From NCBI GenBank assembly GCA_016779945.1, contig JADHMR010000002.1, forward strand, positions 2,083-66,082: DNA of 64,000 nucleotides. The letters are read 5' to 3'. Shown piece by piece: positions 1 through 64,000 of the stretch (positions within the stretch are counted from its first letter, which is position 1; every line of letters begins with the position of its first letter). The position numbers were made by a program, and so were the translations under genes. The notes under the pieces were generated by a model. The model was not told the origin of the DNA. It worked only from the letters and a program-made list of their open reading frames with translations, and ran no database searches. Source of the DNA: Bacteroidia bacterium (GTDB taxonomy: Bacteria; Bacteroidota; Bacteroidia; NS11-12g; UBA9320).

Positions 1-451
1 GATTTTCGATAAGTGGTGGGCGTGAATCAAATGCATATTTAGGCTTACAGATTTTGCCGTCAATTTTAATTTCATGAGCTGATTCAGCTAATTCGAGTTT
101 CTCCGAAATTATTTGAGCACCATGAATATTAACTATTTTTAAGGCTTTCTCGTACAATGTCAAGCTAGAAACATGATAATATTTGAGCGGATGAAGATCT
201 TGCTTTTTACCATTAAGAATTACACTTGCCCATTCTTTATCTATAAAATCTTTTGGTATTATATTTTTTACCTCATCAGAAGTCGCCCAAAAACAATATG
301 TTTTGTCTTTCTTGTTTTTTTGTTTTGGCTCAAGAATTATGATTTTTTTTTCATCCAATAACCCCTTTTTTTCAAGTTCAAGAATTAGCAAACAATTTGA
401 GGCTCCTAAACCTACAAATAAGTAATCAATGGTATGTTTTTCTTTTTTCAA
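1..451 (-). CDS. crtY: lycopene cyclase family protein (CrtY-like), 5' part only; gene runs off the left edge
   Basis: Not in the ORF track because it has no stop in the window. Minus-strand frame from TTG at 451 reads KKEKHTIDYLFVGLGASNCLLILELEKKGLL...KDKTYCFWATSDE...KPKYAFDSRPPLIEN. It has an N-terminal dinucleotide-binding GxGxxN loop and a T(W/Y)CFW motif, as remembered from flavobacterial lycopene beta-cyclases. Confidence 0.6.
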   Translation of the reverse strand, partial: MKKEKHTIDYLFVGLGASNCLLILELEKKGLLDEKKIIILEPKQKNKKDKTYCFWATSDEVKNIIPKDFIDKEWASVILNGKKQDLHPLKYYHVSSLTLYEKALKIVNIHGAQIISEKLELAESAHEIKIDGKICKPKYAFDSRPPLIEN

Positions 452-807
452 TTTTGGTAGTTATTTTATGATTTGAGTATCATATTTCATCTAATTTTAA
501 AAAAAAATAATTTATTTTTTGGTAAATATATCTACTTTTTTTTAAATCAAATTTTAGATTTTTTAATTTGTGTTTCATGATTTTAAAAAAAGACTAAACA
601 ATAATATTAAATACCTGATTGTAAGGTTTTTATGTTTGAATTTAATTCAAATTATTTGTCTGAAAATTCAACTTAATTTTCAGGTTTTTTGTTCTTAAAA
701 TGTGCTGTATCAACCATTTAAGTGTTAACAACTATTATATTGCAATGAACAAATTATTTATTAAATATGTTACCTTGTCAACGTTTAACAATAAATTATA
801 TAAAATT

Positions 808-1536
808 ATGTTTTTAGAATTTTTAAAAATTCCCGTAGGTGATCCTGTCGCGATTACTTTTTTCATGGGTTACATTGCGATGTTTGCGGCATCTATTTTC
901 TTCTTTATTGAAAGAGGAAGTGTGGACGGAAAATGGAAACTTTCATTACTCGTTTCAGGTTTAATTACTTTCATTGCAGCAGTTCACTACTACTACATGA
1001 AAGATTTTTACGTGGTAACAGGTGAAAATCCAACAGCTCTTCGTTACATTGATTGGACTTTAACTGTACCTTTAATGTGTGTTGAGTTTTATTTACTTAC
1101 TAAGGCAGCTGGTGCTAAGTCTAGTCTTTTATGGAAGTTAATTGGTGCTTCTGTATTGATGCTAGTAGCTGGTTTCATTGGTGAAGCTTTCAGTGATGGT
1201 AGCACTGCTCACTCTGTTAAGTGGGGTGTTATTTCTACTTTAGGTTATGTTTACATTCTTTACACTGCATGGTATGGTGAAGTTGCTAATTTAGCTGCTT
1301 CTAGCGGTAATGACGCTGTTAAATCAGGTGTTAGAGCTTTAGCATGGTTTGTATTAGTTGGATGGGCTATCTATCCAATTGGTTACATGTGTATGCCAGG
1401 TGGTTGGTTGAATACATCTTTAGGATGGGATTCATCAAACGTAGATTTATTCTACAACATTGCAGATGCTATCAACAAAATCGGTTTCGGTTTGGTAGTG
1501 TACTCTATTGCTACTTCTTCTTCTAAAGAAGCGTAG
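808..1536 (+). CDS. proteorhodopsin-type light-driven proton pump (DTE motif, Met at the spectral-tuning site, no signal peptide)
   Basis: ORF 700..1536; preferred start is ATG 808 (MFLEFLKIPVGDP...). Seven-TM profile. RYIDWTLTVPLMCVEFY aligns by hand to green PR RYIDWLLTVPLLICEFY, giving D97/T101/E108 equivalents and Met at position 105. His75 equivalent in AAVHYYYM; Schiff-base Lys in NIADAINKIGFG. Confidence 0.92.
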   Translation: MFLEFLKIPVGDPVAITFFMGYIAMFAASIFFFIERGSVDGKWKLSLLVSGLITFIAAVHYYYMKDFYVVTGENPTALRYIDWTLTVPLMCVEFYLLTKAAGAKSSLLWKLIGASVLMLVAGFIGEAFSDGSTAHSVKWGVISTLGYVYILYTAWYGEVANLAASSGNDAVKSGVRALAWFVLVGWAIYPIGYMCMPGGWLNTSLGWDSSNVDLFYNIADAINKIGFGLVVYSIATSSSKEA

Positions 1537-1558
1537 TTAATTCTAACTTAATATATTC

Positions 1559-1593
1559 AGAGGGTGCAGTTTACTGCACCCTCTTTTTTTTTG
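1559..1593 (+). terminator. rho-independent terminator after the rhodopsin gene
   Basis: GAGGGTGCAG-TTTA-CTGCACCCTC perfect 10-bp GC-rich stem followed by a run of nine T. Confidence 0.8.
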
Positions 1594-1676
1594 TAAAAAA
1601 ATGTGATGTCATTCGATTGTGTTCTTTATATTGTTAAAACGTAACTTGATAATTAAAATATCTGAGAAGGCACTTT

Positions 1677-2120
1677 ATGCAACCTAAGTTTTTAACGAAC
1701 GCACTAGATTTCTATAATCCAAGTTTTACTACAGAGGTAGTATGTACTTTTTATGATGTAGGTATAGAAGCTGGATTTCCATCACCTGCAGATGACTTTA
1801 CAGAGCTTAGTATTGATATTAATAAAGAGTATATCAAAAATAGAGATACAACATTCTTTGCTAGGGTAAATGGGCACTCTATGAAAGATGTAGGCATATT
1901 TGATGGAGATCTTTTAATTATTGATAAAAGTATAGAACCTTCAAATGATAAAATTGCTATTTGCCAGATAGACGGCGACTTTACGGTAAAAAGAATCAAA
2001 ATAGAGTACGATACTATTTGGTTAATTGCAGAAAATGAGGCTTATGAGCCCATTAAAGTTACTGCCGATAATGAATTAATGATATGGGGAATTGTTGTAG
2101 CTTCTATTAAAAAGTTCTAA
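1677..2120 (+). CDS. umuD: translesion polymerase V accessory subunit UmuD (S24 LexA-like self-cleaving peptidase)
   Basis: EAGFPSPADDF cleavage-site region, VNGHSM serine nucleophile and DGDFTVKRI lysine. Collinear with E. coli UmuD as remembered. Stop overlaps the umuC start (TAATG). Confidence 0.85.
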   Translation: MQPKFLTNALDFYNPSFTTEVVCTFYDVGIEAGFPSPADDFTELSIDINKEYIKNRDTTFFARVNGHSMKDVGIFDGDLLIIDKSIEPSNDKIAICQIDGDFTVKRIKIEYDTIWLIAENEAYEPIKVTADNELMIWGIVVASIKKF

Positions 2121-3385
2121 TGTTTGGGCTAGTAGATTGCAATAATTTTTATGCCTCTTGTCAGCGGGTTTTTGAGCCACATATAAGAGATAAACCTGTG
2201 GTAATACTCTCAAACAATGATGGTTGTGTAATCGCTAGAAGTAACGAAGCTAAAGCCTTAGGAATTAAAATGGGAGCCCCTGCATTTGAGTGCGAAGAAT
2301 TATTTCGTAAAAATCAGGTACATATTTACTCATCCAATTTTGCCCTTTATGGAGACATGAGTTCTAGAGTGATGAACACACTTGCTATGTTCACTCCATT
2401 AATGGAAATTTATAGCATTGATGAAGCCTTTCTAAAATTTGAGGGTTTTGATTTTTATAACTTAAAAGAATACGGGGAGAAGATACAAAAGGTTGTGACA
2501 AAGGGTACAGGTATCCCTATTAGTGTAGGTATAGCACCTACCAAGACATTGGCAAAAGTGGCTAATAAGATTGCTAAGAAATACCCAATTCAGACGAGGA
2601 GTTCCTATGTAATAGATACAGAACAAAAACGCATAAAAGCCCTAAAATGGACTGATGTAGGAGATATTTGGGGAATAGGAGCAAGGTATGCTTTAAAACT
2701 TAGAAATATAGGTGTAAATAATGCGTACCAATTTTCACAATTGTCTGATGATTGGGTAAAAAAAGAGCTAAGTATTGTAGGATTAAGAATCAAACATGAA
2801 CTTATGGGTAATTCTATGTTAGATTTAGAGAAAATTCAACATAAAAAGGCAATTGCCACTACACGATCTTTTGAAAAAATATATACTAAATATGAAGATT
2901 TATCAGAAAGAGTGTCGGCTTTTACTGCCTACAGCTCCGAAAAATTAAGAAAACAAAATAGTCACAGCAATCTTGTGATGGTATTCATAAGAACAAATTA
3001 TTTTAGAAAAGATCAACCCCAATATTCTCGTAGTATTGTTATCAAAACAGATTATGCTACAAGTTCATATATAGAATTGAATCGGTGTGCTCAAATAGGT
3101 CTTAAGAAAATTTATAAGCCTGGTTATCACTACAAGAAAGCAGGAGTTATTCTCATGGGAATAAGTCCGGATAGTAGTACTCAATTATCGCTTTTTGAAT
3201 CGCCAAACCCGAAGCATCGGATTTTGATGCGTGCAATGGATCAATTAAACCAGTCTATTGGTTCAACTAAAGTAATGTTTGCTGGACAATCTTTAGATAG
3301 AAAATGGAAGATGAAACAAGAGAAGTTATCGCCCTATTTCACGACCAAGATAAAGGATATTATAAAAATAAAATTGAGAGAGTAA
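2120..3385 (+). CDS. umuC: Y-family translesion DNA polymerase UmuC
   Basis: MFGLVDCNNFYASCQRVFEP...VVILSNNDGCVIARSNEAKALGIKMG...SIDEAF, the classic UmuC/ImpB N-terminus. 421 aa. Confidence 0.9.
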   Translation: MFGLVDCNNFYASCQRVFEPHIRDKPVVILSNNDGCVIARSNEAKALGIKMGAPAFECEELFRKNQVHIYSSNFALYGDMSSRVMNTLAMFTPLMEIYSIDEAFLKFEGFDFYNLKEYGEKIQKVVTKGTGIPISVGIAPTKTLAKVANKIAKKYPIQTRSSYVIDTEQKRIKALKWTDVGDIWGIGARYALKLRNIGVNNAYQFSQLSDDWVKKELSIVGLRIKHELMGNSMLDLEKIQHKKAIATTRSFEKIYTKYEDLSERVSAFTAYSSEKLRKQNSHSNLVMVFIRTNYFRKDQPQYSRSIVIKTDYATSSYIELNRCAQIGLKKIYKPGYHYKKAGVILMGISPDSSTQLSLFESPNPKHRILMRAMDQLNQSIGSTKVMFAGQSLDRKWKMKQEKLSPYFTTKIKDIIKIKLRE

Positions 3386-3451
3386 GTGAATATGAAATCA
3401 AGTACGTAGGTGTTGAGAGAGCCTTCTTTTTTCTTGATTAAATTTGTACCA

Positions 3452-4480
3452 ATGATAATAAGAAGCAAAGCCCCACTTCGATTGGGTTTAGCCGGTGGAG
3501 GTACAGATGTTAGTCCGTATGCAGATTTGCATGGTGGTTCTATATTAAATGCCACAATTAACATGTTTGCACACACCACTATTATACCAAAAGATAATGG
3601 TAAAATTCATTTTGAAGCTCAGGATATAAACATACATGAGACTCATGAAACAATCGAATATATTGAGCCGACAGGAAAACTAGCTTTATTGAAAGGTGTG
3701 TATAATCGAATAGTAAAAGATTTTGTTAAAAGGCCATTGTCATTTGAGATGTATACAAGTGTAGATGCCCCTCCAGGATCAGGATTGGGAAGTAGTAGTA
3801 CCCTGGTTGTGAGCATTATAGGTGCATTTGCAGAATGGTGTAATATTCCTTTGGGTGAATATGATATTGCTCATCTGGCTTATGAGATAGAACGAGAAGA
3901 TTTAGGGTTAAACGGAGGTAGACAAGATCAATATGCCGCAACTTTCGGCGGTTTTAATTTCATGGAGTTCTATGAAAATGATAAAGTGATTGTAAACCCA
4001 CTACGTGTCAAACAAAAATATGCAGCAGAATTGGAAAATAATTTAGTGCTCTTTTATATGGGTACTAACAGAGAATCTGCAGGAATTATCGATCAACAAA
4101 CAGCAAACATTAAAAAAAATAATGAAAATGCGATAGAAGCTACTCATCGATTAAAGATGCAAAGTATAAAGATGAAAGAAGTTGTATTGACGGGTAAAAT
4201 GGATGAAATTGGAAAAGTGATGCATGACGGTTGGGAATCAAAAAAGAGGATGGCAGCAGGAATAAGTAACCCAGAAATAGATGCAATCTATGAAACAGCT
4301 ATTAAAAATGGTGCTACTGGAGGTAAAATAAGTGGTGCAGGAGGAGGAGGATTCTTTTTCTTCTATTGTCCAGCTGTTTCAAGAATGAGATTGATTAGAA
4401 GTTTAGAAAAATTTGGGGTAACTCCTCAAAATTATAGCTTTACAAAAACAGGATTGTATACCTACACATTGCCATCATGA
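3452..4480 (+). CDS. hddA: GHMP-family sugar kinase, D-glycero-alpha-D-manno-heptose 7-phosphate kinase-like (HddA)
   Basis: ORF 3410..4480; likely start ATG 3452 (MIIRSKAPLRLGLAGGGTDVSPY). GHMP motif PPGSGLGSSSTLVV. Context with a nucleotidyltransferase and a GmhB-type phosphatase. Confidence 0.7.
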   Translation: MIIRSKAPLRLGLAGGGTDVSPYADLHGGSILNATINMFAHTTIIPKDNGKIHFEAQDINIHETHETIEYIEPTGKLALLKGVYNRIVKDFVKRPLSFEMYTSVDAPPGSGLGSSSTLVVSIIGAFAEWCNIPLGEYDIAHLAYEIEREDLGLNGGRQDQYAATFGGFNFMEFYENDKVIVNPLRVKQKYAAELENNLVLFYMGTNRESAGIIDQQTANIKKNNENAIEATHRLKMQSIKMKEVVLTGKMDEIGKVMHDGWESKKRMAAGISNPEIDAIYETAIKNGATGGKISGAGGGGFFFFYCPAVSRMRLIRSLEKFGVTPQNYSFTKTGLYTYTLPS

Positions 4481-5169
4481 AATTTGATGTGATAATATTA
4501 GCTGGAGGACTTGGTACTCGATTAGCATCAGTAGTTAAAGATGTACCAAAACCAATGGCACCAGTTGCAGATAAACCTTTTTTAGATCATATCTTAAATG
4601 CTTTACCACTAGGTCATGTCAATAAAATTATACTTGCGGTAGGTTACATGTCTGATAAAGTAATTAACTATTATGGTGATAATTTTGAGGAGATACCTAT
4701 TGTATATTCAGTTGAGGATGAACCATTGGGAACAGGCGGCGGTATTGGATTAGCATTAAATCATGTTACTCAGGATACTGCACTCATTTTGAATGGAGAT
4801 ACCTTTTTTGATGTGAATTATGAAGACTTTTGGCAAATTCATAAAGATTCGAATGTTCCTATTACATTAGCATTGAAGCAGATGCAATCACCAGATCGAT
4901 ATGGTACTGTTTTAATGCAAAAAAATACAATTGTAAAATTTAATGAGAAGGTGAAAGATCTTTCTTCAGGTCTTATAAACGGGGGATGTTATTGGGTGAA
5001 TAGAAATATTTTAGAGGTGCTTCCCAAAGCAGAAAAGTACTCATTTGAAAAAGACTTTTTAGAAGTTAGCGTCCAGAAAAACTACCTTGCAGGTTATATT
5101 TCGGATGGTCTTTTTATTGATATAGGTATTCCAGAAGATTATGAGCGAGCACAGCAAATTTTTGCCTAA
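4477..5169 (+). CDS. hddC: sugar-1-phosphate nucleotidyltransferase, D-glycero-alpha-D-manno-heptose 1-phosphate guanylyltransferase-like (HddC)
   Basis: N-terminal ILAGGLGTRL NTP-transferase signature. ATGA overlap with the hddA stop. Confidence 0.65.
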   Translation: MKFDVIILAGGLGTRLASVVKDVPKPMAPVADKPFLDHILNALPLGHVNKIILAVGYMSDKVINYYGDNFEEIPIVYSVEDEPLGTGGGIGLALNHVTQDTALILNGDTFFDVNYEDFWQIHKDSNVPITLALKQMQSPDRYGTVLMQKNTIVKFNEKVKDLSSGLINGGCYWVNRNILEVLPKAEKYSFEKDFLEVSVQKNYLAGYISDGLFIDIGIPEDYERAQQIFA

Positions 5170-5707
5170 AACAACTGACTGTAAAAAATACACGCTCTTC
5201 ATTGATCGTGATGGTGTTATCAATCAACCAATTATAGACGATTATGCTAAGAATCCTAGCGAGTTTATATTGTGTGAAGGTGCTATTGAAGCTTTGAATG
5301 CCCTCAAATTGATGTTTAAACGCATTGTCTTAGTTACAAATCAACAAGGTATTGGCAAACAAGTGATGTCCTCACAAGATTTGGAGAATGTTCACTTAAA
5401 GATGTATGATGCAATGAAGACAGAAATTAATTCTTATTTTGATTTAGTTTTATACGCACCTTATCTAAAAACAGATAGTCATTCGTGGAGAAAACCCAAT
5501 ACAGGTATGCTATTGAAGGCAAAAGAATATTATCCAGACATTGATTTTTCAAAATCAATAATGGTTGGAGATTCACCGGGTGATATGGCATTAGCTGATC
5601 AATTAAACATCCTAAAAGTTAGAATTTCAAATGATCAATTTGAGTTTGATAATCAGGATTTTATCTATACTGATTTGGCTAGTTTCGTAACTGCATTGTC
5701 AAATTAA
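5141..5707 (+). CDS. gmhB: HAD-IIIA phosphatase, D,D-heptose 1,7-bisphosphate phosphatase-like (GmhB)
   Basis: LFIDRDGVIN (motif I), LVTNQQGI (II), WRKPNTGM (III) and VGDSPGDM (IV). Start is either ATG 5141 (29-nt overlap with hddC) or TTG 5162. Confidence 0.7.
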   Translation: MSEHSKFLPKTTDCKKYTLFIDRDGVINQPIIDDYAKNPSEFILCEGAIEALNALKLMFKRIVLVTNQQGIGKQVMSSQDLENVHLKMYDAMKTEINSYFDLVLYAPYLKTDSHSWRKPNTGMLLKAKEYYPDIDFSKSIMVGDSPGDMALADQLNILKVRISNDQFEFDNQDFIYTDLASFVTALSN

Positions 5708-5778
5708 TCCACTTTTAGGCAACTAATAATATCCTTAAACGTTTTCTATATATTAGATTCCTATTTTTGTAAGGCACC

Positions 5779-8700
5779 GTGCGGTATAAATTTTTATTCA
5801 AAATAGTTGCTTTCTCCTTGTTACTTTTTAGTGGCTTGACAAGTAGTGCAACCCACCTTTTGGGTGGATACATGAATTATGAATTTCTGAATATCGATCC
5901 GACTAGCGGAAATTATCGTTACAAAATTACATTTCATGTATATCGAGACTGTTCTGGTAAAGTTGAGTTAGATGATCAAATTACGCTAGGAGTATACTTA
6001 AATGACAATAATAAAAGTTTAAATCAGCAACCCACGTTTAAATTAGTTGCCAAACAAAGAGTTCAACCCCCAGGGTCAATTGAATGTGATTTCTATCGAA
6101 AAAATGTATGTATAGAATATGGATTATATGAAGGGATTATATCCTTAAAACCGTATTCTGAAGGCTATCATATCACGTACACCAGGTGTTGCAGGAATGT
6201 TCAAAATAATATTGTTCAAGATGGTGCAATGCCTTCTCAAGGGCAAACCTACTATTGTTACATTCCTTCCACTGCTCTTCAAAACAGTTCGCCAGCATTT
6301 TATGGAGTCCCAAGTCCATATATGTGTGTTAATGACACCAACTCCTTTTTATTTGATGCTGTTGATCGTGATGGAGATAGTTTGGTATATCGTTTTATGA
6401 GACCATACCAAGGTGGAAGCCCTGCCAGTTCTAATCCATCTCCTGCAGCCTCACTAGACACACCATTAATGAGGTATAAAGCTGGATACACTTCGTTATC
6501 TCCATTTGGAGCAAATGGATACACATACATCGATAAACTTACAGGGTATACTGAACTTTTTAGTAATCAAGTTGGAAACTTCGTTGTGGGTGTAGAGGTT
6601 TTAGAATATCGAGATGGAAATTTATTAGGAAAAATCAGAATGGATCTTCAGATAATTGTTTTGAATTGTATTTCAAATAATATTCCTGATATATCATCGA
6701 GTAAAGGTCAACGATTCGAAATTGAAGCAGGAGAGGAGCTTTGCTTTGGCGTAGTTGCCAAAGATATAGATGATGATCAAGTCAAATTATCTGCTCGAAG
6801 CGAAGTTTTTACTAATATTCCAGGTACAAAAGCAACATTTAAGGAATCAGTTACCGACCCAACTGATCTAACATATGAGTTTTGTTGGACTCCCGATTGT
6901 GATGCAGATCGAGATCAACCTTACAATGTATATTTTACAGTAGAGGATGATGGCTGTCCTCCAAAATTTAACTATTTGGATGTTAGCATTAAGGTTCTAC
7001 CTTTTGAAGGAGCCAAATTAATGACGGGACCTACAAATGTTTGCGAATTTAGTTCTCATGTGTATGAAGTTACTGACGGTGGAGAAGAGTCAACCTTCGA
7101 ATGGGAAATTTTTAATGGTAAGTTTATTGGTGATAGTACATCTGAAACTGTAACTGCCCTATGGTGGGAAAAATCTACAGGTGGAATGTCTCCATTTATC
7201 CGAGTTAGAGAAATTAGTAAAAATGGATGTATAGGAGACTGGATAAAATTAGACATAAACATAGAAGAAAGTCCAATCATATCAGAAATAATAGGTAAAG
7301 ATACAGTATGTAAGGAAGACATCAACTTGACTTATTCAGTAAGTGATAATCCCGGGAATACCTATTATTGGGAGACTGATAACGCAACTATTGGATCACA
7401 AAACAGAAATTCGATAGTATTATCTGGGTTTAACCCACCATCATTCAATATCCGTGTTGCTGAGATTAATGCTGTGGGTTGCACAAGTGATACTTTTGAG
7501 TTGGAGGTATATATTATCGAGTCAAGTCCTGACATTGAAGGACCATTAATTGTATGTCCAAATTCTTCAGGAATTCAATACAAGGCTATTGGAACAAGCA
7601 GCTCAACTTATAATTGGAGCATAGACGGTGGTACTCAAACCTCTGGTGGAACTACAAATACAATCACGATTGATTGGGGTGATGAAGGAATGGGTGAAAT
7701 TTCAGTTTCAGAAGTTAATAAATTTGGTTGTTTAAGTATCCCAACTGTAATTGATGTATCTAAGTCATATATTCTTGGGTCTAGTGTTATTGATGGGCCA
7801 AATGAAGTTTGTGAATTTGATAAACTAGTTGGGTATGAAGTAGACTCTGTTTTTGGTAGTGTGTATGACTGGACAATAACAGGTGGCTCGCAAGAAAATG
7901 GAGACAGCTCATATCAAATAGAAGTGGATTGGGCGTCATCAGGTATGGGCAATGTTCGAGTTATTCAGCGAGCATATGATTCTGTTAATGATCGTTGGTG
8001 CGTTAGTCCACCTAATAATTTACCAATTACGATTCGTCCACTACCTACAGCAAATCAAATACTAGGTACAGAAGAATTATGTCAATATGGTGATACAGCA
8101 GTTTATATGATATCAGGCTTGCCAAAATCATCGTATTTATGGGAAATTAATGGCAGTTCAGATAATATAGTTGGTCAAGGAACAAATACTATAAAAATCC
8201 TCTGGGATACTCCTGGAAATAAGACCCTTTCGGTTATTGAAACAACTGAACTGGGTTGTTCTGGTTCTGAGGTTAAGTTACCCATAACTGTAAATCCTAA
8301 ACCAACTACATCAATAATTACAGGTCCAAAAACTATTTGCCCAGAAAGTTCACTGAACCATGAATATTCAGTCACAGGAGATGTAAATTCTACATACAAT
8401 TGGGATATTCAAGGTGCTCTGAATACAACAGGAAATTTAACTTCTACTGTTTCAATAGATTGGGATTTATCAGAATCCTCCGGAACACTATGTGTGGTTG
8501 AACTATCAGATAAAGGATGTTTAGGAGATACACAGCGATTAAATGTGATTTTCGATAAATTAAATATCGATTTACGATTTGTGAGTGTAGGTTTCCCAGA
8601 TGATCAAATGATAATAGACTGGCAGTTATTAGATAATTCTTCTACTTCTTCATTTGATATTAAGAAAAGGGTTCCAGGTACAGTTGCATGGCAAAATATT

Positions 8701-9375
8701 GCAAGTGTTGGAGGGAATACATTCCAATATATCGAGGATAATATTAATACAGATTTGACACCTTTTGAGTATCAAGTATCTGCATTAAATACATGTGGAA
8801 CAACTATTTTTTCAGAAATTCATACGAGTATATTATTAACAGGTATTCAGGATGAAGACTTGAATTCTAACTTAATTTTTACAGATTACCTTGGGTGGCA
8901 GAATGGTGTATTTGCATATGACTTATTTTTAGAGGATAACGCAAATCCATCAAACGTATATCAAACCAATTTAAGTAGCAATACTTCGATTGTTTCTGTT
9001 CACGATCCAAAGCAATTCAAAAAATGTTTTAGAGTTAACGCCAAAGAGGATGGAGGCGAGCAAACAGAATCTTGGAGTAACGAAGTTTGCTTTTACTTCT
9101 TACCCACGGTGTATGTACCAAGTGCGTTTACGCCTAATAATGATAATCTGAATGATGGCTTTGGAGTTAAGGGTATTGCTATCAATCAATTTACAATTGA
9201 AATATATAATCGTTGGGGTGAAAAACTATATCAATCTAATGATATTGATGAAAAGTGGGTTCCAAACTACATGGGTAACGATATACAAGAGGGAATTTAT
9301 TTGTACCTGATCAATTACACTGATTTTAACGACAACAGTTACAGAAAAGCTGGAACAATTACATTACTCAAGTAG
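5779..9375 (+). CDS. giant secreted adhesin-like protein with T9SS type B (gliding-motility-associated) C-terminal domain
   Basis: GTG start with signal peptide (FSLLLFSGLTSSA). N-terminal THLLGG...YRDC module, six PKD/Ig-like repeats and an FN3-like region. C-terminus PSAFTPNNDNLNDGF...IEIYNRWGEKLYQS...GIYLYLI matches the type B CTD pattern. Confidence 0.8.
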   Translation: MRYKFLFKIVAFSLLLFSGLTSSATHLLGGYMNYEFLNIDPTSGNYRYKITFHVYRDCSGKVELDDQITLGVYLNDNNKSLNQQPTFKLVAKQRVQPPGSIECDFYRKNVCIEYGLYEGIISLKPYSEGYHITYTRCCRNVQNNIVQDGAMPSQGQTYYCYIPSTALQNSSPAFYGVPSPYMCVNDTNSFLFDAVDRDGDSLVYRFMRPYQGGSPASSNPSPAASLDTPLMRYKAGYTSLSPFGANGYTYIDKLTGYTELFSNQVGNFVVGVEVLEYRDGNLLGKIRMDLQIIVLNCISNNIPDISSSKGQRFEIEAGEELCFGVVAKDIDDDQVKLSARSEVFTNIPGTKATFKESVTDPTDLTYEFCWTPDCDADRDQPYNVYFTVEDDGCPPKFNYLDVSIKVLPFEGAKLMTGPTNVCEFSSHVYEVTDGGEESTFEWEIFNGKFIGDSTSETVTALWWEKSTGGMSPFIRVREISKNGCIGDWIKLDINIEESPIISEIIGKDTVCKEDINLTYSVSDNPGNTYYWETDNATIGSQNRNSIVLSGFNPPSFNIRVAEINAVGCTSDTFELEVYIIESSPDIEGPLIVCPNSSGIQYKAIGTSSSTYNWSIDGGTQTSGGTTNTITIDWGDEGMGEISVSEVNKFGCLSIPTVIDVSKSYILGSSVIDGPNEVCEFDKLVGYEVDSVFGSVYDWTITGGSQENGDSSYQIEVDWASSGMGNVRVIQRAYDSVNDRWCVSPPNNLPITIRPLPTANQILGTEELCQYGDTAVYMISGLPKSSYLWEINGSSDNIVGQGTNTIKILWDTPGNKTLSVIETTELGCSGSEVKLPITVNPKPTTSIITGPKTICPESSLNHEYSVTGDVNSTYNWDIQGALNTTGNLTSTVSIDWDLSESSGTLCVVELSDKGCLGDTQRLNVIFDKLNIDLRFVSVGFPDDQMIIDWQLLDNSSTSSFDIKKRVPGTVAWQNIASVGGNTFQYIEDNINTDLTPFEYQVSALNTCGTTIFSEIHTSILLTGIQDEDLNSNLIFTDYLGWQNGVFAYDLFLEDNANPSNVYQTNLSSNTSIVSVHDPKQFKKCFRVNAKEDGGEQTESWSNEVCFYFLPTVYVPSAFTPNNDNLNDGFGVKGIAINQFTIEIYNRWGEKLYQSNDIDEKWVPNYMGNDIQEGIYLYLINYTDFNDNSYRKAGTITLLK
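7027..8553 (+). repeat. six tandem ~85-aa PKD/Ig-like coding repeats inside the adhesin gene
   Basis: Each unit starts G(P/K/T)xx(V/I/L)C and contains Y-V...(S/N)TY-W-I..G...I-V-W...G-..-V......GC. The units begin at about aa 417, 506, 588, 673, 763 and 849. Confidence 0.75.
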
Positions 9376-9390
9376 TGTGAATTTAAAAGT

Positions 9391-10008
9391 CTAATAATTA
9401 AGTTTAATTACTTTTTTTGTTTCAAAAAAAGCTTCCGAGAAAAAATCACTTAGTCTGCTTTCCTTCCAGTTGAGTGTCTTATATTTTTGGAGTAATTCCT
9501 TTTTTTCGTCAACTAAATCGCCACCTTTAAGAAAGATATGTTGGCTATTTTTAGACGTTGAGTTTTTTGTTAAATGAACAAGTTTAATTGCAGGGGCCAC
9601 AGCCCTAGAAATAATAGTGTCATGTTTTTGTTTGATATGCTCAAAACGATCATTAGTTACGCTTACATTTTTTAATTCAAGTGAGTTAGCAACCTCATTA
9701 ACGACACGTATTTTCTTTTGAATTGAATCAACCAAATGGAATTTGGTTTCTGGAAAAATTATGGCAAGAGGTATGCCAGGAAAACCTCCTCCAGTTCCAA
9801 TATCAAGCACATTTTCGTTCACTTCAAAAGAGTGAATTTTAGCGATAGATAAGGAGTGTAAAACATGATTACAATAAAATTGATCCATGTCTTTTCTACT
9901 TATCACATTTATTTTAGCATTCCATTCATCATAGAGTTCCTTTAATCTACTCAATTTATGCAATTGATCTTCTGTAAGATCAGGGAAATAGCGGTGAATT
10001 AGTTCCAT
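9391..10008 (-). CDS. rsmG: 16S rRNA (guanine527-N7)-methyltransferase RsmG
   Basis: LDIGTGGGFPGIPLAI SAM-binding motif. 205 aa, GidB-like throughout. Confidence 0.85.
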   Translation of the reverse strand: MELIHRYFPDLTEDQLHKLSRLKELYDEWNAKINVISRKDMDQFYCNHVLHSLSIAKIHSFEVNENVLDIGTGGGFPGIPLAIIFPETKFHLVDSIQKKIRVVNEVANSLELKNVSVTNDRFEHIKQKHDTIISRAVAPAIKLVHLTKNSTSKNSQHIFLKGGDLVDEKKELLQKYKTLNWKESRLSDFFSEAFFETKKVIKLNY

Positions 10009-11117
10009 GTTTTTGGTTTTAAGAACGGTTTGATTAGACCGAATATAATGAGATAAAAAGTATAAAGTATGTCATAAATTGGAAGAAAGTAAGTGATTTT
10101 TCTAGCATTTATTTTCAGTGCAAATTTTCCAAAAATAACCCATTGAATTAGCCATTTTAGAAATACAAAACCTATAACTGTGTACCAATAACTTGGATAA
10201 ACTAGTAAGAAAATGACTACTGACGAAAACCATATGATTTGTGATAATGAATACAATCCTAACATTAGTTTGTAGATAAACTGGTATTCATTACTTGTAG
10301 ACATATGCCTGATTTTTTGTTTAACCCACTTTCCAAAAGACGATGGAGCATCTGAGTACATCAATGATTCTGTATCGAAGCAAAAACCGACTTTTTTATG
10401 GGCAGAAGCTTCTTGAATAAATAAATCATCATCGCCAGACATCATATGTTGGTGACTAGCAAATCCTTTATTTTCAAAGAAAACAGACTTTTTGTATCCT
10501 AAATTACGACCAACTCCCATATATGTTTTATTTCGATTGGCGTATCCTAGGTATTGGATGGCAGTATGAAAAGTTTCGTAACTTACTATGGAGCCAAGTA
10601 GGTTTGATTTTGTATTTATGGGTGCAACTCCTAAAATAATATCATTCGTTAAATATTGCTCAGACATGAGATTAATCCACTGGTCTGATTGGGGTTTACA
10701 GTCAGCATCAGTGAAAAGTAGATATTCATTCTCAGCGGCTTTAATTCCTATGGTTAGGGCAAACTTTTTCCCTTTTTGATATTGCTCCTCAATTTTCAGG
10801 TGAACAGGTTTCAGGTTATAATGGGTTAATGCCAATTTATCTAATAGTTCTTTTGTGCCATCATAACTTCCATCGTTCACAACAATTACTTCAAAATTTT
10901 TATAAGATTGATTGAGTATTAGCGGAAGATTTTCAATTAAATTTTCACGTTCATTTTTCGCAGCAATAATTACAGATATAGCTTGGTTAAAACTGGTATT
11001 GATGGATTCTGGGGTTTTGAACCTGAATAAAGTGAGATAATAAAGTATAAGAATCATTGAATTAATGACAATGATCAAGAAAATCAAAAATTGAGTGGTA
11101 TCCAAAAAATAATCCAA
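9999..11117 (-). CDS. membrane-embedded family 2 glycosyltransferase
   Basis: N-terminal TM segment. VSVIIAAKNERENL...EVIVVNDGSYDGT, FTDADC (DxD) and QKIRH (QxxRW-like). Several C-terminal TM helices. TTG start; the 3' end overlaps the rsmG start by 10 nt. Confidence 0.7.
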   Translation of the reverse strand: MDYFLDTTQFLIFLIIVINSMILILYYLTLFRFKTPESINTSFNQAISVIIAAKNERENLIENLPLILNQSYKNFEVIVVNDGSYDGTKELLDKLALTHYNLKPVHLKIEEQYQKGKKFALTIGIKAAENEYLLFTDADCKPQSDQWINLMSEQYLTNDIILGVAPINTKSNLLGSIVSYETFHTAIQYLGYANRNKTYMGVGRNLGYKKSVFFENKGFASHQHMMSGDDDLFIQEASAHKKVGFCFDTESLMYSDAPSSFGKWVKQKIRHMSTSNEYQFIYKLMLGLYSLSQIIWFSSVVIFLLVYPSYWYTVIGFVFLKWLIQWVIFGKFALKINARKITYFLPIYDILYTFYLIIFGLIKPFLKPKTWN

Positions 11118-11218
11118 AATGAAGCAGATTTAATTAAGTTTCAAGATTAGATATATTATTCATATTCCTGAAATATATTTTCCAACAAACCATACGAAAA
11201 ATTATTTGTAAAATAATA

Positions 11219-11246
11219 TTGGGAGTATAATAAAAGTGTATTTTTG
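11219..11246 (+). promoter_or_regulatory. candidate Bacteroidota-type promoter of the tRNA operon
   Basis: TATTTTTG (TAnnTTTG -7 box) at 11239..11246, 10 nt before the tRNA-Ser 5' end. A weak ATTG lies 17 nt upstream. Confidence 0.35.
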
Positions 11247-11256
11247 CACTCCTTTT

Positions 11257-11344
11257 GGTGGGATGGGTGAGTGGCTTAAACCAGTAGTTTGCTAAACTGC
11301 CGTACCTCTCAAGGGTACCCCGGGTTCGAATCCCGGTCCCACCG
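11257..11344 (+). tRNA. tRNA-Ser (anticodon GCT), long variable arm; CCA encoded at 11345..11347
   Basis: Hand-folded cloverleaf: acceptor GGTGGGA/TCCCACC, anticodon loop TTGCTAA, long extra arm, T-loop GGTTCGAATCC. Confidence 0.9.
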
Positions 11345-11377
11345 CCAGTAGGATTTGTTCTTTAAAGTGACAAATAT

Positions 11378-11451
11378 GGTTCCATAGCTCAACCGGATAG
11401 AGCAACGGTTTTCTAAACCGTAGGTTCCAGGTTCGAGTCCTGGTGGGATCA
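11378..11451 (+). tRNA. tRNA-Arg (anticodon TCT)
   Basis: Acceptor GGTTCCA/TGGGATC (with G-U pairs), anticodon stem ACGGT/ACCGT with loop TTTCTAA, T-arm CCAGGTTCGAGTCCTGG. Confidence 0.88.
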
Positions 11452-11463
11452 CTTCTTACACCT

Positions 11464-11538
11464 CGGGGTGTAGCGTAGCCCGGTTATCGCGCCTGCTTTG
11501 GGAGCAGGAGGTCGCAGGTTCGAATCCTGCCACCCCGA
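11464..11538 (+). tRNA. tRNA-Pro (anticodon TGG)
   Basis: Acceptor CGGGGTG/CACCCCG, anticodon stem CCTGC/GCAGG with loop TTTGGGA, T-arm GCAGGTTCGAATCCTGC. Confidence 0.9.
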
Positions 11539-11560
11539 CACTGATTATCAGTTGAATAGA

Positions 11561-11590
11561 GTCTCGCTTAACGGCGGGACTTTTTTATTT
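11561..11590 (+). terminator. rho-independent terminator of the tRNA operon
   Basis: GTCTCGC-TTAACG-GCGGGAC hairpin followed by TTTTTTATTT. Confidence 0.7.
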
Positions 11591-12056
11591 GCACACAATT
11601 TGCATAAAATAACCTTTTTAATTGATCAGTTCAACACCCTTGTACCCTTTAAACATATAGGCTTGCTTTATTTAGCCTTTATTCAGAATTGGGGAGGTTG
11701 TGTATCAAGTCATCAAAATTATAGATTGTTTGATATCCATCTTTGAACATATAGACTCCTTTATGTCCTGTTACTTTTTGGTTCTTCTTATAGAGGGATT
11801 GTTGATTTTGATATTGAGTTTGGATTGAGCCAATGAGGAGAACATCGAAATCAATAGAATTAATATGCTAGTTAACCACCTATTTATAATTGTAAGCATC
11901 TCATTTTCACAAAAATATATAAAAAATGAATGGAGATATTTTAAAAAATTAGAGAATAGCATATTATAAAGTTATTAGGGTATTGGAGTATGTTAATTAG
12001 CTTACAGTAAATATAGTAAATTAATAAATGATTGGATTTAATTAACTTTGAATTAC

Positions 12057-15000
12057 ATGAGGTCAAGTCTATTGTGTCTATCTACAATGTGTATTTTGTT
12101 AAGTTCAAATGCCCAGACAATTCGTTTTAATGAGGTAGTTTCCTCAAATTCAGTATATTTTGATGAGGATGGTGATTCTCCTGATTGGATTGAATTACAT
12201 AATTATGGAAATCAAGAAGTTAGCATTGCCAATTGGACTCTTACTGATGATATTGATGATTATGATAAATGGACATTTCCAGACATTACCCTCAATAGCA
12301 ATGAATATTTATTGTTATGGGCATCTTCAAAAGATCGATCGGCTATAAGCTATTCTCGTACCATAGTAAATCAGGGAGATAATTTTAAATATCTAGTACC
12401 CACTGACGAACCGAATTCAGAATGGAAATCTTTGAGTTTTAATGATGCAACATGGTCAGAGGGACCATCTGGCTTTGGTTATGATGATGGTGACGACGCT
12501 ACACTTATACCACAGGGTAGTACTTCATTGTACATTCGAAAGAAGTTTACAGTAGACAATTTATCAGATATGGCTTCTATGGTACTTGATATTGATTATG
12601 ATGATGGGTTTGTAGCTTATATTAATGGCGTGGAGATAGCACGAGCCAATATAAATGGTAACCCGCCATCATATCAAACTACAACAATTCAAGATCATGA
12701 AGCACAAATGTACAATGGAGGTATACCCGAACGTTTTTCTGTAGATGATTTTGCAACTATTTTAAATGAAGGTGAAAATGTAATAGCTATTCAAGCACAT
12801 AATGTTTCATCAAATTCATCAGATTTTACGATTATACCATTTTTGTCGGCAATTTTTACATCACCTAACAACTCAGGTGTAACTCCACCAGTAGTTTTAA
12901 ACCTTTTATCATCAAACTACCACACTAATTTCAGTATATCATCAGATTCTGAAATATTAAGCCTTATTGATAATACGGGTGTATTAGTCGATCAATTAGT
13001 TGTAGAGAATTTGGCTCCTAACACCTCAATCGGTGTTTCTCGAAGTTCTAATGATTTGGTGAGGTTTATTGAAACTACACCGGGTTATCAAAATTCCTCC
13101 AATGAATTTGAAGGTTCAGTTTCAAGCCAAGTGGTTTTTTCACAAAAAGGGGGATTAATTAAAGAACCATTTAATCTTGTTCTGTCTGGTAATCAAGCAG
13201 ATGAAGTTATTCGATATGAATTGGGAGGGGCCAAGCCTAACGAATCATCACCTGAATACACAAATGCAATTAGTATTAGTTCAAATACCAGTGTAAGAGC
13301 AAGAATCTATTCAGAAAATAAAATTCCCTGCCCAATTTATACGGAATCCTATATATTATCTAAAAATCATGAAATAGATGTGATGTTGTTGACAGTGGAA
13401 CCTGATGACTTTTTTCATCAAGATACGGGTATTTATGTGTTTGGGCCAGAAGGAACTTTTGATCAAAACATACCCTTTTTTGGTGCTAATTTTTGGGAAG
13501 ATTGGGAACGACCCATTCATTTTTCTTTTCATGAACAAGGAGAAGATACTTCTGTTAGTTTTAATGCGGGAGTTAAAATATTTGGTGGTTGGAGTAGGGG
13601 ACAAAATGGTCAACGTTCCATGTCTTTATTTGCTAGAGGTCAGTATGGTGATTCAAAGTTTGAACATTCCTTTTTTGATCAATTGCAATACGACGATTTC
13701 GAAGCACTAGTCATTCGAAATTCTGGGCAAGATTGGTTGCGTACATCTATGAAAGACATTACCCTAACAAGTTTGATGCGTGGTTCGGATTTGGATTTTT
13801 CTGAGCACAATCCAGTTGCGACATACATCAACGGGCAATATTGGGGAATGTACAACCTAAGAGAGAAGATAAATGAGCACATGTTGGCTGCCAAACACAA
13901 CGTTAATGCCGATCAAATTACAATACTGACCAATAATGCTGAGGTAATCGAAGGTGATAATGAAGAATATGTAGCATTGATGAATTATGTTGGTACAACT
14001 GATTTATCAATTAACTCAAATTTTGAATATGTAGAACAACGGGTTGATTTGAATCAATATGCTTTATATAAAGCAGCTAATATATTTTTCAATAATACAG
14101 ATTGGCCTGGTAATAATATTAAATATTGGAAACATTCAGAAGGGAAGTGGCGATGGATTATGTATGATACCGATTTTGGTTTTGGACCATGGTGGGATTT
14201 AAATAGTTCCGGTAATAATACCTTAAGTTTCGCACTAGAACCAAGTGGACCAGCATGGCCTAATCCATCTTGGTCAACACTTCTTTTCAGAAGGTTAACT
14301 AGAAACATTGGGTTTAGAAATCAATTTATTAATCGTTATGCAGATGAATTGAATACACGTTTTCTTCCAGCTAATGTGATTGCACATATTAATAAAATTT
14401 ATAGTTCTATTTCGCCTGAGATGACTGCTCATTACGAACGTTGGAGAACAGATCCTTCGCTTTCCTACTACAATGTCAGTATTGATGACATTGATGCCTG
14501 GATTAATTTTTATGTTAATGAGATTCGAAGTTTTGCTGTGAAACGTCACCCTATTGTGAAAGATCATATTTTGTCTGAGTTTAATTTACCTAGCTTTCAT
14601 CCCATAACCATTATCAATTATGATGTTTCTGAAGGTTTTGTGAATGTAAATGATAATCTCAATATTCAAGAGGATTCATGGACTGGAGATTATTTTGAGA
14701 CTGTTCCCATACAGTTAAAGGCTATTGCAAGACAAGGGTATGAATTCTCTCATTGGAGTGGTGATTTATCGTCTACTGATGAGATAATTGAAATAAGTTT
14801 GGAAGATGCCTATGAAATAACACCTAACTTTAAACCTGCGGAATCTTTGGTAAATCCTATAGTTATTAATGAGATAAATTACAGATCTAAAGAAAGTTTT
14901 GACACGGATGACTGGATTGAGTTGTATAATCCAAATGATTCATCAATAGATTTATCTGGTTGGACTATTAAAGATGATAATGATGCTCATATTTTCTCAA

Positions 15001-15557
15001 TTCCATCAGGTACTTCAATCGAGGCGGATGGTTATCTTGTGTTCGTAAAAGATTCAGCTAGATTTTCTTCCCAATTCCCAGAAATTACTAATTACATTGG
15101 AGAACTTGGTTTTGGTTTTGGGCGGACAGATTCTGTTCGATTATATAACGAAAATAACCTTCTTCATGACCAGGTTGGATATCAGTCGAAACTACCCTGG
15201 CCAACTTGTGCGGATAAGACGGGCAAAACCTTGGAACTTATCTCATCAGATCTTGATAATTTACTGCCTGAAAGTTGGAGTTGCATAAATTTACATGGTA
15301 GCCCTAATGTAATTAACGAATTGCAAACTTCCATACTTAATGAAGTTACGTTGTATCCGAATCCAGTTCGAAGTATTTTGACGATAGATGGAATACGAGG
15401 AGCATTCAATACTAAAATTTATTCTAATATTGGACAATTGGTACATTCTTCATCTAATGTCAAACAAATTGATGTGCATTTTTTGATTGATGGTGTGTAT
15501 CATTTAACAATCGAAAAAGAGGGAGAGGTAACAGTTAAAAATTTTGTCAAGTATTGA
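12057..15557 (+). CDS. secreted CotH kinase-family protein flanked by two lamin-tail domains, with T9SS type A C-terminal domain
   Basis: ORF from TTG 12048; ATG 12057 gives signal peptide MRSSLLCLSTMCILLSSNAQ. LTD 1 (IRFNEVVSSN...DWIELHNYG...WTLTDD), a beta-sandwich (FRKKF-type...DDGFVAYINGVEIAR) and a chitobiase-C-like module (IRYELGGAKPNESSPEYT). CotH core (WERPIHFSF...VKIFGGWSRG...LVIRNSGQDW...YINGQYWGMYNLREK). LTD 2 (IVINEINYRS...DWIELYNPN...WTIKDD). CTD VTLYPNPV...GVYHLTIE. Confidence 0.8.
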   Translation: MRSSLLCLSTMCILLSSNAQTIRFNEVVSSNSVYFDEDGDSPDWIELHNYGNQEVSIANWTLTDDIDDYDKWTFPDITLNSNEYLLLWASSKDRSAISYSRTIVNQGDNFKYLVPTDEPNSEWKSLSFNDATWSEGPSGFGYDDGDDATLIPQGSTSLYIRKKFTVDNLSDMASMVLDIDYDDGFVAYINGVEIARANINGNPPSYQTTTIQDHEAQMYNGGIPERFSVDDFATILNEGENVIAIQAHNVSSNSSDFTIIPFLSAIFTSPNNSGVTPPVVLNLLSSNYHTNFSISSDSEILSLIDNTGVLVDQLVVENLAPNTSIGVSRSSNDLVRFIETTPGYQNSSNEFEGSVSSQVVFSQKGGLIKEPFNLVLSGNQADEVIRYELGGAKPNESSPEYTNAISISSNTSVRARIYSENKIPCPIYTESYILSKNHEIDVMLLTVEPDDFFHQDTGIYVFGPEGTFDQNIPFFGANFWEDWERPIHFSFHEQGEDTSVSFNAGVKIFGGWSRGQNGQRSMSLFARGQYGDSKFEHSFFDQLQYDDFEALVIRNSGQDWLRTSMKDITLTSLMRGSDLDFSEHNPVATYINGQYWGMYNLREKINEHMLAAKHNVNADQITILTNNAEVIEGDNEEYVALMNYVGTTDLSINSNFEYVEQRVDLNQYALYKAANIFFNNTDWPGNNIKYWKHSEGKWRWIMYDTDFGFGPWWDLNSSGNNTLSFALEPSGPAWPNPSWSTLLFRRLTRNIGFRNQFINRYADELNTRFLPANVIAHINKIYSSISPEMTAHYERWRTDPSLSYYNVSIDDIDAWINFYVNEIRSFAVKRHPIVKDHILSEFNLPSFHPITIINYDVSEGFVNVNDNLNIQEDSWTGDYFETVPIQLKAIARQGYEFSHWSGDLSSTDEIIEISLEDAYEITPNFKPAESLVNPIVINEINYRSKESFDTDDWIELYNPNDSSIDLSGWTIKDDNDAHIFSIPSGTSIEADGYLVFVKDSARFSSQFPEITNYIGELGFGFGRTDSVRLYNENNLLHDQVGYQSKLPWPTCADKTGKTLELISSDLDNLLPESWSCINLHGSPNVINELQTSILNEVTLYPNPVRSILTIDGIRGAFNTKIYSNIGQLVHSSSNVKQIDVHFLIDGVYHLTIEKEGEVTVKNFVKY

Positions 15558-15574
15558 TGATAGCCTCAGTTGTT

Positions 15575-15597
15575 TAGTTTTATCAATTGAAAACTAG
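15575..15597. terminator. weak AT-rich hairpin between the CotH gene and the cobW-like stump
   Basis: TAGTTTT-ATCAATTG-AAAACTA, a 7-bp stem. No strong U-tract, so only a candidate. Confidence 0.25.
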
Positions 15598-15755
15598 TTA
15601 GCATAGACTCGTTCAACTGGCCATTCGTCTTGGTAACCCTTTTCCCAGTCGGTATTTGCTAGTTCTTCTTTGGTCATTAGACAACTTTTTAATGCTGTTT
15701 TAATCTCTTCTTGGTTCAAGCCTAAACCAATAAAAACGATTTCATTTTTACGATT
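15597..15755 (-). pseudogene. C-terminal remnant of a CobW/COG0523-family GTPase (metallochaperone-like) gene
   Basis: Minus frame ending at stop 15594..15596 reads NRKNEIVFIGLGLNQEEIKTALKSCLMTKEELANTDWEKGYQDEWPVERVYAN*. This matches the remembered CobW_C pattern (xxlVfIG.dld...i...l..CLlt..E......W..dpfP). No start codon and no GTPase domain lie upstream, because the susC promoter and gene begin there. Confidence 0.55.
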
Positions 15756-15786
15756 TGTATTTGAATAACTATTTTCTTTAAATTTG
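15754..15786 (+). promoter_or_regulatory. candidate Bacteroidota -33/-7 promoter of the PUL
   Basis: TTTG (15754..15757), a 21-nt spacer, then TAAATTTG (15779..15786, exact TAnnTTTG). The -7 box overlaps the TTG used by the ORF track, which favours ATG 15814 as the susC start. Confidence 0.45.
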
Positions 15787-15813
15787 TCAAAATTTAATAA
15801 AAAATATAATCAA

Positions 15814-18800
15814 ATGCTCAGATTACCAGTTATACTTTTTTTTACACTATTTAGTTTCGTATTGATAAAAGCTCAAGTTACAGTAGGTGGTATTGTTACT
15901 GATGTATCAACTGGCGAAAAACTTATTGGGGTAACCGTTATAGAGGTTGGTTCTAATAATGGGACTGTCACTGATGAAAATGGTCAGTACACCATTTCAT
16001 TGGGGTCAGATACAGCTTCATTGAAATTCCTATACATTGGTTATACTACTCAAACCATCAAATTAAATAATCTAGTTTTTTTGAATGTTGCTCTTAATTC
16101 TGAAGAGCTTTTGGATGAAGCGATAGTAATAGGTTATGGTGAACAATCCAAAACTAAAATAACATCTGCTGTGTCTACAATTGATGCCAAAACACTAAAA
16201 AAATTACCTGTACCAACTGTAAGTAATGGACTAGAAGGTCTTGCATCTGGTTTATTTGTTCGACAAGGAAGCGGTGAACCTGGTTTTAGTGGTTCTTCTT
16301 TCGAGATCAGAAATTTTGGTAATGCTCTAGTTATTGTTGATGGATCTCCCGGTAATATTGATGATTTAGATCCCAACGAAATTGAAAATATATCCATATT
16401 AAAAGACGCAGCTGCAGCTGCTGTTTATGGTGTTCAAGGTGGTAATGGTGTTATTTTGATAACAACTCGAAAAGGATCCATTGGAAAACCAGAATTAAAC
16501 TATTCTAATCAATTTACGCTGAATTCCTTTACACAATATCCAGATTTCTTAAACTCTGTAGATTATGCTACAGTTCTCAATGAAGGTCTTGTTAATGATG
16601 GTCAATCTCCATTTTATACCCCTGAAGAAATTGAAGCATTTAGATCAGGCTCAGATCCAATAAATTATCCTAATGAAAATTGGAAAGAACTAATGTTCAA
16701 GAAGTATGGTTTTCAGCAGAGACATAACTTAAATATTTCGGGGGGTAATCAAAAGATTAAATACTTTGCCTCTGCTGGATTTTTAAATCAAGGTTCTAAC
16801 TATACAGAAGATGTATTGAACTATAATCAATACAACCTTAGAACAAATTTGAATGCTTATGTAAATGAATATCTAACTTTACAATTAAACATAGCTGGAC
16901 GTAGAAGACTTAATGAGGCTCCGGGCTATTCAGCATATGATATTTTTAGAGAGTTAAGTAGAGCCTTGCCAAACAATTTAGCTTATTATCCTGACGGAAC
17001 ACCCACAAGACCAAGTTTTAGTCCTAATCATATTATCGAAGGTATACGTGACTTTAATGCAGGATATTATCGTTCAAGAAATAATAATGTAGATGCAAAA
17101 ATTTCCATGGAGTGGGATGCTGCTCAAGTTGGTATAATTGGTATGAAATTAAAATCTTATGCTTCATTAGTTAATAATGTTTATTACAATAAAACTTGGG
17201 GTAAAAGCTATGAACTTTTTACATTAAATAGATTGACAGGTGACTTTGATGAGTATGTAGCTAGTCCTGAAGGGTCGTTTAGCGAAACAGTTCTAACACA
17301 TAGTATGAACTACAGCAACCACTATGTATTACAGGAATCGGCCAATTACGACCGCAAATTCAAAAAACATAGTATATCAGCATTATTGCTTGGAGAGCTG
17401 CAAAACAATCAAGGAGAAAATTTTTATGGTAGAAGACAGGATTATCAGTCAGATTTAATCGATCAACTCTTCGCTGGTTCAAATGAAAATAAAGATGCTA
17501 ATGGAGGAGAATACCGTGAAAATAGACTTGGATTAGTTGGTAGGCTGAGTTATGATTATTCGTCAAAATATTTTGTTGAATCATCATTTAGATATGATGG
17601 ATCATCAAAATTTGCTCCAGGCAATCAATGGGGATTTTTCCCTTCAGTTTCTGGTGGTTGGAGAATTTCTGAAGAAGATTTTTATAAAGATTTTAAAGCT
17701 ACAGTTCCAGAACTTAAATTAAGAGCCTCTTTAGGTACTGCAGGTTACGATGGTACTGCTGCATATCAATGGTTATCAGGTTTTACATACAATCACTTCT
17801 TTGCAATAAATGAAACGGCAATACCAACAATAGATAACACTTCTCTTGCAAATACAGATTTAACGTGGGAAACAATCACTACTCAGGATGTGGGTTTAGA
17901 TATCGAGTTTTTGAATCGTGAGTTAAAACTTTCTTTTGATTATTTTAAACGTTATAAAAAAGGGGTATTAGCTTATGCTTCTGGAAGTGTTCCTAATACT
18001 TTAGGAGTTGGATTGGCTGCTCAGAATTTACATGAGTATTCTAATCAAGGTTTTGAAACATCTTTGACTTATAATAAGAAATTAAATAGTAATTGGACTA
18101 TAGGAGCATTTAGTAATTTCTCTTATTCACGAGAAACTATCGAATTTATTGATGAAGCTATTATTGAAGATGATTTTATGAGAGGAAATCTAATGTTAAC
18201 TGGTGGATTTACTAATCTACGTAGAGGATATCTTTCAGATGGATTATTCCAATCACAAGAGGAAATAGATGATAGTCCAGTACAAGATAATAATGATAAC
18301 TCTACCATACAACCTGGTGATGTAAGATATGTTGACTTAAATGGCGACGGTGTTATTGATGTGCAAGACCAAAAAGTATTTGGTAATGGTGATAAGCCAG
18401 CTTATAATTTTTCATTAAATCTATCTGCCCAATACAAAAATTTTGCATTGTCTGTTTTACTTACCGGTGCTGCTGGATATGATATTTACTTGGATGGAGA
18501 GGCTCAGAGTCCACTTCGTAATGGCTTTAATGGTTATTCCTATCAATTGGATTATTGGACGCCTGAGAATGCTGATGCCAAATACCCCAGAATTTCAGAT
18601 GGGGGATTTAATGACAACAATTTCAGGTATTCTGATTTTTGGAAAAGAAGTGGTAATCATCTAAGATTTAAAAATATCAATTTAAGCTATACACTTCCCA
18701 AATTTGGTAAAAATAATGCTGGTTTCAAAGAGATTAGAATTTTTGCGACAGCCTATAATCTATTTGTTATTAAAACTTATGACGAGGATTTTGATCCTCA

Positions 18801-18873
18801 AATGCAATCATCAACGGGGTGGTATTACCCTCAAAATAAATCAACCACTTTTGGTATTAATCTTACACTATAA
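15814..18873 (+). CDS. SusC/RagA-family TonB-dependent outer-membrane transporter (no STN domain)
   Basis: ORF from 15784. Signal peptide MLRLPVILFFTLFSFVLIKAQ, CarboxypepD_reg-like VTVGGIVTDVSTGEKLIGVTV...TDENGQY, plug IVIGYGEQSKTKITSAVS, a long barrel ending TTFGINLTL. SusD gene follows 11 nt downstream. Confidence 0.9.
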   Translation: MLRLPVILFFTLFSFVLIKAQVTVGGIVTDVSTGEKLIGVTVIEVGSNNGTVTDENGQYTISLGSDTASLKFLYIGYTTQTIKLNNLVFLNVALNSEELLDEAIVIGYGEQSKTKITSAVSTIDAKTLKKLPVPTVSNGLEGLASGLFVRQGSGEPGFSGSSFEIRNFGNALVIVDGSPGNIDDLDPNEIENISILKDAAAAAVYGVQGGNGVILITTRKGSIGKPELNYSNQFTLNSFTQYPDFLNSVDYATVLNEGLVNDGQSPFYTPEEIEAFRSGSDPINYPNENWKELMFKKYGFQQRHNLNISGGNQKIKYFASAGFLNQGSNYTEDVLNYNQYNLRTNLNAYVNEYLTLQLNIAGRRRLNEAPGYSAYDIFRELSRALPNNLAYYPDGTPTRPSFSPNHIIEGIRDFNAGYYRSRNNNVDAKISMEWDAAQVGIIGMKLKSYASLVNNVYYNKTWGKSYELFTLNRLTGDFDEYVASPEGSFSETVLTHSMNYSNHYVLQESANYDRKFKKHSISALLLGELQNNQGENFYGRRQDYQSDLIDQLFAGSNENKDANGGEYRENRLGLVGRLSYDYSSKYFVESSFRYDGSSKFAPGNQWGFFPSVSGGWRISEEDFYKDFKATVPELKLRASLGTAGYDGTAAYQWLSGFTYNHFFAINETAIPTIDNTSLANTDLTWETITTQDVGLDIEFLNRELKLSFDYFKRYKKGVLAYASGSVPNTLGVGLAAQNLHEYSNQGFETSLTYNKKLNSNWTIGAFSNFSYSRETIEFIDEAIIEDDFMRGNLMLTGGFTNLRRGYLSDGLFQSQEEIDDSPVQDNNDNSTIQPGDVRYVDLNGDGVIDVQDQKVFGNGDKPAYNFSLNLSAQYKNFALSVLLTGAAGYDIYLDGEAQSPLRNGFNGYSYQLDYWTPENADAKYPRISDGGFNDNNFRYSDFWKRSGNHLRFKNINLSYTLPKFGKNNAGFKEIRIFATAYNLFVIKTYDEDFDPQMQSSTGWYYPQNKSTTFGINLTL

Positions 18874-18884
18874 ATAAATTTTAA

Positions 18885-20657
18885 ATGAAACGTAACCTTC
18901 TATTTTTAACACTATTAGTTTCAGTAATTAGTTCTTGTAAGAAAGAATTTTTAAATCAACCTCCATTGGATCGAATTACAGAATCGGATGTATGGAGTGA
19001 TCGCGATTTAATGGATACTTACATATTTCAAATATACGATAACATGCCATGGGATTATTTAAAAGATTTTGGCGGTGGTGCAGGTTGGGGAGCTCATCGG
19101 GACGCCTTAACTGACCTAGCCATGAGCACATATTCTTGGACACCGGCATACAATACTATACGCCCTGGTAATTGGGGTACATCAACTAATTATTGGCCAT
19201 TGGATTGGTGGGGGTATTATAATATTTGGAAAATTAATTATTCTATAGAAAATATTAAGCCTTTGAGTGAAGATGTATTAACAAAAACAGAAAAAGAAAA
19301 CCGTTTGGGTGAATTATATTTTCTGAGAGCGTATTGTTATTTTGCTATGGCTAAACGATATGGTGGAGTGCCAATCATTCTTGAAGCACAAGATCCAGAT
19401 AATACACCCGAAGATGAATATTTTCCGTCCAGAGATTCTGAAGAAGCTGTATATAATCAGGTCATTAATGATGTACAATTAGCATTTGATATTTTACCAA
19501 ATCGCTGGTCTAGCCAAAAAGGTAGAGCTGGTAAATGGGCTGCAAAAGCTCTTGAGTCGAGGGCCTCTTTGTATGCTGCTACTATTGCAAAATATGGTAC
19601 AGTTCAACTGAATGGTGTAGTGGGTATTTCGTCGGGTAAGGCATCTGAATATTTCCAGATCTCATTGGATGCTTCTAATAAAATAATTAATGAAGGTGGA
19701 TATGTACTTTTTAATCAATATCCAGAACCAGCAGAAAATTATAGTAAGTTATTTACTGATGAGACAGAGGACGAAACTATTTTCATGAAAGTATGGCTAC
19801 CTTATGATAAAGGACATTCATATGATTTACGAAATTCACCCTATAGTTACCGTGTTGATTGGGGGTCAAGCATGTCTCCAACCAAAGGATTGATGGATAG
19901 TTATGAAATGTTAAATTCAGGTCTTCTGCCTAGTGAACCAAATTCAGGCTATGACCCTAACAACCCTTTTGAAGATCGAGATCCTAGATTTAAAGGAACA
20001 CTACTTACAAATAATGATAATTTTCAAGGATCTGCAGTGGAGACATGGTATGCAACGGTAAGAAATGGCGAAATTGATTACAATACTGCTACAGGAGTAG
20101 GAAAGGATGGGATGGGTGTTCATCCAGATGCTACTAAGACTGGTGCATATGTTAGAAAATATCTTGCAGATGGGTCGAGTCCGTTGTTAATACAACAATA
20201 TTATTCTGGTCAAGACTGTATTCTATTTCGATTGGGTGAAATATACTTAAATGCTGCAGAAGCTGCTGTTGAACTTGGATTAGATGGTGAAGCTCGATCA
20301 TTTATTGAGCCTATCCGAACGAGAGCTGGATTAAAACAAAATCTTGATTTTAGTTCATATTCTGGAATAGAACTCAGAGATCGAATTAGAAATGAAAGAA
20401 AGATCGAATTAGCATTTGAGGACCATAGGTATTGGGACGTGCGAAGATGGAGAACTGCAGAAGTTGATCTGAGTGTAATGACTGAAGGAATTAGATCCTT
20501 AAGATATATAGATAACTTTGGAAATGAAACCTTTACATATGAAATAATTGAACCAGAACCTCAAAAAACGAATTTCTTTCCAAGACACTATTATATACCT
20601 ATAGGTCAGGATAGAAGAAATAATAATCCTAAGTTAATTGAAAATCCAGGATATTAA
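18885..20657 (+). CDS. SusD/RagB-family glycan-binding outer-membrane lipoprotein
   Basis: Lipobox LLVSVISSC. FLNQPPLDRITESDVWSD, LRAYCYFAMAKRYGGVPI, NERKIELAFEDHRYWDVRRW. Confidence 0.9.
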   Translation: MKRNLLFLTLLVSVISSCKKEFLNQPPLDRITESDVWSDRDLMDTYIFQIYDNMPWDYLKDFGGGAGWGAHRDALTDLAMSTYSWTPAYNTIRPGNWGTSTNYWPLDWWGYYNIWKINYSIENIKPLSEDVLTKTEKENRLGELYFLRAYCYFAMAKRYGGVPIILEAQDPDNTPEDEYFPSRDSEEAVYNQVINDVQLAFDILPNRWSSQKGRAGKWAAKALESRASLYAATIAKYGTVQLNGVVGISSGKASEYFQISLDASNKIINEGGYVLFNQYPEPAENYSKLFTDETEDETIFMKVWLPYDKGHSYDLRNSPYSYRVDWGSSMSPTKGLMDSYEMLNSGLLPSEPNSGYDPNNPFEDRDPRFKGTLLTNNDNFQGSAVETWYATVRNGEIDYNTATGVGKDGMGVHPDATKTGAYVRKYLADGSSPLLIQQYYSGQDCILFRLGEIYLNAAEAAVELGLDGEARSFIEPIRTRAGLKQNLDFSSYSGIELRDRIRNERKIELAFEDHRYWDVRRWRTAEVDLSVMTEGIRSLRYIDNFGNETFTYEIIEPEPQKTNFFPRHYYIPIGQDRRNNNPKLIENPGY

Positions 20658-20668
20658 GAATAACCATT

Positions 20669-21496
20669 ATGACAATTAAAAAATACGCCATTTATTTATC
20701 GATATTAAGTGTAATTATCACTGGATGTAAGGATAGCTCTGATGAACCGAATGTGGCACCATCAGCCACCGATGCAGATTTTTCATATACATCAGAACCG
20801 GATAATCCGAATATTATTACTTTTAGAGCCTCACCAAGTGTTGAAACATGGTATTCTCACTGGAACTTTGGCGATAATACTTCTGCTGAAGGATTAGAGG
20901 TTAAAAAAACATTTTACGTCAAAGGAGATTATGATGTGAAGTTTAAAATCTTTACAAATGGGGGAACAGCTGAGTCTGTGAAAACGATCACAATTGAAAA
21001 TGATTTGACAGGATCCAATTTAATCACTAATGGTAAATTAGATAATGATTCATCTTGGTCTTTATTATCTATTTCTCCTGGAGTTGACATAACATTTGAA
21101 AATGGAAATGCTACCTGGACAGGTGGTGGTTGGGGACAGACTGGAATTTACCAACAGTTTGACGTTGAGGCTAATAAGAATTACCAAATACAAATGGATG
21201 TAGTAGGAAGTGGTATGACAGATTGTTGGTTTGAAGTATACATAGGTACAACTACACCTAAAGATGGGGTAGATTACACTGATGGAGGAATACGTTTAGG
21301 ACTAAATACGTGGGATGGATGTGGAAGTGAAGCTTTTGATGGACCGTTAACTAGTCTTTCTTGTAGTTTAGGAGGTGGAGACGGTTCTTTTGAGTTTGAT
21401 GTAGATAAAAGCGTATACATCGTTATTAGAAGTGGTGGTGCAAACCTTGGTACTTCTGGTGTGAGTGTAGATAATATTACAGTTCGAGCATTATAA
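20669..21496 (+). CDS. surface lipoprotein with PKD domain and galactose-binding-like (CBM-like) domain; SGBP candidate
   Basis: Lipobox SVIITGC. PKD signature DADFSYT...WNFGDNTSAEG...HTFxxxGxYxV-like (KKTFYVKGDYDVKF). The C-terminal half, LITNGKLDNDSSW...WGQTGIYQQF...YQIQMDV...WFEVYIG, resembles CBM4/9/22-type beta-sandwiches. Confidence 0.65.
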   Translation: MTIKKYAIYLSILSVIITGCKDSSDEPNVAPSATDADFSYTSEPDNPNIITFRASPSVETWYSHWNFGDNTSAEGLEVKKTFYVKGDYDVKFKIFTNGGTAESVKTITIENDLTGSNLITNGKLDNDSSWSLLSISPGVDITFENGNATWTGGGWGQTGIYQQFDVEANKNYQIQMDVVGSGMTDCWFEVYIGTTTPKDGVDYTDGGIRLGLNTWDGCGSEAFDGPLTSLSCSLGGGDGSFEFDVDKSVYIVIRSGGANLGTSGVSVDNITVRAL

Positions 21497-21525
21497 ACAA
21501 TAACTAGCACGACAAATAAATTTAA

Positions 21526-22566
21526 ATGATAACAAGATTAATACAAACAATAATTTTATCAATCCTAATTGTAACAAGTACGATAGGTCAGGTTAATATT
21601 ACCTTTGAGGTAAATACATCAACACTTGGTAGTATTAGCCCTGATGGATTATTTATAGGAGGTGGTAGCGGTTTTGGTAAGCCCGGAGAAAATAGACTTG
21701 CAGACATTGATGGAAACGGTATATACACTATCACACTTCAAAGAGACAAGGGCTTTTCTAGCTTTTATATTTTTTTGAATGGTAATTGTGAGGATTGGTC
21801 ATGTAAAGAAAAACTAGCTGGATTACCTTGTTCTGATCCTAAAAATTTTGATGACCGATTTTTACCACCGGTTATGTCAGATACTACAATTAAAGCTTGT
21901 TTTAATACGTGTGATAATGATGGGAGTTGTACAATTATCACCGATTCAGTTGATATTACATTTGAGTTGAATACCTCAGAAATTGAAGTTGACCCTGGAG
22001 GATTATTTTTAGCAGGTGGTAGTGGTTTTGGCGTTGCGGGAGATAACCCCATGATTGATCCAGAAGATGATGGTATTTATACAGTAACTGTTAGGCGTGC
22101 AAAAGGATTTTTAAGCTATTATACGTTTCTTAATGGAAATTGTGGAGATTGGTCATGTAAAGAGAATATAGAGGGACAACCTTGTGCTGATCCAGATGCA
22201 TTTAATGATCGGTTTATTCCACCTGTCATGAATGATACAATTATTAAAACATGTTTTGCGAAATGTACCAATGATGGTTCTTGTCAAACTGCGTTTATTG
22301 GAGAATTAAAAACGGATATAAACCTATTTACCATTAGACCTACTTTGGTCAATGATTATATTAACATTCAATACAATCATGAGTCAGTATCCATGAATAA
22401 AGAAATTAAAGTTGTCAATTCTTCTGGTCAGGTCTTTGAAAAATTTATAACTAAAAATAATGCTAAAACTCAATTAAACACGCTATCATATACAAGTGGA
22501 GTCTATTTTATAACTATCCAAACATCAAATAAAATTCTAACTAAAAAATTTATAGTTCAGAAATAA
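21526..22566 (+). CDS. secreted protein with two copies of an uncharacterised six-Cys module and T9SS type A C-terminal domain
   Basis: Signal peptide ...IVTSTIGQ, two ~113-aa repeats, then CTD (RPTLVNDYINIQY...GVYFITIQTSNKILTKKFIVQK). I do not recognise a named family for the repeat. Confidence 0.75.
   Translation: MITRLIQTIILSILIVTSTIGQVNITFEVNTSTLGSISPDGLFIGGGSGFGKPGENRLADIDGNGIYTITLQRDKGFSSFYIFLNGNCEDWSCKEKLAGLPCSDPKNFDDRFLPPVMSDTTIKACFNTCDNDGSCTIITDSVDITFELNTSEIEVDPGGLFLAGGSGFGVAGDNPMIDPEDDGIYTVTVRRAKGFLSYYTFLNGNCGDWSCKENIEGQPCADPDAFNDRFIPPVMNDTIIKTCFAKCTNDGSCQTAFIGELKTDINLFTIRPTLVNDYINIQYNHESVSMNKEIKVVNSSGQVFEKFITKNNAKTQLNTLSYTSGVYFITIQTSNKILTKKFIVQK
21592..22284 (+). repeat. tandem duplication of a ~113-codon Cys-rich module (21592..21948 and 21949..22284)
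   Basis: Hand alignment gives 69 of 113 positions identical, with all six Cys conserved (NGNC.DWSCKE....PC.DP..F.DRF.PPVM.DT.IK.CF..C.NDGSC). Confidence 0.85.
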
Positions 22567-22576
22567 CATCAGGTTT

Positions 22577-25321
22577 ATGCAAATACATAGAATTTTTAAC
22601 ATTGGAATAATCCTATTTAGCTTAATTGCTAAATGCTCGTTTGATGCAAACGCTCAACACTTTTTGAAAACAAACGGAAAAGCGATTGTAAATGAGAACC
22701 AAGACACCATTATTCTAAGAGGAATGGGGCTTGGAGGTTGGATGGTAAAGGAAGGGTATATGATGCAAACAAATGCTTTTGCTAATGCTCAATATGAGAT
22801 AATGGATCTTATTGAAGATTTGATTGGAGAGGAGAACAAGGACACCTTCAATAATAGGTGGTTGTCAAATCATGTGAGGAAGGGGGATATTGATTCATTA
22901 AAATCATGGGGATTTAATTCAGTAAGAGTTCCCATGCATTACAATTTATTTACATTACCTATTCAAGAAGAGCAAATTGAAGGTCAGCAAACATGGATAC
23001 CTAAAGGTTTTGAGTTGTTAGACAGCCTTGTTGGTTGGTGCAAACAAGAAGAGATGTATGTGATTTTAGATTTACATGCAGCTCCAGGTGGTCAAGGAAA
23101 AGATGCTGCTATATCAGATTACAATCCAAACAAACCATCACTTTGGGAAAGTGAAGCTAACAGAGACAAAATGGTTGCTTTGTGGCAACGGATAGCCAAA
23201 CATTATGCAAATGAGCAATGGGTAGCTGGATATGACTTATTGAATGAGCCCAATTGGGATTTGCCAGGTGGAATAGCCATAAAAAACCTATACAAAGAAA
23301 TTACGGATAGTATTCGTAAAGTTGATCAAAAACATATTATTTTCATTGAAGGGAATTGGTTTGCAAATGATTTTACAGGGTTAACACCTCCTTGGGATAT
23401 TAATTTAGTCTATTCTCCTCACAAATATTGGTCTTTTAATGATCAATCTTCAATAGGTAGTTTCCTAGAAATAAAAAATAAATATAATGTTCCTCTTTAT
23501 CTTGGAGAAACAGGTGAAAACTCCAATGAGTGGTTTCAAAGTGCTGTCAAGTTATATGAAGATAATGATATAGGTTGGGCGTGGTGGCCATTGAAAAAAA
23601 TTGAGTCTATTTCAGGACCTCTCTCTATTATAAAAAGTGAAGAATATCAAAATTTACTAGATTATTGGAATAATGGGGGTACAAAGCCCTCGATTGCGTT
23701 TTCTAAAAAAGTTTTGTTCCAATTGGCTGAAGATTTAAAAATAGAAAACTGTCGCTATCAAAATGATGTAATTGATGCTCTATTTAGGCAACCCTTTTCA
23801 GATGAAGCCATTCCTTTTAAAAAGCATATAATTCCAGGTAGGATATTTGCATCTGATTATGATCTAGGAAAAGCAGGTGAAGCATACGATGATAATGATG
23901 TAGCTAACTATTCTGTTTCGACAGGAGAATATAGTGGTTGGAATAATGGATGGGCATATCGGAATGATGGTGTTGATATCGAAAAATGTGAAGATTTATC
24001 GAGTAATGGATTTAATATTGGTTTTTTAGAACAAGGAGAATGGATCCAATATGAAGTAGATATTGAATCTGACGGGGTTTACGACTTAAATGTAAGAACT
24101 TCATCTGGGGGATCGGGTGGTCGAATGTATTTTGCCATTGACAACCAGAGCATTACAGAATCTATTTTTGTCTACCCATCAGGTGGATGGCAAAAATGGA
24201 CAACAACAACCATATCTGATCTTGTCTTATATCAAGGTAATCATAAGTTGAGGTTTTATGTTGACCGAGCGGGTTTTAATGTGAATAGCTTTGATTTTAT
24301 AAAAACTACTCGCCAGATTGGTAATATATCAACAAAATTTATGGCAGCTGAAACGAAAGATGAATATAGCATTCAAATGAATACTAATAAGTTTCTTTCG
24401 TACTTAGATAAAATTGATTTTGATGATTTTGAAATCCTTGTTAATGGTTCTAGTATTCCAATTGGATCCATCTCCATGGATGTAACAAATCCAAAGATTA
24501 TTAATTTTAGACTGAATTATACGCTCAACTATTCTGATGAAATTAAAATTTCATATGATGGAGATCAGATTGTCTCAACTGATGGTTCCAATCTTGAGCT
24601 GTTTTCTTTAAAGAATGTGAGAAATAATATAGCTTTTGTACATCAGATTCCCACAAAGATTGAATCTGAAAGCTATACATTTCAGAAAGGAGTGGATCTT
24701 GAAGAGACAACGGATGTCGGTGGTGGGTTTAATATTGCTTATTTAGATCCTAATGATTATCTTGATTATGAAATAAATGTTACTTCCGCAGGTGAATATC
24801 AAATTAATTATCGAACTGCTGCTGAATATGGAACAGGTTCTCTGAAATTGCAGTTCATAGATACTGCTGGTGTATTGACTGAAATTAGTAACCCTACATT
24901 TTTATCAACTGGAGATTGGCAAAATTGGAAAACAACCAGTGAGACTGTTCAATTAGATGTTGGTAGATATACGATGAGGATTTTAATTACACAATCACCT
25001 TTCAATTTAAATTGGTTAGAATTTAAAGCAAAATCTTTATTTACAAAAGATAAAAATTCTCAATTTAACTCTTTTTCATTGTTTCCTAATCCTTGTAGTA
25101 ATTTGTTCAATATACAATTTGCCACAGATCGTATACAAGACATTAATTTATCTATTTATGACTTCAAAGGTAAAACAATGTCATCTAAAAGTTATTTAAA
25201 AACATCATCTCTGAATGAACAAATTTCTTTAAAAGATTACCCCTCTGGTATCTATCTTGTGAAATTAAGATTAGATAATGGTTCTGTCTCTACAAAAAGA
25301 ATAATTAAAGCAAAAAAATAG
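22577..25321 (+). CDS. GH5 glycoside hydrolase with two CBM6-like modules, an Ig-like spacer and T9SS type A C-terminal domain
   Basis: GH5: RGMGLGGWMVKEGYM, WGFNSVRVPMHYNLF, HAAPGGQ, DLLNEPNW (acid/base Glu), PHKYW, LYLGETGENS (nucleophile Glu), WAWWPLK. CBM6-like at about 23828..24304 and 24644..25027 (IPGRIFASDYD.../IPTKIESESYT... with G.WQ.W motifs). CTD FSLFPNPC...GIYLVKLRL. Confidence 0.85.
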   Translation: MQIHRIFNIGIILFSLIAKCSFDANAQHFLKTNGKAIVNENQDTIILRGMGLGGWMVKEGYMMQTNAFANAQYEIMDLIEDLIGEENKDTFNNRWLSNHVRKGDIDSLKSWGFNSVRVPMHYNLFTLPIQEEQIEGQQTWIPKGFELLDSLVGWCKQEEMYVILDLHAAPGGQGKDAAISDYNPNKPSLWESEANRDKMVALWQRIAKHYANEQWVAGYDLLNEPNWDLPGGIAIKNLYKEITDSIRKVDQKHIIFIEGNWFANDFTGLTPPWDINLVYSPHKYWSFNDQSSIGSFLEIKNKYNVPLYLGETGENSNEWFQSAVKLYEDNDIGWAWWPLKKIESISGPLSIIKSEEYQNLLDYWNNGGTKPSIAFSKKVLFQLAEDLKIENCRYQNDVIDALFRQPFSDEAIPFKKHIIPGRIFASDYDLGKAGEAYDDNDVANYSVSTGEYSGWNNGWAYRNDGVDIEKCEDLSSNGFNIGFLEQGEWIQYEVDIESDGVYDLNVRTSSGGSGGRMYFAIDNQSITESIFVYPSGGWQKWTTTTISDLVLYQGNHKLRFYVDRAGFNVNSFDFIKTTRQIGNISTKFMAAETKDEYSIQMNTNKFLSYLDKIDFDDFEILVNGSSIPIGSISMDVTNPKIINFRLNYTLNYSDEIKISYDGDQIVSTDGSNLELFSLKNVRNNIAFVHQIPTKIESESYTFQKGVDLEETTDVGGGFNIAYLDPNDYLDYEINVTSAGEYQINYRTAAEYGTGSLKLQFIDTAGVLTEISNPTFLSTGDWQNWKTTSETVQLDVGRYTMRILITQSPFNLNWLEFKAKSLFTKDKNSQFNSFSLFPNPCSNLFNIQFATDRIQDINLSIYDFKGKTMSSKSYLKTSSLNEQISLKDYPSGIYLVKLRLDNGSVSTKRIIKAKK

Positions 25322-25342
25322 CTATTTACTAGATCTTATATT

Positions 25343-26872
25343 ATGAAGAATTTGAAACTAGTTTGTTTGTATTTTTTTCAATATTTTTTTAACATAAAAT
25401 TTATGAATTGTAAAACTAGCATTACTATAATATGTCTGATTTTATTGGGCTTTATATGTAAAGATACTTTTGGACAATCTCGAGTCCAATTAAACTCAAA
25501 AGATAATAGAGACAGTGTATTAGTCTATACTACTGCAAAAAATACAGATTTGAAGTTAACACTAACATCTAAGCCTGCTTTTGTTTCTGCATTCCAACCG
25601 TTGGAAACAGAGGTTTCTATATTTGTAAATCCAAATAAAACCTTTCAAACTTTCTTTGGAATAGGTGGTGCTATTACTGACGCTTCTGCAGAAGTTTTCT
25701 CATCATTATCCTCCTTAAAGCAAGAAGAGTTGTTAAACGCATATTATAGCTTAGAAAATGGTATAGGATATTCATTGGTTAGAACTCATATTCATAGTTG
25801 TGATTTCAGTAGTGATAGTTATACTTATGTATCAGATAGTGACAAATCATTAAAAACTTTTTCAATTGAACATGACAAAAAATACAGAATCCCAATGATC
25901 AAACGTGCTACGGTAATGGCTAGTGGTCATTTACCTTTATATGTAAGTCCGTGGAGTCCACCAGCATTTATGAAAACCAACAAAAATATGCTTCGAGGGG
26001 GAAAGTTATTATTTGAGTATAGAGATGCTTGGGCAATGTACTATGTAAAATTCATTAAAGCATATGAAAAAGAAGAATTGCCAATTTGGGGGCTGACTAT
26101 TCAAAATGAGCCAATGGCAACACAACGCTGGGAATCGTGTATTTATTCTGCAGAAGAGGAAAGAGACTTTTTAAAGAATCATTTAGGACCAACATTAGAT
26201 AAAGAAGGACTAGGAGATAAAAAAATAATTGTTTGGGATCACAATAGGGATTTAATTGTCAATCGTGCGAATACTATATTCGACGACCCTGAAGCATCCA
26301 GGTATGCATGGGGTATTGGTTTTCACTGGTATGAAACTTGGACCGGAGGAGAACCCATGTTTTCTAATTTGGGTAATATAAATGAATCTTATCCAACTAA
26401 AAATCTTGTATTTACTGAAGGTTGTAATGAAGGTTTTGATGCTTCTAAATATCAATATTGGCCGAATGCAGAACGTTATGGAAAATCTATGATCAATGAT
26501 TTTAATAATGGAACTGTAGCTTGGACTGATTGGAATATCCTTTTGGATGAAACAGGTGGCCCCAATCATGTTAATAACCTTTGTTTTGCTCCAATTCATG
26601 CAGATACCAGAACAGATGAATTAATTTATACACCTAGTTATTACTATATCGGTCATTTTTCAAAATTTATTAGACCAGGAGCTAAGAGAGTTAGTACTGT
26701 TTCTAGTAGGAGTATTCTTGAGGCCACGTCCTTTATCAATGACGGAGGTAAAATGGTTACTATAATTATGAATTCAACTGATAAAAATATCAAATATCAA
26801 ATGTATGTAAATTCAAAGTCAGTTTCTATGAAAATTTTACCACACTCAATACAGACATTACTCTATAAATAG
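25343..26872 (+). CDS. GH30 glycoside hydrolase (glucosylceramidase-like / beta-1,6-glucan-active type)
   Basis: FFGIGGAITDASAEV, YSLVRTHIHSCDFS, SPWSPPAFMKTN, WGLTIQNEP (acid/base), LVFTEGC (nucleophile). Collinear with GBA-type GH30 as remembered. Alternative start ATG 25403 gives a cleaner signal peptide. Confidence 0.85.
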   Translation: MKNLKLVCLYFFQYFFNIKFMNCKTSITIICLILLGFICKDTFGQSRVQLNSKDNRDSVLVYTTAKNTDLKLTLTSKPAFVSAFQPLETEVSIFVNPNKTFQTFFGIGGAITDASAEVFSSLSSLKQEELLNAYYSLENGIGYSLVRTHIHSCDFSSDSYTYVSDSDKSLKTFSIEHDKKYRIPMIKRATVMASGHLPLYVSPWSPPAFMKTNKNMLRGGKLLFEYRDAWAMYYVKFIKAYEKEELPIWGLTIQNEPMATQRWESCIYSAEEERDFLKNHLGPTLDKEGLGDKKIIVWDHNRDLIVNRANTIFDDPEASRYAWGIGFHWYETWTGGEPMFSNLGNINESYPTKNLVFTEGCNEGFDASKYQYWPNAERYGKSMINDFNNGTVAWTDWNILLDETGGPNHVNNLCFAPIHADTRTDELIYTPSYYYIGHFSKFIRPGAKRVSTVSSRSILEATSFINDGGKMVTIIMNSTDKNIKYQMYVNSKSVSMKILPHSIQTLLYK

Positions 26873-26873
26873 C

Positions 26874-28211
26874 CTATTGCGATCCTTGGTCCTTATCGTC
26901 CCTTTCTACTGAATTTGAAAGAATAGAATTTGGTTTTGAAGAGGGTAATTCTTCGACTTTTTTTAGTTTGGACATCATAATACGAGTTCTAGTTCCAACT
27001 AGTGAGTCTAATTCATGATTTGCTTCATTTATTTTCTTTTGAGCTTTATCTAATACCCCTCCAAATTTCCCAAATTCTGTTTTTACAGCTCCTAAAATAT
27101 CCCAAACTTCACTGCTTCTTTTTTGGATGGCTAATGTTTTAAATCCCATTTGTAAACTATTAAGCATTGCTGCTAGAGTAGTAGGACCAGTAATAATAAT
27201 TTTGAATTCTCTTTGCAATATAGCAACTAAATCTGGTTGTCTAACTACTTCAGCAAAAAGGCCTTCTACAGGGAGAAACATGATACCAAAGTCAGTCGTA
27301 TTTGGCGGGTCAATATATTTATCTCGAATATCGCGTGCAAATTTCTTAATACTCTGAACCAACGCTTTTTTAGCATCTAATATTCCTTTTTTATCATTGA
27401 GATCATAGGCTTCTTGTAGTCTAACATAGTTTTCTTGAGGGAATTTTGCATCTACTGGAAGAAAAACCTCTTTACCAAAATCATCTTTGCCTGGAAGTTT
27501 TATAACAAATTCTACATGATCATTTGAACCTTGTTTTGTTTTTACATTTGATTCATACTGCTCGGGTGCCATGATTTGTTCCAAGATGCTACCCAACTGT
27601 ATTTCTCCTAAAATTCCTCGTGTTTTTACATTACCCAGAACATTCTTCAAATCGCCAACATCATTTGCAAGATTTTGCATTTCTCCTAACCCTTTTTGAA
27701 CCGCTTCTAATCGATCACTTACTAACTTAAATGAATGACCTAATCGTTCTTCGAGAGTTTTGTGGAGTTTTTCATCCACAGTTTCACGCATTTTCTCGAG
27801 TTTTAATTCGGTTGATTTTATGAGTTCATCTTGTTTAACGGTCATTGCATCAAACTTATCTTTTTGAAGATCATTGAAATCTTTGATGTTTTGGCTAAAC
27901 TGAGTACTGAAATCTTTGAGTGATTGATTGAGTTCTTGTCGGTTATCTTTTGCGTTCTTGGTTAAACCCTCACTGATTTGAGTGAGTTTTTCTTCTAATT
28001 TTTTAGTGAGTGAATTTAATCCTTCTGCAAGCTCTTTTCGATTATCAGTTAACGAAGCGGCTAGTTCTGTACGATTTTCTTTCGACTCGTTTTTGAGTTC
28101 ATTTCGAAATGAGTCTATACCATTAGAGCCATTTTTTGAATTGGTTTTGACCCAAATGAGTACCAACATTAGAAGGCATAACGACGTCAGTACAAGTTCT
28201 ACTATTTCCAT
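26874..28211 (-). CDS. rmuC: DNA recombination protein RmuC
   Basis: N-terminal TM segment, long coiled coil, then a RmuC nuclease-like C-terminus (DFGIMFLPVEGLFAEV...IIITGPTTLAAMLNSLQMGF). Confidence 0.85.
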   Translation of the reverse strand: MEIVELVLTSLCLLMLVLIWVKTNSKNGSNGIDSFRNELKNESKENRTELAASLTDNRKELAEGLNSLTKKLEEKLTQISEGLTKNAKDNRQELNQSLKDFSTQFSQNIKDFNDLQKDKFDAMTVKQDELIKSTELKLEKMRETVDEKLHKTLEERLGHSFKLVSDRLEAVQKGLGEMQNLANDVGDLKNVLGNVKTRGILGEIQLGSILEQIMAPEQYESNVKTKQGSNDHVEFVIKLPGKDDFGKEVFLPVDAKFPQENYVRLQEAYDLNDKKGILDAKKALVQSIKKFARDIRDKYIDPPNTTDFGIMFLPVEGLFAEVVRQPDLVAILQREFKIIITGPTTLAAMLNSLQMGFKTLAIQKRSSEVWDILGAVKTEFGKFGGVLDKAQKKINEANHELDSLVGTRTRIMMSKLKKVEELPSSKPNSILSNSVERDDKDQGSQ

Positions 28212-28334
28212 AATAATAATTTTATCCGTTTGTGAATATTGAATTTACGTAAATTATTGGGAATACAGAATGTTTTTGAATCAAATATTTATACGTTGTA
28301 TTTACTTGTAAATTCAAGTTTGGTTTCATTTATC

Positions 28335-29285
28335 TTATTCTAAATTACTTTTAGCCCTATTCAATCGGTCACTAATTGCCCGACCTATACCTTCTTGTTT
28401 GATATTTTCTATAATAATACAGTCTGATGCATCTTTATCAGCAAGTCGCATAGTGGTGAATAATCTATTTGCTATTTCACTCAAGTTGTAATTTTCGGAC
28501 AAGTAATACGTGTGTTCAGACGGATAATCGTGATATTCATAATATAGAACAGAGCAATTTTTTTTAGGGTTCTCTTTCAGAAAGTCAATTATTGATTCTA
28601 CAAGATATAAGGGCTTTTGTGTACTATAATGTTTTTTTAATTGTCCTGGTGTTTGAATGGTTTTTGTAGGTTCACTTGAAATATTAAATCCTGTTTTTTG
28701 AGCAATAAACTCTTGAGAAATTCCACCTTCTCTGAGAATTTGAACATTTCCATTTTCGATAGATACAATAGTGCTTTCGATTCCAATAGTAGAATTTCCT
28801 CCATCTAAAATATATTCAATCTGGTTGCTAAATCCTTCGTCTACGTGTTTTGCAGATGTAGGACTTACTGTGTTTGAAATATTAGCACTTGGTGCTGCCA
28901 AAGGAAAATCGATTTGGTTTAATAAATTAAGGGTAATTGGGTGGTTTGGGATTCTCAGTACAACATGAGAAGATCCTGCAGTAATAATATCGGGGACAAT
29001 AGCACTTTTGGGTAATAAGATGCTTAAAGATCCTGGCCAAAAGTGATGAGCCAGCTTTTCGGCTTCGATTGGAAAATGAGTTACATATTTTTTGGCCGCT
29101 TCTATATGTGGTACATGCAATATGAGCGGGTTAAAATTTGGTCTATTCTTAACGCGGTATATTTCTGCTATTGCTTCAGGATTTAGTCCATTAGCGGCAA
29201 GTCCATATACAGTTTCTGTGGGGATAGCTACGAGTTTACCTTGGCTAAGCAGGTTAGCAGCTTTGGTAACATCAGTTCCTATCAT
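28335..29285 (-). CDS. tsaC: L-threonylcarbamoyladenylate synthase (long Sua5/YwlC form)
   Basis: KLVAIPTETVYGLAANG, SLSILLP...VVLRIPNHP, AAPSANISN. 316 aa including the Sua5 C-terminal domain. Confidence 0.85.
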   Translation of the reverse strand: MIGTDVTKAANLLSQGKLVAIPTETVYGLAANGLNPEAIAEIYRVKNRPNFNPLILHVPHIEAAKKYVTHFPIEAEKLAHHFWPGSLSILLPKSAIVPDIITAGSSHVVLRIPNHPITLNLLNQIDFPLAAPSANISNTVSPTSAKHVDEGFSNQIEYILDGGNSTIGIESTIVSIENGNVQILREGGISQEFIAQKTGFNISSEPTKTIQTPGQLKKHYSTQKPLYLVESIIDFLKENPKKNCSVLYYEYHDYPSEHTYYLSENYNLSEIANRLFTTMRLADKDASDCIIIENIKQEGIGRAISDRLNRAKSNLE

Positions 29286-30643
29286 GAGGAATTTCGTTTG
29301 AGATCAAATTTGTCAATTTTGTTATACAAATGACTGCGTTGGATATCAATTTCGGCAGAAGTTTTGGCGACATTCCAATTATTCTTTTTCAATTTTGCAT
29401 CAATAAACATTTTTTCTGCATAATCTTTAAAATCTTGAAAACGACTAAATTCATTGATTGCATCAATAGTTCCCGGTTTTTTCTTACCGTTATTAGCGTA
29501 TAGTTGAATGTCTTCTTCAGTAATTTTTTCGTCGCACAAAATCACAAGGCGTTCTACAATATTTCGAAGTTCACGGATGTTTCCACTCCAGTAAATATTT
29601 TTAAGTCCTTGCATAGCACTTGCAGTGATTTGTTTTTTGTTGATGCCATTGTCTTGACAAATGTCTTCCATAAATTTTTCTGCTAGAATGGGAATATCAT
29701 CCACTCGTTCGTTGAGGGTAGGAATATGGACTACGATTACTGAAATTCTGTGATAAAGATCTTCTCTAAAATTACCGTCTTCAATTTCTTGCATCAAATC
29801 TTTATTGGTAGCTGCAATTATTCTAACATCTACCTCAATATCTTTTTCACCACCAACACGAGTAATTTTATTTTCTTGTAGGGCTCTTAATACTTTAGCT
29901 TGGGCTGCTAAACTCATATCCCCAATCTCGTCTAGAAATAGGGTGCCACCAGACGCTTTCTCAAATTTTCCAAGTTTTTGTTTGATTGCAGAGGTAAAAG
30001 ATCCTTTTTCATGACCAAATAGTTCACTCTCGATAAGTTCACCCGGAATCGCTGCACAATTAACTTCAATGATAGGTTTATCTGCACGGTTACTTTTTTC
30101 GTGCATCCATCGTGCAACAAGTTCTTTGCCTGTTCCATTTTCACCAGTGATTAGAACACGTGCATCAGTAGGAGCAACTTTTTCGATGGTCTTTTTGATT
30201 TTTTTAATACTAGGAGAATCACCTAATATTTCACGTGTTTTGGTGATTTGACGTTTTAATACTTTTGTTTCAATCACCAAGTTGTTTTTGTCAACTGCAT
30301 TTCTTACAGTAATTAACAACTTATTTAAGTCCGGCGGTTTATTAATGAAATCAAAAGCTCCTTTTTTAGTAGCTTCGATAGCAGTTTCTATGGTGCCATG
30401 ACCAGATATCATAATAAATGGGAGTTCTGGTGCAATAGTTTTAGCTTTTTCTAAAACTTCAATGCCATCGAGTTTTGGCATTTTAATGTCTGATAAGACC
30501 GCATCATAATTGTATTTTTTAATGAGAGCTATTGCTTTTTCTCCGTCTTTAGCTTCCTCAATCTCATATCCTTCATACTCCAATATTTCACGGAGTGTTT
30601 CTCTGATACTTTGTTCGTCATCTACGATTAGTATTCGTGCCAT
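29282..30643 (-). CDS. sigma-54-dependent response regulator (NtrC family)
   Basis: REC domain (ILIVDDEQSIRETL...LSDIKMPKLDG), AAA+ domain (ITGENGTGKELVARWMH, ESELFGHEKGSFTSA, LFLDEIGD) and a C-terminal Fis-type HTH. 4-nt overlap with tsaC. No kinase gene adjacent. Confidence 0.85.
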   Translation of the reverse strand: MARILIVDDEQSIRETLREILEYEGYEIEEAKDGEKAIALIKKYNYDAVLSDIKMPKLDGIEVLEKAKTIAPELPFIMISGHGTIETAIEATKKGAFDFINKPPDLNKLLITVRNAVDKNNLVIETKVLKRQITKTREILGDSPSIKKIKKTIEKVAPTDARVLITGENGTGKELVARWMHEKSNRADKPIIEVNCAAIPGELIESELFGHEKGSFTSAIKQKLGKFEKASGGTLFLDEIGDMSLAAQAKVLRALQENKITRVGGEKDIEVDVRIIAATNKDLMQEIEDGNFREDLYHRISVIVVHIPTLNERVDDIPILAEKFMEDICQDNGINKKQITASAMQGLKNIYWSGNIRELRNIVERLVILCDEKITEEDIQLYANNGKKKPGTIDAINEFSRFQDFKDYAEKMFIDAKLKKNNWNVAKTSAEIDIQRSHLYNKIDKFDLKRNSS

Positions 30644-30677
30644 GTGGTTTAAGTCTTTTCTTTGTTATTAAAAAAAA

Positions 30678-31041
30678 ATGGCAAAACTATAAGCCGGGTT
30701 CTGTCTCTTCGCCGTGGCGAATGAGCTTATCATTTATCTATGCAACCTACCCTCTACAGCGGTTAGAAATCTAACACTAGGACGAGTAGCCCTAAATCTG
30801 TAGTTTACTTGGTTTTACAACATGCAAGGTTTGTACGGTATGAATATTACTATTTATACCTGTGAGCTCTTACCTCACTTTTTCACCCTTATTCGCCTAA
30901 ACGAACGGTTATTTTCTGTTACACTTGCTGTTATCTTAGTTTTTCAACTAAAATACCCTTTGTTTCCAAAGGTGCATTACTCTATGTTGCCCGGACTTTC
31001 CTCAGCTATGAAACATACCCGCGATAAGCCGTTTTGCCATT
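30678..31041 (-). ncRNA. rnpB: RNase P RNA (bacterial type A)
   Basis: Minus strand contains GAGGAAAGTCCGGGC (P4 5' strand; plus-strand gcccggactttcctc near 30990), GGTAAGAGCTCACAGG, and ACAGAACCCGGCTTATAG near the 3' end. P1 pairs ATGGCAAAAC with GTTTTGCCAT. A TACATTTG -7 box sits just upstream (31043..31050) and a T-run follows the 3' end. Ends are good to about +/-10 nt. Confidence 0.9.
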
Positions 31042-31237
31042 ACAAATGTATAGTTTTTTAAACGCTTATTTTATGCTAGTGTTATTCACGGAATATGAAC
31101 AGCTATAATATGCTTGAGAATTGATCGGGTTTTATGATAAATCTAATCCACAACAATCTTATAATTTGTTATTAAGATTATATAAAACTAGACACGCAAA
31201 GGTTGTTTCTTTGCAAGCATAGAACGTAATAACGTAT

Positions 31238-32617
31238 ATGACACTAATTAAATCAATTTCAGGAATACGCGGAACTATCGGTGGATCAGAAGACCAGGGT
31301 TTAACTCCGCTTGATATTGTAAAATACACTGCAGCTTATGCTGACACTGTCATTAAAGGTGACAATAAGAAAATAGTTGTTGGTCGTGATGCTCGTATAT
31401 CTGGATTAATGGTTAATCAATTGGTCTGTGGTACTCTAATGAGCAAAGGGATTGATGTTGTAGATCTTGACTTAAGTACGACTCCAACTGTTGAGATGGC
31501 AGTTGTTAAAGAGAAAGCTGCAGGAGGAATTATTTTAACTGCAAGTCATAATCCAAAACAATGGAATGCTCTTAAATTACTAAATAATAAGGGAGAGTTT
31601 ATTTCAGAGAAAATGGGCAATAAAATCATTCAAAAAGTACAAGATTCTGATTTTGAATTTAATGATGTTGATTCCTTAGGAAGCTATCACTTAGAAAGTG
31701 GCTACATCGATTGGCACATTGACGAAATACTAAAGCTTTCTATTGTGGATACTTCTATTATTCGTAAAAAGAATTTTACAGTTGTTGTGGATGCAGTAAA
31801 CTCTACTGGAGGTATAGCTGTTCCTAAATTACTCAAAAAATTAGGTGTAGCTAATGTAATTGAAATTTACTGCGAACCTACTGGAAAGTTCCCACATAAT
31901 CCCGAACCGTTACCAGAGCATCTTACTGATTTATCTGCTGAAGTCGTCAGAAATAATGCTGATTTAGGAATTATTGTAGATCCAGATGTAGATCGATTAG
32001 CTTTTGTAAATGAAAACGGTGATGTGTTTGGAGAGGAATACACGTTGGTAGCTGTTGCAGACTATGTATTAAGCCAGACCAAAGGAAATACAGTGTCTAA
32101 TTTGTCGAGTACTCGTGCTTTAAGAGACGTTACAGAAAAACGAGGAGGAATGTATCATGCAAGTGCAGTAGGAGAAGTTAATGTTGTTAAAATGATGAAG
32201 AAGACAAGTGCCGTTATTGGTGGTGAAGGAAATGGTGGTATAATTTTACCTGAACTACACTACGGAAGGGATGCACTTGTTGGAATCGCACTATTTTTAA
32301 CCCATTTGGCTAAAGAAAATAGACCTATGAGTCATTTGAAGGCTAGTTATCCTAATTATATAATCAGCAAAAATAAAATTCAATTGATTCCAGAAATTGA
32401 TGTTGATTTAATTTTAGATCGCATCAAAGAAAAATATAAGAATCAACCTATAAATACGGTAGATGGTGTTAAAATCGAGTTTGATACTGAATGGGTTCAC
32501 CTAAGAAAGTCAAATACTGAGCCAATAATTAGAATATATGCTGAGGGAAACACTCTAAGTGTGGCAGATAGTCTTGTAAACAAAATTAAATCAGATATTA
32601 AAGAACTCACTTCTTGA
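31238..32617 (+). CDS. glmM: phosphoglucosamine mutase
   Basis: MTLIKSISGIRGTIGG, active-site loop LTASHNPKQWNALKL, metal loop DPDVDRL. 459 aa, the Bacteroidota GlmM type. Confidence 0.85.
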   Translation: MTLIKSISGIRGTIGGSEDQGLTPLDIVKYTAAYADTVIKGDNKKIVVGRDARISGLMVNQLVCGTLMSKGIDVVDLDLSTTPTVEMAVVKEKAAGGIILTASHNPKQWNALKLLNNKGEFISEKMGNKIIQKVQDSDFEFNDVDSLGSYHLESGYIDWHIDEILKLSIVDTSIIRKKNFTVVVDAVNSTGGIAVPKLLKKLGVANVIEIYCEPTGKFPHNPEPLPEHLTDLSAEVVRNNADLGIIVDPDVDRLAFVNENGDVFGEEYTLVAVADYVLSQTKGNTVSNLSSTRALRDVTEKRGGMYHASAVGEVNVVKMMKKTSAVIGGEGNGGIILPELHYGRDALVGIALFLTHLAKENRPMSHLKASYPNYIISKNKIQLIPEIDVDLILDRIKEKYKNQPINTVDGVKIEFDTEWVHLRKSNTEPIIRIYAEGNTLSVADSLVNKIKSDIKELTS

Positions 32618-32669
32618 TCATCTTATAGTTATTATTACTATAACTAAATAAACTATATTTGCTACTACC

Positions 32670-34721
32670 TTGATTGTCTTGAAGAAATTTAATCTTTTCT
32701 GCTTGCTCATATTTCTTTTGCTAACAACTAGAAATTACGGGCAATCATACTCTGCCAATGGAAATGCAAGGTCTTTAGGGGGTGATTGTTATCTTCTTAC
32801 TGGAGCTTTAGATTGGCAATTGGGTTCGGTATGGTATGCCGATCCAATTGATTTGTCTAAAGATTTTGATTTAGAATTTTATTTAAATTTCGGGAATAAA
32901 GACGGATCAGGTGCAGATGGTATTGTCTTTGTAATGCAGGATGTCAGCAATAAGGCAATTGGAAAGTCGGGAGGTGGACTAGGATTTGAGGGTTTTTCTC
33001 CAAGTTTTGGCGTAGAGTTTGATGACTTTAACAATGAGAGCATGGGCGATTTATCTAGTGATCATATCGCCATTTTAAAAAATGGAAGTGTGGATCATCG
33101 AAGCTCCAATAGTATTAGTGCTCCTGTAACTGCAATTTCTGGTGGAGGTAACATTGAAGATGGACAAGATCATCTTGTACGAATGGTATGGGTTGAAGAT
33201 ACAAAAGAGTTTCAGGTTTGGTTTGATTGTGAATTAAGACAACGTATTTTCTATGACATTCAAAACAATATATTTAACGGTGATAATTTGGTTTATTGGG
33301 GATTTACATCATCAACTGGGGGCTTAAACAACCGTCAATCAGTTTGTTTAAGAGATGATATATTAGTCGATGACACAATGACCTTGTGTAAAGGAGAATC
33401 AATCCTTCTAAATTCAAGAGAAAGTAAAAATAACCAGTATACATGGTCACCCGATTTATATTTAAGTGATAATTCAATTCGGAAACCATCTTGTTCCACT
33501 ACCGAGCCTATTACTTATTACGTAGAATATAAAGATTTGTGCGATAATGTTTTTAAAGACACCTTATTTGTCGATGTAGATCAACCTTTTTTGATTGATG
33601 ACTTTACCGATACATTGCTATGCAACGGCTCAGGGTATTCATTTGATTTTACCTCTAAATACGATTCGGTTTATTGGAATAGTGGCTCTCGAAATAAAAA
33701 AATAACTTGGATAAATGAGGGAGAATACGCAATGAGGGCTTGGCAGGGCGTATGTTATGACGATGATACGTTTAATATCACAGTAAGTGAAAATCTAGAA
33801 ATTAAGTTTTCGGGAGATACAACATTTTGTGAGGGAGATTCTACACTTTTGAGTCTTGATATCACACCAAGCGATGCGGTATATCAGTGGGAAGACGGAT
33901 TGTCAAGTTTATCACGATATTTCAGTTCTACAGACGATGTTCTTGTAAAAGCCAAGAATAGCTGTGACTCTGTAACTCAAGCATATTCTATTCGGGAAAT
34001 TATTTTAGAAGAATTTTCTCTTGGCAATGACACACTACTCTGCATTGGAGATACGCTTACCATTGGGCCAGTAACACAAAACACGATTGACTATTTATGG
34101 AGTAATAATAGTAGCCTATCAAGAATAGATGTGACTGAGGCAGGAACTTATATCCTTGAAATTAGCAAAGAAAGCAAATGTTATGACTCAGATACAATTG
34201 TAGTAAGTGATTTAGATATTCCGTTATTGGATAACCTAGACGATGTTCTTTTGTGTAAAAGAGAGAAAATTGAGGTGTCTATACCTAATGCAAATGGGGA
34301 AGTGATTTGGAATAATCAAGAAATTGGAGAGTCGATTACTTTGGAAAATATTAATGGTAGGATAGATGTTAAGATGACTAATGTATGTGGAGAGGATAGT
34401 ACCTCTTTTGAAGTTAATTTGGTTGATTGCTACTGTGACATGATTTATCCAAATGCATTTACACCAAATGAGGATAATTTAAATGATAATTTTAGACCTA
34501 CACCAGACTGTCCTAAGCTTTCTGAATTTAAATTACAGATCTATAACCAATGGGGAGAGTTACTTTTTGAAAGTACAGATATAAATAAGTATTGGGACGG
34601 TAGTTTCCAAAATGTTAGATGTCAGGATGGAGTATATTTTTGGACATCAAATTGGAAGGGAATACTCAATGGAATCATACAGGAACAATCCTCAAGTGGG
34701 ATTGTACATTTGATACGATAA
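32670..34721 (+). CDS. secreted L-type (legume-like) lectin domain protein with T9SS type B C-terminal domain
   Basis: TTG start with signal peptide. Lectin-like N-terminus (LTGALDWQLGSVWY...GADGIVFVMQD...GGGLGFEG..PSFGVEFDDFNN...DHIAI). Cys-rich repeats (C.GDS..L). C-terminus YPNAFTPNEDNLNDNF...LQIYNQWGELLFES...GVYFW. Confidence 0.75.
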   Translation: MIVLKKFNLFCLLIFLLLTTRNYGQSYSANGNARSLGGDCYLLTGALDWQLGSVWYADPIDLSKDFDLEFYLNFGNKDGSGADGIVFVMQDVSNKAIGKSGGGLGFEGFSPSFGVEFDDFNNESMGDLSSDHIAILKNGSVDHRSSNSISAPVTAISGGGNIEDGQDHLVRMVWVEDTKEFQVWFDCELRQRIFYDIQNNIFNGDNLVYWGFTSSTGGLNNRQSVCLRDDILVDDTMTLCKGESILLNSRESKNNQYTWSPDLYLSDNSIRKPSCSTTEPITYYVEYKDLCDNVFKDTLFVDVDQPFLIDDFTDTLLCNGSGYSFDFTSKYDSVYWNSGSRNKKITWINEGEYAMRAWQGVCYDDDTFNITVSENLEIKFSGDTTFCEGDSTLLSLDITPSDAVYQWEDGLSSLSRYFSSTDDVLVKAKNSCDSVTQAYSIREIILEEFSLGNDTLLCIGDTLTIGPVTQNTIDYLWSNNSSLSRIDVTEAGTYILEISKESKCYDSDTIVVSDLDIPLLDNLDDVLLCKREKIEVSIPNANGEVIWNNQEIGESITLENINGRIDVKMTNVCGEDSTSFEVNLVDCYCDMIYPNAFTPNEDNLNDNFRPTPDCPKLSEFKLQIYNQWGELLFESTDINKYWDGSFQNVRCQDGVYFWTSNWKGILNGIIQEQSSSGIVHLIR

Positions 34722-34724
34722 AAA

Positions 34725-34754
34725 AAAAGTCTCTCATGGTTGTGAGAGACTTTT
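34725..34754. terminator. bidirectional rho-independent terminator
   Basis: AAAAGTCTCTCA-TGGTTG-TGAGAGACTTTT, a perfect 12-bp stem with an A-tract on one side and a T-tract on the other, between convergent genes. Confidence 0.8.
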
Positions 34755-34774
34755 ATGTATACTGGTTTAAATAA

Positions 34775-35041
34775 TTATTCTTCGGTTTTTTCTTCTTGAA
34801 CTGTTTCTGTTGATTCAGTTTCTTTAGCAACTTCATTCTTGGGTGAAGCTTTTTTAGCTTTTGCTGGTTTTGTATTCATAGATGATATTACATCCATAAC
34901 TCCACCTACTACTACACCAGATTCTTCTTTGTTAGGAGATTCTACTGTAGACTTAGTTTTTAATCTTTTGATAGTTTTTACTCTAACTTTTGCTACAGTC
35001 TTATTTTTTCTACCTTTTCTTTCTAATCGTGTTACTCCCAT
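34775..35041 (-). CDS. small Lys-rich protein of unknown function (basic N-terminus, acidic C-terminus)
   Basis: ORF to 35059. An exact TACATTTG -7 box on the minus strand (35057..35064) overlaps the upstream ATG, so ATG 35041 (MGVTRLERKGRKNKTVAKVRVK...) is the likely start. Confidence 0.55.
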   Translation of the reverse strand: MGVTRLERKGRKNKTVAKVRVKTIKRLKTKSTVESPNKEESGVVVGGVMDVISSMNTKPAKAKKASPKNEVAKETESTETVQEEKTEE

Positions 35042-35056
35042 TGCTAAAAATTTGTG

Positions 35057-35064
35057 CAAATGTA
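35057..35064 (-). promoter_or_regulatory. candidate -7 promoter box (TACATTTG) for the small Lys-rich gene
   Basis: Exact TAnnTTTG match about 16 nt upstream of ATG 35041, inside the 48-nt divergent spacer. Confidence 0.4.
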
Positions 35065-35089
35065 ATACTTTTACACTTGATATTTAATC

Positions 35090-35674
35090 ATGATACGAAA
35101 AAAAATAAGTAGTTCTATTCCGTCATTTTTTTATTCGTATAACACAAATGCTCCTTTTAAGCATTGCACAATGTGTGGTGAGCCCTTGCATAATTCATCG
35201 CGTTATTTCATTGAAAAGGTTTTTAAACAAAATAGGGTACTCAATATTTCAGAGATAGTATACGAGTATGCCATTTGTGAATCGTGTGCAAATTCGATGT
35301 CTAATGAAATTAGTAATGATAGCAAGGCAGCCATTACTCAATTATATGAAACACATAGTGAAAATTTACTTCGTAAGCTAGATTATCTTCATAGAACAGA
35401 GAAGTATTCCATTAATAGTTGGGTAGATCGTTGTTCAATGACAGGCAAACAGGTCAGGTTATGCAATGAATATGCAGTAAATGGTATTATAGAAAATGGT
35501 GGCTTGGTATATGAACATACACCAATAGTAATCTCAGATGATTTTGTTCAAAAAATACAAGATGTATTATCAGAGGAGACTAAAGAAACTTTTGATGATT
35601 TCAAAAAACAAATCACGGACGGAGATCCGTCAGTTGAGGATTTAGTTTTTTCACCTACACCAGGTTTAATTTAG
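35090..35674 (+). CDS. hypothetical zinc-ribbon protein
   Basis: 194 aa. CTMC (CxxC) and CESC (CxxC) about 30 residues apart, with a further C-x9-C pair. I recognise no family. Confidence 0.6.
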   Translation: MIRKKISSSIPSFFYSYNTNAPFKHCTMCGEPLHNSSRYFIEKVFKQNRVLNISEIVYEYAICESCANSMSNEISNDSKAAITQLYETHSENLLRKLDYLHRTEKYSINSWVDRCSMTGKQVRLCNEYAVNGIIENGGLVYEHTPIVISDDFVQKIQDVLSEETKETFDDFKKQITDGDPSVEDLVFSPTPGLI

Positions 35675-35680
35675 ATTTTT

Positions 35681-35726
35681 CTCATAAAAAAAGTCCTCTT
35701 TCGGTAAAGAGGACTTTTTTTATGAG
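35681..35726. terminator. bidirectional rho-independent terminator (perfect 21-bp palindrome arms)
   Basis: CTCATAAAAAAAGTCCTCTTT-CGGT-AAAGAGGACTTTTTTTATGAG between convergent genes. Confidence 0.85.
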
Positions 35727-35747
35727 TTATTAAAAACTTAAAATTGA

Positions 35748-37070
35748 TTAATCAATGATTGTTACTTTCTTACTAGAAACTGCGTTACCAGCCTTAATAG
35801 TGTAGATATACATACCAGCATCTAAATCGCTGATATTAACGTCAGTTTTGTGCTCGCCGCTTGTGTAGTAGTCGTTTGCAATTTCTTTTACTTTGTTACC
35901 AAGTAAATCATAGAGCTCAATGGTAACATTGCTAGCGTTAATTAAATTAAAGTCTGCTTTTAAATACTCGCTTTTGCGAACTGGATTTGGATATAGACCA
36001 AAAGTTATGTTGTTGTTAAGTTCTTCTGTACCAAGTTTATCCGTAGAAATATGAACAGCGTAGTTTAAGTATCGATCTTGGAAATATGCATTTCCTGGAA
36101 CTGAATTTTGCCAGCCGTTTTGATCACCACCGTATCCAATTGCACCTGGCACCCACCAGGAATTGTTACAATATACGGTTTGTGGAACCATGACAGAATT
36201 GTTAATAAACATACTATGTCCAAAGTAATTCAATTTATTGGTTATTTCAGAACCATCTCTTGCTTCCATGGTGTCACCAAATTGGTATGGAACCATTGTA
36301 GCAAAAGATATACTAAAACCAAAAACATTTTTAAATTCTAAGTTAGTTTTCGCAGCATCAGAATCAATGTTAAATCCTGCTGGTAATGGTATAGTACGTC
36401 CTCTTGAAAACCAACCCTCATTTGTTGGTCGAGATGTAGTATCTTCAATTGTAAGTGGAATACGTACTTCGTATGCTGTGTTGTTTGAACCATGAAGACT
36501 TGGTGTCCAATTGTCTGGTTTCATAAATAAATTTGGATCCTCACCAGTTGGGGTAAACTGGCCACTCGCCAAATTATCATACTTAAAAAATTGAACTATT
36601 AGAGTATCAACTACATCAGTCATTGTTCCGCTTACATCTATCTCATCTATATATCTGACATATAAGTATGGGAAATATATTGAATCAACCGTATATTGAT
36701 TATAACGAGATAATATAATATTATCATCAGATAATTCTAAATTAGGATCATTAGGTGTGAATGCTGCTCCTACTGAGTTCCAAGGATAATGAGAAGCTGC
36801 ACCGTCATCATTTACAAATTTTGCAGCAGTATCTTGAAATAAGAAACTCACGTATCGGTCTAATGCTGTTAGTTGTGAGATTGCATCTACTGGAAATTTC
36901 CAGTTGCTGTAATTTGCTTTACGTTTTAAATTTTCGTTTTGAAGTTGCTCAGAAATAATTTCTTTGCCTTTAAAATAATTGGCTCTAACTTCAGTTTGTG
37001 CATTTACGTAGTAAAATGTGCTGCTTATAAATAGAGCAACCATTGCTAGTTTGTGTAGTACTTTAATCAT
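35748..37070 (-). CDS. secreted hypothetical protein with T9SS type A C-terminal domain
   Basis: Signal peptide MVALFISSTFYYVNAQ. C-terminus FGLYPNPV...VTIELYDLLGNKV...GMYIYTIKAGNAVSSKKVTIID. The body is unrecognised. Confidence 0.7.
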   Translation of the reverse strand: MIKVLHKLAMVALFISSTFYYVNAQTEVRANYFKGKEIISEQLQNENLKRKANYSNWKFPVDAISQLTALDRYVSFLFQDTAAKFVNDDGAASHYPWNSVGAAFTPNDPNLELSDDNIILSRYNQYTVDSIYFPYLYVRYIDEIDVSGTMTDVVDTLIVQFFKYDNLASGQFTPTGEDPNLFMKPDNWTPSLHGSNNTAYEVRIPLTIEDTTSRPTNEGWFSRGRTIPLPAGFNIDSDAAKTNLEFKNVFGFSISFATMVPYQFGDTMEARDGSEITNKLNYFGHSMFINNSVMVPQTVYCNNSWWVPGAIGYGGDQNGWQNSVPGNAYFQDRYLNYAVHISTDKLGTEELNNNITFGLYPNPVRKSEYLKADFNLINASNVTIELYDLLGNKVKEIANDYYTSGEHKTDVNISDLDAGMYIYTIKAGNAVSSKKVTIID

Positions 37071-37156
37071 TATTAAATTGTATTTAAATAGAATTCAAAT
37101 TTAGGTTATTTTATTAAAATCTAATAATTAAAATGTCATAATAAATTCAGAACAAG

Positions 37157-37831
37157 CTATATATCACCTGCCATAGGGCGTAGAATAATCTCTTCCATTA
37201 CGGTTGTGTCTGAAAGCTCATAGGCGGTCCAAATTAGTTTTGCAATAGATTCTGGTTCGCTGAATCGATTTTTGGGTAAATCCGTGCCAGCCCAGGAATT
37301 GGTTAATGTTGCTCCGGGCATAACAGCACTTACTTTGATTCCATCCTCTTTTAGTTCTTCCCTTAGCACTTTTGTAAAACCCAACTGTGCATATTTACTA
37401 ATGCAATAAGAACCCCCATTTAAGTATGGTGTAATACTTGCAGTTGAACAAATGTTGAAGATATAGGGTTTTTTTGATGGTCTGATTGCATCAATAGTTT
37501 TCCTTGTTAAATGATAAGTAGATGCTAAGTTGGTATCTATTTGTTTTTCAAAACACCCTTCTTCTTCATCCATGAGTTTTCCGGGCATAAATACACCCAC
37601 ATTATTAACTAAAATATCGATTACATTTTCTTTAGCTCTTACGTACTTTGCAAATTGGATGACCCCCTCTTTGGTGGAGAGGTCAGCGGCAAATTGAAAA
37701 AGATTAGGATGGGTAAAATTGGGGTCAATACTTCGGGCTGAAGTATATACTTTAAATCCTTTCGTCAATAAAAGTTGACACACTGCCTTACCAATACCTT
37801 TAGTTCCTCCGCTGATTATTGCTACTTTCAT
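37157..37831 (-). CDS. short-chain dehydrogenase/reductase (SDR) family oxidoreductase
   Basis: KVAIISGGTKGIGKA (TGxxxGxG), NNVG, catalytic YxxxK in YCISKYA. Confidence 0.8.
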   Translation of the reverse strand: MKVAIISGGTKGIGKAVCQLLLTKGFKVYTSARSIDPNFTHPNLFQFAADLSTKEGVIQFAKYVRAKENVIDILVNNVGVFMPGKLMDEEEGCFEKQIDTNLASTYHLTRKTIDAIRPSKKPYIFNICSTASITPYLNGGSYCISKYAQLGFTKVLREELKEDGIKVSAVMPGATLTNSWAGTDLPKNRFSEPESIAKLIWTAYELSDTTVMEEIILRPMAGDI

Positions 37832-37956
37832 GGTTAAAATCTTTTGACAAATGTATGTACAAATGATTTTGTTTTATGGAGCTTTGTTAAGTTTTTCATA
37901 AGCTGTGGACTATTTCATTCGTATAGAATACAGATGTATGTATCTTTACCCCCGTT

Positions 37957-38694
37957 ATGACATTCTTTTATCACTTTGGTAATTACATCCTATTTATAAA
38001 GGGGATGTTTTCTAAACCTGAAAAATTATCGGTATATATTGATCGCACGATTACCGAGATGAATAACATTGGCGTAGGTTCACTCTCAATTGTGGTAATT
38101 ATTGCTGTTTTTCAAGGTGCTGTGACTACTTTACAAATTGCTTATCAACTCATTTCTCCATTAATAGCCAAGCCAGTTATCGGTTCAATTGTTAGTGATT
38201 CTTCAATGCTTGAGCTAGCACCAACCATAACCTGTCTTGTATTGGCCGGGAAAGTGGGCTCTCATATTGCCTCTGAAATTGGAACTATGCGTGTGAGCGA
38301 GCAAATAGACGCTCTCGAAGTCATGGGAATTAATTCAAGCGGGTATCTTGCCTTGCCTAAAATTGTTGCTGGATTGATTATGATACCATTGCTAGTGATC
38401 ATTTCAATTTTTTTAAGTAATTTAGGAGGAATAATAGCAGGAGAGGCCTCAGGTATTTTAACTTATGAGGAGTATTTACAAGGTGCTCGAGAATCTTTTT
38501 TGCCGTTTAATCTTTTGTTTTCACTGATTAAGGCATTTACCTACGCATTCATTATAACATCCGTATCTGCATTTCAAGGCTATACAACCAACGGAGGAGC
38601 ACTTGAGGTAGGTGCAAGTAGTACAAAGGCGGTTGTTTATAGTGCTGTAGCCATTTTATTTTCAGACTATATTTTAGCTCAAATATTACTATGA
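37957..38694 (+). CDS. mlaE: MlaE-family ABC transporter permease
   Basis: 245 aa, multi-TM. GVGSLSIVVIIAVFQGAVTTLQ and MRVSEQIDALEVMGI are typical MlaE/YrbE motifs. Confidence 0.8.
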   Translation: MTFFYHFGNYILFIKGMFSKPEKLSVYIDRTITEMNNIGVGSLSIVVIIAVFQGAVTTLQIAYQLISPLIAKPVIGSIVSDSSMLELAPTITCLVLAGKVGSHIASEIGTMRVSEQIDALEVMGINSSGYLALPKIVAGLIMIPLLVIISIFLSNLGGIIAGEASGILTYEEYLQGARESFLPFNLLFSLIKAFTYAFIITSVSAFQGYTTNGGALEVGASSTKAVVYSAVAILFSDYILAQILL

Positions 38695-39422
38695 TAGAAT
38701 TAATCAATGTTTCAAAGTCATTTGGTGGGGTTGAGGTATTAAAGAATGTTTCGACAAAATTCGAAACAGGTAAAGTAAATCTTGTTATCGGAAGTAGTGG
38801 ACATGGAAAAAGTGTTATGATGAAATGTATGGTTGGTTTATTAAAGCCTACCTCTGGAAATGTAATGTATGACGATCGTGATTTTACAAACCTGGAGTAT
38901 TCACAACTTCGTGAAGTTAGAAAAGAGATTGGAATGCTTTTTCAAGGTACTGCTTTGTTTGACTCGCTAACCGTTGAACAAAATGTGGAGTTTACTCTAA
39001 AAATGTTTACTTCAATGACTCCAGCTGAGAGAAAAGATAGAGTAGATTTCTGTCTTGAACAGGTCGAAATGCAAGGAATTAACAATAAGTTTCCTGCTGA
39101 AATAAGTGGAGGTATGAAAAAACGTGTAGGTATTGCTAGAGCAATTGCCCTTGATATCAAGTATTTATTTTGCGACGAACCAAATTCAGGGTTAGATCCA
39201 GTAACATCCCGTGTTATTGACGAACTTCTAAAAAGTATCACAGAAGAATTTAATATAACCACCATAATCAATACTCACGACATGAAAACAGTCTTTGATA
39301 TTGGCGATGATGTTATTTTTATTTACAAGGGAAAAAAAGAATGGAGTGGTAAAGTGAAAGATATTCACTCTAGTAATAACGATATGCTTACAAACTTTAT
39401 CAAAGCATCTTATTTCGATTAA
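38691..39422 (+). CDS. mlaF: MlaF-like ABC transporter ATP-binding protein
   Basis: Walker A-like GSSGHGKS, signature ISGGMKKRVGIARA, Walker B LFCDEPNSGLD. 4-nt overlap with mlaE. Confidence 0.8.
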   Translation: MIELINVSKSFGGVEVLKNVSTKFETGKVNLVIGSSGHGKSVMMKCMVGLLKPTSGNVMYDDRDFTNLEYSQLREVRKEIGMLFQGTALFDSLTVEQNVEFTLKMFTSMTPAERKDRVDFCLEQVEMQGINNKFPAEISGGMKKRVGIARAIALDIKYLFCDEPNSGLDPVTSRVIDELLKSITEEFNITTIINTHDMKTVFDIGDDVIFIYKGKKEWSGKVKDIHSSNNDMLTNFIKASYFD

Positions 39423-39444
39423 TTTTTAACAACTATAATTCAAT

Positions 39445-41577
39445 ATGAAAAAAATAGTATTAGTATCTCTAACGGCAATTTTTTTATTTTCTTTTAAATC
39501 CGATTCATTTGAAGAAGGGATGTTTCCCATGAGTCAACTCAATTCACTTGATTTAAAAAATGCGGGTTTAGAAATTTCAATAAATGACATTTATAACGAA
39601 TCAAAACCTGCATTAGTTAATGCGTTGGTTCGTCTTGGTGGATGTACAGGCTCATTTATCTCCAATACGGGGCTGATTATTACAAATCATCATTGTGTTT
39701 TTAGTTCTGTAGCTTCAGTGAGCTCATCAGAGAATAATTATTTAGAGAATGGATTTTATGCCTCAGACAAAGCAGATGAAATCAAGACATCTTTACCATG
39801 CAAGATTACGATGTCATACCAAGATGTTTCTGAGGCGGTTTTAGAAGGTATCAATACAAACACACCCGCATTAGAGAAGCAAGAAATTATTGAAAAAAAT
39901 AGAAAATTGATACTTGAACGAGAACAAAAGTCTAATCCAAATTTAACACCTGAAATATCTGAAATGTTAGTGGGTAAGTCATATACGTTGTTTTTATACA
40001 AGACATTGAGTGATGTGAGATTGGTATATGTACCACCAAAAAATATTGGTAAATTTGGTGGTGAGACCGATAATTGGGAATGGCCTAGACATAATGGTGA
40101 TTTTTCGATTGTTCGTGCATACGAAAATGGACTGCCTTATATACCCGAAAAACACCTTGAGGTTAATCCTTCAGGTACATCCGAGGGAGATTTTACTTTC
40201 ATACTCGGATATCCAGGAAGAACGTATAGAAACCAAACTGCTCAATTTCTAGACTATCAAAATAGCTATGTTTTACCAATCATAGCTGATTGGTTTGATT
40301 TTCAGATTAACGCAATTAAAGATTTTGCTGGAAATGATGTAGATATGAAGTTAAGATATAGTGGAAGATTGGCAAGTTTGAATAATACTTCAAAAAACTT
40401 CAAGGGAAAGATGCAAGGTCTCCAGCGTACAGATGTGATTGCTCAAAAATATAGCAACCAAAAGAAATTAGCTGATTTTGCTGTGAACAACTCATCATTT
40501 AAAAACTACCAACCGTTGTTTCAGAAAAACAAGGAGTTAAATGAAAGAAAATTTGCTTTGGCAAGAGATTATATCTATCTAAACGAGTTGTATAGAAATG
40601 GTATTTTTAGTGGAGCTGCGTTTACACAAATAAACAACGAAAGTATCCAATCATTGTCAAAAGATGAACGCTTGTCATATTTGGAGAAAAATTCGTCTAA
40701 AATTCTCAAACAATTATCCTCATACCGGGGATTAGAATCAAAGTTATCACTTGAAAAGAAACTTTTTTCAGAGCTATTATATCAGCTTTCTTCAAGTAAT
40801 CTATCAGAAATCAAATTTTTATTTGATCACAAGTTCTATTCAGGTTTCAGTGATTCTCGGAAGTCTGCATACAAATTTGCTGAAATGTTGTGGGAGAGTT
40901 CCAAATTAAGAAGAATCCAAAAAAATAATAGTTTAATGGATACAGACTTAGCGAAGTTTTTGAAAACAAATGACGAACTGATAGCTTTTGCTGCAAGGGT
41001 TAATCGAGTGTTTAGTGGTATGCAAAAAGAGATGATTCAGGTAAATGCCGAGATTGATGCTATTATTCCGCGTTTTAATGATATTGAAATGGAAATGAAA
41101 GGTGGAAGTTTTATCCCAGATGCAAATGGCACATTAAGATTTACATACGGCTATGTTAGAGGATACGAACCAAAAGATGCAGTAATAGCTAGTCCATATA
41201 CAACCGTGAGTGGAATACTAGAAAAAACAGAGGGTTCTACAAATACCGATTATTTTCTTCAATCTGAGTTTGTGAAAAAGATGAAAACAATCGAACCTGC
41301 CGATGTTCTAAAAAGTAATGCTAATGGTAGTGTTGTGGTAGGACTATTATACAATATGGATACTACTGGTGGAAATAGTGGAAGTCCAATTATGGATAGT
41401 AAAGGAAGACTTGTGGGAGTTAATTTTGATAGGGCATATACGGCTACAATAAATGACTATGCTTGGAACGAAAGTTATAGTAGGTCTATTGGAGTTGATA
41501 TCCGTTATGTTTTATACATCATGAAATACTTTGGTCAAGCTGATGAAGTCCTTGACGAAATGGGGGTAAAGCTCTAA
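39445..41577 (+). CDS. S46-family dipeptidyl-peptidase (DPP7/DPP11 type)
   Basis: GGCTGSFISNTGLIITNHHC (catalytic His), GGETDNWEWPRH and TTGGNSGSPIMDSKGRLVGVNFD (catalytic Ser). 710 aa with signal peptide. Confidence 0.88.
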   Translation: MKKIVLVSLTAIFLFSFKSDSFEEGMFPMSQLNSLDLKNAGLEISINDIYNESKPALVNALVRLGGCTGSFISNTGLIITNHHCVFSSVASVSSSENNYLENGFYASDKADEIKTSLPCKITMSYQDVSEAVLEGINTNTPALEKQEIIEKNRKLILEREQKSNPNLTPEISEMLVGKSYTLFLYKTLSDVRLVYVPPKNIGKFGGETDNWEWPRHNGDFSIVRAYENGLPYIPEKHLEVNPSGTSEGDFTFILGYPGRTYRNQTAQFLDYQNSYVLPIIADWFDFQINAIKDFAGNDVDMKLRYSGRLASLNNTSKNFKGKMQGLQRTDVIAQKYSNQKKLADFAVNNSSFKNYQPLFQKNKELNERKFALARDYIYLNELYRNGIFSGAAFTQINNESIQSLSKDERLSYLEKNSSKILKQLSSYRGLESKLSLEKKLFSELLYQLSSSNLSEIKFLFDHKFYSGFSDSRKSAYKFAEMLWESSKLRRIQKNNSLMDTDLAKFLKTNDELIAFAARVNRVFSGMQKEMIQVNAEIDAIIPRFNDIEMEMKGGSFIPDANGTLRFTYGYVRGYEPKDAVIASPYTTVSGILEKTEGSTNTDYFLQSEFVKKMKTIEPADVLKSNANGSVVVGLLYNMDTTGGNSGSPIMDSKGRLVGVNFDRAYTATINDYAWNESYSRSIGVDIRYVLYIMKYFGQADEVLDEMGVKL

Positions 41578-42378
41578 TTATCTTAATACATCACTGCTAA
41601 CGCCAGTAAAACTGAATCCACCATCATGAAATAGGTTTTGCATGGTAACCATTTTAGTGAGGTCAGAAAATAACGATATACAGTAGTCTGCACAGGTATC
41701 TGCATCTGCATTTCCTAATGGTGACATTTTTGAAGCAAAACTCATAAAATCGTCAAACCCTTTTACGCCACTACCAGCAGTTGTTACCGTAGGAGATTGA
41801 GAAATGGTATTAATTCTTACTTTAGACTTTTTTCCATAGTGATATCCAAAGTTTCGAGCAATACTCTCTAAAATTGCCTTACTCTCAGCCATTTCACTGT
41901 AATCGGGGAAAACACGTTGTGCTGCAATGTATGTTAGCCCCAGAATAGAACCCCAATCATTGATTGCATCTGCCTGATAACATGCCTGAATCATTTTGTG
42001 AAATGATAGTGCTGATATATCATAGGTTTTGTGAGTCCAATCATATTTGAGATTGGTATAATCTCTCCCTTTTCGAACATTTAAACTCATTCCTATAGAA
42101 TGTAAAAGGAAATCGAATTTACCGCCAAAATGTGCCTTAGATTTTTCAACTAGTTCTATGACTTGGTCATTATCTGTAACATCACATGGTATTATTGGTG
42201 CGTTGATTTTTTCGGATAGCTCATTTATTGCTCCCATACGCATAGCTATTGGTGCATTAGTAAGTATAATTTCTGCACCTTGTTCAACACATTTTTCAGC
42301 TACTTTCCATGCTATTGAATTACTATCTAGTGCTCCAGATATAATTCCTTTTTTTCCTTTTAATAAATTATTAGCCAT
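41578..42378 (-). CDS. fabI: enoyl-[acyl-carrier-protein] reductase (NADH) FabI
   Basis: ORF to 42402; likely start ATG 42378 (MANNLLKGKKGIISGALDSNSIAWKVA). SDR-type FabI throughout. Confidence 0.88.
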   Translation of the reverse strand: MANNLLKGKKGIISGALDSNSIAWKVAEKCVEQGAEIILTNAPIAMRMGAINELSEKINAPIIPCDVTDNDQVIELVEKSKAHFGGKFDFLLHSIGMSLNVRKGRDYTNLKYDWTHKTYDISALSFHKMIQACYQADAINDWGSILGLTYIAAQRVFPDYSEMAESKAILESIARNFGYHYGKKSKVRINTISQSPTVTTAGSGVKGFDDFMSFASKMSPLGNADADTCADYCISLFSDLTKMVTMQNLFHDGGFSFTGVSSDVLR

Positions 42379-42526
42379 AGTTTTATTGATTTTACCGTGC
42401 AATGTTAAAATAAATTAAATCGTAAAAAAAGTGTCTTCATTGGAAAAAAATAAATTGAGAAACTTAAATCACGATATTGATTTTTATAATTGAGTACATT
42501 TGTGATAATCAAAAAAGACATAAAAT

Positions 42527-43339
42527 TTGAATTCAATTGAGAATACATTAAATGAAGTACTGAATGGCGATAAATTATTCTTATTGGCGGGACCGTGTGC
42601 TGTTGAAAATGAAAAAATCACTATGCAAACTGCGGAGTACTTGAAAAAAGTCACTGATAAACTGGATATTCCGTTTGTATTTAAATCTTCTTACAGGAAG
42701 GCTAATAGAACTAACGCATCGTCATTTACTGGGATAGGAGATGATAAAGCATTAAAGTTACTTGGAAAGGTTCGAGCAACATTTGACATTCCAATTGTTA
42801 CAGATATTCATGAAAGTAAAGAAGCTGAAATTGCAGCTGAATATGTAGATATTCTTCAAATACCTGCTTTCCTATTTCGTCAAACAGAACTTTTACAGGC
42901 TGCTGCCAAAACTGGAAAGGTAGTAAATATAAAAAAAGGACAATTTGCAGCCGCTGAGTCAATGAAATTTGCCGCTCAAAAGGTAGTAGATTCATCTAAT
43001 CCTAAAGTTCTTTTAACTGAGCGAGGAAATATGTTTGGATATGGCGATATGATTGTTGACTACAGAAATATAGTTTGGATGAAAGAAATGGGTTATCCGG
43101 TTGTGATGGACTGCACGCATTCATTACAACAACCAAATAATGGTTCGGGTGTTACAGGAGGATTACCACAACTTATCGAACCACTCGCAAAAGCAGCAGT
43201 ATCAGTTGGTGTAGATGGTCTTTTTATTGAAACTCATCCAGACCCAAGTTCTGCTTTAAGTGACGGTGCTAATATGCTTCCTCTACATAAAATTGAAAAT
43301 CTTTTAAATAAGTTGCTCCAATTACGAGCTGCATTGTAA
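42527..43339 (+). CDS. kdsA: 3-deoxy-8-phosphooctulonate (KDO-8-P) synthase
   Basis: LFLLAGPCAVE, FKSSYRKANRTN, VTDIHE, DCTHSLQQP. TTG start. Confidence 0.88.
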   Translation: MNSIENTLNEVLNGDKLFLLAGPCAVENEKITMQTAEYLKKVTDKLDIPFVFKSSYRKANRTNASSFTGIGDDKALKLLGKVRATFDIPIVTDIHESKEAEIAAEYVDILQIPAFLFRQTELLQAAAKTGKVVNIKKGQFAAAESMKFAAQKVVDSSNPKVLLTERGNMFGYGDMIVDYRNIVWMKEMGYPVVMDCTHSLQQPNNGSGVTGGLPQLIEPLAKAAVSVGVDGLFIETHPDPSSALSDGANMLPLHKIENLLNKLLQLRAAL

Positions 43340-43428
43340 GATTTAAATCAGATTTTGTATAAAATCGATGTTCATTTATCAATTTGTCATCAGATTAAAT
43401 ACTTTCGTATCACTTTTAGAAAATATCA

Positions 43429-43974
43429 ATGTCATTATACATTAACGAAATAGTATCCGTAGCGGGTAAACCTGGTCTTCAAAGACTTATTGTAAAAAGA
43501 GCAAATGGACTGATTGTTGAGTCTTTAAACGGAGATAAAAAACGATTTCCTACTTCACTCACTCAAAAAGTTTCGTTTTTGAGTGACATTTCCATGTACA
43601 CCTACGATGGGGACAAAAAATTGGAAGACATACTTAAGACACTTCATCAAAAAGTCGAGGGAGGTCTTGAATTGATCAGTAAGAAAAATAGTAGTCAAGA
43701 GATTCAAACATTTTTTAGAAAAATAGTTGAGGATTACGATGAAGATCAAGTGTATAACTCTGATATAGTCAAACTGGTAAGTTGGTACCGACTTTTAAAG
43801 GATCAACTGGACTTTAATCAATTGACCGAGCCTGAGAATGACGAAAAAGTGAAAGAAGCTAAGAAATCAAACGCTAAAGCAAATCTAAAAAAGCCAGTCG
43901 CTAAAAACACGCCTAAAGCTCAAAATAAGGCAAAGGGTGGTGTCAAAAAAAGTGGTAATCTTAAAGCAGGTTAG
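43429..43974 (+). CDS. conserved Bacteroidota hypothetical protein (DUF5606-like) with Lys-rich tail
   Basis: N-terminus ISVAGKPGLQRLI...; C-terminal KVKEAKKSNAKANLKKPVAKNTPKAQNKAKGGVKK. The family assignment is from memory only. Confidence 0.5.
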   Translation: MSLYINEIVSVAGKPGLQRLIVKRANGLIVESLNGDKKRFPTSLTQKVSFLSDISMYTYDGDKKLEDILKTLHQKVEGGLELISKKNSSQEIQTFFRKIVEDYDEDQVYNSDIVKLVSWYRLLKDQLDFNQLTEPENDEKVKEAKKSNAKANLKKPVAKNTPKAQNKAKGGVKKSGNLKAG

Positions 43975-44378
43975 TTCCTTACCAATTTTAATGCTATCCA
44001 TGCCATTGGTATGTATGCAAAAATGATATCAACTGCCGAGGGTATTAGTGGTGTTCCAATCATATTTGCTGCAAAAATGCCTCCAATCAAGAAAAATACA
44101 CCAACTGTATAGGCAAATAAGTTCTTTTTTACTGTAGCAATCTTTGCTGCAATATATGCACCCGAAAGTGTTCCTAAAGCATGAGCCAAAAAGGGCATTA
44201 CATAATTTTTGGGTTGGAATAAATGAATATTGTTACGTAATGAATTAACATCTTCGGGGTCAATGCCTGCGGGTAATGGTATCAGATTATTACTTATTGA
44301 TATTATACTCATATTGACCATGCTCCCTATAATTAATCCCAGTACAAGGCCAATAATATTTTGAATTTTAGATTTCAT
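43971..44378 (-). CDS. small integral membrane protein, unknown function
   Basis: ORF to 44396; likely start ATG 44378 (MKSKIQNIIGLVLGLIIG). About four TM segments. The 3' end overlaps the convergent gene by 4 nt. Confidence 0.6.
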   Translation of the reverse strand: MKSKIQNIIGLVLGLIIGSMVNMSIISISNNLIPLPAGIDPEDVNSLRNNIHLFQPKNYVMPFLAHALGTLSGAYIAAKIATVKKNLFAYTVGVFFLIGGIFAANMIGTPLIPSAVDIIFAYIPMAWIALKLVRN

Positions 44379-44413
44379 ATTATATTGTAATCTCACAAAA
44401 TTAGAAAATACAC

Positions 44414-46081
44414 CTATTTAATGTATGCACTTTTTAAATCAAGGTGATTGAGCGGGTTTATCTTAACCTGTTTTACCTTTTTATTTTTTAACCAAACACT
44501 CTCATCATAATATAGCAATATGAATGGCTGATCGTTGCGAAGTTTATTTTCCATTTTTGATATTAGTTTTTCTTTTTCAAAAATATCTGAAGTATTAATT
44601 AAGCTATCGTAAGCGAAATCAAAATCATGGTTTGAATACCGCGTATAGTTTGGGCCATTTGGAGCTTTATTGGGTCCAAAAAAACATGCCATGTAATTTT
44701 CTCCGTCAGGATAATCTGCAATCCAGCTACTTCTAAAAAAAGTAAGTTCACCTGCAGATTTTTGTTGTTTAAGAAGACTTGATGGAATGACATCAATTTT
44801 GATATCTATACCTATTTCTGCACAATTATTCTGAACTAAAATACATAAATCTAAGTAATTTGATGTAGTAGTAAGTGTTATGGATTCCCCATTTTTGAAG
44901 CCTGACGCCTTTAAGTACTTTCTTGCTAAATCAAGATTATATGCAGGGTTATCATAATTTACATGATTCGGTAAACCAAGAGGTATAAAACCTCCATTTG
45001 CTGGTGTTCCTATTCCATTTCGTAGATAGTTTACCATAGCATTTCGGTCAATACAATGATGTATTGCTTTACGAAAGTTTACATCATAAATAGGAGAGGA
45101 CTTATCATCCATGTTAAATGCTAGATACTCCGTATTTAAGAAAGGACTTATTTTTAAATCAAACGTATTTGAGTACTTTTTATTTAGTTTTCCGTCAGCG
45201 GATATAATTTCATCTTTGAATGAACTTTCTAAGCCCGTAAATAGGTCTAAATTTCCCTGAATGAATTCTAATAGTTCAGTTTGTTTACTCTGAATAAACT
45301 TAATAGATATTCCATCTAATTTTGGTATTTTATTAGTTTCTGTTGATTCAAAGTAAGTGGGGTTTCGAATCAGGTTTAGTTTGATACCGTCAGCCCAATT
45401 GGAAAACATAAATGGACCAGTTCCTATGGGCTTTTTCCCAAATTCATCACCATACAATTCAACGACTTCTCTTGGTATAACATAGCAGTATGCCATGGTC
45501 AGCATATTCAAAAAAGGAGTGAACGGCTTTTTTAATCTAATCTGGAAAAGGGTGTCATTTACTGCTTTAAATGGTTGGCTTTTGTCTATAATATCATTAA
45601 AAATCCAAGCTCCATCTGAAGCAGTTGTTGGATTGATGATCCGACTGAAGGAATACTCAAAATCAGACGCAGTAACCTCTCTTTTTGAGGTTTTAAAAAC
45701 AGGGTGATTGTGGAAAAACACACCAGTATTGATTACAAAATTATACGTTTTTCCATCATCAGAAATGGACCATTTTTTTGCAATAGACGGAACTACATTT
45801 AACTGACTATCTAATTGAACAAGACCGTTAAATAGCTGATTTACAGCACGTATATTTTCTTGGGTGCGGGCAAATGCGGGATCTAACGAAGTAATTCCAG
45901 TAGAACTATTAAACTTAATAATCTTCTTATTGGCATTTTTGTCAGTCAAATTACAAGAAATCAACATTATACTTATGTGTATAACTATGAAAAACCTGTT
46001 AATTATCGACCTAGTATTGTGATTAGATTTGAATTTTAATCTTAGATAACGTTGAGACCTAAAATTACATATTACGGACAT
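44414..46081 (-). CDS. family 5 (peptide/nickel-type) ABC substrate-binding lipoprotein, no transporter partners adjacent
   Basis: SLDPAFARTQENIRAVNQLFNGLVQLD...IAKKWSISDDGKTYNF...WIADYPDGENY. Lipobox MLISC. Start ambiguous: ATG 46081, ATG 45967, or a non-canonical ATA/ATT at 46006/46003. The 46180 start of the track is unlikely. Confidence 0.75.
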   Translation of the reverse strand: MSVICNFRSQRYLRLKFKSNHNTRSIINRFFIVIHISIMLISCNLTDKNANKKIIKFNSSTGITSLDPAFARTQENIRAVNQLFNGLVQLDSQLNVVPSIAKKWSISDDGKTYNFVINTGVFFHNHPVFKTSKREVTASDFEYSFSRIINPTTASDGAWIFNDIIDKSQPFKAVNDTLFQIRLKKPFTPFLNMLTMAYCYVIPREVVELYGDEFGKKPIGTGPFMFSNWADGIKLNLIRNPTYFESTETNKIPKLDGISIKFIQSKQTELLEFIQGNLDLFTGLESSFKDEIISADGKLNKKYSNTFDLKISPFLNTEYLAFNMDDKSSPIYDVNFRKAIHHCIDRNAMVNYLRNGIGTPANGGFIPLGLPNHVNYDNPAYNLDLARKYLKASGFKNGESITLTTTSNYLDLCILVQNNCAEIGIDIKIDVIPSSLLKQQKSAGELTFFRSSWIADYPDGENYMACFFGPNKAPNGPNYTRYSNHDFDFAYDSLINTSDIFEKEKLISKMENKLRNDQPFILLYYDESVWLKNKKVKQVKINPLNHLDLKSAYIK

Positions 46082-46738
46082 TCTTGTTTTACAGTTGAAA
46101 TAAGTGGTAAAAGTATACTCTTTGATCCTTTTATCACACCCAATCCTAAAGCAAGTATGATCGATATTTCCACAATTCAACCTGATTTGATATTAGTAAC
46201 GCATGGTCATGGAGATCACACAGCGGATTTAGTAACTATTGCAAAACAAAGTAAAGCCCAAGTTATTTCTGCATATGAAATAACGGAGTGGTTATCTGAT
46301 CAGGGAGTTAAAAATGGACTCCCAATGAATATTGGAGGATCAATCAATCTTGGTTTTTGCACTGTAAAAATGGTCAAAGCTGAACATAGTAGCTCTTTTT
46401 CAGATGGTTCGTATGCGGGTAACGCTGCTGGCTTTATTATCCAATCACCTGATTGTTGTTTTTATTATGCTGGAGATACAGCTCTAACATTGGATATGCA
46501 ACTTATTCCATTAAGTTATAATCTTGATTTTTCGTTTTTACCTATTGGTGATAACTTCACAATGGGTGTTGAAGACGCGGTCAGAGCTTCTAAGTTAACA
46601 GAATGTAAAAAAGTTATAGGTATGCATTTTGATACCTTTCCACCCATAGAAATTGACCATAAAGATGCTTATGATTCATTTTCTAATGCTGGAATTAACC
46701 TAATTTTACCCTTAATCAATCAAACTTTCGAACTTTAA
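46052..46738 (+). CDS. metallo-beta-lactamase-fold metal-dependent hydrolase (UPF0173-like)
   Basis: KITYYGHSCF, LILVTHGHGDH, MVKAEHSS. TTG start. Confidence 0.8.
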   Translation: MRPKITYYGHSCFTVEISGKSILFDPFITPNPKASMIDISTIQPDLILVTHGHGDHTADLVTIAKQSKAQVISAYEITEWLSDQGVKNGLPMNIGGSINLGFCTVKMVKAEHSSSFSDGSYAGNAAGFIIQSPDCCFYYAGDTALTLDMQLIPLSYNLDFSFLPIGDNFTMGVEDAVRASKLTECKKVIGMHFDTFPPIEIDHKDAYDSFSNAGINLILPLINQTFEL

Positions 46739-46741
46739 AAT

Positions 46742-47542
46742 ATGTCAAAAATTATTTGTGTAGCTAATCAAAAAGGTGGAGTAGGAAAGACAACTACTGC
46801 AATTAACCTAGCATACAGTCTCTCAGTACTTGAAAATAGAGTACTATTAATTGATGCTGATCCTCAAGCAAATTCAACATCTCATTTAGGTTTTGATCCT
46901 AAAAATATTCGTCTTGGATTGTATGAGTTGCTAGTACAAGATTTAAATCCTTCTGATGCGATTCTCGACACAAAGTATGATTATTTAAAAATATTACCGG
47001 CTAATATTGATTTAGTTGGTGCCGAAATTGAGATGATTGATTTACCAAATCGGGAGCGTATTTTAAGTAGACTACTCGAAAAAGTTAGAGGTAGTTACGA
47101 TTTTATCATCATTGATTGCTCGCCATCACTTGGATTAATAACTACCAATGCGTTGGGTGCATCAGATTCTGTATTAATTCCTGTTCAGTGTGAGTATTTT
47201 GCACTCGAGGGACTCGGAAAACTCTTGAATACCATAAAAATTGTTCAGCGAAGTATTAATACGAAGTTAGAAATTGAAGGTTTGGTTTTGACGATGTATG
47301 ATTCCAGGTTGAGATTAAGCAATCAAGTGGTTGAGGAAGTTAAGTTGCATTTTCAGCAATTAGTTTTTGATACCATAATAAAAAGAAATACCACACTTAG
47401 TGAAGCACCCAGTTTTGGTTTACCAGTGCTTGAGCATGATGCAACAGCAGCGGGAAGTGTTGGCTATTTAAACTTAGCTCGGGAGTTACTCCAAAAAAAT
47501 GGACTTACTAAAATCAGTGAAGAAGAAAGGATTATTCAATAA
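46742..47542 (+). CDS. parA: chromosome partitioning ATPase ParA (Soj)
   Basis: KIICVANQKGGVGKTTTAINLA deviant Walker A; LIDADPQANST; IIIDCSPSLG. Confidence 0.9.
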   Translation: MSKIICVANQKGGVGKTTTAINLAYSLSVLENRVLLIDADPQANSTSHLGFDPKNIRLGLYELLVQDLNPSDAILDTKYDYLKILPANIDLVGAEIEMIDLPNRERILSRLLEKVRGSYDFIIIDCSPSLGLITTNALGASDSVLIPVQCEYFALEGLGKLLNTIKIVQRSINTKLEIEGLVLTMYDSRLRLSNQVVEEVKLHFQQLVFDTIIKRNTTLSEAPSFGLPVLEHDATAAGSVGYLNLARELLQKNGLTKISEEERIIQ

Positions 47543-48418
47543 ATGAGCAAAAAAGTATTAGGGAGAGGTTTAAGTGCATTATTAGAAAATGCAGATACTG
47601 ACATAACCAGTATTGAGCCAAAAGCATTGCATAGCATTGCTGAAATTCAGATAAATCAAATTATTGCTAATCCATTTCAACCCCGAATAGAGTTTGATGA
47701 AGATGCTCTAAACGAACTCGCAGAATCAATCAAAGTTCATGGAATTATTCAACCGATAACTGTTCGTAAGGTAGGATATGAAAAATACGAAATCATAAGC
47801 GGTGAAAGAAGAACTCGAGCTTCTATTCTTGCCCAACGTTCTCACATTCCAGCCTATATTCGATTAGCAGATGACCAACAAATGCTTGAAATGGCATTGA
47901 TTGAGAATATTCAACGTGAAAACTTAAATGCTATCGAAGTTGCCTTATCATATCAACGATTATTAGAAGAATGCGGTCTTAAACAAGAAGAATTAGGTGA
48001 ACGTGTCGGTAAAAAGAGGAGTACAGTTAATAATTATTTAAGATTATTAAAACTTCCAGATGAAATTCAATTAGCGATTAAAGAAGGTCTTATAATGATG
48101 GGTCATGCTCGTGCATTGGTGAATGTGAAAGACCCAAAACGACAACTTGATATATTTAAGTCTGTTATAAACAGTAGTCTTTCAGTTAGACAAGTTGAAG
48201 AAATGGTAAAAGACGAACGAGAAAATTTAGGAGGCACCTACACAAAATCTGCAGATCGTTTTTTTGATTTTACCGATTTTTTACCTCAACGTGAAAAAAT
48301 ATCAAAGCAGTTAAATACATCAATTAAGTTTAAGTCAAGATCAAATAATAACGGTTCGATTATTATCAACTTTTCGTCTAAAGAAGAGTTAGAGGCAATT
48401 CTCAATAAGATGGTTTAA
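47543..48418 (+). CDS. parB: chromosome partitioning protein ParB (Spo0J)
   Basis: LGRGLSALL, NPFQPR, GIIQPITVR, ISGERRTRA (arginine patch), HTH region TVNNYLRLLKLP. The start abuts the parA stop. Confidence 0.9.
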   Translation: MSKKVLGRGLSALLENADTDITSIEPKALHSIAEIQINQIIANPFQPRIEFDEDALNELAESIKVHGIIQPITVRKVGYEKYEIISGERRTRASILAQRSHIPAYIRLADDQQMLEMALIENIQRENLNAIEVALSYQRLLEECGLKQEELGERVGKKRSTVNNYLRLLKLPDEIQLAIKEGLIMMGHARALVNVKDPKRQLDIFKSVINSSLSVRQVEEMVKDERENLGGTYTKSADRFFDFTDFLPQREKISKQLNTSIKFKSRSNNNGSIIINFSSKEELEAILNKMV

Positions 48419-48433
48419 GTAAATTTGCAAAGC

Positions 48434-49018
48434 ATGAGATTAATCTTCTCTATCTTTTTAACATTGAGTTCTATCTGTTATATGTTGGCACAACAGCCTT
48501 ATTCAGATGATTACAAGTTATCGACTGATACTTCATTATCTGAACGTATTACAGATGAAAAAAAGTCTTGGAGTAATCCCAAAAAGGCAACAATATTTGC
48601 TTTAGCACTTCCTGGATCGGGTCAAATATTCAATAAAAGATACCTAAAAGCGGGAATAGTCTATGGTGGATTTGTTGGACTTGCATACATGTTCGACTAC
48701 AACAGAGATAGTTTATCTAAATACCAAGCTGTCTATGCAGCAAAAATTGATGGAGACTCAAATACTGTTGATTTATTTCCAAATAGGTCTGAAGCATCTG
48801 TAAGAAGTGATCGCGATTTTCATAGAAAGTATCGTGATTTATCATTGATAGGTTTTGTGGTTTTGTATGCTTTACAAGCAATTGATGCCAATGTTGATGC
48901 ACATCTTAAAGAGTTTAATTTAAATGAGGATTTAAGTCTGAAATTAATTCCACAAATTTATGCTAATAGACCTGGATTAGGAATGTACAATGGTTTTTCA
49001 CTCCAATACAACTTCTAG
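48434..49018 (+). CDS. DUF5683-like membrane-associated protein that typically follows parB in Bacteroidota
   Basis: Signal-like MRLIFSIFLTLSSICYMLAQ; ALPGSGQIFNKRYLKAGIVYGG motif. The synteny is from memory. Confidence 0.6.
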   Translation: MRLIFSIFLTLSSICYMLAQQPYSDDYKLSTDTSLSERITDEKKSWSNPKKATIFALALPGSGQIFNKRYLKAGIVYGGFVGLAYMFDYNRDSLSKYQAVYAAKIDGDSNTVDLFPNRSEASVRSDRDFHRKYRDLSLIGFVVLYALQAIDANVDAHLKEFNLNEDLSLKLIPQIYANRPGLGMYNGFSLQYNF

Positions 49019-49058
49019 AAATTCTATTAAATTCGTGGTCAAATAGACAAAAGAAATT

Positions 49059-49946
49059 ATGAAAAACATTTCAGTTATTGGTTCTGGTACTATGGGCAAT
49101 GGAATAGCTCACGTATTTGCTCAAAATGGTCATTCTGTTTCGTTAATAGATATCAATCAGGATGCTTTAGATAGAGCTTTAGGCACTATTACAAAAAACT
49201 TGGATCGTATGATAGCCAAGGAAAAAATTACGAATTTAGAAAAAGAAAACACCCTTAAAAATATCGTTACACATACTTCTATCGAATCTGGTGTTAAACA
49301 TGCTAATCTCATAATTGAGGCTGCAACTGAAAATAAAGATTTAAAGTTTCAAATATTCAGAGACATGGATTTATATGCACCTAGTGATTGTATATTAGCT
49401 TCAAATACTTCTTCAATCAGTATTACTGAGCTAGCTGCACAAACTCAACGTCCCGAAAAGGTTATTGGTATGCATTTCATGAATCCAGTTCCAATTATGA
49501 AGTTGGTTGAAATTATCAATGGGTATAATACATCAGAATCTGTAACCAATTCGATTGAAAATTTAGCTAAATCAATCGGTAAAGTTCCAGCAATGGCTAA
49601 TGATTATCCTGGGTTTATTGCAAATCGCATTCTAATGCCAATGATCAATGAGGCCATTTGGACACTTCATGAAGGAGTAGGTAATGTAATTAATATAGAT
49701 ACTGTTATGAAATTAGGGATGGCTCATCCTATGGGACCACTTCAGTTAGCCGATTTTATAGGTCTTGACGTATGTCTTGCTATTTTGGAGGTATTGAATG
49801 ATGGCTTCGGAAATCCTAAGTACGCCCCATGTCCATTATTAGTTAATATGGTAAATGCTGGTAAATTAGGCGTTAAATCGGGCGAGGGATTTTATACTTG
49901 GACTCATGGAACCAAAGAATTAGTAGTGAGTAAGAGTTTTCAATAA
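49059..49946 (+). CDS. hbd: 3-hydroxybutyryl-CoA / 3-hydroxyacyl-CoA dehydrogenase
   Basis: ISVIGSGTMGNGIAHVFA NAD-binding loop; SNTSSISIT; HFMNPVPIMKLVEII; PGFIANRILMP. Confidence 0.88.
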   Translation: MKNISVIGSGTMGNGIAHVFAQNGHSVSLIDINQDALDRALGTITKNLDRMIAKEKITNLEKENTLKNIVTHTSIESGVKHANLIIEAATENKDLKFQIFRDMDLYAPSDCILASNTSSISITELAAQTQRPEKVIGMHFMNPVPIMKLVEIINGYNTSESVTNSIENLAKSIGKVPAMANDYPGFIANRILMPMINEAIWTLHEGVGNVINIDTVMKLGMAHPMGPLQLADFIGLDVCLAILEVLNDGFGNPKYAPCPLLVNMVNAGKLGVKSGEGFYTWTHGTKELVVSKSFQ

Positions 49947-49985
49947 ATTTGTTAGAATACTTGCTTGTTGTTAAAAGAAGTCTGC

Positions 49986-50432
49986 TTAGATCTTTTTAAC
50001 ATTTATTGCATTGAGGCCTTTCATACCTTTTTCAAGTTGAAAAGAAACCTTGTTACCCTCATCAACATCCTCAGTTAGTCCTTTGTAGTGAACAAAGTAA
50101 CTGTCACCTGTCCCAATTTCTTTTATAAATCCAAACCCTTTTTCTGTATTGAAAAAATCTATTTTTCCTTCACGAACAGCATCAATATCAAACGCTTCTT
50201 GTTTTGGAACACTTGTAACAATGTCTTCCAACTCATATTCTACCTTTTTTTCTGGATCTGGTGGGGTATCAGAGATATTACCATTTTCGTCAATGTAAGC
50301 CAACATATTATCAAGTCCGCCTCCTTTAGAGGCAGCTTTTCGTTCAGCTCTCTTTTCTTGTTTTTCTTTACGTTTTTTAAGACGCTTTTTTTCTTTTTCT
50401 TTTTTACTGTAGGTTTCTTGTGACTTTGACAT
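49986..50432 (-). CDS. cold-shock domain protein with long Lys/Glu-rich N-terminal extension
   Basis: The CSD lies at the C-terminus (GKIDFFNTEKGFGFIKE...SYFVHYKGL), preceded by about 75 aa including SKKEKEKKRLKKRKEKQEKRAERKAASKGG. Confidence 0.8.
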   Translation of the reverse strand: MSKSQETYSKKEKEKKRLKKRKEKQEKRAERKAASKGGGLDNMLAYIDENGNISDTPPDPEKKVEYELEDIVTSVPKQEAFDIDAVREGKIDFFNTEKGFGFIKEIGTGDSYFVHYKGLTEDVDEGNKVSFQLEKGMKGLNAINVKKI

Positions 50433-50628
50433 TAATTATTTTAAAAGGTAATATATAAACAAAGATAATTCATCTCATTAATTTTTACAGATATTTCAAC
50501 GATAATCAATCAATATCGTCTTATTTTTTGGATTACTTAAAAGTCTTTTTTGATTTTTTTAGTGAATAATATGGATTTTAGATTTGCGTTTTAGATTCAA
50601 CTATTTAATTAATACGCATATTTGTTTT

Positions 50629-52767
50629 ATGAAAAATATTTTACCCTTGTTTTTAATTTTCACATCATTTTTTGCTTGGTCACAAGATAAATTACTCACT
50701 ATAGACGATGCTATAACCGGTTATCATCTTTATCCCAAAGGATTGATTGATCTTCAATGGTTGCCAGGAGGTAAATCATTCTCACAAATTATTTATGAAG
50801 ATGGTAAGTCATACATCGAAGTTCAGGAGATTCAAAAGCCCAAAGGACGGATCATTAGCATTTCACTTGAGGATATAAATAGTTCGCTTTCTGATACATT
50901 TAATCTGACCAGATTGCCTCGAGCTCGATGGGTAAATAATAAAGAATTTCAGTTTGTTAGTGGTAAACGTGCGTTTCAATACCATATTGAGCTTAAAACT
51001 TCTAAAATTTTACCTTATGTGATTTCAGATTTTGTAAAAAGTCCACTCTTGTTCTCAAATGGATCGGGTTATATGGCCCATATTGATAATGGCTTAAATT
51101 ACGGAGTTAAAGATAATAATCATTCAATCACCTCTGATATTGATGGAATTGTAATCGGAGAGAGTGTGCATAGAAGTGAGTTTGGGATAACTGATGGATT
51201 ATTTCCATCGCCCAACTATAATAAATTAGCTTATTACGAAATGGATGAAAGCATGGTAACCGAATATCCCTTATATCAATTATCGGATACTCCAGCCACA
51301 ACAAAGATGTTGAGATATCCAACAGCTGGTTCTAAAAGTCATCATGTGAGTGTGAAAGTAAAAAATATGTATGATGATTCAGATCCAGTCATTATTCAAA
51401 CTTCGGGAGATAAGGAGCAATATCTTACGAATGTATCCTGGACCCCAGATGAAAAATATTTGTTAATTGCTATCGTAAATAGAGCTCAAAATCATATGTG
51501 GTTAAATAAGTACGATGCCACAACTGGAGATTTTATTAGTACATTATTTGAAGAAAAAAATGATCGATATGTAGAACCTGAACATCCGGCTGTTTTTTTT
51601 AACGATGATCCTTCAAAATTTTTATGGTGGAGTGAGCGTGATGGATATAATCACTTGTATTTGTATTCTGACGAGGGTAGACTTATAAAACAGATAACAC
51701 AAGGTAATTGGATAGTTACCGATTTTCATGGTGTATCTGAGGATGGTAAAAATATTTTTATTACTTCAACTAAAGATAGTCCATTGGAAAGACACTTATA
51801 CAAAGTCAGTCTAAAAAGTGGTAAAATGTCAAAACTAACCAATGGAGCAGGTTATCATTCAATTACCGCTAATGAAAATAACACGCTGTTTATGGATAAT
51901 TTTTCGAGTACTAGCAATCCAAGAGAGATTCGCTTGATAGATGCTAATGGTTCGATTAAAGAGATTTTGCACAAGTCTAAAAATCCATTGGTAGATTATA
52001 AACTAGGAGAGATGGAAATAGGGAAACTGAAGGGAAAAAGTGGTGATGATTTATATTACAGAGTATTTAAACCTATTGATTTTAACCCCAACAAAAAATA
52101 TCCCGTTGTAGTTTATCTGTATAATGGACCGCACCTTCAACTGATTACAAATCGTTGGTTAGGAGGGGCAAATCTTTGGTATCAATATATGGCACAACAG
52201 GGCTATGTTGTATTTAGTATTGATGGAAGGGGAAGTGCTGATCGAGGATTTGAATTTGAAAGTAGTATTTTTAGAAATTGTGGTGAGCATGAAATGATCG
52301 ATCAATTAACCGGGGTGAATTGGTTGAAAGAACAAGCATGGGTAGATACCAATCGCATGGGAATTCATGGATGGAGTTATGGTGGTTTTATGACAACTAG
52401 TATGATGAGCCGTCATCCAGGCGTGTTTAAAGTTGGTGTAGCTGGTGGGCCAGTTATTGACTGGTCGCTTTATGAAGTGATGTACACAGAGCGATATATG
52501 GATACTCCCGAAGAAAATCCGTTAGGTTATGCAAAAACGAACCTGAAAAACCATTTAGATAGTTTACAAGGAAAATTGCTAATGATTCACGGGGGATTGG
52601 ATGATGTGGTTTTATGGCAGCATAGTCTTCAATATCTTGAATCTGCTGTAAAAAAAGGAGTCCAATTAGATTATTTTGTTTATCCTCACCACAAACACAA
52701 TGTTAGGGGTAGAGACCGTATTCATCTTTATGAGAAGGTAAGTAATTATTTCTTTGATCACTTGTAA
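50629..52767 (+). CDS. S9B prolyl dipeptidyl-peptidase IV
   Basis: ORF from 50584; likely start ATG 50629 (MKNILPLFLIFTSFFAWSQ). DPP-IV beta-propeller N-region, catalytic GIHGWSYGGFMT, then GGLDDVV and HNV. Confidence 0.88.
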   Translation: MKNILPLFLIFTSFFAWSQDKLLTIDDAITGYHLYPKGLIDLQWLPGGKSFSQIIYEDGKSYIEVQEIQKPKGRIISISLEDINSSLSDTFNLTRLPRARWVNNKEFQFVSGKRAFQYHIELKTSKILPYVISDFVKSPLLFSNGSGYMAHIDNGLNYGVKDNNHSITSDIDGIVIGESVHRSEFGITDGLFPSPNYNKLAYYEMDESMVTEYPLYQLSDTPATTKMLRYPTAGSKSHHVSVKVKNMYDDSDPVIIQTSGDKEQYLTNVSWTPDEKYLLIAIVNRAQNHMWLNKYDATTGDFISTLFEEKNDRYVEPEHPAVFFNDDPSKFLWWSERDGYNHLYLYSDEGRLIKQITQGNWIVTDFHGVSEDGKNIFITSTKDSPLERHLYKVSLKSGKMSKLTNGAGYHSITANENNTLFMDNFSSTSNPREIRLIDANGSIKEILHKSKNPLVDYKLGEMEIGKLKGKSGDDLYYRVFKPIDFNPNKKYPVVVYLYNGPHLQLITNRWLGGANLWYQYMAQQGYVVFSIDGRGSADRGFEFESSIFRNCGEHEMIDQLTGVNWLKEQAWVDTNRMGIHGWSYGGFMTTSMMSRHPGVFKVGVAGGPVIDWSLYEVMYTERYMDTPEENPLGYAKTNLKNHLDSLQGKLLMIHGGLDDVVLWQHSLQYLESAVKKGVQLDYFVYPHHKHNVRGRDRIHLYEKVSNYFFDHL

Positions 52768-52778
52768 TTCTAGCGATG

Positions 52779-54695
52779 CTATTCCAACGAAATAATCTCT
52801 TCGATTAATATTTCAGATTCTTTAGTTAACTGATTTACTCTCAATGTAGTATCGGCATATTCTTTACTGATATTTTCATATTCTTCCTGCTTAGTAACAT
52901 CAATAGAACTTAGTTTGACTTCAAGGTTTTTAAGATGATTTTGGGAATTTTCTATTTGTTCTTCGATTTGGTCTAATTTTTTTTGAAGTTTTTTAATTCG
53001 TTCTTCTTTTTCATTTTTTCTTTTCCACGAATCTTTAGAAGATTTATCCTCAACTGTTTTTTGACCCTTTTTCTTTGCTTTATCTGAGCTTGAAGGATTT
53101 TGAGATTGTTGAACTTTATAAAGATATTCAGAATAATTACCAGGATATTCTTTTACATCTTGATCTTCTATCCACCAAACTTTATTGGCTAATTTCTCAA
53201 TAAAATAACGATTGTGAGAAACAAAAATAAGTGTCCCTTCGTAGCGTTTGAGTGCTTCAATGATAATTTCTATTGAATCAATATCAAGGTGATTAGTTGG
53301 CTCATCGAGTAAAAGAAAATTAGCTTCTGAAACCAAAGTTTTGGCAAGTGAAACTCGAGCTTTTTCACCACCACTCAGAACTTTTATTTTTTTAAAAACA
53401 TCATCACCGCCAAATAAAAAACAACCCAACATATTGCGTAACTCCATTTCTGTTTTGTGAGGAGCGTCGTAATGAAGTTCCTCTAAAATTTCATAATCTA
53501 GGTGTAAGCTTTCTAGTTGATGTTGAGCATAAAATGAAGAGATAACTTGATGACCTTCTTTTCGTATTCCTTCAAAATCAATTTCATTGGCAATAATGCT
53601 GAGGAATGTTGATTTACCAGTTCCATTTGCACCAATAAGAGCAATTTTATCGCCACGAACAATTTCACGGTTTACACGGTCAAAAAGTATTTGATTGTCA
53701 AACCCTTGTTGAATTTCGTTTAAGTCCATAACCACTTTACCACTGGGTTTGCCAACTTTAAAATCAATTTTTAAATTTGATTTATCTTCATCAATTTCAA
53801 CAATCCTTTCAATCTTATCAACCATTTTAATTCGTGATTGAACTGCTTTAGCCTTACTTGCTTTCGCTTTAAATCGATTAATGAACTTTTCTTGTTCTTT
53901 GATATATTGACTTTGATTAGCTGCTTGGCGACTTATCAAATCATCTCGCTCTACTTTTGCTTTTAAATAAAAATCATAATTTCCATCCCATAAATAAAGT
54001 TTTTGATTGCTAAGTTCAGCAGTTTTATTAATCATTTTGTTTAGAAATTCTCGATCATGAGACACAATGACTACACTTCCGGGGTAGCTACTTAAATAAC
54101 CCTCTAGCCACTCTATACTTGGTAAATCAAGATGATTAGTAGGCTCATCCATTAGCATGATATCAGGTTCCTCTAATAACATTTTTGCTAAGACTACACG
54201 CATTCTCCAACCACCACTGAATTCTTTCATAGGACGATCCAAGTCTTCAGTTTTAAATCCAAGTCCTTCTAAAATCTCAGCTGTTTTGTTATCAATATTA
54301 TATCCGTCAAGTGCATCAAATTCTTCTTGGTAATCAGCTATTTTTTGGATGTTTTCCTCACTTGGATCGGTTTCCATCAAGATATAAAGTTGTTCTAATT
54401 CATCTTGAATAAATAAAGCACGTTTAAATGCTTGTTTCGCATGTTCAAGAATAGTCTGATTACCGTCCTCACTAATCATATCTTGAGATAAATATCCAAG
54501 ATTGATTCCTCCAGACTTATTTATGGAACCCTCTCTAACGTCATATTTACCCATAATTAATTTGAGTAGGGTAGATTTACCAGCTCCATTTTTGCCAATA
54601 AGTCCAATACGTTCTCTAGGCTTTATAAACCAATCGATGTCTCTAAATAGATAGTTTCCTCCAAATTCAAATGAAACGTTTTGTATGTGTAACAA
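52779..54695 (-). CDS. ABC-F family ATPase with C-terminal coiled-coil extension (Uup-like)
   Basis: Two ABC cassettes (GKNGAGKST / GANGTGKST; LSGGWRMR / LSGGEKAR), no TM domain, Lys/Glu-rich coiled-coil tail. Confidence 0.85.
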   Translation of the reverse strand: MLHIQNVSFEFGGNYLFRDIDWFIKPRERIGLIGKNGAGKSTLLKLIMGKYDVREGSINKSGGINLGYLSQDMISEDGNQTILEHAKQAFKRALFIQDELEQLYILMETDPSEENIQKIADYQEEFDALDGYNIDNKTAEILEGLGFKTEDLDRPMKEFSGGWRMRVVLAKMLLEEPDIMLMDEPTNHLDLPSIEWLEGYLSSYPGSVVIVSHDREFLNKMINKTAELSNQKLYLWDGNYDFYLKAKVERDDLISRQAANQSQYIKEQEKFINRFKAKASKAKAVQSRIKMVDKIERIVEIDEDKSNLKIDFKVGKPSGKVVMDLNEIQQGFDNQILFDRVNREIVRGDKIALIGANGTGKSTFLSIIANEIDFEGIRKEGHQVISSFYAQHQLESLHLDYEILEELHYDAPHKTEMELRNMLGCFLFGGDDVFKKIKVLSGGEKARVSLAKTLVSEANFLLLDEPTNHLDIDSIEIIIEALKRYEGTLIFVSHNRYFIEKLANKVWWIEDQDVKEYPGNYSEYLYKVQQSQNPSSSDKAKKKGQKTVEDKSSKDSWKRKNEKEERIKKLQKKLDQIEEQIENSQNHLKNLEVKLSSIDVTKQEEYENISKEYADTTLRVNQLTKESEILIEEIISLE

Positions 54696-54733
54696 TTTTG
54701 AGCCGTTTAGTTAGTTTTTGATAAGAAATTGAG

Positions 54734-55939
54734 TTACATGTCGTGACCCATTTTTTCTTTTTTTGTTGTTAAGTAATTTTTGTTGTGAGGGTTTGGTTCG
54801 ACTTGTAATGCTACATTTTCTACGATTTCTAACCCATAACCAATCAATCCTTTTCTTTTCTTTGGGTTGTTACTCATTAGTCTAATTTTTTTCACGCCTA
54901 AATCTCTGAGTATCTGAGCACCCACTCCATAGTCCCTTTCATCCATCTGAAAACCTAATTCGAGGTTTGCTTCTACAGTATCCAAACCATTTTCTTGGAG
55001 TTTATATGCTTTCAACTTGTTAAGAAGACCAATTCCACGCCCTTCTTGATTCATGTATACGATTACACCTTTGCCTTCTTTTTCGATAGTTTGCATGGCT
55101 TTTTTAAGCTGTTCGCCACAGTCACATCGACAACTTCCAAAGATATCTCCGGTCAAACAACTGGAATGAACCCTAACTAAAATAGATTCATCGTCTTTCC
55201 ATTCACCTTTTACAAGAGCTAAATGATCCATACCATTGCTGGTCTGTTTGTATGCAACAAGGTCAAAAGATCCATCGTTTGTTGGCATCTTTACATCAAT
55301 TTGACGTTCTATTAAGCTTTCGTGCTTGAGTCGATACTCGATTAAGTCTGCAATGGAGACAATTTTCATATTATGCTTCTTTGCAACCTTAATTAGATCG
55401 GGTAGGCGTGCCATTGTTCCATCTTCGTTCATTATTTCAACAATACATCCAGCGGGTTCAAACCCAGCTAAACGTGCCAAATCAATTGCTGCTTCAGTAT
55501 GCCCAGCTCTTCTTAAAACACCTGCAGTTCGAGCTCTTAGCGGAAAAATATGACCTGGCTTCCCAAGTTCACTTGGATTAGTGTTTGGATTAACCAAAGC
55601 CTGTATTGTCTTTGATCGATCATATGCTGATATTCCAGTACTTGTCCCATGACCAATCAAATCAACAGAGACCGTAAATGGAGTTTCAAATTGAGCAGTA
55701 TTCTTTCCGACCATCAAATCAAGATCCAATTCATCACATCGCTCTTCTGTAAGTGGTACACAAATTAGTCCACGACCTTCAGTAGCCATAAAATTGACCA
55801 TTTCTGTTGTGACATTTCGTGCAGCAGTTAAGAAATCACCCTCATTCTCACGATCTTCATCATCTACAACAATGACCATCTTACCATTTTTTATTTCATC
55901 AATGGCTTCCTCAATACTATTTAATTGAAAATTATTCAT
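54734..55939 (-). CDS. ribBA: bifunctional 3,4-dihydroxy-2-butanone-4-phosphate synthase / GTP cyclohydrolase II
   Basis: ORF to 55969; likely start ATG 55939. RENEGDF, HTEA, and the zinc site [19 protein letters not shown]. Confidence 0.9.
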
Positions 55940-56032
55940 TTCTTGTTTGCAAAGGTAATGATAATGCAACTACTCAGAAACTCCTAAAGTCACCTTGCTA
56001 AAATTACAAATACCTCGTGTATCTTCGTAACG

Positions 56033-57211
56033 ATGAATATTTTGTTCGTTGCTAATCGATTTCCTTATCCTCCTTTCAGAGGAGATAAGCTTAAAATTTA
56101 TAATCTTACACGCAGATTAGCTAAAAATCACAATCTTTATTTGGTTACTTTTTATGAAAAAAGAGACGAATTAAATTATTTAAAAGAGATAGCACCTTTT
56201 TTTAAAGAAATTGAATTAGTGTATCTACCTCAATGGAAATCAGTTTTGAATTGTGTACCTGCTTTACTTTCAAGCAAACCTTTACAGCTAGCTTATTTTA
56301 ATAGTAGTAAAATGAGACGGTTGGTGAATTGGGCTGTTGAACACTATTCTATTGATGTTGTTCATACCCAGCATTTACGAATGAGTCAATACACATCTCA
56401 TCTGAAAATACCCAAAATTCTTGATTTACCTGATGCTTTTTCTCTCTATTTTAAACGACGTAGCGAGACTGAAAGACCTTTGATTAATCGTTTAATTGAC
56501 AGAATCGAAATTAAGCGTTTAGCAAAAGCAGAACAAATTATTAAAGAGTATGATAAGGTGTTAGTATGCTCTATAGAAGATAAAAAATTTCTCGAAAAGT
56601 TACATCACGTAAGTAATATTGATATTTTATTAAATGGTGTAGATTTAGAAACTTTTGATGTAAAAGACGGACATGATTACGCAATTGAAAATACCCTATT
56701 ATTTACAGGAAATATGGATTATGCTCCGAATGTGGATGCAGTAATTTATTTCGTAAAGGATTTATGGCCAAGTATTTTAAAACAAAATCCATCTGTTAGG
56801 TTGGTTATCGCAGGTCAACGGCCAGTAGATGACATCCTTAGATTACAAAATGATCAAATTGAGATTACTGGATTTGTGCCAGATATTTCTGATTTGTATC
56901 GAAAATCAACTGTCCTTATAGCTCCACTAAGATTTGGTGCAGGTACACAGAATAAGGTGTTAGAAGCTATGGCAATGGGTGTACCGGTAGTTTGTACGAA
57001 TATCGGATTTGCAGGTCTTCAAATAGAAAGTGGCGATGGTGTAATTATGGCAAAGGATTCAACAGATTTCATCAATCAAGTTAATCAACTATTAGCGAAT
57101 AGTGCTCTACGTCAACAAGTGGGACAGAAAGGATTAAATATTGCTCACCAACGTTTCAGTTGGGATAGTATTACTGATCAGTTAAGTTATTACATAAAAG
57201 AAATAAACTAA
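56033..57211 (+). CDS. family 4 (group 1) glycosyltransferase
   Basis: GT-B fold pattern with a C-terminal EGFGTQNK-like region (RFGAGTQNKVLEAMAMGVPVV). Confidence 0.75.
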   Translation: MNILFVANRFPYPPFRGDKLKIYNLTRRLAKNHNLYLVTFYEKRDELNYLKEIAPFFKEIELVYLPQWKSVLNCVPALLSSKPLQLAYFNSSKMRRLVNWAVEHYSIDVVHTQHLRMSQYTSHLKIPKILDLPDAFSLYFKRRSETERPLINRLIDRIEIKRLAKAEQIIKEYDKVLVCSIEDKKFLEKLHHVSNIDILLNGVDLETFDVKDGHDYAIENTLLFTGNMDYAPNVDAVIYFVKDLWPSILKQNPSVRLVIAGQRPVDDILRLQNDQIEITGFVPDISDLYRKSTVLIAPLRFGAGTQNKVLEAMAMGVPVVCTNIGFAGLQIESGDGVIMAKDSTDFINQVNQLLANSALRQQVGQKGLNIAHQRFSWDSITDQLSYYIKEIN

Positions 57212-57224
57212 AAATTCATAATGC

Positions 57225-57268
57225 ATAAAAAAGGCCCCCAAATTTGAGAGCCTTTATTTTTTTTGATG
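57225..57268. terminator. candidate bidirectional terminator between GT4 and the RRM gene
   Basis: AAAAAAGGCCCCCA-AATT-TGAGAGCCTTTATTTTTTTT, an imperfect stem (two mismatches) flanked by A- and T-runs. Confidence 0.4.
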
Positions 57269-57277
57269 TTTAATTGA

Positions 57278-57541
57278 TTAGTATCTGTTGCTACGTTGAG
57301 GGCGATCTTCTGCTACCTTTACTACGATATCTCTTCCTTGAAACGATGATTCGTTAAGTTCAGATATTGCTGTTTGTCCAGCAGCTTCGTCAGCCATTTC
57401 AACAAATCCAAATCCTTTGGATCGGTTTCTGTCTCTGTCAAAAATTACCTTTGATGATCTTACTTCACCATAAGCTTCAAAAAGTTCTCTTAAATCTTGG
57501 TCGTCTACACTAAAGGGTAAACTTGCTACGAAAATGTTCAT
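57278..57541 (-). CDS. RNA-binding protein with single RRM domain
   Basis: RNP-2 NIFVASLPF and RNP-1 KGFGFVEM. 87 aa. Confidence 0.88.
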   Translation of the reverse strand: MNIFVASLPFSVDDQDLRELFEAYGEVRSSKVIFDRDRNRSKGFGFVEMADEAAGQTAISELNESSFQGRDIVVKVAEDRPQRSNRY

Positions 57542-57730
57542 TGTATTATTAATAGTATTTTTAGAAACAGTAAGCTATGGCAAAAGCGTTAGAAAATTTA
57601 AAAGTGAAGCCATTTATGTGTTTCTTAATTATGAATTGCAAATATATCTAAAATAATAGGTTACAACTTTTTTATTTTTCAAACTCTAATGTCTTAATAT
57701 TGCACCCTTTAGCAGTATAAAAAGCATAAA

Positions 57731-59353
57731 ATGGTTGTAGTTAATGATTTATCGGTACGTTTCGGAAAGCGGGTTTTATTTGATGAAGTAAACCTAAAAT
57801 TTAATACCAACAATTGTTATGGTATTATCGGAGCTAATGGTGCAGGTAAATCTACTTTTCTAAAAGTGCTTACTGGTGAAATGGAATCCACTTCAGGTCA
57901 TATTTCTATTGAAAAAGGAAAGCGTATGGCCGTATTAAGTCAAGATCACTTTGCTTACGACGAGCATCCTGTATTGCATACCGTCATGATGGGTCATAAA
58001 GAGATGTATGATATAATGCTTGAAAAGGATGAATTGTATGCAAAACCTGATTTTTCTGAAGAGGATGGTATTAAAGCCTCTGAATTAGAAGAGAAGTTTG
58101 CTGAAATGAACGGATGGATAGCAGAAAGTGAAGCGGGAGAATTATTAGGTGGCTTGGGTATTCTTACAGAAAAACATCATATGTTGATGAAAGACTTGAG
58201 TAACAACGAAAAAGTTCGTGTGCTCATAGCTCAGACTTTATTTGGTAGCCCAGATATATTGGTAATGGATGAGCCTACCAATGATTTAGACATAGAAACA
58301 GTTTCTTGGTTAGAAAATTTTATATTGAATTTTCCAAATCTTGTAATCGTTGTCTCGCACGATCGACATTTTCTGGATTCGGTTTGTACTCAAATCGTGG
58401 ATATCGACTTCAATAAGATAAACCAATTTGGTGGAAACTATACTTTTTGGTATGAAAGTTCGCAGTTGGCTCTTCGTCAACAACAAAACCAAAATAAAAA
58501 AGCGGAAGAACGTAAAAAAGAACTTCAAGAATTTATTGCCCGTTTTAGTGCCAATGTTAAGAAATCTAAACAAGCTACATCTCGTAAGAAGATGCTGGAT
58601 AATTTAAATTTGGATGAAATTAAACCATCCAGCAGAAAATATCCTGCGATTATTTTTGTGCAAGAACGTGATGCTGGTGATCAAATCTTGAATGTAAAGA
58701 ATCTAACGTTAGCTCCATATTTTGAAAACATTTCTTTTAACTTAACTAAAGGAGATAAAGTATTTTTATTCTCAAAGCATAGCATTATCACTTCTAAATT
58801 TTATCAAGTCTTAAACGGTGAAATAAAACCAGATAGTGGCGAAATAGAGTGGGGGATTACCATAAATCAAGCATACCTTCCAAATCATAACGATGAGTAT
58901 TTTCAGTCATCATTAAGTCTTGTAGATTGGTTAAGGCAATATTCTGAAGAAAAAGACGAAACGTTCATTCGTGGTTTTTTAGGCAAAATGTTATTTAGTG
59001 GAGAAGAAGCTTTGAAACAATGTAATGTCCTCAGTGGTGGGGAAAAAGTAAGATGCATGATATCAAAATTGATGTTAGCTAATCCCAATTTTTTAATGTT
59101 AGACGAACCCCTAAATCATTTGGATTTAGAATCAATCACCGCTTTCAATAATAGTTTGAAAGATTTTAAAGGAACGGCCATGTTTACCTCTCATGATCAC
59201 CAATTTATTCAGTCTATTGCAAATCGTATTATAGAAATTAGTCCTAATGGTACGGTTGATAAAAAGACTGATTACGATTCATATCGAGCGGATAATGAAT
59301 TGAAAATCAGACGATCAGAATTGTACAAAGGCTTAGAATTAGACGCTATATAA
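57731..59353 (+). CDS. ABC-F family ATPase (YbiT/EttA-like size)
   Basis: GANGAGKST, LSNNEKVRV, LVMDEPTNDLD, second cassette LSGGEKVRC / LMLDEPLNHLD. No TM domain. Confidence 0.85.
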   Translation: MVVVNDLSVRFGKRVLFDEVNLKFNTNNCYGIIGANGAGKSTFLKVLTGEMESTSGHISIEKGKRMAVLSQDHFAYDEHPVLHTVMMGHKEMYDIMLEKDELYAKPDFSEEDGIKASELEEKFAEMNGWIAESEAGELLGGLGILTEKHHMLMKDLSNNEKVRVLIAQTLFGSPDILVMDEPTNDLDIETVSWLENFILNFPNLVIVVSHDRHFLDSVCTQIVDIDFNKINQFGGNYTFWYESSQLALRQQQNQNKKAEERKKELQEFIARFSANVKKSKQATSRKKMLDNLNLDEIKPSSRKYPAIIFVQERDAGDQILNVKNLTLAPYFENISFNLTKGDKVFLFSKHSIITSKFYQVLNGEIKPDSGEIEWGITINQAYLPNHNDEYFQSSLSLVDWLRQYSEEKDETFIRGFLGKMLFSGEEALKQCNVLSGGEKVRCMISKLMLANPNFLMLDEPLNHLDLESITAFNNSLKDFKGTAMFTSHDHQFIQSIANRIIEISPNGTVDKKTDYDSYRADNELKIRRSELYKGLELDAI

Positions 59354-59379
59354 ATTTAAAATAAAACAATAATAAGAAC

Positions 59380-60069
59380 ATGAATAAATTATTAATTTTC
59401 GGCATAGCACTTACCATTGTAGCTTGCCAACCTCAAGGAAAAATAGATACATCTATTGATACTGAATTATCAACCCAGTTGGACACAGTGAGTTATTTAC
59501 TAGGGTACAATTACGCTAAAGGTTTAAAAACTAATACTGGTCTTACAGAACTTGATAGAACCTCTTTTTTAACCGCAATGCAGCGTGTTTTTGAAGATAA
59601 AGAATCAGAAATTAGCGATGAATTTGCCAGTGATTACATGAATAATTATTTTACTGAATTAAAGAAAGAGCAAAGTGCGGTTGTCCGTCAGGAGGGTGAC
59701 GCATATTTAGCAGAAAATATGACTAAAGAAGGTGTTCAAGTTACTGAGTCAGGTCTTCAGTATAAAGTTATTACAGAAGGATCTGGGGCAGTTCCAAAAG
59801 AGGGTGACAAAGTGAAAGTACACTACACTGGAAAATTGATTGACGGAAATGTATTTGATAGCTCAGTTGAACGTGGACAACCAAGCGAATTTGTTACGAA
59901 TCAAGTAATAAAAGGTTGGTCAGAGGCTTTGTTACTTATGAATGTTGGTTCAAAATGGGAGTTAGCTATACCTGCTGATTTAGCATATGGTGATCGAGCA
60001 ACAGGCCCTATACCCGCTGGTTCGACACTCTTATTCGAGGTTGAATTACTTGATATTGTAGCACAATAA
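59380..60069 (+). CDS. FKBP-type peptidyl-prolyl cis-trans isomerase lipoprotein
   Basis: Lipobox LTIVAC. FKBP core [16 protein letters not shown]...[26 protein letters not shown]...[14 protein letters not shown]. Confidence 0.88.
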
Positions 60070-60080
60070 AAATATTTCTT

Positions 60081-60773
60081 TTGAATTTACTCTTACTGAG
60101 CAATAGTACAAACCATGGTGAGCAATACATGCAATGGTGTTCAGATACAATTGCCGATTTTGTCAAGAATAAATCTTCCATTGTTTTCATTCCTTATGCA
60201 GCAGTTGGATTTTCTTATCAAGATTACACAGATAAAGTAAATGAGGCATTATCCTCGTTTGATATAAAAGTCAGAAATATAGATGACTTTGATGATAAAA
60301 TAAAAGCATTAAAGGAGTCTACTGCTGTTTTTATTGGAGGTGGAAATACATTTCATCTTCTAAAAATGCTTCAAAATTTAAATCTTATTAATACCATTCA
60401 TGAATTGGTTTTAGGCGGATTAACTTATGTCGGATGGAGTGCAGGTTCAAACATTGCTTCTCCAACAATTTGTACCACTAATGATATGCCTATTGTTCAG
60501 CCAGAAAGTTTCGATTCACTCTGTTTAATACCATTTCAGATTAATCCTCATTACACTGAAGATACAATTCCGAATCACGGTGGTGAATCACGCTTACAAC
60601 GATTATCAGAATATATTGCAGCTAATCCTACAGAGAAAATCGTTGCACTTCCTGAATCATCTTATCTGACTGTTATTGACAGAGAATGTAGGTATTTCGG
60701 AAATTATGATGGAAAACTAATTTCTGATGAAAGAAATGAGATAATTAAAAATCAGTCAATCGTCATATTTTAA
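60081..60773 (+). CDS. pepE: dipeptidase E (S51 peptidase)
   Basis: LLLLSNST, FIGGGNTFHLL, GWSAGSN (Ser nucleophile). TTG start. Confidence 0.8.
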   Translation: MNLLLLSNSTNHGEQYMQWCSDTIADFVKNKSSIVFIPYAAVGFSYQDYTDKVNEALSSFDIKVRNIDDFDDKIKALKESTAVFIGGGNTFHLLKMLQNLNLINTIHELVLGGLTYVGWSAGSNIASPTICTTNDMPIVQPESFDSLCLIPFQINPHYTEDTIPNHGGESRLQRLSEYIAANPTEKIVALPESSYLTVIDRECRYFGNYDGKLISDERNEIIKNQSIVIF

Positions 60774-60858
60774 TGGATTAACAAAGTTTATTTAATCAAA
60801 CATACAGCATAAAAGATTTCAATTGTACATTCGTAATAATATTTAATAAACATAAAAA

Positions 60859-61410
60859 ATGAAAAAGATAACTTTAATTTTACTCCTATTTAGTGCTACT
60901 GCATTAATAATGACAACAGGTTGTGGGTCTGATGATAAACCAACAACACCTTCTAATAATAATCCACAAGATTCAACTACAACAGCTTCTATTGATAATC
61001 AAATTCAGATTGGATTAGAACTATTCAAATTTAACGAAGATATCGATCGAACTTTCGGTGAGTATAATTCAAGTGATACAAGTACTTACATTAGTGTATT
61101 TGGTAATGATCCAAACTATGGTGATGCAAGTTTCAATATAACATTTCCTGGACAAACTACTGGATCGTTTGTTACTGTAGTGGGAAGTTCTGAGGTTGAT
61201 TTTCAGGCTGGTGCAGGAGAAGAAGGAACAATTTACAGAGAAGAGTTTAGTGCTTCTGGTAGTACTATGAATATTGAAGTGACTGAATATGGTGCTATTG
61301 GTGAACATATCAAGGGTACTTTTTCAGGAACTGTTAAGAATGGTAAAACCGGCCAAAGTGTTAACATAACAAAAGGTAAATTTGATGTTATCCGAAGGGA
61401 CGACCAATAA
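60859..61410 (+). CDS. hypothetical lipoprotein
   Basis: Lipobox IMTTGC followed by a Thr/Pro/Asn-rich linker. No recognised domain. Confidence 0.6.
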   Translation: MKKITLILLLFSATALIMTTGCGSDDKPTTPSNNNPQDSTTTASIDNQIQIGLELFKFNEDIDRTFGEYNSSDTSTYISVFGNDPNYGDASFNITFPGQTTGSFVTVVGSSEVDFQAGAGEEGTIYREEFSASGSTMNIEVTEYGAIGEHIKGTFSGTVKNGKTGQSVNITKGKFDVIRRDDQ

Positions 61411-61425
61411 TTACAGTTATCACAT

Positions 61426-61457
61426 AAAAAAAGGGGATGAATTTCATCCCCTTTTTT
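61426..61457. terminator. bidirectional rho-independent terminator
   Basis: AAAAAAAGGGGATGA-AAT-TCATCCCCTTTTTT between the lipoprotein gene (+) and tRNA-Cys (-). Confidence 0.8.
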
Positions 61458-61559
61458 ATTGTCATATATTTAATGGAAATAAAAATTATTTGAAATATAT
61501 AAACCAAAAGAGTTTTGTCAGAAATTGTAGTGTAATGTTTAAGGTGGGGAGAATTAAAG

Positions 61560-61630
61560 AGGTCGGAACCGGATTCGAACCGGTGTAAAAGGTTTTGCAG
61601 ACCTCTGCCTAGCCACTCGGCCATCCGACC
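61560..61630 (-). tRNA. tRNA-Cys (anticodon GCA)
   Basis: Minus strand GGTCGGATGGCCGAGTGGCTAGGCAGAGGTCTGCAAAACCTTTTACACCGGTTCGAATCCGGTTCCGACCT. Acceptor GGTCGGA/TCCGACC, anticodon loop CTGCAAA. A TAAATTTG -7 box lies 17 nt upstream (61648..61655, minus). Confidence 0.88.
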
Positions 61631-61747
61631 TTTCTTCAAAAGGAATGCAAATTTAAAATTTAAGTCATGTTTTCCTAATAATATTTTGGTTAACAAAAAG
61701 TAATCTCAGTCTTTGTTTGTTAACTTTGACTACTCGGAATTTAATGG

Positions 61748-62239
61748 ATGAGCAATCGTATTCAATTTGAAAAATTATATAAGAGATTCCAACCCTCTCT
61801 AATTAATTACGCTTTTTATCTTACAAGAAGTTCTGAGGATGCTATAGAAATTGTAAACGACGTATTTTTATCAGTCTGGAGCAAGCAAAATCGATTAACA
61901 TTAGATCATAGCTTAAAAACCTATCTCTACACTGCAGTCATGAATAGATCAATTAATTACATCAAAAAAAATAAATTGGAAACAGTGTTTGATGATCAAT
62001 TAGACACTTTAAGCGATTTTGAAGCAGATAAGTCATTACTCCAAAAAGAACAACAAATAATCATAGAACAAATCATGAATAATTTGCCTCCAAAATGTAA
62101 GCAAGTTTTTTCTATGAGTAGAGTAGATCAGCTATCTAATAAGGAAATTGCATCGCTATTGGATATATCAATCAAGACTGTTGAGGCTCAGATTACGAAA
62201 GCTTTAAAAATATTTAGAAAAAAATTAATAAATGAGTAA
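61748..62239 (+). CDS. ECF-type RNA polymerase sigma-70 factor
   Basis: Region 2 (YAFYLTRSSEDAIEIVNDVFLSVW) and region 4 HTH (LSNKEIASLLDISIKTVEAQITKALK). 163 aa. Confidence 0.85.
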   Translation: MSNRIQFEKLYKRFQPSLINYAFYLTRSSEDAIEIVNDVFLSVWSKQNRLTLDHSLKTYLYTAVMNRSINYIKKNKLETVFDDQLDTLSDFEADKSLLQKEQQIIIEQIMNNLPPKCKQVFSMSRVDQLSNKEIASLLDISIKTVEAQITKALKIFRKKLINE

Positions 62240-62288
62240 GGGTAGATCAGCATATCATTGTATTAGTAAGTATATAAGAAACATAATT

Positions 62289-62438
62289 ATGATTTGGGAA
62301 TCGAATATACTTTTGAAATTTTTGTTTGGTAAATGTACCAGACAAGAAACGGATGATGTGAACGCTTGGCTTAATGAAAGTAAATACAACCAACGTACCT
62401 TGTCTCATCTAAAATCTACAGTTAATAACTATCTATAA
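62289..62438 (+). CDS. stand-alone mini-ORF resembling only the N-terminal sigma-binding segment of FecR-type anti-sigma factors
   Basis: ORF 62232..62438; from ATG 62289 it reads MIWESNILLKFLFGKCTRQETDDVNAWLNESKYNQRTLSHLKS. This fits the remembered FecR N-terminal pattern (..yl.G.cs.eE...v..Wl..s..N...f..lk). No TM or FecR domain. Confidence 0.4.
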   Translation: MIWESNILLKFLFGKCTRQETDDVNAWLNESKYNQRTLSHLKSTVNNYL

Positions 62439-62448
62439 CTAAAAACAA

Positions 62449-63372
62449 TTGAATTCAGAGTTAGAACATAGAATTATTCAGTACTTGACAAATAGCATGT
62501 CTTCAGTAGAACGTGCTGATTTTGAGCAAGATTTGGATTCTGATGGTCAATTAATGAATGAATTTATTGCTTTTAAATCTGTTTGGGATCTAACTGAATC
62601 CCTAAGCTATGAATCAAGTGATTCAGATATGTATTGGTCTAATTTTGAATCATCAATCATGGATGAGCCCAATACTAGCTCAAGTAAACTAAGTGTTGTA
62701 AGAATTGCTGCAAGTATTTTAATTATTGCTGTTTCATCAATATTAATGTGGACCTTTTTAGCCAATGATAATAAAGTTGTAGCTACAGATTTCTCGAAAA
62801 ACTATCAATTGGACGATCAATCTAATGTGATTCTCAATCCGAATTCATCCATTGTAATATCAAATGATTACAATGTTTCTAATCGTGAAATTACATTATC
62901 TGGTGAAGCTTATTTTGATGTTGTTCCAGATGATAAAAAATTTATTGTACATACCAATTTTGGTGATGTGGTAGTTCACGGAACACAATTTAAAGTTTCT
63001 GTTGATGAGTCAGATTCTTCGCTGCTAATTGATCTTTTTGATGGGCAACTTTCTTATATTTCAAATAATAGTGAGTACAAACTTGTATCTGGAGACCTTC
63101 TCACATCCTCTAAAAACGTAATTGAAAAATTAAGATCAGCTATCTCAATAAATGGAAATGACTTTGTAACATGCAAAAACACTTCTTTAGCTGATATCTT
63201 ATCACAGATTAATATTGTGTATGGCGTAAATCATAATATTAATTCCAAATTATTAAATGACAGCTATACTATATCCTTCCCTAAGAATGATATCAATAAA
63301 TGTATAGCAATTCTGAAACAAGTTTCTGGATACAACTTTACTTTTATTGATAATTCAATTGTTTTGAAGTAA
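62449..63372 (+). CDS. FecR-family transmembrane anti-sigma factor
   Basis: TTG start. N-terminal IIQYLTNSMSSVERADFEQDLDSDGQLMNEFIAFKSVW, single TM (VVRIAASILIIAVSSILMWTFL), periplasmic FecR core (LSGEAYFDV...VHTNFGDVVVHGTQFKV). Confidence 0.82.
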   Translation: MNSELEHRIIQYLTNSMSSVERADFEQDLDSDGQLMNEFIAFKSVWDLTESLSYESSDSDMYWSNFESSIMDEPNTSSSKLSVVRIAASILIIAVSSILMWTFLANDNKVVATDFSKNYQLDDQSNVILNPNSSIVISNDYNVSNREITLSGEAYFDVVPDDKKFIVHTNFGDVVVHGTQFKVSVDESDSSLLIDLFDGQLSYISNNSEYKLVSGDLLTSSKNVIEKLRSAISINGNDFVTCKNTSLADILSQINIVYGVNHNINSKLLNDSYTISFPKNDINKCIAILKQVSGYNFTFIDNSIVLK

Positions 63373-63395
63373 TCATTTAACGATTTTCGTAGTCG

Positions 63396-64000
63396 TTGAA
63401 AAAGTTAATTTCGATCATATTCCTTCTTACTTCATTTTTACTGCAAGGTCAATCATTGGATCAGAAACTGATTACCCTAAATTTCTCAGGAAATCTAGTT
63501 TCATTATTGGATACAATTGAAACCCGTTTTGACGTAAATGTAAATTACAAATTACAATTTGTTGAAAACAAGAGCATTACGTTAAATTGTATTGATGAGT
63601 CGCTTCCAAACATTCTTAAAATTATAGAAGATAAATGCGATTTATCATATCATGTTTTAGATCAGACATCTATCTCTTTTTATCCTATTCAAAAGCATAT
63701 CATTTCGGGGATCGTAGTTGAATCAGGTTCATCTGAACGAATATCAGATGCGATTATTAAGTTAAACAATACAACTTTTACCAAGTCAGATGAATTGGGA
63801 ATGTTTCAAATTTCAGTTCCTAATCGACAAATTACGTTAGATGTTTATCATCCAAGTCACCAAATCAATAATATCCAAATAAAAGTTAATCAAAATCAAT
63901 ATTTAATCATCCGATTAAAAGAGGTTGATGATTTAGCTGTTGTTGAGATAAACAGCCAAGAGATAAATTCTAATCAATTAAAAGATTATGAAGAAACAAA
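63396..64000 (+). CDS. SusC-like TonB-dependent transporter with N-terminal STN signalling domain, 5' part only (runs off the right edge)
   Basis: Not in the ORF track (no stop). TTG 63396 gives MKKLISIIFLLTSFLLQGQS. STN-like ITLNFSGNLVSLLDTIETRFDVNVNY...LPNILKIIEDKCDLSYHVLDQTSISF, then CarboxypepD_reg-like ISGIVVESGSSERISDAIIKLNNTTFTKSDELGMFQISVP. Confidence 0.75.
   Translation, partial: MKKLISIIFLLTSFLLQGQSLDQKLITLNFSGNLVSLLDTIETRFDVNVNYKLQFVENKSITLNCIDESLPNILKIIEDKCDLSYHVLDQTSISFYPIQKHIISGIVVESGSSERISDAIIKLNNTTFTKSDELGMFQISVPNRQITLDVYHPSHQINNIQIKVNQNQYLIIRLKEVDDLAVVEINSQEINSNQLKDYEET

Follow-up and report, generated by a model that had tools for sequence, protein, structure and literature searches.

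Positions 15784-26872 of the window, which here means the whole 64-kb stretch of DNA that was analysed, contain six ORFs in one direction, in the order SusC, SusD, PKD lipoprotein, a protein with two six-Cys modules, GH5-CBM6-Ig-CBM6 and GH30. Pfam and NCBIfam profiles bore out most of the domain calls that a preceding sequence-only reading had made for the six genes. The SusC profile TIGR04056 scored 843 bits, SusD_RagB was matched in the adjacent gene (8e-49), and the GH5 and GH30 genes lie downstream on the same strand, the arrangement of a PUL. Mechanical ORF calling gave spacers of 11, 11, 29, 10 and 21 nt. The tightly packed run described earlier stood as regards direction and ORF spacing, but the 21-nt GH5-GH30 gap is an artefact of ORF calling and the TTG start of susC was not retained. 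A terminator scan detected no terminator-like sites in the operon spacers.

Transport and surface-binding proteins

The SusC-like TonB-dependent transporter (15814..18873, plus strand; TIGR04056, Pfam) has 1019 aa when read from its ATG. This ATG at 15814, and not the TTG at 15784, is the start used in the called gene of the Logan contig L083 and in the relatives described below. The protein contains CarboxypepD_reg and Plug domains and gave no Pfam match to STN, as had been read from the sequence. The SusD-like lipoprotein (18885..20657, plus strand; 590 aa) carries the lipobox ...VISSC and is identical in sequence to MBL6729379.1.

The third gene (20669..21496, plus strand) encodes a lipoprotein of 275 aa with its lipobox Cys at Cys20, a PKD domain (Pfam PKD_4) and a C-terminal β-jelly roll of CBM4/SGBP-B type. 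Its AlphaFold model (pLDDT 88.4) was matched best in Foldseek by Bacteroides SGBP-B (7kwc, E=4e-10; 7kv7, a laminaritriose complex) and by the CBM4 structure 1gui. The protein therefore models as a surface glycan-binding protein, a putative SGBP-B/CBM4-like β-glucan binder.

The six-Cys protein (21526..22566, plus strand; 346 aa) consists of two repeats of ~117 aa (residues ~21-137 and ~138-255) and a type A CTD. Each repeat holds six Cys, at 88-135 and 206-253, and the 10 of the 12 Cys that are reported per column are all at least 90% conserved in 44 homologues. In the AlphaFold model (pLDDT 83.5), Foldseek matched the CBM26 tandem 6b15 (E=9e-6) and the CBM20 structure 8x8k (TMt 0.71); whole-chain comparison of this three-domain model gives low TM values, and only the domain-level matches (CBM20, CBM26, T9SS CTD) are interpretable. 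Distant homologues match CBM48/X25/CBM53. The modules are thus modelled as CBM20/26-like sandwiches, making this a candidate glycan-binding protein.

GH5 enzyme and type IX secretion

The fifth gene (22577..25321, plus strand; Pfam, NCBIfam) encodes GH5, CBM6/35 (residues ~460-573), an Ig-like linker, CBM6 (697-817) and a type A T9SS CTD (835-910). The catalytic motifs NEP (223-225) and GETGE (310-314) are intact. Pfam scores were 2e-32 for Cellulase, 1.5e-39 for CBM_6 (two copies) and 8.5e-15 for Por_Secre_tail, which is the GH5, CBM6 and CTD combination of laminarin PUL variant C. An exact look-up of the 914-aa sequence returned no match on record. Among PDB structures, the GH5 was closest to 9ku5 (127 bits), followed by endoglucanases (55-58 bits), GH5_9 enzymes (37-39 bits) and the endoglycoceramidase 6jyz (32 bits); with a best match of 127 bits, no close PDB subfamily was found. 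The proposed likeness to exo-β-1,3-glucanases of GH5_9 is accordingly weak and ranks below that to endoglucanases and 9ku5. Structures matching the CBM6 modules include the laminarin-related 5fui and 1w9s, and the first CBM resembles the arabinoxylanase CBM6 2y8k.

Both the six-Cys protein (42.8 bits) and the GH5 protein (45.7 bits) exceed the TIGR04183 cut-off of 23 and are classed as type A T9SS cargo. Neither Por_Secre_tail nor TIGR04183 identified such a tail in the GH30 or the PKD lipoprotein. The count of three T9SS-tailed proteins among the four non-transport proteins is thereby reduced to two, the GH30 having no CTD, and the description of this routing as non-canonical does not hold, T9SS export of the endo-enzyme being part of the published archetype.

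GH30 enzyme and deleted GH3 gene

The GH30_1-like enzyme (25403..26872, plus strand; 489 aa; Pfam GH30 4e-73) has a signal peptide and no CTD. The protein begins at the ATG at 25403, as it does in the NCBI record and in all relatives, and an exact 489-aa match is recorded as MBL6729383.1. A barrel is followed by GH30C, which ends at residue 506 of 509 in the called ORF, and the motifs QNEP and TEGC are intact. The signal peptide ends in ...DTFG directly ahead of QS, and its Cys is Ser in the relative L002 (read by eye); the enzyme is probably periplasmic. The nearest PDB structures were SrfJ (290 bits) and human GBA (257 bits), with the next group at 167 bits (5ngk), a ranking that is consistent with GH30_1 but falls short of a formal subfamily assignment; it agrees with the earlier description of a GH30 collinear with glucosylceramidase-like GH30s. 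The model for GH30_3 endo-β-1,6-glucanases (BT3312, NF053856) scored 226.5 bits against a cut-off of 700.

The 60 nt ahead of the GH30 start (25343..25402, plus strand) are the scar of a GH3 gene, recognized by alignment to the GH5-GH3 and GH3-GH30 junctions of the relatives L002 and L003. Of GH3, the start codon and ~12 codons (MKNLKLVCLYFF...) are left, and these run in frame into the GH30 leader. In L002, positions 12737-14581 encode GH3, and blastn gave a clean deletion in the window. Together these alignments show a deletion that took out GH3, a second event in addition to the upstream one described below.

Conservation of the cluster

The order SusC-SusD-PKD-sixCys-GH5-(GH3/GH16)-GH30 was found in more than 20 loci or genomes at 49-95% protein identity (L002-L006, L011, L012, L018, L019, L025, L027, L029, L033, L039, L048 and L085-L088 share it). 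Identities to the relatives were 69-95% for SusC, 72-95% for SusD, 51-77% for the PKD lipoprotein, 49-87% for the six-Cys protein, 65-94% for GH5 and 65-93% for GH30. Next to the cluster, the relatives carry a regulator, GH3 and often GH16, the latter as GH16-CBM6-CTD and as a small GH16. By orthology and synteny the locus groups with laminarin PUL variant C (GH5_46/CBM6 + GH30_1 type). The statement that known PUL archetypes fail to explain the locus was therefore overturned by the published laminarin C/D gene strings and by this synteny.

Within the 64-kb window, no homologues of GH16, GH17, GH3, HTCS, SusR, AraC or BguR were found (tblastn for GH16 and regulators). The reported absence of GH16, GH17 and GH3 is thus correct at this scale, and the GH16 endo-β-1,3-glucanase listed for variant C clusters is lacking throughout. 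The claim that no regulator is linked stood for the HTCS, SusR, AraC and BguR types; an ECF sigma/FecR pair does exist, the only one in the window, but at 61748-63372, 35 kb from the cluster. With this pair not adjacent and SusC lacking STN, the locus does not have the form of an ECF-sigma/anti-sigma-controlled PUL.

Replacement of the upstream region

A cluster of tRNA-Ser(gct), tRNA-Arg(tct) and tRNA-Pro(tgg) genes (11257..11539, plus strand; ARAGORN) is also present in the relative L085 and is the final conserved feature ahead of a lineage-specific replacement segment of ~4.1 kb (11657..15802). In blastn comparison, homology of L085 to the window was confined to window positions 9413-11656 and 15803-28142, and L085 positions 2246-6918 (~4.7 kb) had no counterpart. 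The replaced position is occupied in relatives by an esterase-CTD gene, a BguR-type regulator gene and the susC operator/promoter. The 3' edge of the replacement lies 11 nt ahead of the susC ATG.

The inserted segment includes a gene (12048..15557, plus strand) for a 1169-aa protein with CotH (Pfam 4e-45), lamin-tail (LTD, 2.5e-33) and type A T9SS CTD (Por_Secre_tail, 2e-8) domains, which does not occur upstream of susC in the syntenic loci that include upstream DNA (L002, L003 and L085) and is no part of the PUL in relatives. It is followed on the minus strand (15594..15779) by what is left of a CobW/COG0523 GTPase gene truncated to its 3' end. The minus-strand frame reads ...NRKNEIVFIGLGLNQEEIKTALKSCL...YAN and stop; only the final third of CobW_C and the stop codon are left (Pfam CobW_C, E=1.4e-5, model positions 61-94 of 94).

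The regulator of the relatives, present in L002, L003, L004, L008, L011, L019, L029, L033, L048 and L085-L087, has 984 aa and is encoded immediately ahead of susC; it combines a signal peptide, Reg_prop propellers, Y_Y_Y, one TM segment and a C-terminal LuxR/GerE-type HTH. No tblastn match to the L002 or L003 regulator was obtained in the window, which places the copy outside a BguR regulon. A conserved direct repeat, TGTCGTAGTATTGTCGTAG, lies 86-175 nt ahead of susC in 14 of the 15 relatives for which upstream DNA was available. This repeat, which presumably corresponds to the published BguR motif, was not found anywhere in the window at up to three mismatches.

Loss of the regulator by simple deletion was rejected: the first 200 nt upstream of the L002 and L003 regulators are unmatched in the window, and the L085 comparison gives a swap of ~4.7 kb for ~4.1 kb between conserved flanks. 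We rejected an assembly chimera as the principal cause, given that Logan contig L083, from an independent assembly, agrees with the window at 99.99% identity over the replacement junction and the GH3-deletion junction alike; its source may have been the same sample or a sister one. Exact 35-mers spanning each junction had 0 matches in JGI metagenome contigs. The alignments show recombination beside the tRNA cluster, by which foreign DNA took the place of a BguR-type activator gene, its operator-like repeat and the promoter region native to the cluster. As close relatives carry the BguR-type regulator, the operator-like repeat and GH3, the regulator-less and GH3-less state of the window copy is real but derived.

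Candidate promoter

A pattern search located a candidate Bacteroidota -33/-7 promoter, TTTG-N21-TAAATTTG, at 15754..15786 on the plus strand. It ends 28 nt ahead of the susC ATG and its -33 TTTG sits within the CobW remnant. The pattern match noted in the sequence-only reading is real, but its frequency is not above chance, with 2 occurrences observed in the window and 2.5 expected. A sigma-70 scan gave no information, with 73 promoter-like sites found where 86 were expected. Transcription may now be independent of BguR and could possibly start from this near-consensus element, made at the new junction.

Proposed function and alternative explanations

We consider the locus a probable member of the conserved GH5(CBM6)-GH30 SusCD family (laminarin PUL variant C/D), one that was secondarily reduced in this lineage. 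A β-glucan or laminarin-type reading, one of those offered earlier, is supported. The GH5-CBM6-Ig-CBM6 and six-Cys proteins would be exported by the type IX secretion system and, on or near the cell surface, would bind β-1,3/1,6 (or mixed) glucan, which would be cleaved to oligosaccharides. These would be caught by the PKD/CBM4-like lipoprotein and SusD and then imported by SusC. In the periplasm, the GH30_1-like enzyme, having only a signal peptide, would trim β-1,6-glucose branches; the last step, by an exo-β-glucosidase (GH3), and any GH16 activity would have to come from elsewhere in the genome. The remaining genes of the cluster presumably still function. The transport cassette alone does not fix the substrate, because a related SusC/SusD/PKD cassette lies in a GH32 fructan PUL of Mariniflexile rhizosphaerae.

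A further doubt over this reading concerns expression. Once bguR is deleted, Formosa agariphila neither transcribes its PUL nor grows on laminarin (Bartosik et al. 2026, bioRxiv 10.64898/2026.01.10.698779), and with regulator and operator gone the window cluster could therefore be silent. The cluster would then be a decaying remnant, uninduced after loss of activator, operator and GH3, with ORFs intact only because the losses are recent. Besides the essential role of BguR in the studied laminarin PUL, this account can draw on the loss of the entire native 5' region to 11 nt before the ATG, on the additional loss of GH3, on the finding of this variant only in its source samples, with no junction 35-mer in the JGI contigs, and on GH5 and GH30 having a higher ratio of amino-acid to synonymous change along the window branch than along that of L002 (Fisher p=0.02). 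However, none of the six ORFs (~11 kb) is disrupted and their catalytic motifs are intact. The excess of amino-acid over synonymous change on the window branch had the same odds ratio, 1.39, in PUL genes and in flanking housekeeping genes, which ruled out relaxed selection specific to the PUL. The GH3 deletion is in frame and kept the GH30 start, and a near-consensus promoter match lies at the right distance from susC. Decay is, on this evidence, rather unlikely.

A reduced but functional cluster of the variant C/D family could act on another target, namely β-1,6-glucan (pustulan), mixed-linkage β-1,3/1,4-glucan or a β-1,4-glucan or xylan-type wall polymer. The variant C type lacks experimental verification on laminarin, and its SusC/D proteins are placed in clusters apart from the main laminarin cluster (Krueger et al., PMC6794258). 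Moreover, the two characterized GH5_46 enzymes act on CMC or xylan, CBM6 binds several β-glycans (Herlemann et al.), and the first CBM of the window GH5 is the arabinoxylanase-like one. Against such targets, the cluster is accompanied in its relatives by a BguR-type regulator, GH3 and GH16, and BguR homologues have been found only in β-glucan PULs (laminarin and β-1,2-glucan). In addition, the PKD lipoprotein model best matches laminaritriose-binding SGBP-B and CBM4, and the GH30 falls far below the endo-β-1,6-glucanase cut-off. We regard a different polysaccharide as unlikely.

Use of glycosphingolipids by an endoglycoceramidase-type GH5 and a glucosylceramidase-type GH30, the alternative offered earlier, can draw on the collinearity of the GH30 with human glucosylceramidase and on the single weak 6jyz match. 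It is extremely improbable, since the GH5 is far nearer to endoglucanase-type GH5s, the cluster has two CBM6 modules and an SGBP-B/CBM4-like binder, GH16, GH3 and BguR occur in orthologous loci, and those GH30_1 enzymes that occur in marine laminarin PULs have been described as exo-β-1,6-glucanases (PMC6298971).

The preferred reading of a reduced variant C/D locus can be extended to a regulator swap in proteorhodopsin-bearing uncultured marine Bacteroidia, an extension that we regard as doubtful when taken as a whole. Recombination on the tRNA side would have freed a laminarin-type PUL from BguR, with a promoter supplied by foreign DNA and its -33 box lying in the CobW fragment. The capture and import module (GH5, the two binders, SusCD and GH30) would be constitutive and the GH3 and GH16 steps outsourced, while the six-Cys modules would represent a new family of disulfide-stapled β-glucan CBMs with a CBM20/26-like fold.

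A large flux of carbon runs through the laminarin that marine Bacteroidota turn over, and type C PULs with GH5_46 and GH30_1 are common in metagenomes. The window adds no new system to these; what it offers is a clean natural experiment, in which a type C PUL has lost BguR, operator and GH3 but is intact in other respects, while sister populations retain all three. If the trimmed copy is expressed, this would show that simple cassette replacement can rewire PUL control and that the capture and import core is useful alone; if it is silent, it documents a route of PUL loss. As concrete candidates for new β-glucan-binding modules, the cluster offers its PKD/CBM4-like lipoprotein and the conserved six-Cys protein.

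Comparison with known systems

In gut Bacteroides, β(1,3)-glucan loci with SGBP-B (7kwb, 7kwc, 7kv5, 7kv6, 7kv7; PMC7157763) also place a small multi-domain glycan-binding lipoprotein after SusCD, but its identity to the PKD lipoprotein is only 14-18% and the whole-chain TM 0.26-0.32. These loci rely on surface-lipoprotein GH16/GH158 enzymes and an HTCS, whereas the window has a T9SS-exported GH5. The BT3312 (GH30_3) PUL of Bacteroides thetaiotaomicron likewise has a GH30 in a β-glucan SusCD locus, but the window GH30 is nearer to GH30_1 structures.

The GH32 fructan PUL of Mariniflexile rhizosphaerae (CP022985, L082) has SusC, SusD and PKD proteins 67%, 68% and 53% identical to those of the window and also includes a T9SS-CTD endo-type enzyme. 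It differs in that this enzyme is a GH32 and the regulator a sugar-binding hybrid two-component protein; no operator-like repeat, GH5, GH30 or six-Cys protein was found in L082.

The BguR laminarin PUL of Formosa agariphila KMM3901 matches the relatives of the window cluster in regulator architecture and placement and in having a conserved motif between bguR and susC (Bartosik et al. 2026), but the window has neither regulator nor repeat. The enzyme sets also differ, GH5 and GH30 in the window against GH16_3, GH17, GH30_1, GH149 and GH158 in KMM3901.

PULs combining GH5_46 and GH30_1, with or without GH16, are known from Formosa, Polaribacter and Aurantivirga MAGs, and GH16 is missing from some of those in Formosa (Krueger et al. 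2019, PMC6794258). The GH5 of the window resembles the proteins called GH5_46 in the cited papers in architecture and context, the label being theirs. In North Sea Flavobacteriia, the laminarin C/D string runs regulator - (CTD protein) - SusC - SusD - PKD protein - GH5,CBM6(T9SS CTD) - hypothetical - GH16 - GH30, without GH17 (Kappelmann et al. 2019, PMC6298971). The window differs from it in lacking GH16, the GH3 of its closest relatives and the Y_Y_Y/propeller regulator of variant C, and in the second CBM6 of its GH5. It shares SusC-SusD followed by a PKD protein, a GH5 with CBM6 and T9SS CTD, a GH30, the lack of GH17 and an extra CTD/hypothetical protein. The window copy is a trimmed form of this catalogued marine Bacteroidota β-glucan cluster and not a new type of system.

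Operon composition and enzyme assignment

Six ORFs running in one direction were found at 15784-26872, with mechanically called spacers of 11, 11, 29, 10 and 21 nt, and the six co-directional genes proposed in the sequence-only reading constitute a real operon. By profile search, the operon encodes a SusC/RagA transporter (TIGR04056, 843 bits) without an STN domain, as had been claimed, followed by SusD, a 275-aa PKD lipoprotein, a 346-aa six-Cys protein whose sole significant profile match is a type A T9SS tail, a 914-aa GH5 protein with two CBM6/35 modules and a T9SS tail, and, as last gene, a GH30. T9SS cargo amounts to two of the four non-transport proteins and not the three originally counted; GH30 has no tail because its GH30C domain reaches residue 506 of 509. 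GC content is uniform across the window (about 0.33), and ten window proteins are identical to MBL6729374-413, whose clusters include Tara sequences.

The structures nearest to GH30 are of the GH30_1 type (SrfJ, 290 bits; GBA, 257 bits), and its score fell short of the cut-off of the BT3312 endo-beta-1,6-glucanase model (226 bits versus 700). The GH30 signal peptide terminates at DTFG|QS, and the signal-peptide Cys is Ser in the close relative L002 (alignment read by eye); we therefore infer that GH30 is a periplasmic signal-peptidase-I substrate. The NEP and GETGE motifs of GH5 are intact. An exo-beta-1,3-glucanase layout had been suggested for this enzyme, but the fungal exo-beta-1,3-glucanases in the PDB scored only 37–39 bits, below endoglucanases (55–58 bits) and the top match, 9ku5 (127 bits); endoglycoceramidase scored 32 bits. 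The C-terminal CBM6 resembles CBM6s including the laminarin-associated 5fui and 1w9s.

Relatives of the PUL

With the GH5 catalytic domain as query, 502 relatives were retrieved from GTDB species genomes; 80 loci were kept and searched by tblastn with all window proteins. The PUL is of a conserved, already catalogued type: the order SusC-SusD-PKD-sixCys-GH5-GH30, with GH5 in its full 910–920 aa architecture, recurs in many genomes among these loci, including three close Bacteroidia MAGs (L001-L003, 76–98% identity), about a dozen Saprospiraceae/Lewinellaceae MAGs and one MAG labelled Mesoflavibacter. Routing through the T9SS, described earlier as non-canonical, is typical of the type. In relatives, a GH3 gene lies between GH5 and GH30, and the loci further contain a GH16-CBM6-T9SS enzyme, a small GH16 and, immediately 5' of susC, one more gene. 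Its ~980-aa product has a signal peptide, Reg_prop propellers, Y_Y_Y, a single TM helix around residue 800 and, at the C-terminus, a LuxR-type HTH. It matches BguR, defined as a membrane-spanning one-component activator of 940 aa that occurs only at beta-glucan PULs, type C included (Bartosik et al., bioRxiv 10.64898/2026.01.10.698779). A T9SS-tailed esterase/PHB-depolymerase-like protein, missing from the window, accompanies the PUL 5' of bguR in L085 (2340-3491, minus strand) and between GH5 and GH30 in L025 (9936-11114).

Within 21526-26872, the six-Cys protein is 98% identical to that of L001 and 86% to that of L002, with GH30 at 85% and 93%, respectively. This mosaic suggests recombination inside the PUL among related populations.

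Regulator replacement and GH3 deletion

The window PUL carries two lineage-specific lesions. In L085, a 541-kb contig, the order is RsmG - GT2 - tRNA-Ser/Arg/Pro - esterase-CTD (minus strand) - BguR-like - SusC ... GH5 - GH3 - GH30 - RmuC - Sua5. The window shares its flanks at 9413-11656 (78% nucleotide identity) and 15803-28142 (88%). Between them, window 11657-15802 holds a CotH/lamin-tail/T9SS protein and a minus-strand CobW_C remnant; in L085 the esterase, the regulator and the intergenic region occupy this position (2246-6918). The remnant (15594-15779), between the CotH gene and susC, is the truncated 3' end of a CobW/COG0523 GTPase gene, comprising the last third of CobW_C and the stop codon (Pfam E=1.4e-5); it marks the inserted segment as derived from a different genomic context. 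A tRNA-Ser/Arg/Pro cluster (window 11257-11539; L085 1850-2131) lies ~115 nt before the left breakpoint in the window and relatives. The left breakpoint lies in a variable spot next to tRNA genes.

The replaced block ends 11 nt 5' of the susC ATG (15814), so the -33 TTTG of the proposed -33/-7 promoter lies inside the CobW fragment. The match itself, TTTG-N21-TAAATTTG, is present at 15754-15786, but the pattern is no more frequent than chance (2 occurrences in the window versus 2.5 expected). A direct repeat, TGTCGTAGTATTGTCGTAG, stands 86–175 nt upstream of the susC ATG in 14 of the 15 relatives having upstream DNA, and no copy was found anywhere in the window when up to 3 mismatches were allowed. 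We infer that it is the BguR operator; the published motif is a figure only.

When aligned with L002 and L003 at their GH5|GH3 and GH3|GH30 junctions, the window was seen to keep the GH3 start codon and ~12 codons at 25343-25402, joined in frame to the GH30 leader. GH30 really begins with the ATG at 25403, which is also the start annotated by NCBI, and the 21-nt GH5-GH30 gap is an artefact explained by this scar. Both junctions are spanned by the independently assembled Logan contig L083 (99.99% identity over 11557-30657); neither junction 35-mer matched JGI metagenome contigs.

No homologue of BguR, GH3, GH16, HTCS, SusR or AraC was found in the 64 kb, and the nearest ECF/FecR pair is 35 kb off. 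The absences of a linked regulator and of GH16 and GH3 noted previously are true, but they are recent, local losses. In L086 (ENA ERZ23496825 scaffold_27), from the same population, the BguR-like gene has an in-frame TCA->TAA nonsense change (~978-980) at about residue 701 of 984, which could reflect either a sequencing error or an independent, second inactivation of the regulator.

Functional status of the trimmed locus

Deletion of bguR silences the Formosa PUL (Bartosik et al., bioRxiv 10.64898/2026.01.10.698779), and the trimmed PUL could accordingly have become non-functional on losing BguR. Every PUL ORF is undisrupted, and selection shows no PUL-specific relaxation. Relative to the L002 branch (outgroup L003), amino-acid over synonymous changes were higher on the window branch, with an odds ratio of 1.39 for the six PUL genes and the same value for flanking RmuC and Sua5; GH5 and GH30 alone gave a weak signal (p=0.02). 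Possible BguR-independent expression from the replaced 5' region is, with the ligand of the six-Cys modules, one of the two most interesting points raised.

Candidate glycan-binding proteins

The predicted model of the PKD lipoprotein (pLDDT 88.4) best matches structures of Bacteroides SGBP-B, among them the laminaritriose complex 7kv7, and CBM4. The six-Cys protein comprises two ~117-aa repeats of six Cys each; all ten Cys reported per column are at least 90% conserved among 44 homologues. Its model (pLDDT 83.5) matches CBM26/CBM20-type sandwiches and a T9SS CTD, and distant homologues match CBM48, X25 and CBM53 profiles. The family, with 268 clusters at E<=1e-5, is small; most members have a T9SS tail, and module count varies from 2 to 4 across loci (L021 1071-3110, L043 1203-2417, L073 4-777; L006, L025, L048).

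Other features in the window

A bacteriorhodopsin-family gene (700-1536, Pfam 4e-42) is present, and its host is probably a planktonic, light-harvesting Bacteroidia bacterium. At the 3' end (61748-63372), genes for an ECF sigma factor and, after it, a FecR-type anti-sigma protein probably start another STN-type TonB-dependent/PUL system beyond the window. The window is rich in T9SS substrates, with the CotH protein, a protein at 35748-37070 and two large type B (CHU_C) cargo proteins (5779-9375 and 32670-34721), one with PKD_6 repeats and the other with a legume-lectin domain.

Comparison with known PULs

Mariniflexile rhizosphaerae CP022985 (L082 2464-10828) encodes a SusC, a SusD and a PKD lipoprotein that share 67%, 68% and 53% identity, respectively, with those of the window. 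There the cassette is part of a GH32 fructan PUL that includes a T9SS-tailed GH32, lacks the TGTCGTAGTATTGTCGTAG repeat and is under a sugar-binding hybrid two-component system. The cassette seems to be exchanged among PULs that target different substrates. The GH5_46 enzymes that have been characterised are active on CMC or xylan. The beta-1,3/1,6-glucan assignment is therefore based on the enzymes encoded in orthologous loci, the association with BguR and the SGBP fold, not on biochemistry.

The sequence-only reading held that known PUL archetypes do not explain this locus; the gene string of its relatives nevertheless matches the published 'laminarin C/D' string, regulator(Y_Y_Y/propeller) - CTD protein - SusC - SusD - PKD repeat - GH5,CBM6(Por CTD) - hypothetical - GH16 - GH30, which lacks GH17 (Kappelmann et al., PMC6298971). 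PULs combining GH5_46 with GH30_1 are likewise described by Krueger et al. (PMC6794258), some of the Formosa examples having no GH16. In some Saprospiraceae loci the six-Cys gene lies 5' of susC rather than after the PKD gene, the position of the 'Por secretion CTD protein' in published variant C strings. The window PUL is a reduced variant of this biochemically uncharacterised but known PUL type.

Follow-up and report, generated by a model that had tools for sequence, protein, structure and literature searches.

A tandem cysteine-rich module of the CBM20/CBM48 fold in a predicted T9SS-exported protein of a beta-glucan-type PUL in Bacteroidia

The window analysed here, a stretch of 64,000 nucleotides from a Bacteroidia bacterium, holds a cluster of six genes that share one strand, are separated by gaps of 10-29 nt and are followed, after the GH30 gene, by an RmuC gene on the opposite strand (Table 1). 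The fourth of these genes, referred to here as the target, was originally placed between an SGBP-like lipoprotein and a GH5 enzyme in a PUL of beta-glucan type, and the Pfam, profile and Foldseek matches of its neighbours bear this placement out. A scan of the locus for promoters and terminators, which used a sigma-70 consensus that is not applicable to Bacteroidota, returned counts no higher than expected from shuffling.

Table 1. The target gene, its parts and the neighbouring genes of the cluster, in window coordinates.
Feature	Position	Strand	Description and evidence
SusC-like TonB-dependent transporter, first of the six-gene cluster	15784..18873	+	Pfam CarbopepD_reg_2 and Plug
SusD-like protein	18885..20657	+	Pfam SusD_RagB, E 7.9e-49; syntenic in related loci
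SGBP-B-like lipoprotein: lipobox Cys20, PKD, CBM4-like beta-sandwich	20669..21496	+	Pfam PKD_4
Target ORF	21526..22566	+	346 aa; signal peptide, two tandem modules, T9SS CTD
Sec-type signal peptide, residues 1-22, MITRLIQTIILSILIVTSTIGQ	21526..21591	+	read from sequence
Module 1, residues 23-141 (core 23-138)	21592..21948	+	predicted CBM20/48-fold beta-sandwich; module HMM 175.5 bits
Module 2, residues 142-255	21949..22290	+	fold and motifs as module 1; module HMM 190.3 bits
Linker, residues 256-274	22291..22347	+	between HMM envelopes; no match to any model
T9SS type-A CTD, residues 275-344/346, and stop codon	22348..22566	+	PF18962, TIGR04183
GH5 with two CBM6/CBM35-like modules and T9SS CTD	22577..25321	+	Pfam, four models
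GH30 (glucosylceramidase/beta-glucosidase-like branch), last gene of the cluster	25343..26872	+	Pfam Glyco_hydro_30, E 3.9e-73

The signal peptide of the target ends in ...STIGQ/VNITF and contains no cysteine. The lipobox Cys that marks SusE/F-type proteins is absent, so the protein is not a lipoprotein. Matches to the module HMM begin at residue 23 in the target and at residues 21-24 in nearly all orthologues. The T9SS CTD that had been predicted at the other end of the protein is recognized by two models, both above their thresholds: Por_Secre_tail (PF18962, residues 275-344, E 7.8e-10, 39.3 bits against 27) and TIGR04183 (E 3.9e-11, 42.8 bits against 23). The target therefore carries the Sec signal peptide and the Por_Secre_tail/TIGR04183 domain that define T9SS type-A cargo. 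A Pfam scan found no GH, PL or CE domain in the protein, and the target shares with SusE/F-type SGBPs its place within a SusC/D locus, its non-catalytic nature and its build of tandem CBM-like domains.

Between these export signals lie two back-to-back units, and the number of identities initially counted between them was reproduced exactly by BLASTP. Modules 1 and 2 (residues 23-141 and 142-253) are identical at 69 of 113 positions (61%), with 87 positives, one gap and an E value of 3e-52, and all six of their cysteines align. This likeness exceeds chance by far. The DNA of the two units is 67.6% identical. Each module is nearer to the orthologue module at the same position (65% and 63%) than to that at the other position (52% and 58%), so the duplication is old and both copies have been maintained. 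No other gene within the 64-kb window carries the module.

The original prediction likened the first half of each unit to a starch-binding beta-sandwich, treated the Cys-rich second half as a distinct and unknown element, and proposed a new domain, to be given up should a confident match to a named CBM emerge. Such a match did emerge. An AF2 model of the module (pLDDT 92.5, pTM 0.86) forms one compact beta-sandwich whose strands flank the Cys cluster on both sides (E2-8 ... E88-94, E98-103). Among the top 50 Foldseek matches in the PDB, 45 contain CBM20 and a further three are CBM41 or CBM25, all aligned over about 101-123 columns with probabilities of 0.97-1.00. The CBM20 matches include STBD1, CGTases, glucoamylases, GDE5 and beta-amylase (probability 1.00, TM 0.55-0.66, about 110-120 columns), with STBD1 ranking best (8x8k; E 2.5e-4, TMq 0.55, TMt 0.65, 116 columns). 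The likeness to a starch-binding sandwich was thus correct and extends to the whole unit of ~115 aa, which is predicted to adopt the ~100-residue beta-sandwich of starch-binding domains. A separate Cys-rich second domain is ruled out by the strands around the Cys cluster and by the coverage of the CBM20 alignments.

At the level of sequence, the modules of the target match no model in Pfam, NCBIfam or the PDB, in line with the original statement that no named family fits. Neither CBM_20 (PF00686, gathering threshold 23.3 bits), even at E <= 1, nor CBM48 (PF02922, gathering threshold 22.4 bits) matches the target protein. PDB searches with the single protein gave noise only, as did those with a profile of Cys-rich modules alone, which retrieved no CBM, CBM20 included; a mixed profile does reach glucoamylase CBM20 1ac0 (E 0.017), driven largely by the sister modules that it contains. 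The case for homology is therefore built on these sister modules and on the fold. Divergent sister modules are interleaved with Cys-rich modules in the same proteins and exceed the Pfam thresholds for CBM_20 or CBM_48, and their alignment with the profile of Cys-rich modules reaches an hhalign probability of 99.4% (E 1.3e-21, 105 columns). Relatives that exceed the CBM_20 threshold are L067 (34.4 bits), P0196 (30.3), P0175 (36.7), P0103 (26.2) and P0108 (28.2), L067 and P0175 being among those of the Cys type, and interleaved sister modules pass the CBM48 threshold in P0072 (31.1 bits), P0095 (31.3), the L074 protein (52.9) and P0175 (61.6). In the PDB, the sister modules match 1ac0 (E 0.0038) and the CBM48 of AMPK-beta (E 0.02). 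An HMM made solely from CBM20/48-positive sister modules covers both modules of the target, module 1 over its full length, at 38.9 and 40.7 bits, respectively. By fold and homology the modules belong to the CBM20/48 superfamily, and since they match no existing sequence model they constitute an unnamed, putatively disulfide-stapled sequence family inside a known fold. The proposal of a new domain consequently falls at the level of fold and superfamily and stands only for the sequence family, whose ligand may be new as well.

The two modules of the target, each about 113-117 aa long, carry six cysteines at module positions 66, 71, 80, 103, 107 and 113, which appear in module 1 as NGNCxDWSCKE...C...NDR...CFxxCxxDGxC. 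Across 200 module copies, C66 and C71 occur together in 181, are both missing in 19 and are never found singly, whereas C80 and C107 are invariant. The cysteines probably pair as disulfides: C66 would bond with C71, and the other four would make two bonds that fasten the C-terminal tail to the sandwich. Position 45 is aromatic in every copy and position 69 in 199 (a Trp in both modules of the target, W91 and W210 of the protein), F28 is present in 180, and K72-E73 and R89 are invariant. Two weak matches to other Cys-containing families amount to noise from the Cys pattern or low complexity: PAN_2 in the target (E 0.0054, below threshold, 20 residues) and CFSR in relatives (about 30 residues, with scores that only just reach the threshold).

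The family is sizeable: a search of 1.84 billion cluster representatives retrieved 2,078 with E <= 1e-3, or about 2,000 clusters at 50% identity. The module is not described in the literature searched, which covered the module itself, CBM20/48 with laminarin, and PULs of Phaeodactylibacter or Saprospiraceae. Saprospiraceae GH5/GH30 loci encode 2-5 copies, and in Flavobacteriales up to 17 copies per protein are interleaved with CBM48-like modules, with proteins reaching ~2,800-2,960 aa. The order SusC-SusD-PKD lipoprotein-target-GH5(-GH30) is conserved in some 30 of the 80 related loci and is present in Saprospiraceae, among them two cultured species, Phaeodactylibacter xiamenensis (KD52) and P. 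luteus; the SusC-like gene is syntenic in at least 27 related loci at 63-93% identity. In more distant relatives, the gene immediately precedes SusC/D, and the locus also encodes GH16, GH3 and PKD proteins; GH16 (18), SusD (11), Calx-beta (11) and GH3 (6) are the commonest Pfam families among 215 neighbouring ORFs from 48 non-syntenic loci. Many other relatives are not part of a PUL and have DUF819, YaaA or FKBP genes as neighbours. A scan of 17 long relatives found the module fused to no glycoside hydrolase, PL or CE domain, so that the attachment to a carbohydrate-active enzyme typical of CAZy CBMs is replaced by a link through gene neighbourhood only. The fusion partners in these proteins are cupredoxin, FG-GAP/UnbV_ASPIC, fn3, Ig-like (Bact_surface_Ig-like) and Cleaved_Adhesin domains.

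This distribution raises the question of whether the modules bind carbohydrate at all. They could be rigid, disulfide-stabilized repeats, either Ig-like spacers keeping other parts away from the cell or adhesin units that attach the cell to particles, algal cells or proteins, as the very long arrays, the lack of catalytic fusions and the accompanying cupredoxin would allow, and the adhesin-type partners and non-PUL loci fit a general adhesin as well as they fit a substrate-specific CBM. However, the target consists of two modules and a CTD and has nothing else to space, gene order in the SusC/D loci is tightly kept from one family to another, and the near-universal aromatic at position 69, in a solvent-exposed loop, speaks, together with K72-E73 and R89, for a ligand site and against a passive spacer. 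On balance, a role without sugar binding appears unlikely.

If the modules do bind a glycan, the neighbouring genes suggest which one it may be. The lipobox Cys20 of the adjacent lipoprotein is invariant in 30 homologues, its profile matches B. fluxus SGBP-B (7kv5-7, E 3.8e-12), and its AF2 model (pLDDT 88) finds as best Foldseek matches the SGBP-B proteins of B. thetaiotaomicron and B. fluxus beta(1,3)-glucan loci, the PKD-CBM44 2c26 and the CBM4 1gui. The GH5 gene matches Cellulase (E 2.1e-32), CBM_6 (E 1.5e-39, two stretches), CBM_35_2 and Por_Secre_tail, and among solved structures it comes closest to other GH5 enzymes, some of them endoglucanases or exo-beta-1,3-glucanases. The nearest PDB sequences of the GH30 are 2wnw, human GBA and 5ngk. 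These enzymes leave some room for a ligand other than laminarin, such as a beta-1,6-, beta-1,4- or mixed-linkage glucan, xylan-type oligosaccharides or glycolipid head groups: the closest GH5 structure is a putative beta-xylosidase (9ku5, E 1.7e-37), the closest GH30 structures are of the glucosylceramidase/SrfJ type, and CBM6/35 modules are generally binders of many beta-glycans. Such a ligand is nevertheless quite unlikely, given that related module proteins also occur in loci with GH16 and GH3, the canonical laminarin set, that the SGBP-B-like neighbour resembles laminarin-binding proteins, and that a published prediction classes loci with GH5-CBM6 and GH30 as variants of laminarin PULs (PMC6298971).

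Two independent profile alignments with the A. niger glucoamylase domain pair W69 of the module with W590 and C80 with C604, whereas F28 is paired with W543 by just one of them, inside a gapped loop. W543 and W590 are the aromatic pair of CBM20 site 1, of which one member would thus be kept and the second only approximately. Clear counterparts of the site-2 tyrosines (Y527/Y556) and of the polar site-1 residues K578 and N595 are lacking at the aligned positions, where the loops align poorly. From these alignments, W69 in the Cys66-x4-Cys71 loop and F28 may form an aromatic platform on each module equivalent to CBM20 site 1, and with one such platform per module the protein would act as a bivalent glycan-capture protein. 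The same Trp could also have been retained for the ancestral function, namely binding of alpha-1,4/1,6-glucans (starch, glycogen, floridean starch), with storage glucans co-captured from lysed algae. It is families of that kind (CBM20, CBM48, AMPK1_CBM, X25, CBM53, CBM41 and CBM25) that the module matches in fold, and its sequence links lead to no others, but the site-2 tyrosines and polar site-1 residues are not recognizably preserved. Moreover, GH13, GH31, GH65 and GH97 are absent both from the families listed for the 215 neighbouring ORFs and from the window locus, and the associated GH5, GH30, GH16 and GH3 are all beta-acting families. Retention of alpha-glucan binding therefore seems distinctly improbable.

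The best explanation, to which we assign a probability of roughly one half, is that the target is a T9SS-exported, bivalent, non-catalytic glycan-capture protein whose substrate is most probably a laminarin-type beta-1,3/1,6-glucan. As the cluster appears to serve beta-glucan uptake of laminarin type in a marine Bacteroidota bacterium, the protein probably captures a sugar other than the one for which its fold is known. Following Sec export and removal of the signal peptide, the two rigid, disulfide-stapled CBM20/CBM48-fold modules would cross the outer membrane by means of the type-A CTD and most likely stay attached to the cell surface, although type-A CTD cargo may be released instead of anchored. 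There, the protein would concentrate the substrate of the locus near the SusC/D transporter, the SGBP-B-like lipoprotein and the T9SS-exported GH5. The apparent gaps at polar site 1 and at site 2, the missing Pfam CBM match, the alpha-glucan ligands of the characterized CBM20/48-fold families, the lack of catalytic fusions and the non-PUL relatives count against this explanation. More tentatively, and with less confidence than in the capture role itself, the family may be a disulfide-stapled offshoot of the starch-binding fold that switched from alpha-glucan to laminarin, hence a new CBM family on T9SS-displayed, multivalent capture proteins of marine Bacteroidota.

Laminarin represents one of the largest fluxes of the marine carbon cycle, and the bacterial surface proteins that capture it are only partly catalogued. 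The module family is sizeable, unnamed in Pfam and NCBIfam, and repeatedly found beside SusC/D with GH5/GH30 or GH16/GH3. Should its members bind beta-glucan, they would be the first modules of the CBM20/48 fold known to us with such a specificity, would add a family to CAZy and improve the prediction of PUL substrates in metagenomes, and would imply that T9SS cargo, besides lipoproteins, supplies the glycan-capture layer of PULs. Should they bind nothing, they would be one further Ig-like repeat of surface proteins.

Among known systems, CBM20 (PF00686; 1ac0, 8x8k, CGTase domain E) is structurally closest, as its beta-sandwich is common to the whole module (TM as high as 0.66, normalized to the matched structure) and the equivalents of W590 and C604 are kept. 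Identity to the window modules is 12-17%, and these fall outside Pfam CBM_20. The module differs from CBM20 in its three extra, putatively disulfide-forming Cys pairs, an inserted 'DPxNFNDRxLP' segment, a C-terminal CxxxCxxDGxC tail and the want of recognizable site-2 tyrosines. While CBM20 domains are appendages of amylolytic enzymes in the company of GH13, GH14 and GH15, the target is a stand-alone T9SS protein in the company of beta-glucanases. The CBM48, AMPK-beta glycogen-binding and pullulanase X25 families (PF02922, PF16561, PF22058) are matched by sister modules but not by the window modules; the ligand of their known members is glycogen or starch, and their usual partners are GH13 enzymes, kinases and phosphatases. 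To our knowledge, all characterized families of the CBM20/48 fold bind alpha-glucans and none binds beta-glucans.

In terms of setting, the module resembles CBMxx and CBMyy, laminarin-binding modules of marine Bacteroidota (Zuhlke et al., bioRxiv 10.1101/2023.09.07.556657), as all are repeated, previously unassigned CBMs or CBM-like units on non-catalytic proteins of marine laminarin PULs. According to the same study, CBMxx resembles a GH50-appended module with a binding cleft (4BQ2) and CBMyy is a beta-barrel like a B. fluxus SGBP domain. Neither is CBM20-like or Cys-rich, and identity of the module with either was rejected because the folds differ. A functional parallel is offered by SusE/SusF and the SGBP-B proteins of Bacteroides beta(1,3)-glucan loci (7kv5-7, 7kwb), which are likewise non-catalytic, built of tandem CBM-like beta-sandwiches, encoded beside SusC/D and presumed to capture substrate at the cell surface. 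They are lipoproteins anchored through an N-terminal Cys, whereas the target combines an ordinary signal peptide with a T9SS CTD. Since the locus already encodes a canonical SGBP-B-like lipoprotein, the target gene is an additional component.

The target gene encodes a signal peptide, two tandem six-cysteine units and a C-terminal sorting domain, the layout read in the original prediction, and the Por_Secre_tail and TIGR04183 scores bear out its T9SS CTD. BLASTP aligns the two units with 69/113 identities, one gap (E = 3e-52) and six of six cysteines matched, reproducing exactly an earlier count by hand; the DNA of the two is 67.6% identical. Unit 1 shares 65% identity with the same-position module of orthologues versus 52.5% with the other position, and unit 2 63% versus 58%. 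Because each unit is closer to its positional counterpart, the duplication is old, with both copies constrained. No other gene of the 64-kb window carries the module. Two antisense ORFs, one overlapping the gene of the PKD lipoprotein and the other the target gene, translate into low-complexity, Pro/Ser-rich sequence and most probably do not represent genes.

Features of the target protein, its gene cluster and other genes of the window
Feature	Position	Strand	Details
Target ORF	21526..22566	+	346 aa
Sec signal peptide	target residues 1-22		hydrophobic, without lipobox cysteine
Tandem units	target residues 23-141 and 142-253
T9SS type-A sorting domain	target residues 275-344		Pfam Por_Secre_tail 39.3 bits, TIGR04183 42.8 bits
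SusC	15784..18873
SusD	18885..20657
PKD lipoprotein	20669..21496	+
GH5	22577..25321	+	with two CBM6/35-like modules and T9SS CTD
GH30	25343..26872
Antisense ORF	21274..21510	-	78 aa
Antisense ORF	21765..22052	-	95 aa
CotH/LTD protein	12048..15557	+	1,169 aa; CotH kinase-like, two Lamin-tail, Fn3_assoc/CHB_HEX_C, T9SS CTD
T9SS cargo	5779..9375	+	1,198 aa; type-B CHU_C domain, four PKD_6 repeats
T9SS cargo	32670..34721	+	683 aa; type-B CHU_C, N-terminal legume-lectin-like beta-barrel

The repeated units have no match in Pfam-A (2025), in NCBIfam (2026) or among PDB sequences, and to this extent the earlier claim of no family match holds. A search of 5.8 billion proteins returned 126 relatives of the two-module region, most of them 340-350-aa orthologues with the target's architecture, whose annotation does not go beyond 'T9SS type A sorting domain-containing protein' or 'hypothetical protein'. 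In distant relatives the Cys-rich type adjoins a second, more divergent one. These sister modules are detected full-length by the module HMM (E 1e-5 to 1e-7), and stretches of them meet or come near the Pfam thresholds for CBM_48, CBM_20, AMPK1_CBM, pullulanase X25 and CBM53. Alignments of 32 Cys-rich modules (A3) and 7 sister modules (A4) match each other over 105 of about 116 columns (hhalign probability 99.4%, E 1.3e-21), and an HMM built from A4 only matches both window modules full-length (38.9 and 40.7 bits). Against the PDB, A4 finds the starch-binding domain of A. niger glucoamylase (1ac0, E 0.0038) and the CBM48 of AMPK-beta1 (E 0.02), as well as SIP2 and SEX4. A3 alone finds no CBM there by sequence, so that direct HMMER searches do not connect the Cys-rich family to the named ones.

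Structure prediction leads to the same superfamily. The AlphaFold2 model of unit 1 (62-sequence module alignment; mean pLDDT 92.5, pTM 0.86) is a single beta-sandwich with strands on either side of the cysteine cluster, and 45 of its 50 best Foldseek PDB matches are CBM20-containing entries. STBD1 (8x8k) aligns over 116 columns (E 2.5e-4, TM 0.55 on the query and 0.65 on the target); other CBM20 matches include CGTase domain E, fungal glucoamylases, GDE5, beta-amylase and maltotetraose-forming amylase, and CBM41 and CBM25 also appear, all at 8-17% sequence identity. Taken together, these results mean that the whole unit of ~115 aa very probably forms a single domain with the starch-binding-domain (CBM20/CBM48) fold. 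The original prediction is thus partly supported. Its hint of a starch- or glycan-binding sandwich in the first half was well placed and the sequence family is indeed unnamed, but the fold is already known, and the supposedly separate, novel Cys-rich half is rejected: it consists of the sandwich's remaining half and a short tail at the C-terminus.

Conservation was counted over 200 module copies (residue numbers are module positions). C66 and C71 occur as a pair in 181 copies and are jointly missing from 19, and neither is ever found alone; as the two occur or vanish together, they probably form a local disulfide. C80 (199/200) and C107 (198/200) are essentially invariant, C103 (186) and C113 (193) nearly so, as are K72, E73 and R89. 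Position 69, within the C66-x4-C71 loop, is aromatic in 199 copies (W 136, Y 37, F 26), position 45 is Y or W in all 200, and F28 is found in 180. Profile alignments with the glucoamylase domain pair W69 with W590 and C80 with C604, whereas F28 comes to lie opposite W543 in one of them only, within a gapped loop. In CBM20, binding site 1 is made up of W543 and W590, and C604 belongs to the sole disulfide of that domain. The W69 half of a site-1-like aromatic platform thus appears clearly retained and the F28 half plausibly so, the latter pairing being less sure. The same alignments show no recognisable counterparts of the CBM20 site-2 tyrosines or polar site-1 residues, whose positions fall in poorly aligning loops.

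With A3 as the query, an exhaustive HMMER search across 1.84 billion cluster representatives detected 2,078 proteins at E <= 1e-3, of which 1,212 reach <= 1e-10 and 502 reach <= 1e-30, with up to 17 copies per protein. In a set of 80 loci drawn from species-representative genomes, each orthologue has 2-5 Cys-rich modules, while Flavobacteriales/Crocinitomicaceae relatives alternate them with CBM48/20-like sister modules in long arrays (proteins up to ~2,960 aa). Giant T9SS proteins with 9-17 alternating modules occur at loci L046, L050, L053, L055 and L078 (module genes at ~9.5-14 kb) and in proteins P0121 and P0129; many such genes lie outside PULs, with a recurrent DUF819/YaaA/FKBP neighbourhood. 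Among 17 long relatives scanned with Pfam, none has a glycoside hydrolase domain fused to the module; what accompanies it are T9SS CTDs, cupredoxin, FG-GAP/UnbV_ASPIC, fn3, bacterial Ig-like and Cleaved_Adhesin domains. Arrays with such partners could be read as non-glycan adhesins or spacer repeats, an unlikely reading when set beside the conserved aromatic positions; that the module binds some glycan is fairly probable. Three relatives (L067, P0196, P0175) have an above-threshold CBM_20 match near or within Cys-type modules. Among individual fusions, an N-terminal plastocyanin/azurin-type cupredoxin precedes the module in P0104, P0114, P0196 and L064:2357-4789, FG-GAP plus UnbV_ASPIC accompany it in L060, and Cleaved_Adhesin in P0234. 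P0110 (311 aa, from a contig of ~1 kb) joins an N-terminal thrombospondin type-1/spondin-like TSP1 domain (E 5.7e-18) to two modules, a combination that may be eukaryotic or otherwise unusual.

In the window, the target gene is fourth of six co-directional genes spaced 10-29 nt apart, and lies, as predicted, between an SGBP-like lipoprotein and a GH5; beyond GH30, RmuC is encoded on the other strand. The PKD lipoprotein combines a PKD domain with a CBM4-like beta-sandwich (AF2 pLDDT 88). Structurally it is matched best by SGBP-B of the B. thetaiotaomicron and B. fluxus beta(1,3)-glucan utilisation loci, among these entries the laminaritriose complex 7kv7, and next by PKD-CBM44 and CBM4; its profile also matches 7kv5-7 by sequence (E 3.8e-12), and some homologues have SusE-N (PF14292) or CBM_4_9 Pfam matches. 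GH30 is nearest the SrfJ/glucosylceramidase branch and 5ngk, GH5 nearest 9ku5 and, more distantly, endoglucanases and exo-beta-1,3-glucanases. GH5 with CBM6, GH30 and GH16 mark predicted laminarin PUL variants (Kappelmann et al., PMC6298971). GH5 is T9SS cargo too, so that T9SS takes the place of a lipoprotein anchor for two of the cluster's six gene products. The CotH/LTD protein encoded just upstream of the PUL is not conserved together with it, as only 1 of the 80 related loci gave a CotH/LTD match.

By tblastn of the window neighbours, the order SusC-SusD-PKD lipoprotein-target-GH5(-GH30) recurs in about 30 of the 80 loci, with 49-98% target identity, in cultured Phaeodactylibacter xiamenensis KD52 and P. 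luteus, Lewinella MAGs and many Saprospiraceae MAGs. Relatives of 34-38% identity are longer multi-module T9SS proteins directly upstream of a different SusC/D pair; after this pair come PKD proteins, GH16, which often has Calx-beta, and GH3, and a GH2-like gene is close by. Pfam families were also counted in an unbiased way among 215 neighbour ORFs of 200-900 aa lying within 8 kb at 48 non-syntenic loci. GH16 (7 + 11 members) heads this census, followed by SusD (4 + 7), Calx-beta (3 + 8), GH3 (6) and MFS sugar transporters; a further subset of these loci is not PUL-like and has recurrent DUF819, YaaA and FKBP neighbours. A starch-binding-domain fold might simply retain alpha-glucan binding, yet alpha-glucan families (GH13 etc.) are absent among the families listed for the 215 ORFs, and we regard such retention as improbable. 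Binding of a different beta-glycan also seems improbable. A beta-glucan ligand is itself a tentative proposal, a little short of even.

The target protein has no catalytic domain, only two CBM-fold modules and a T9SS CTD, and its gene is firmly embedded in a SusC/D operon of beta-glucan type. In the reading with most support, it would be exported via T9SS and probably retained at the surface, where two rigid modules could capture glycan bivalently, likely beta-1,3/1,6-glucan, supplement the SGBP-B-like lipoprotein, and hold substrate close to the T9SS-exported GH5 and the SusC/D pore. We give this composite reading a probability of roughly 0.5.

Literature searches found no description of the module, which is an unnamed sequence family inside a well-known fold. 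It is homologous to CBM20 and CBM48 and would work alike, but fails sequence-model membership for both. It differs from them in three probable disulfide-forming Cys pairs, an inserted DPxNFNDRxLP segment and a CxxxCxxDGxC tail, and the target in its stand-alone T9SS architecture and beta-glucanase rather than amylase neighbours; a change of ligand from that of the known fold families is plausible. The laminarin-binding CBMxx and CBMyy recently reported from marine Bacteroidota (Zuhlke et al., bioRxiv 10.1101/2023.09.07.556657) have folds unrelated to the module's. In its proposed role the target resembles SusE/F and SGBP-B, but unlike them it is not a lipoprotein.
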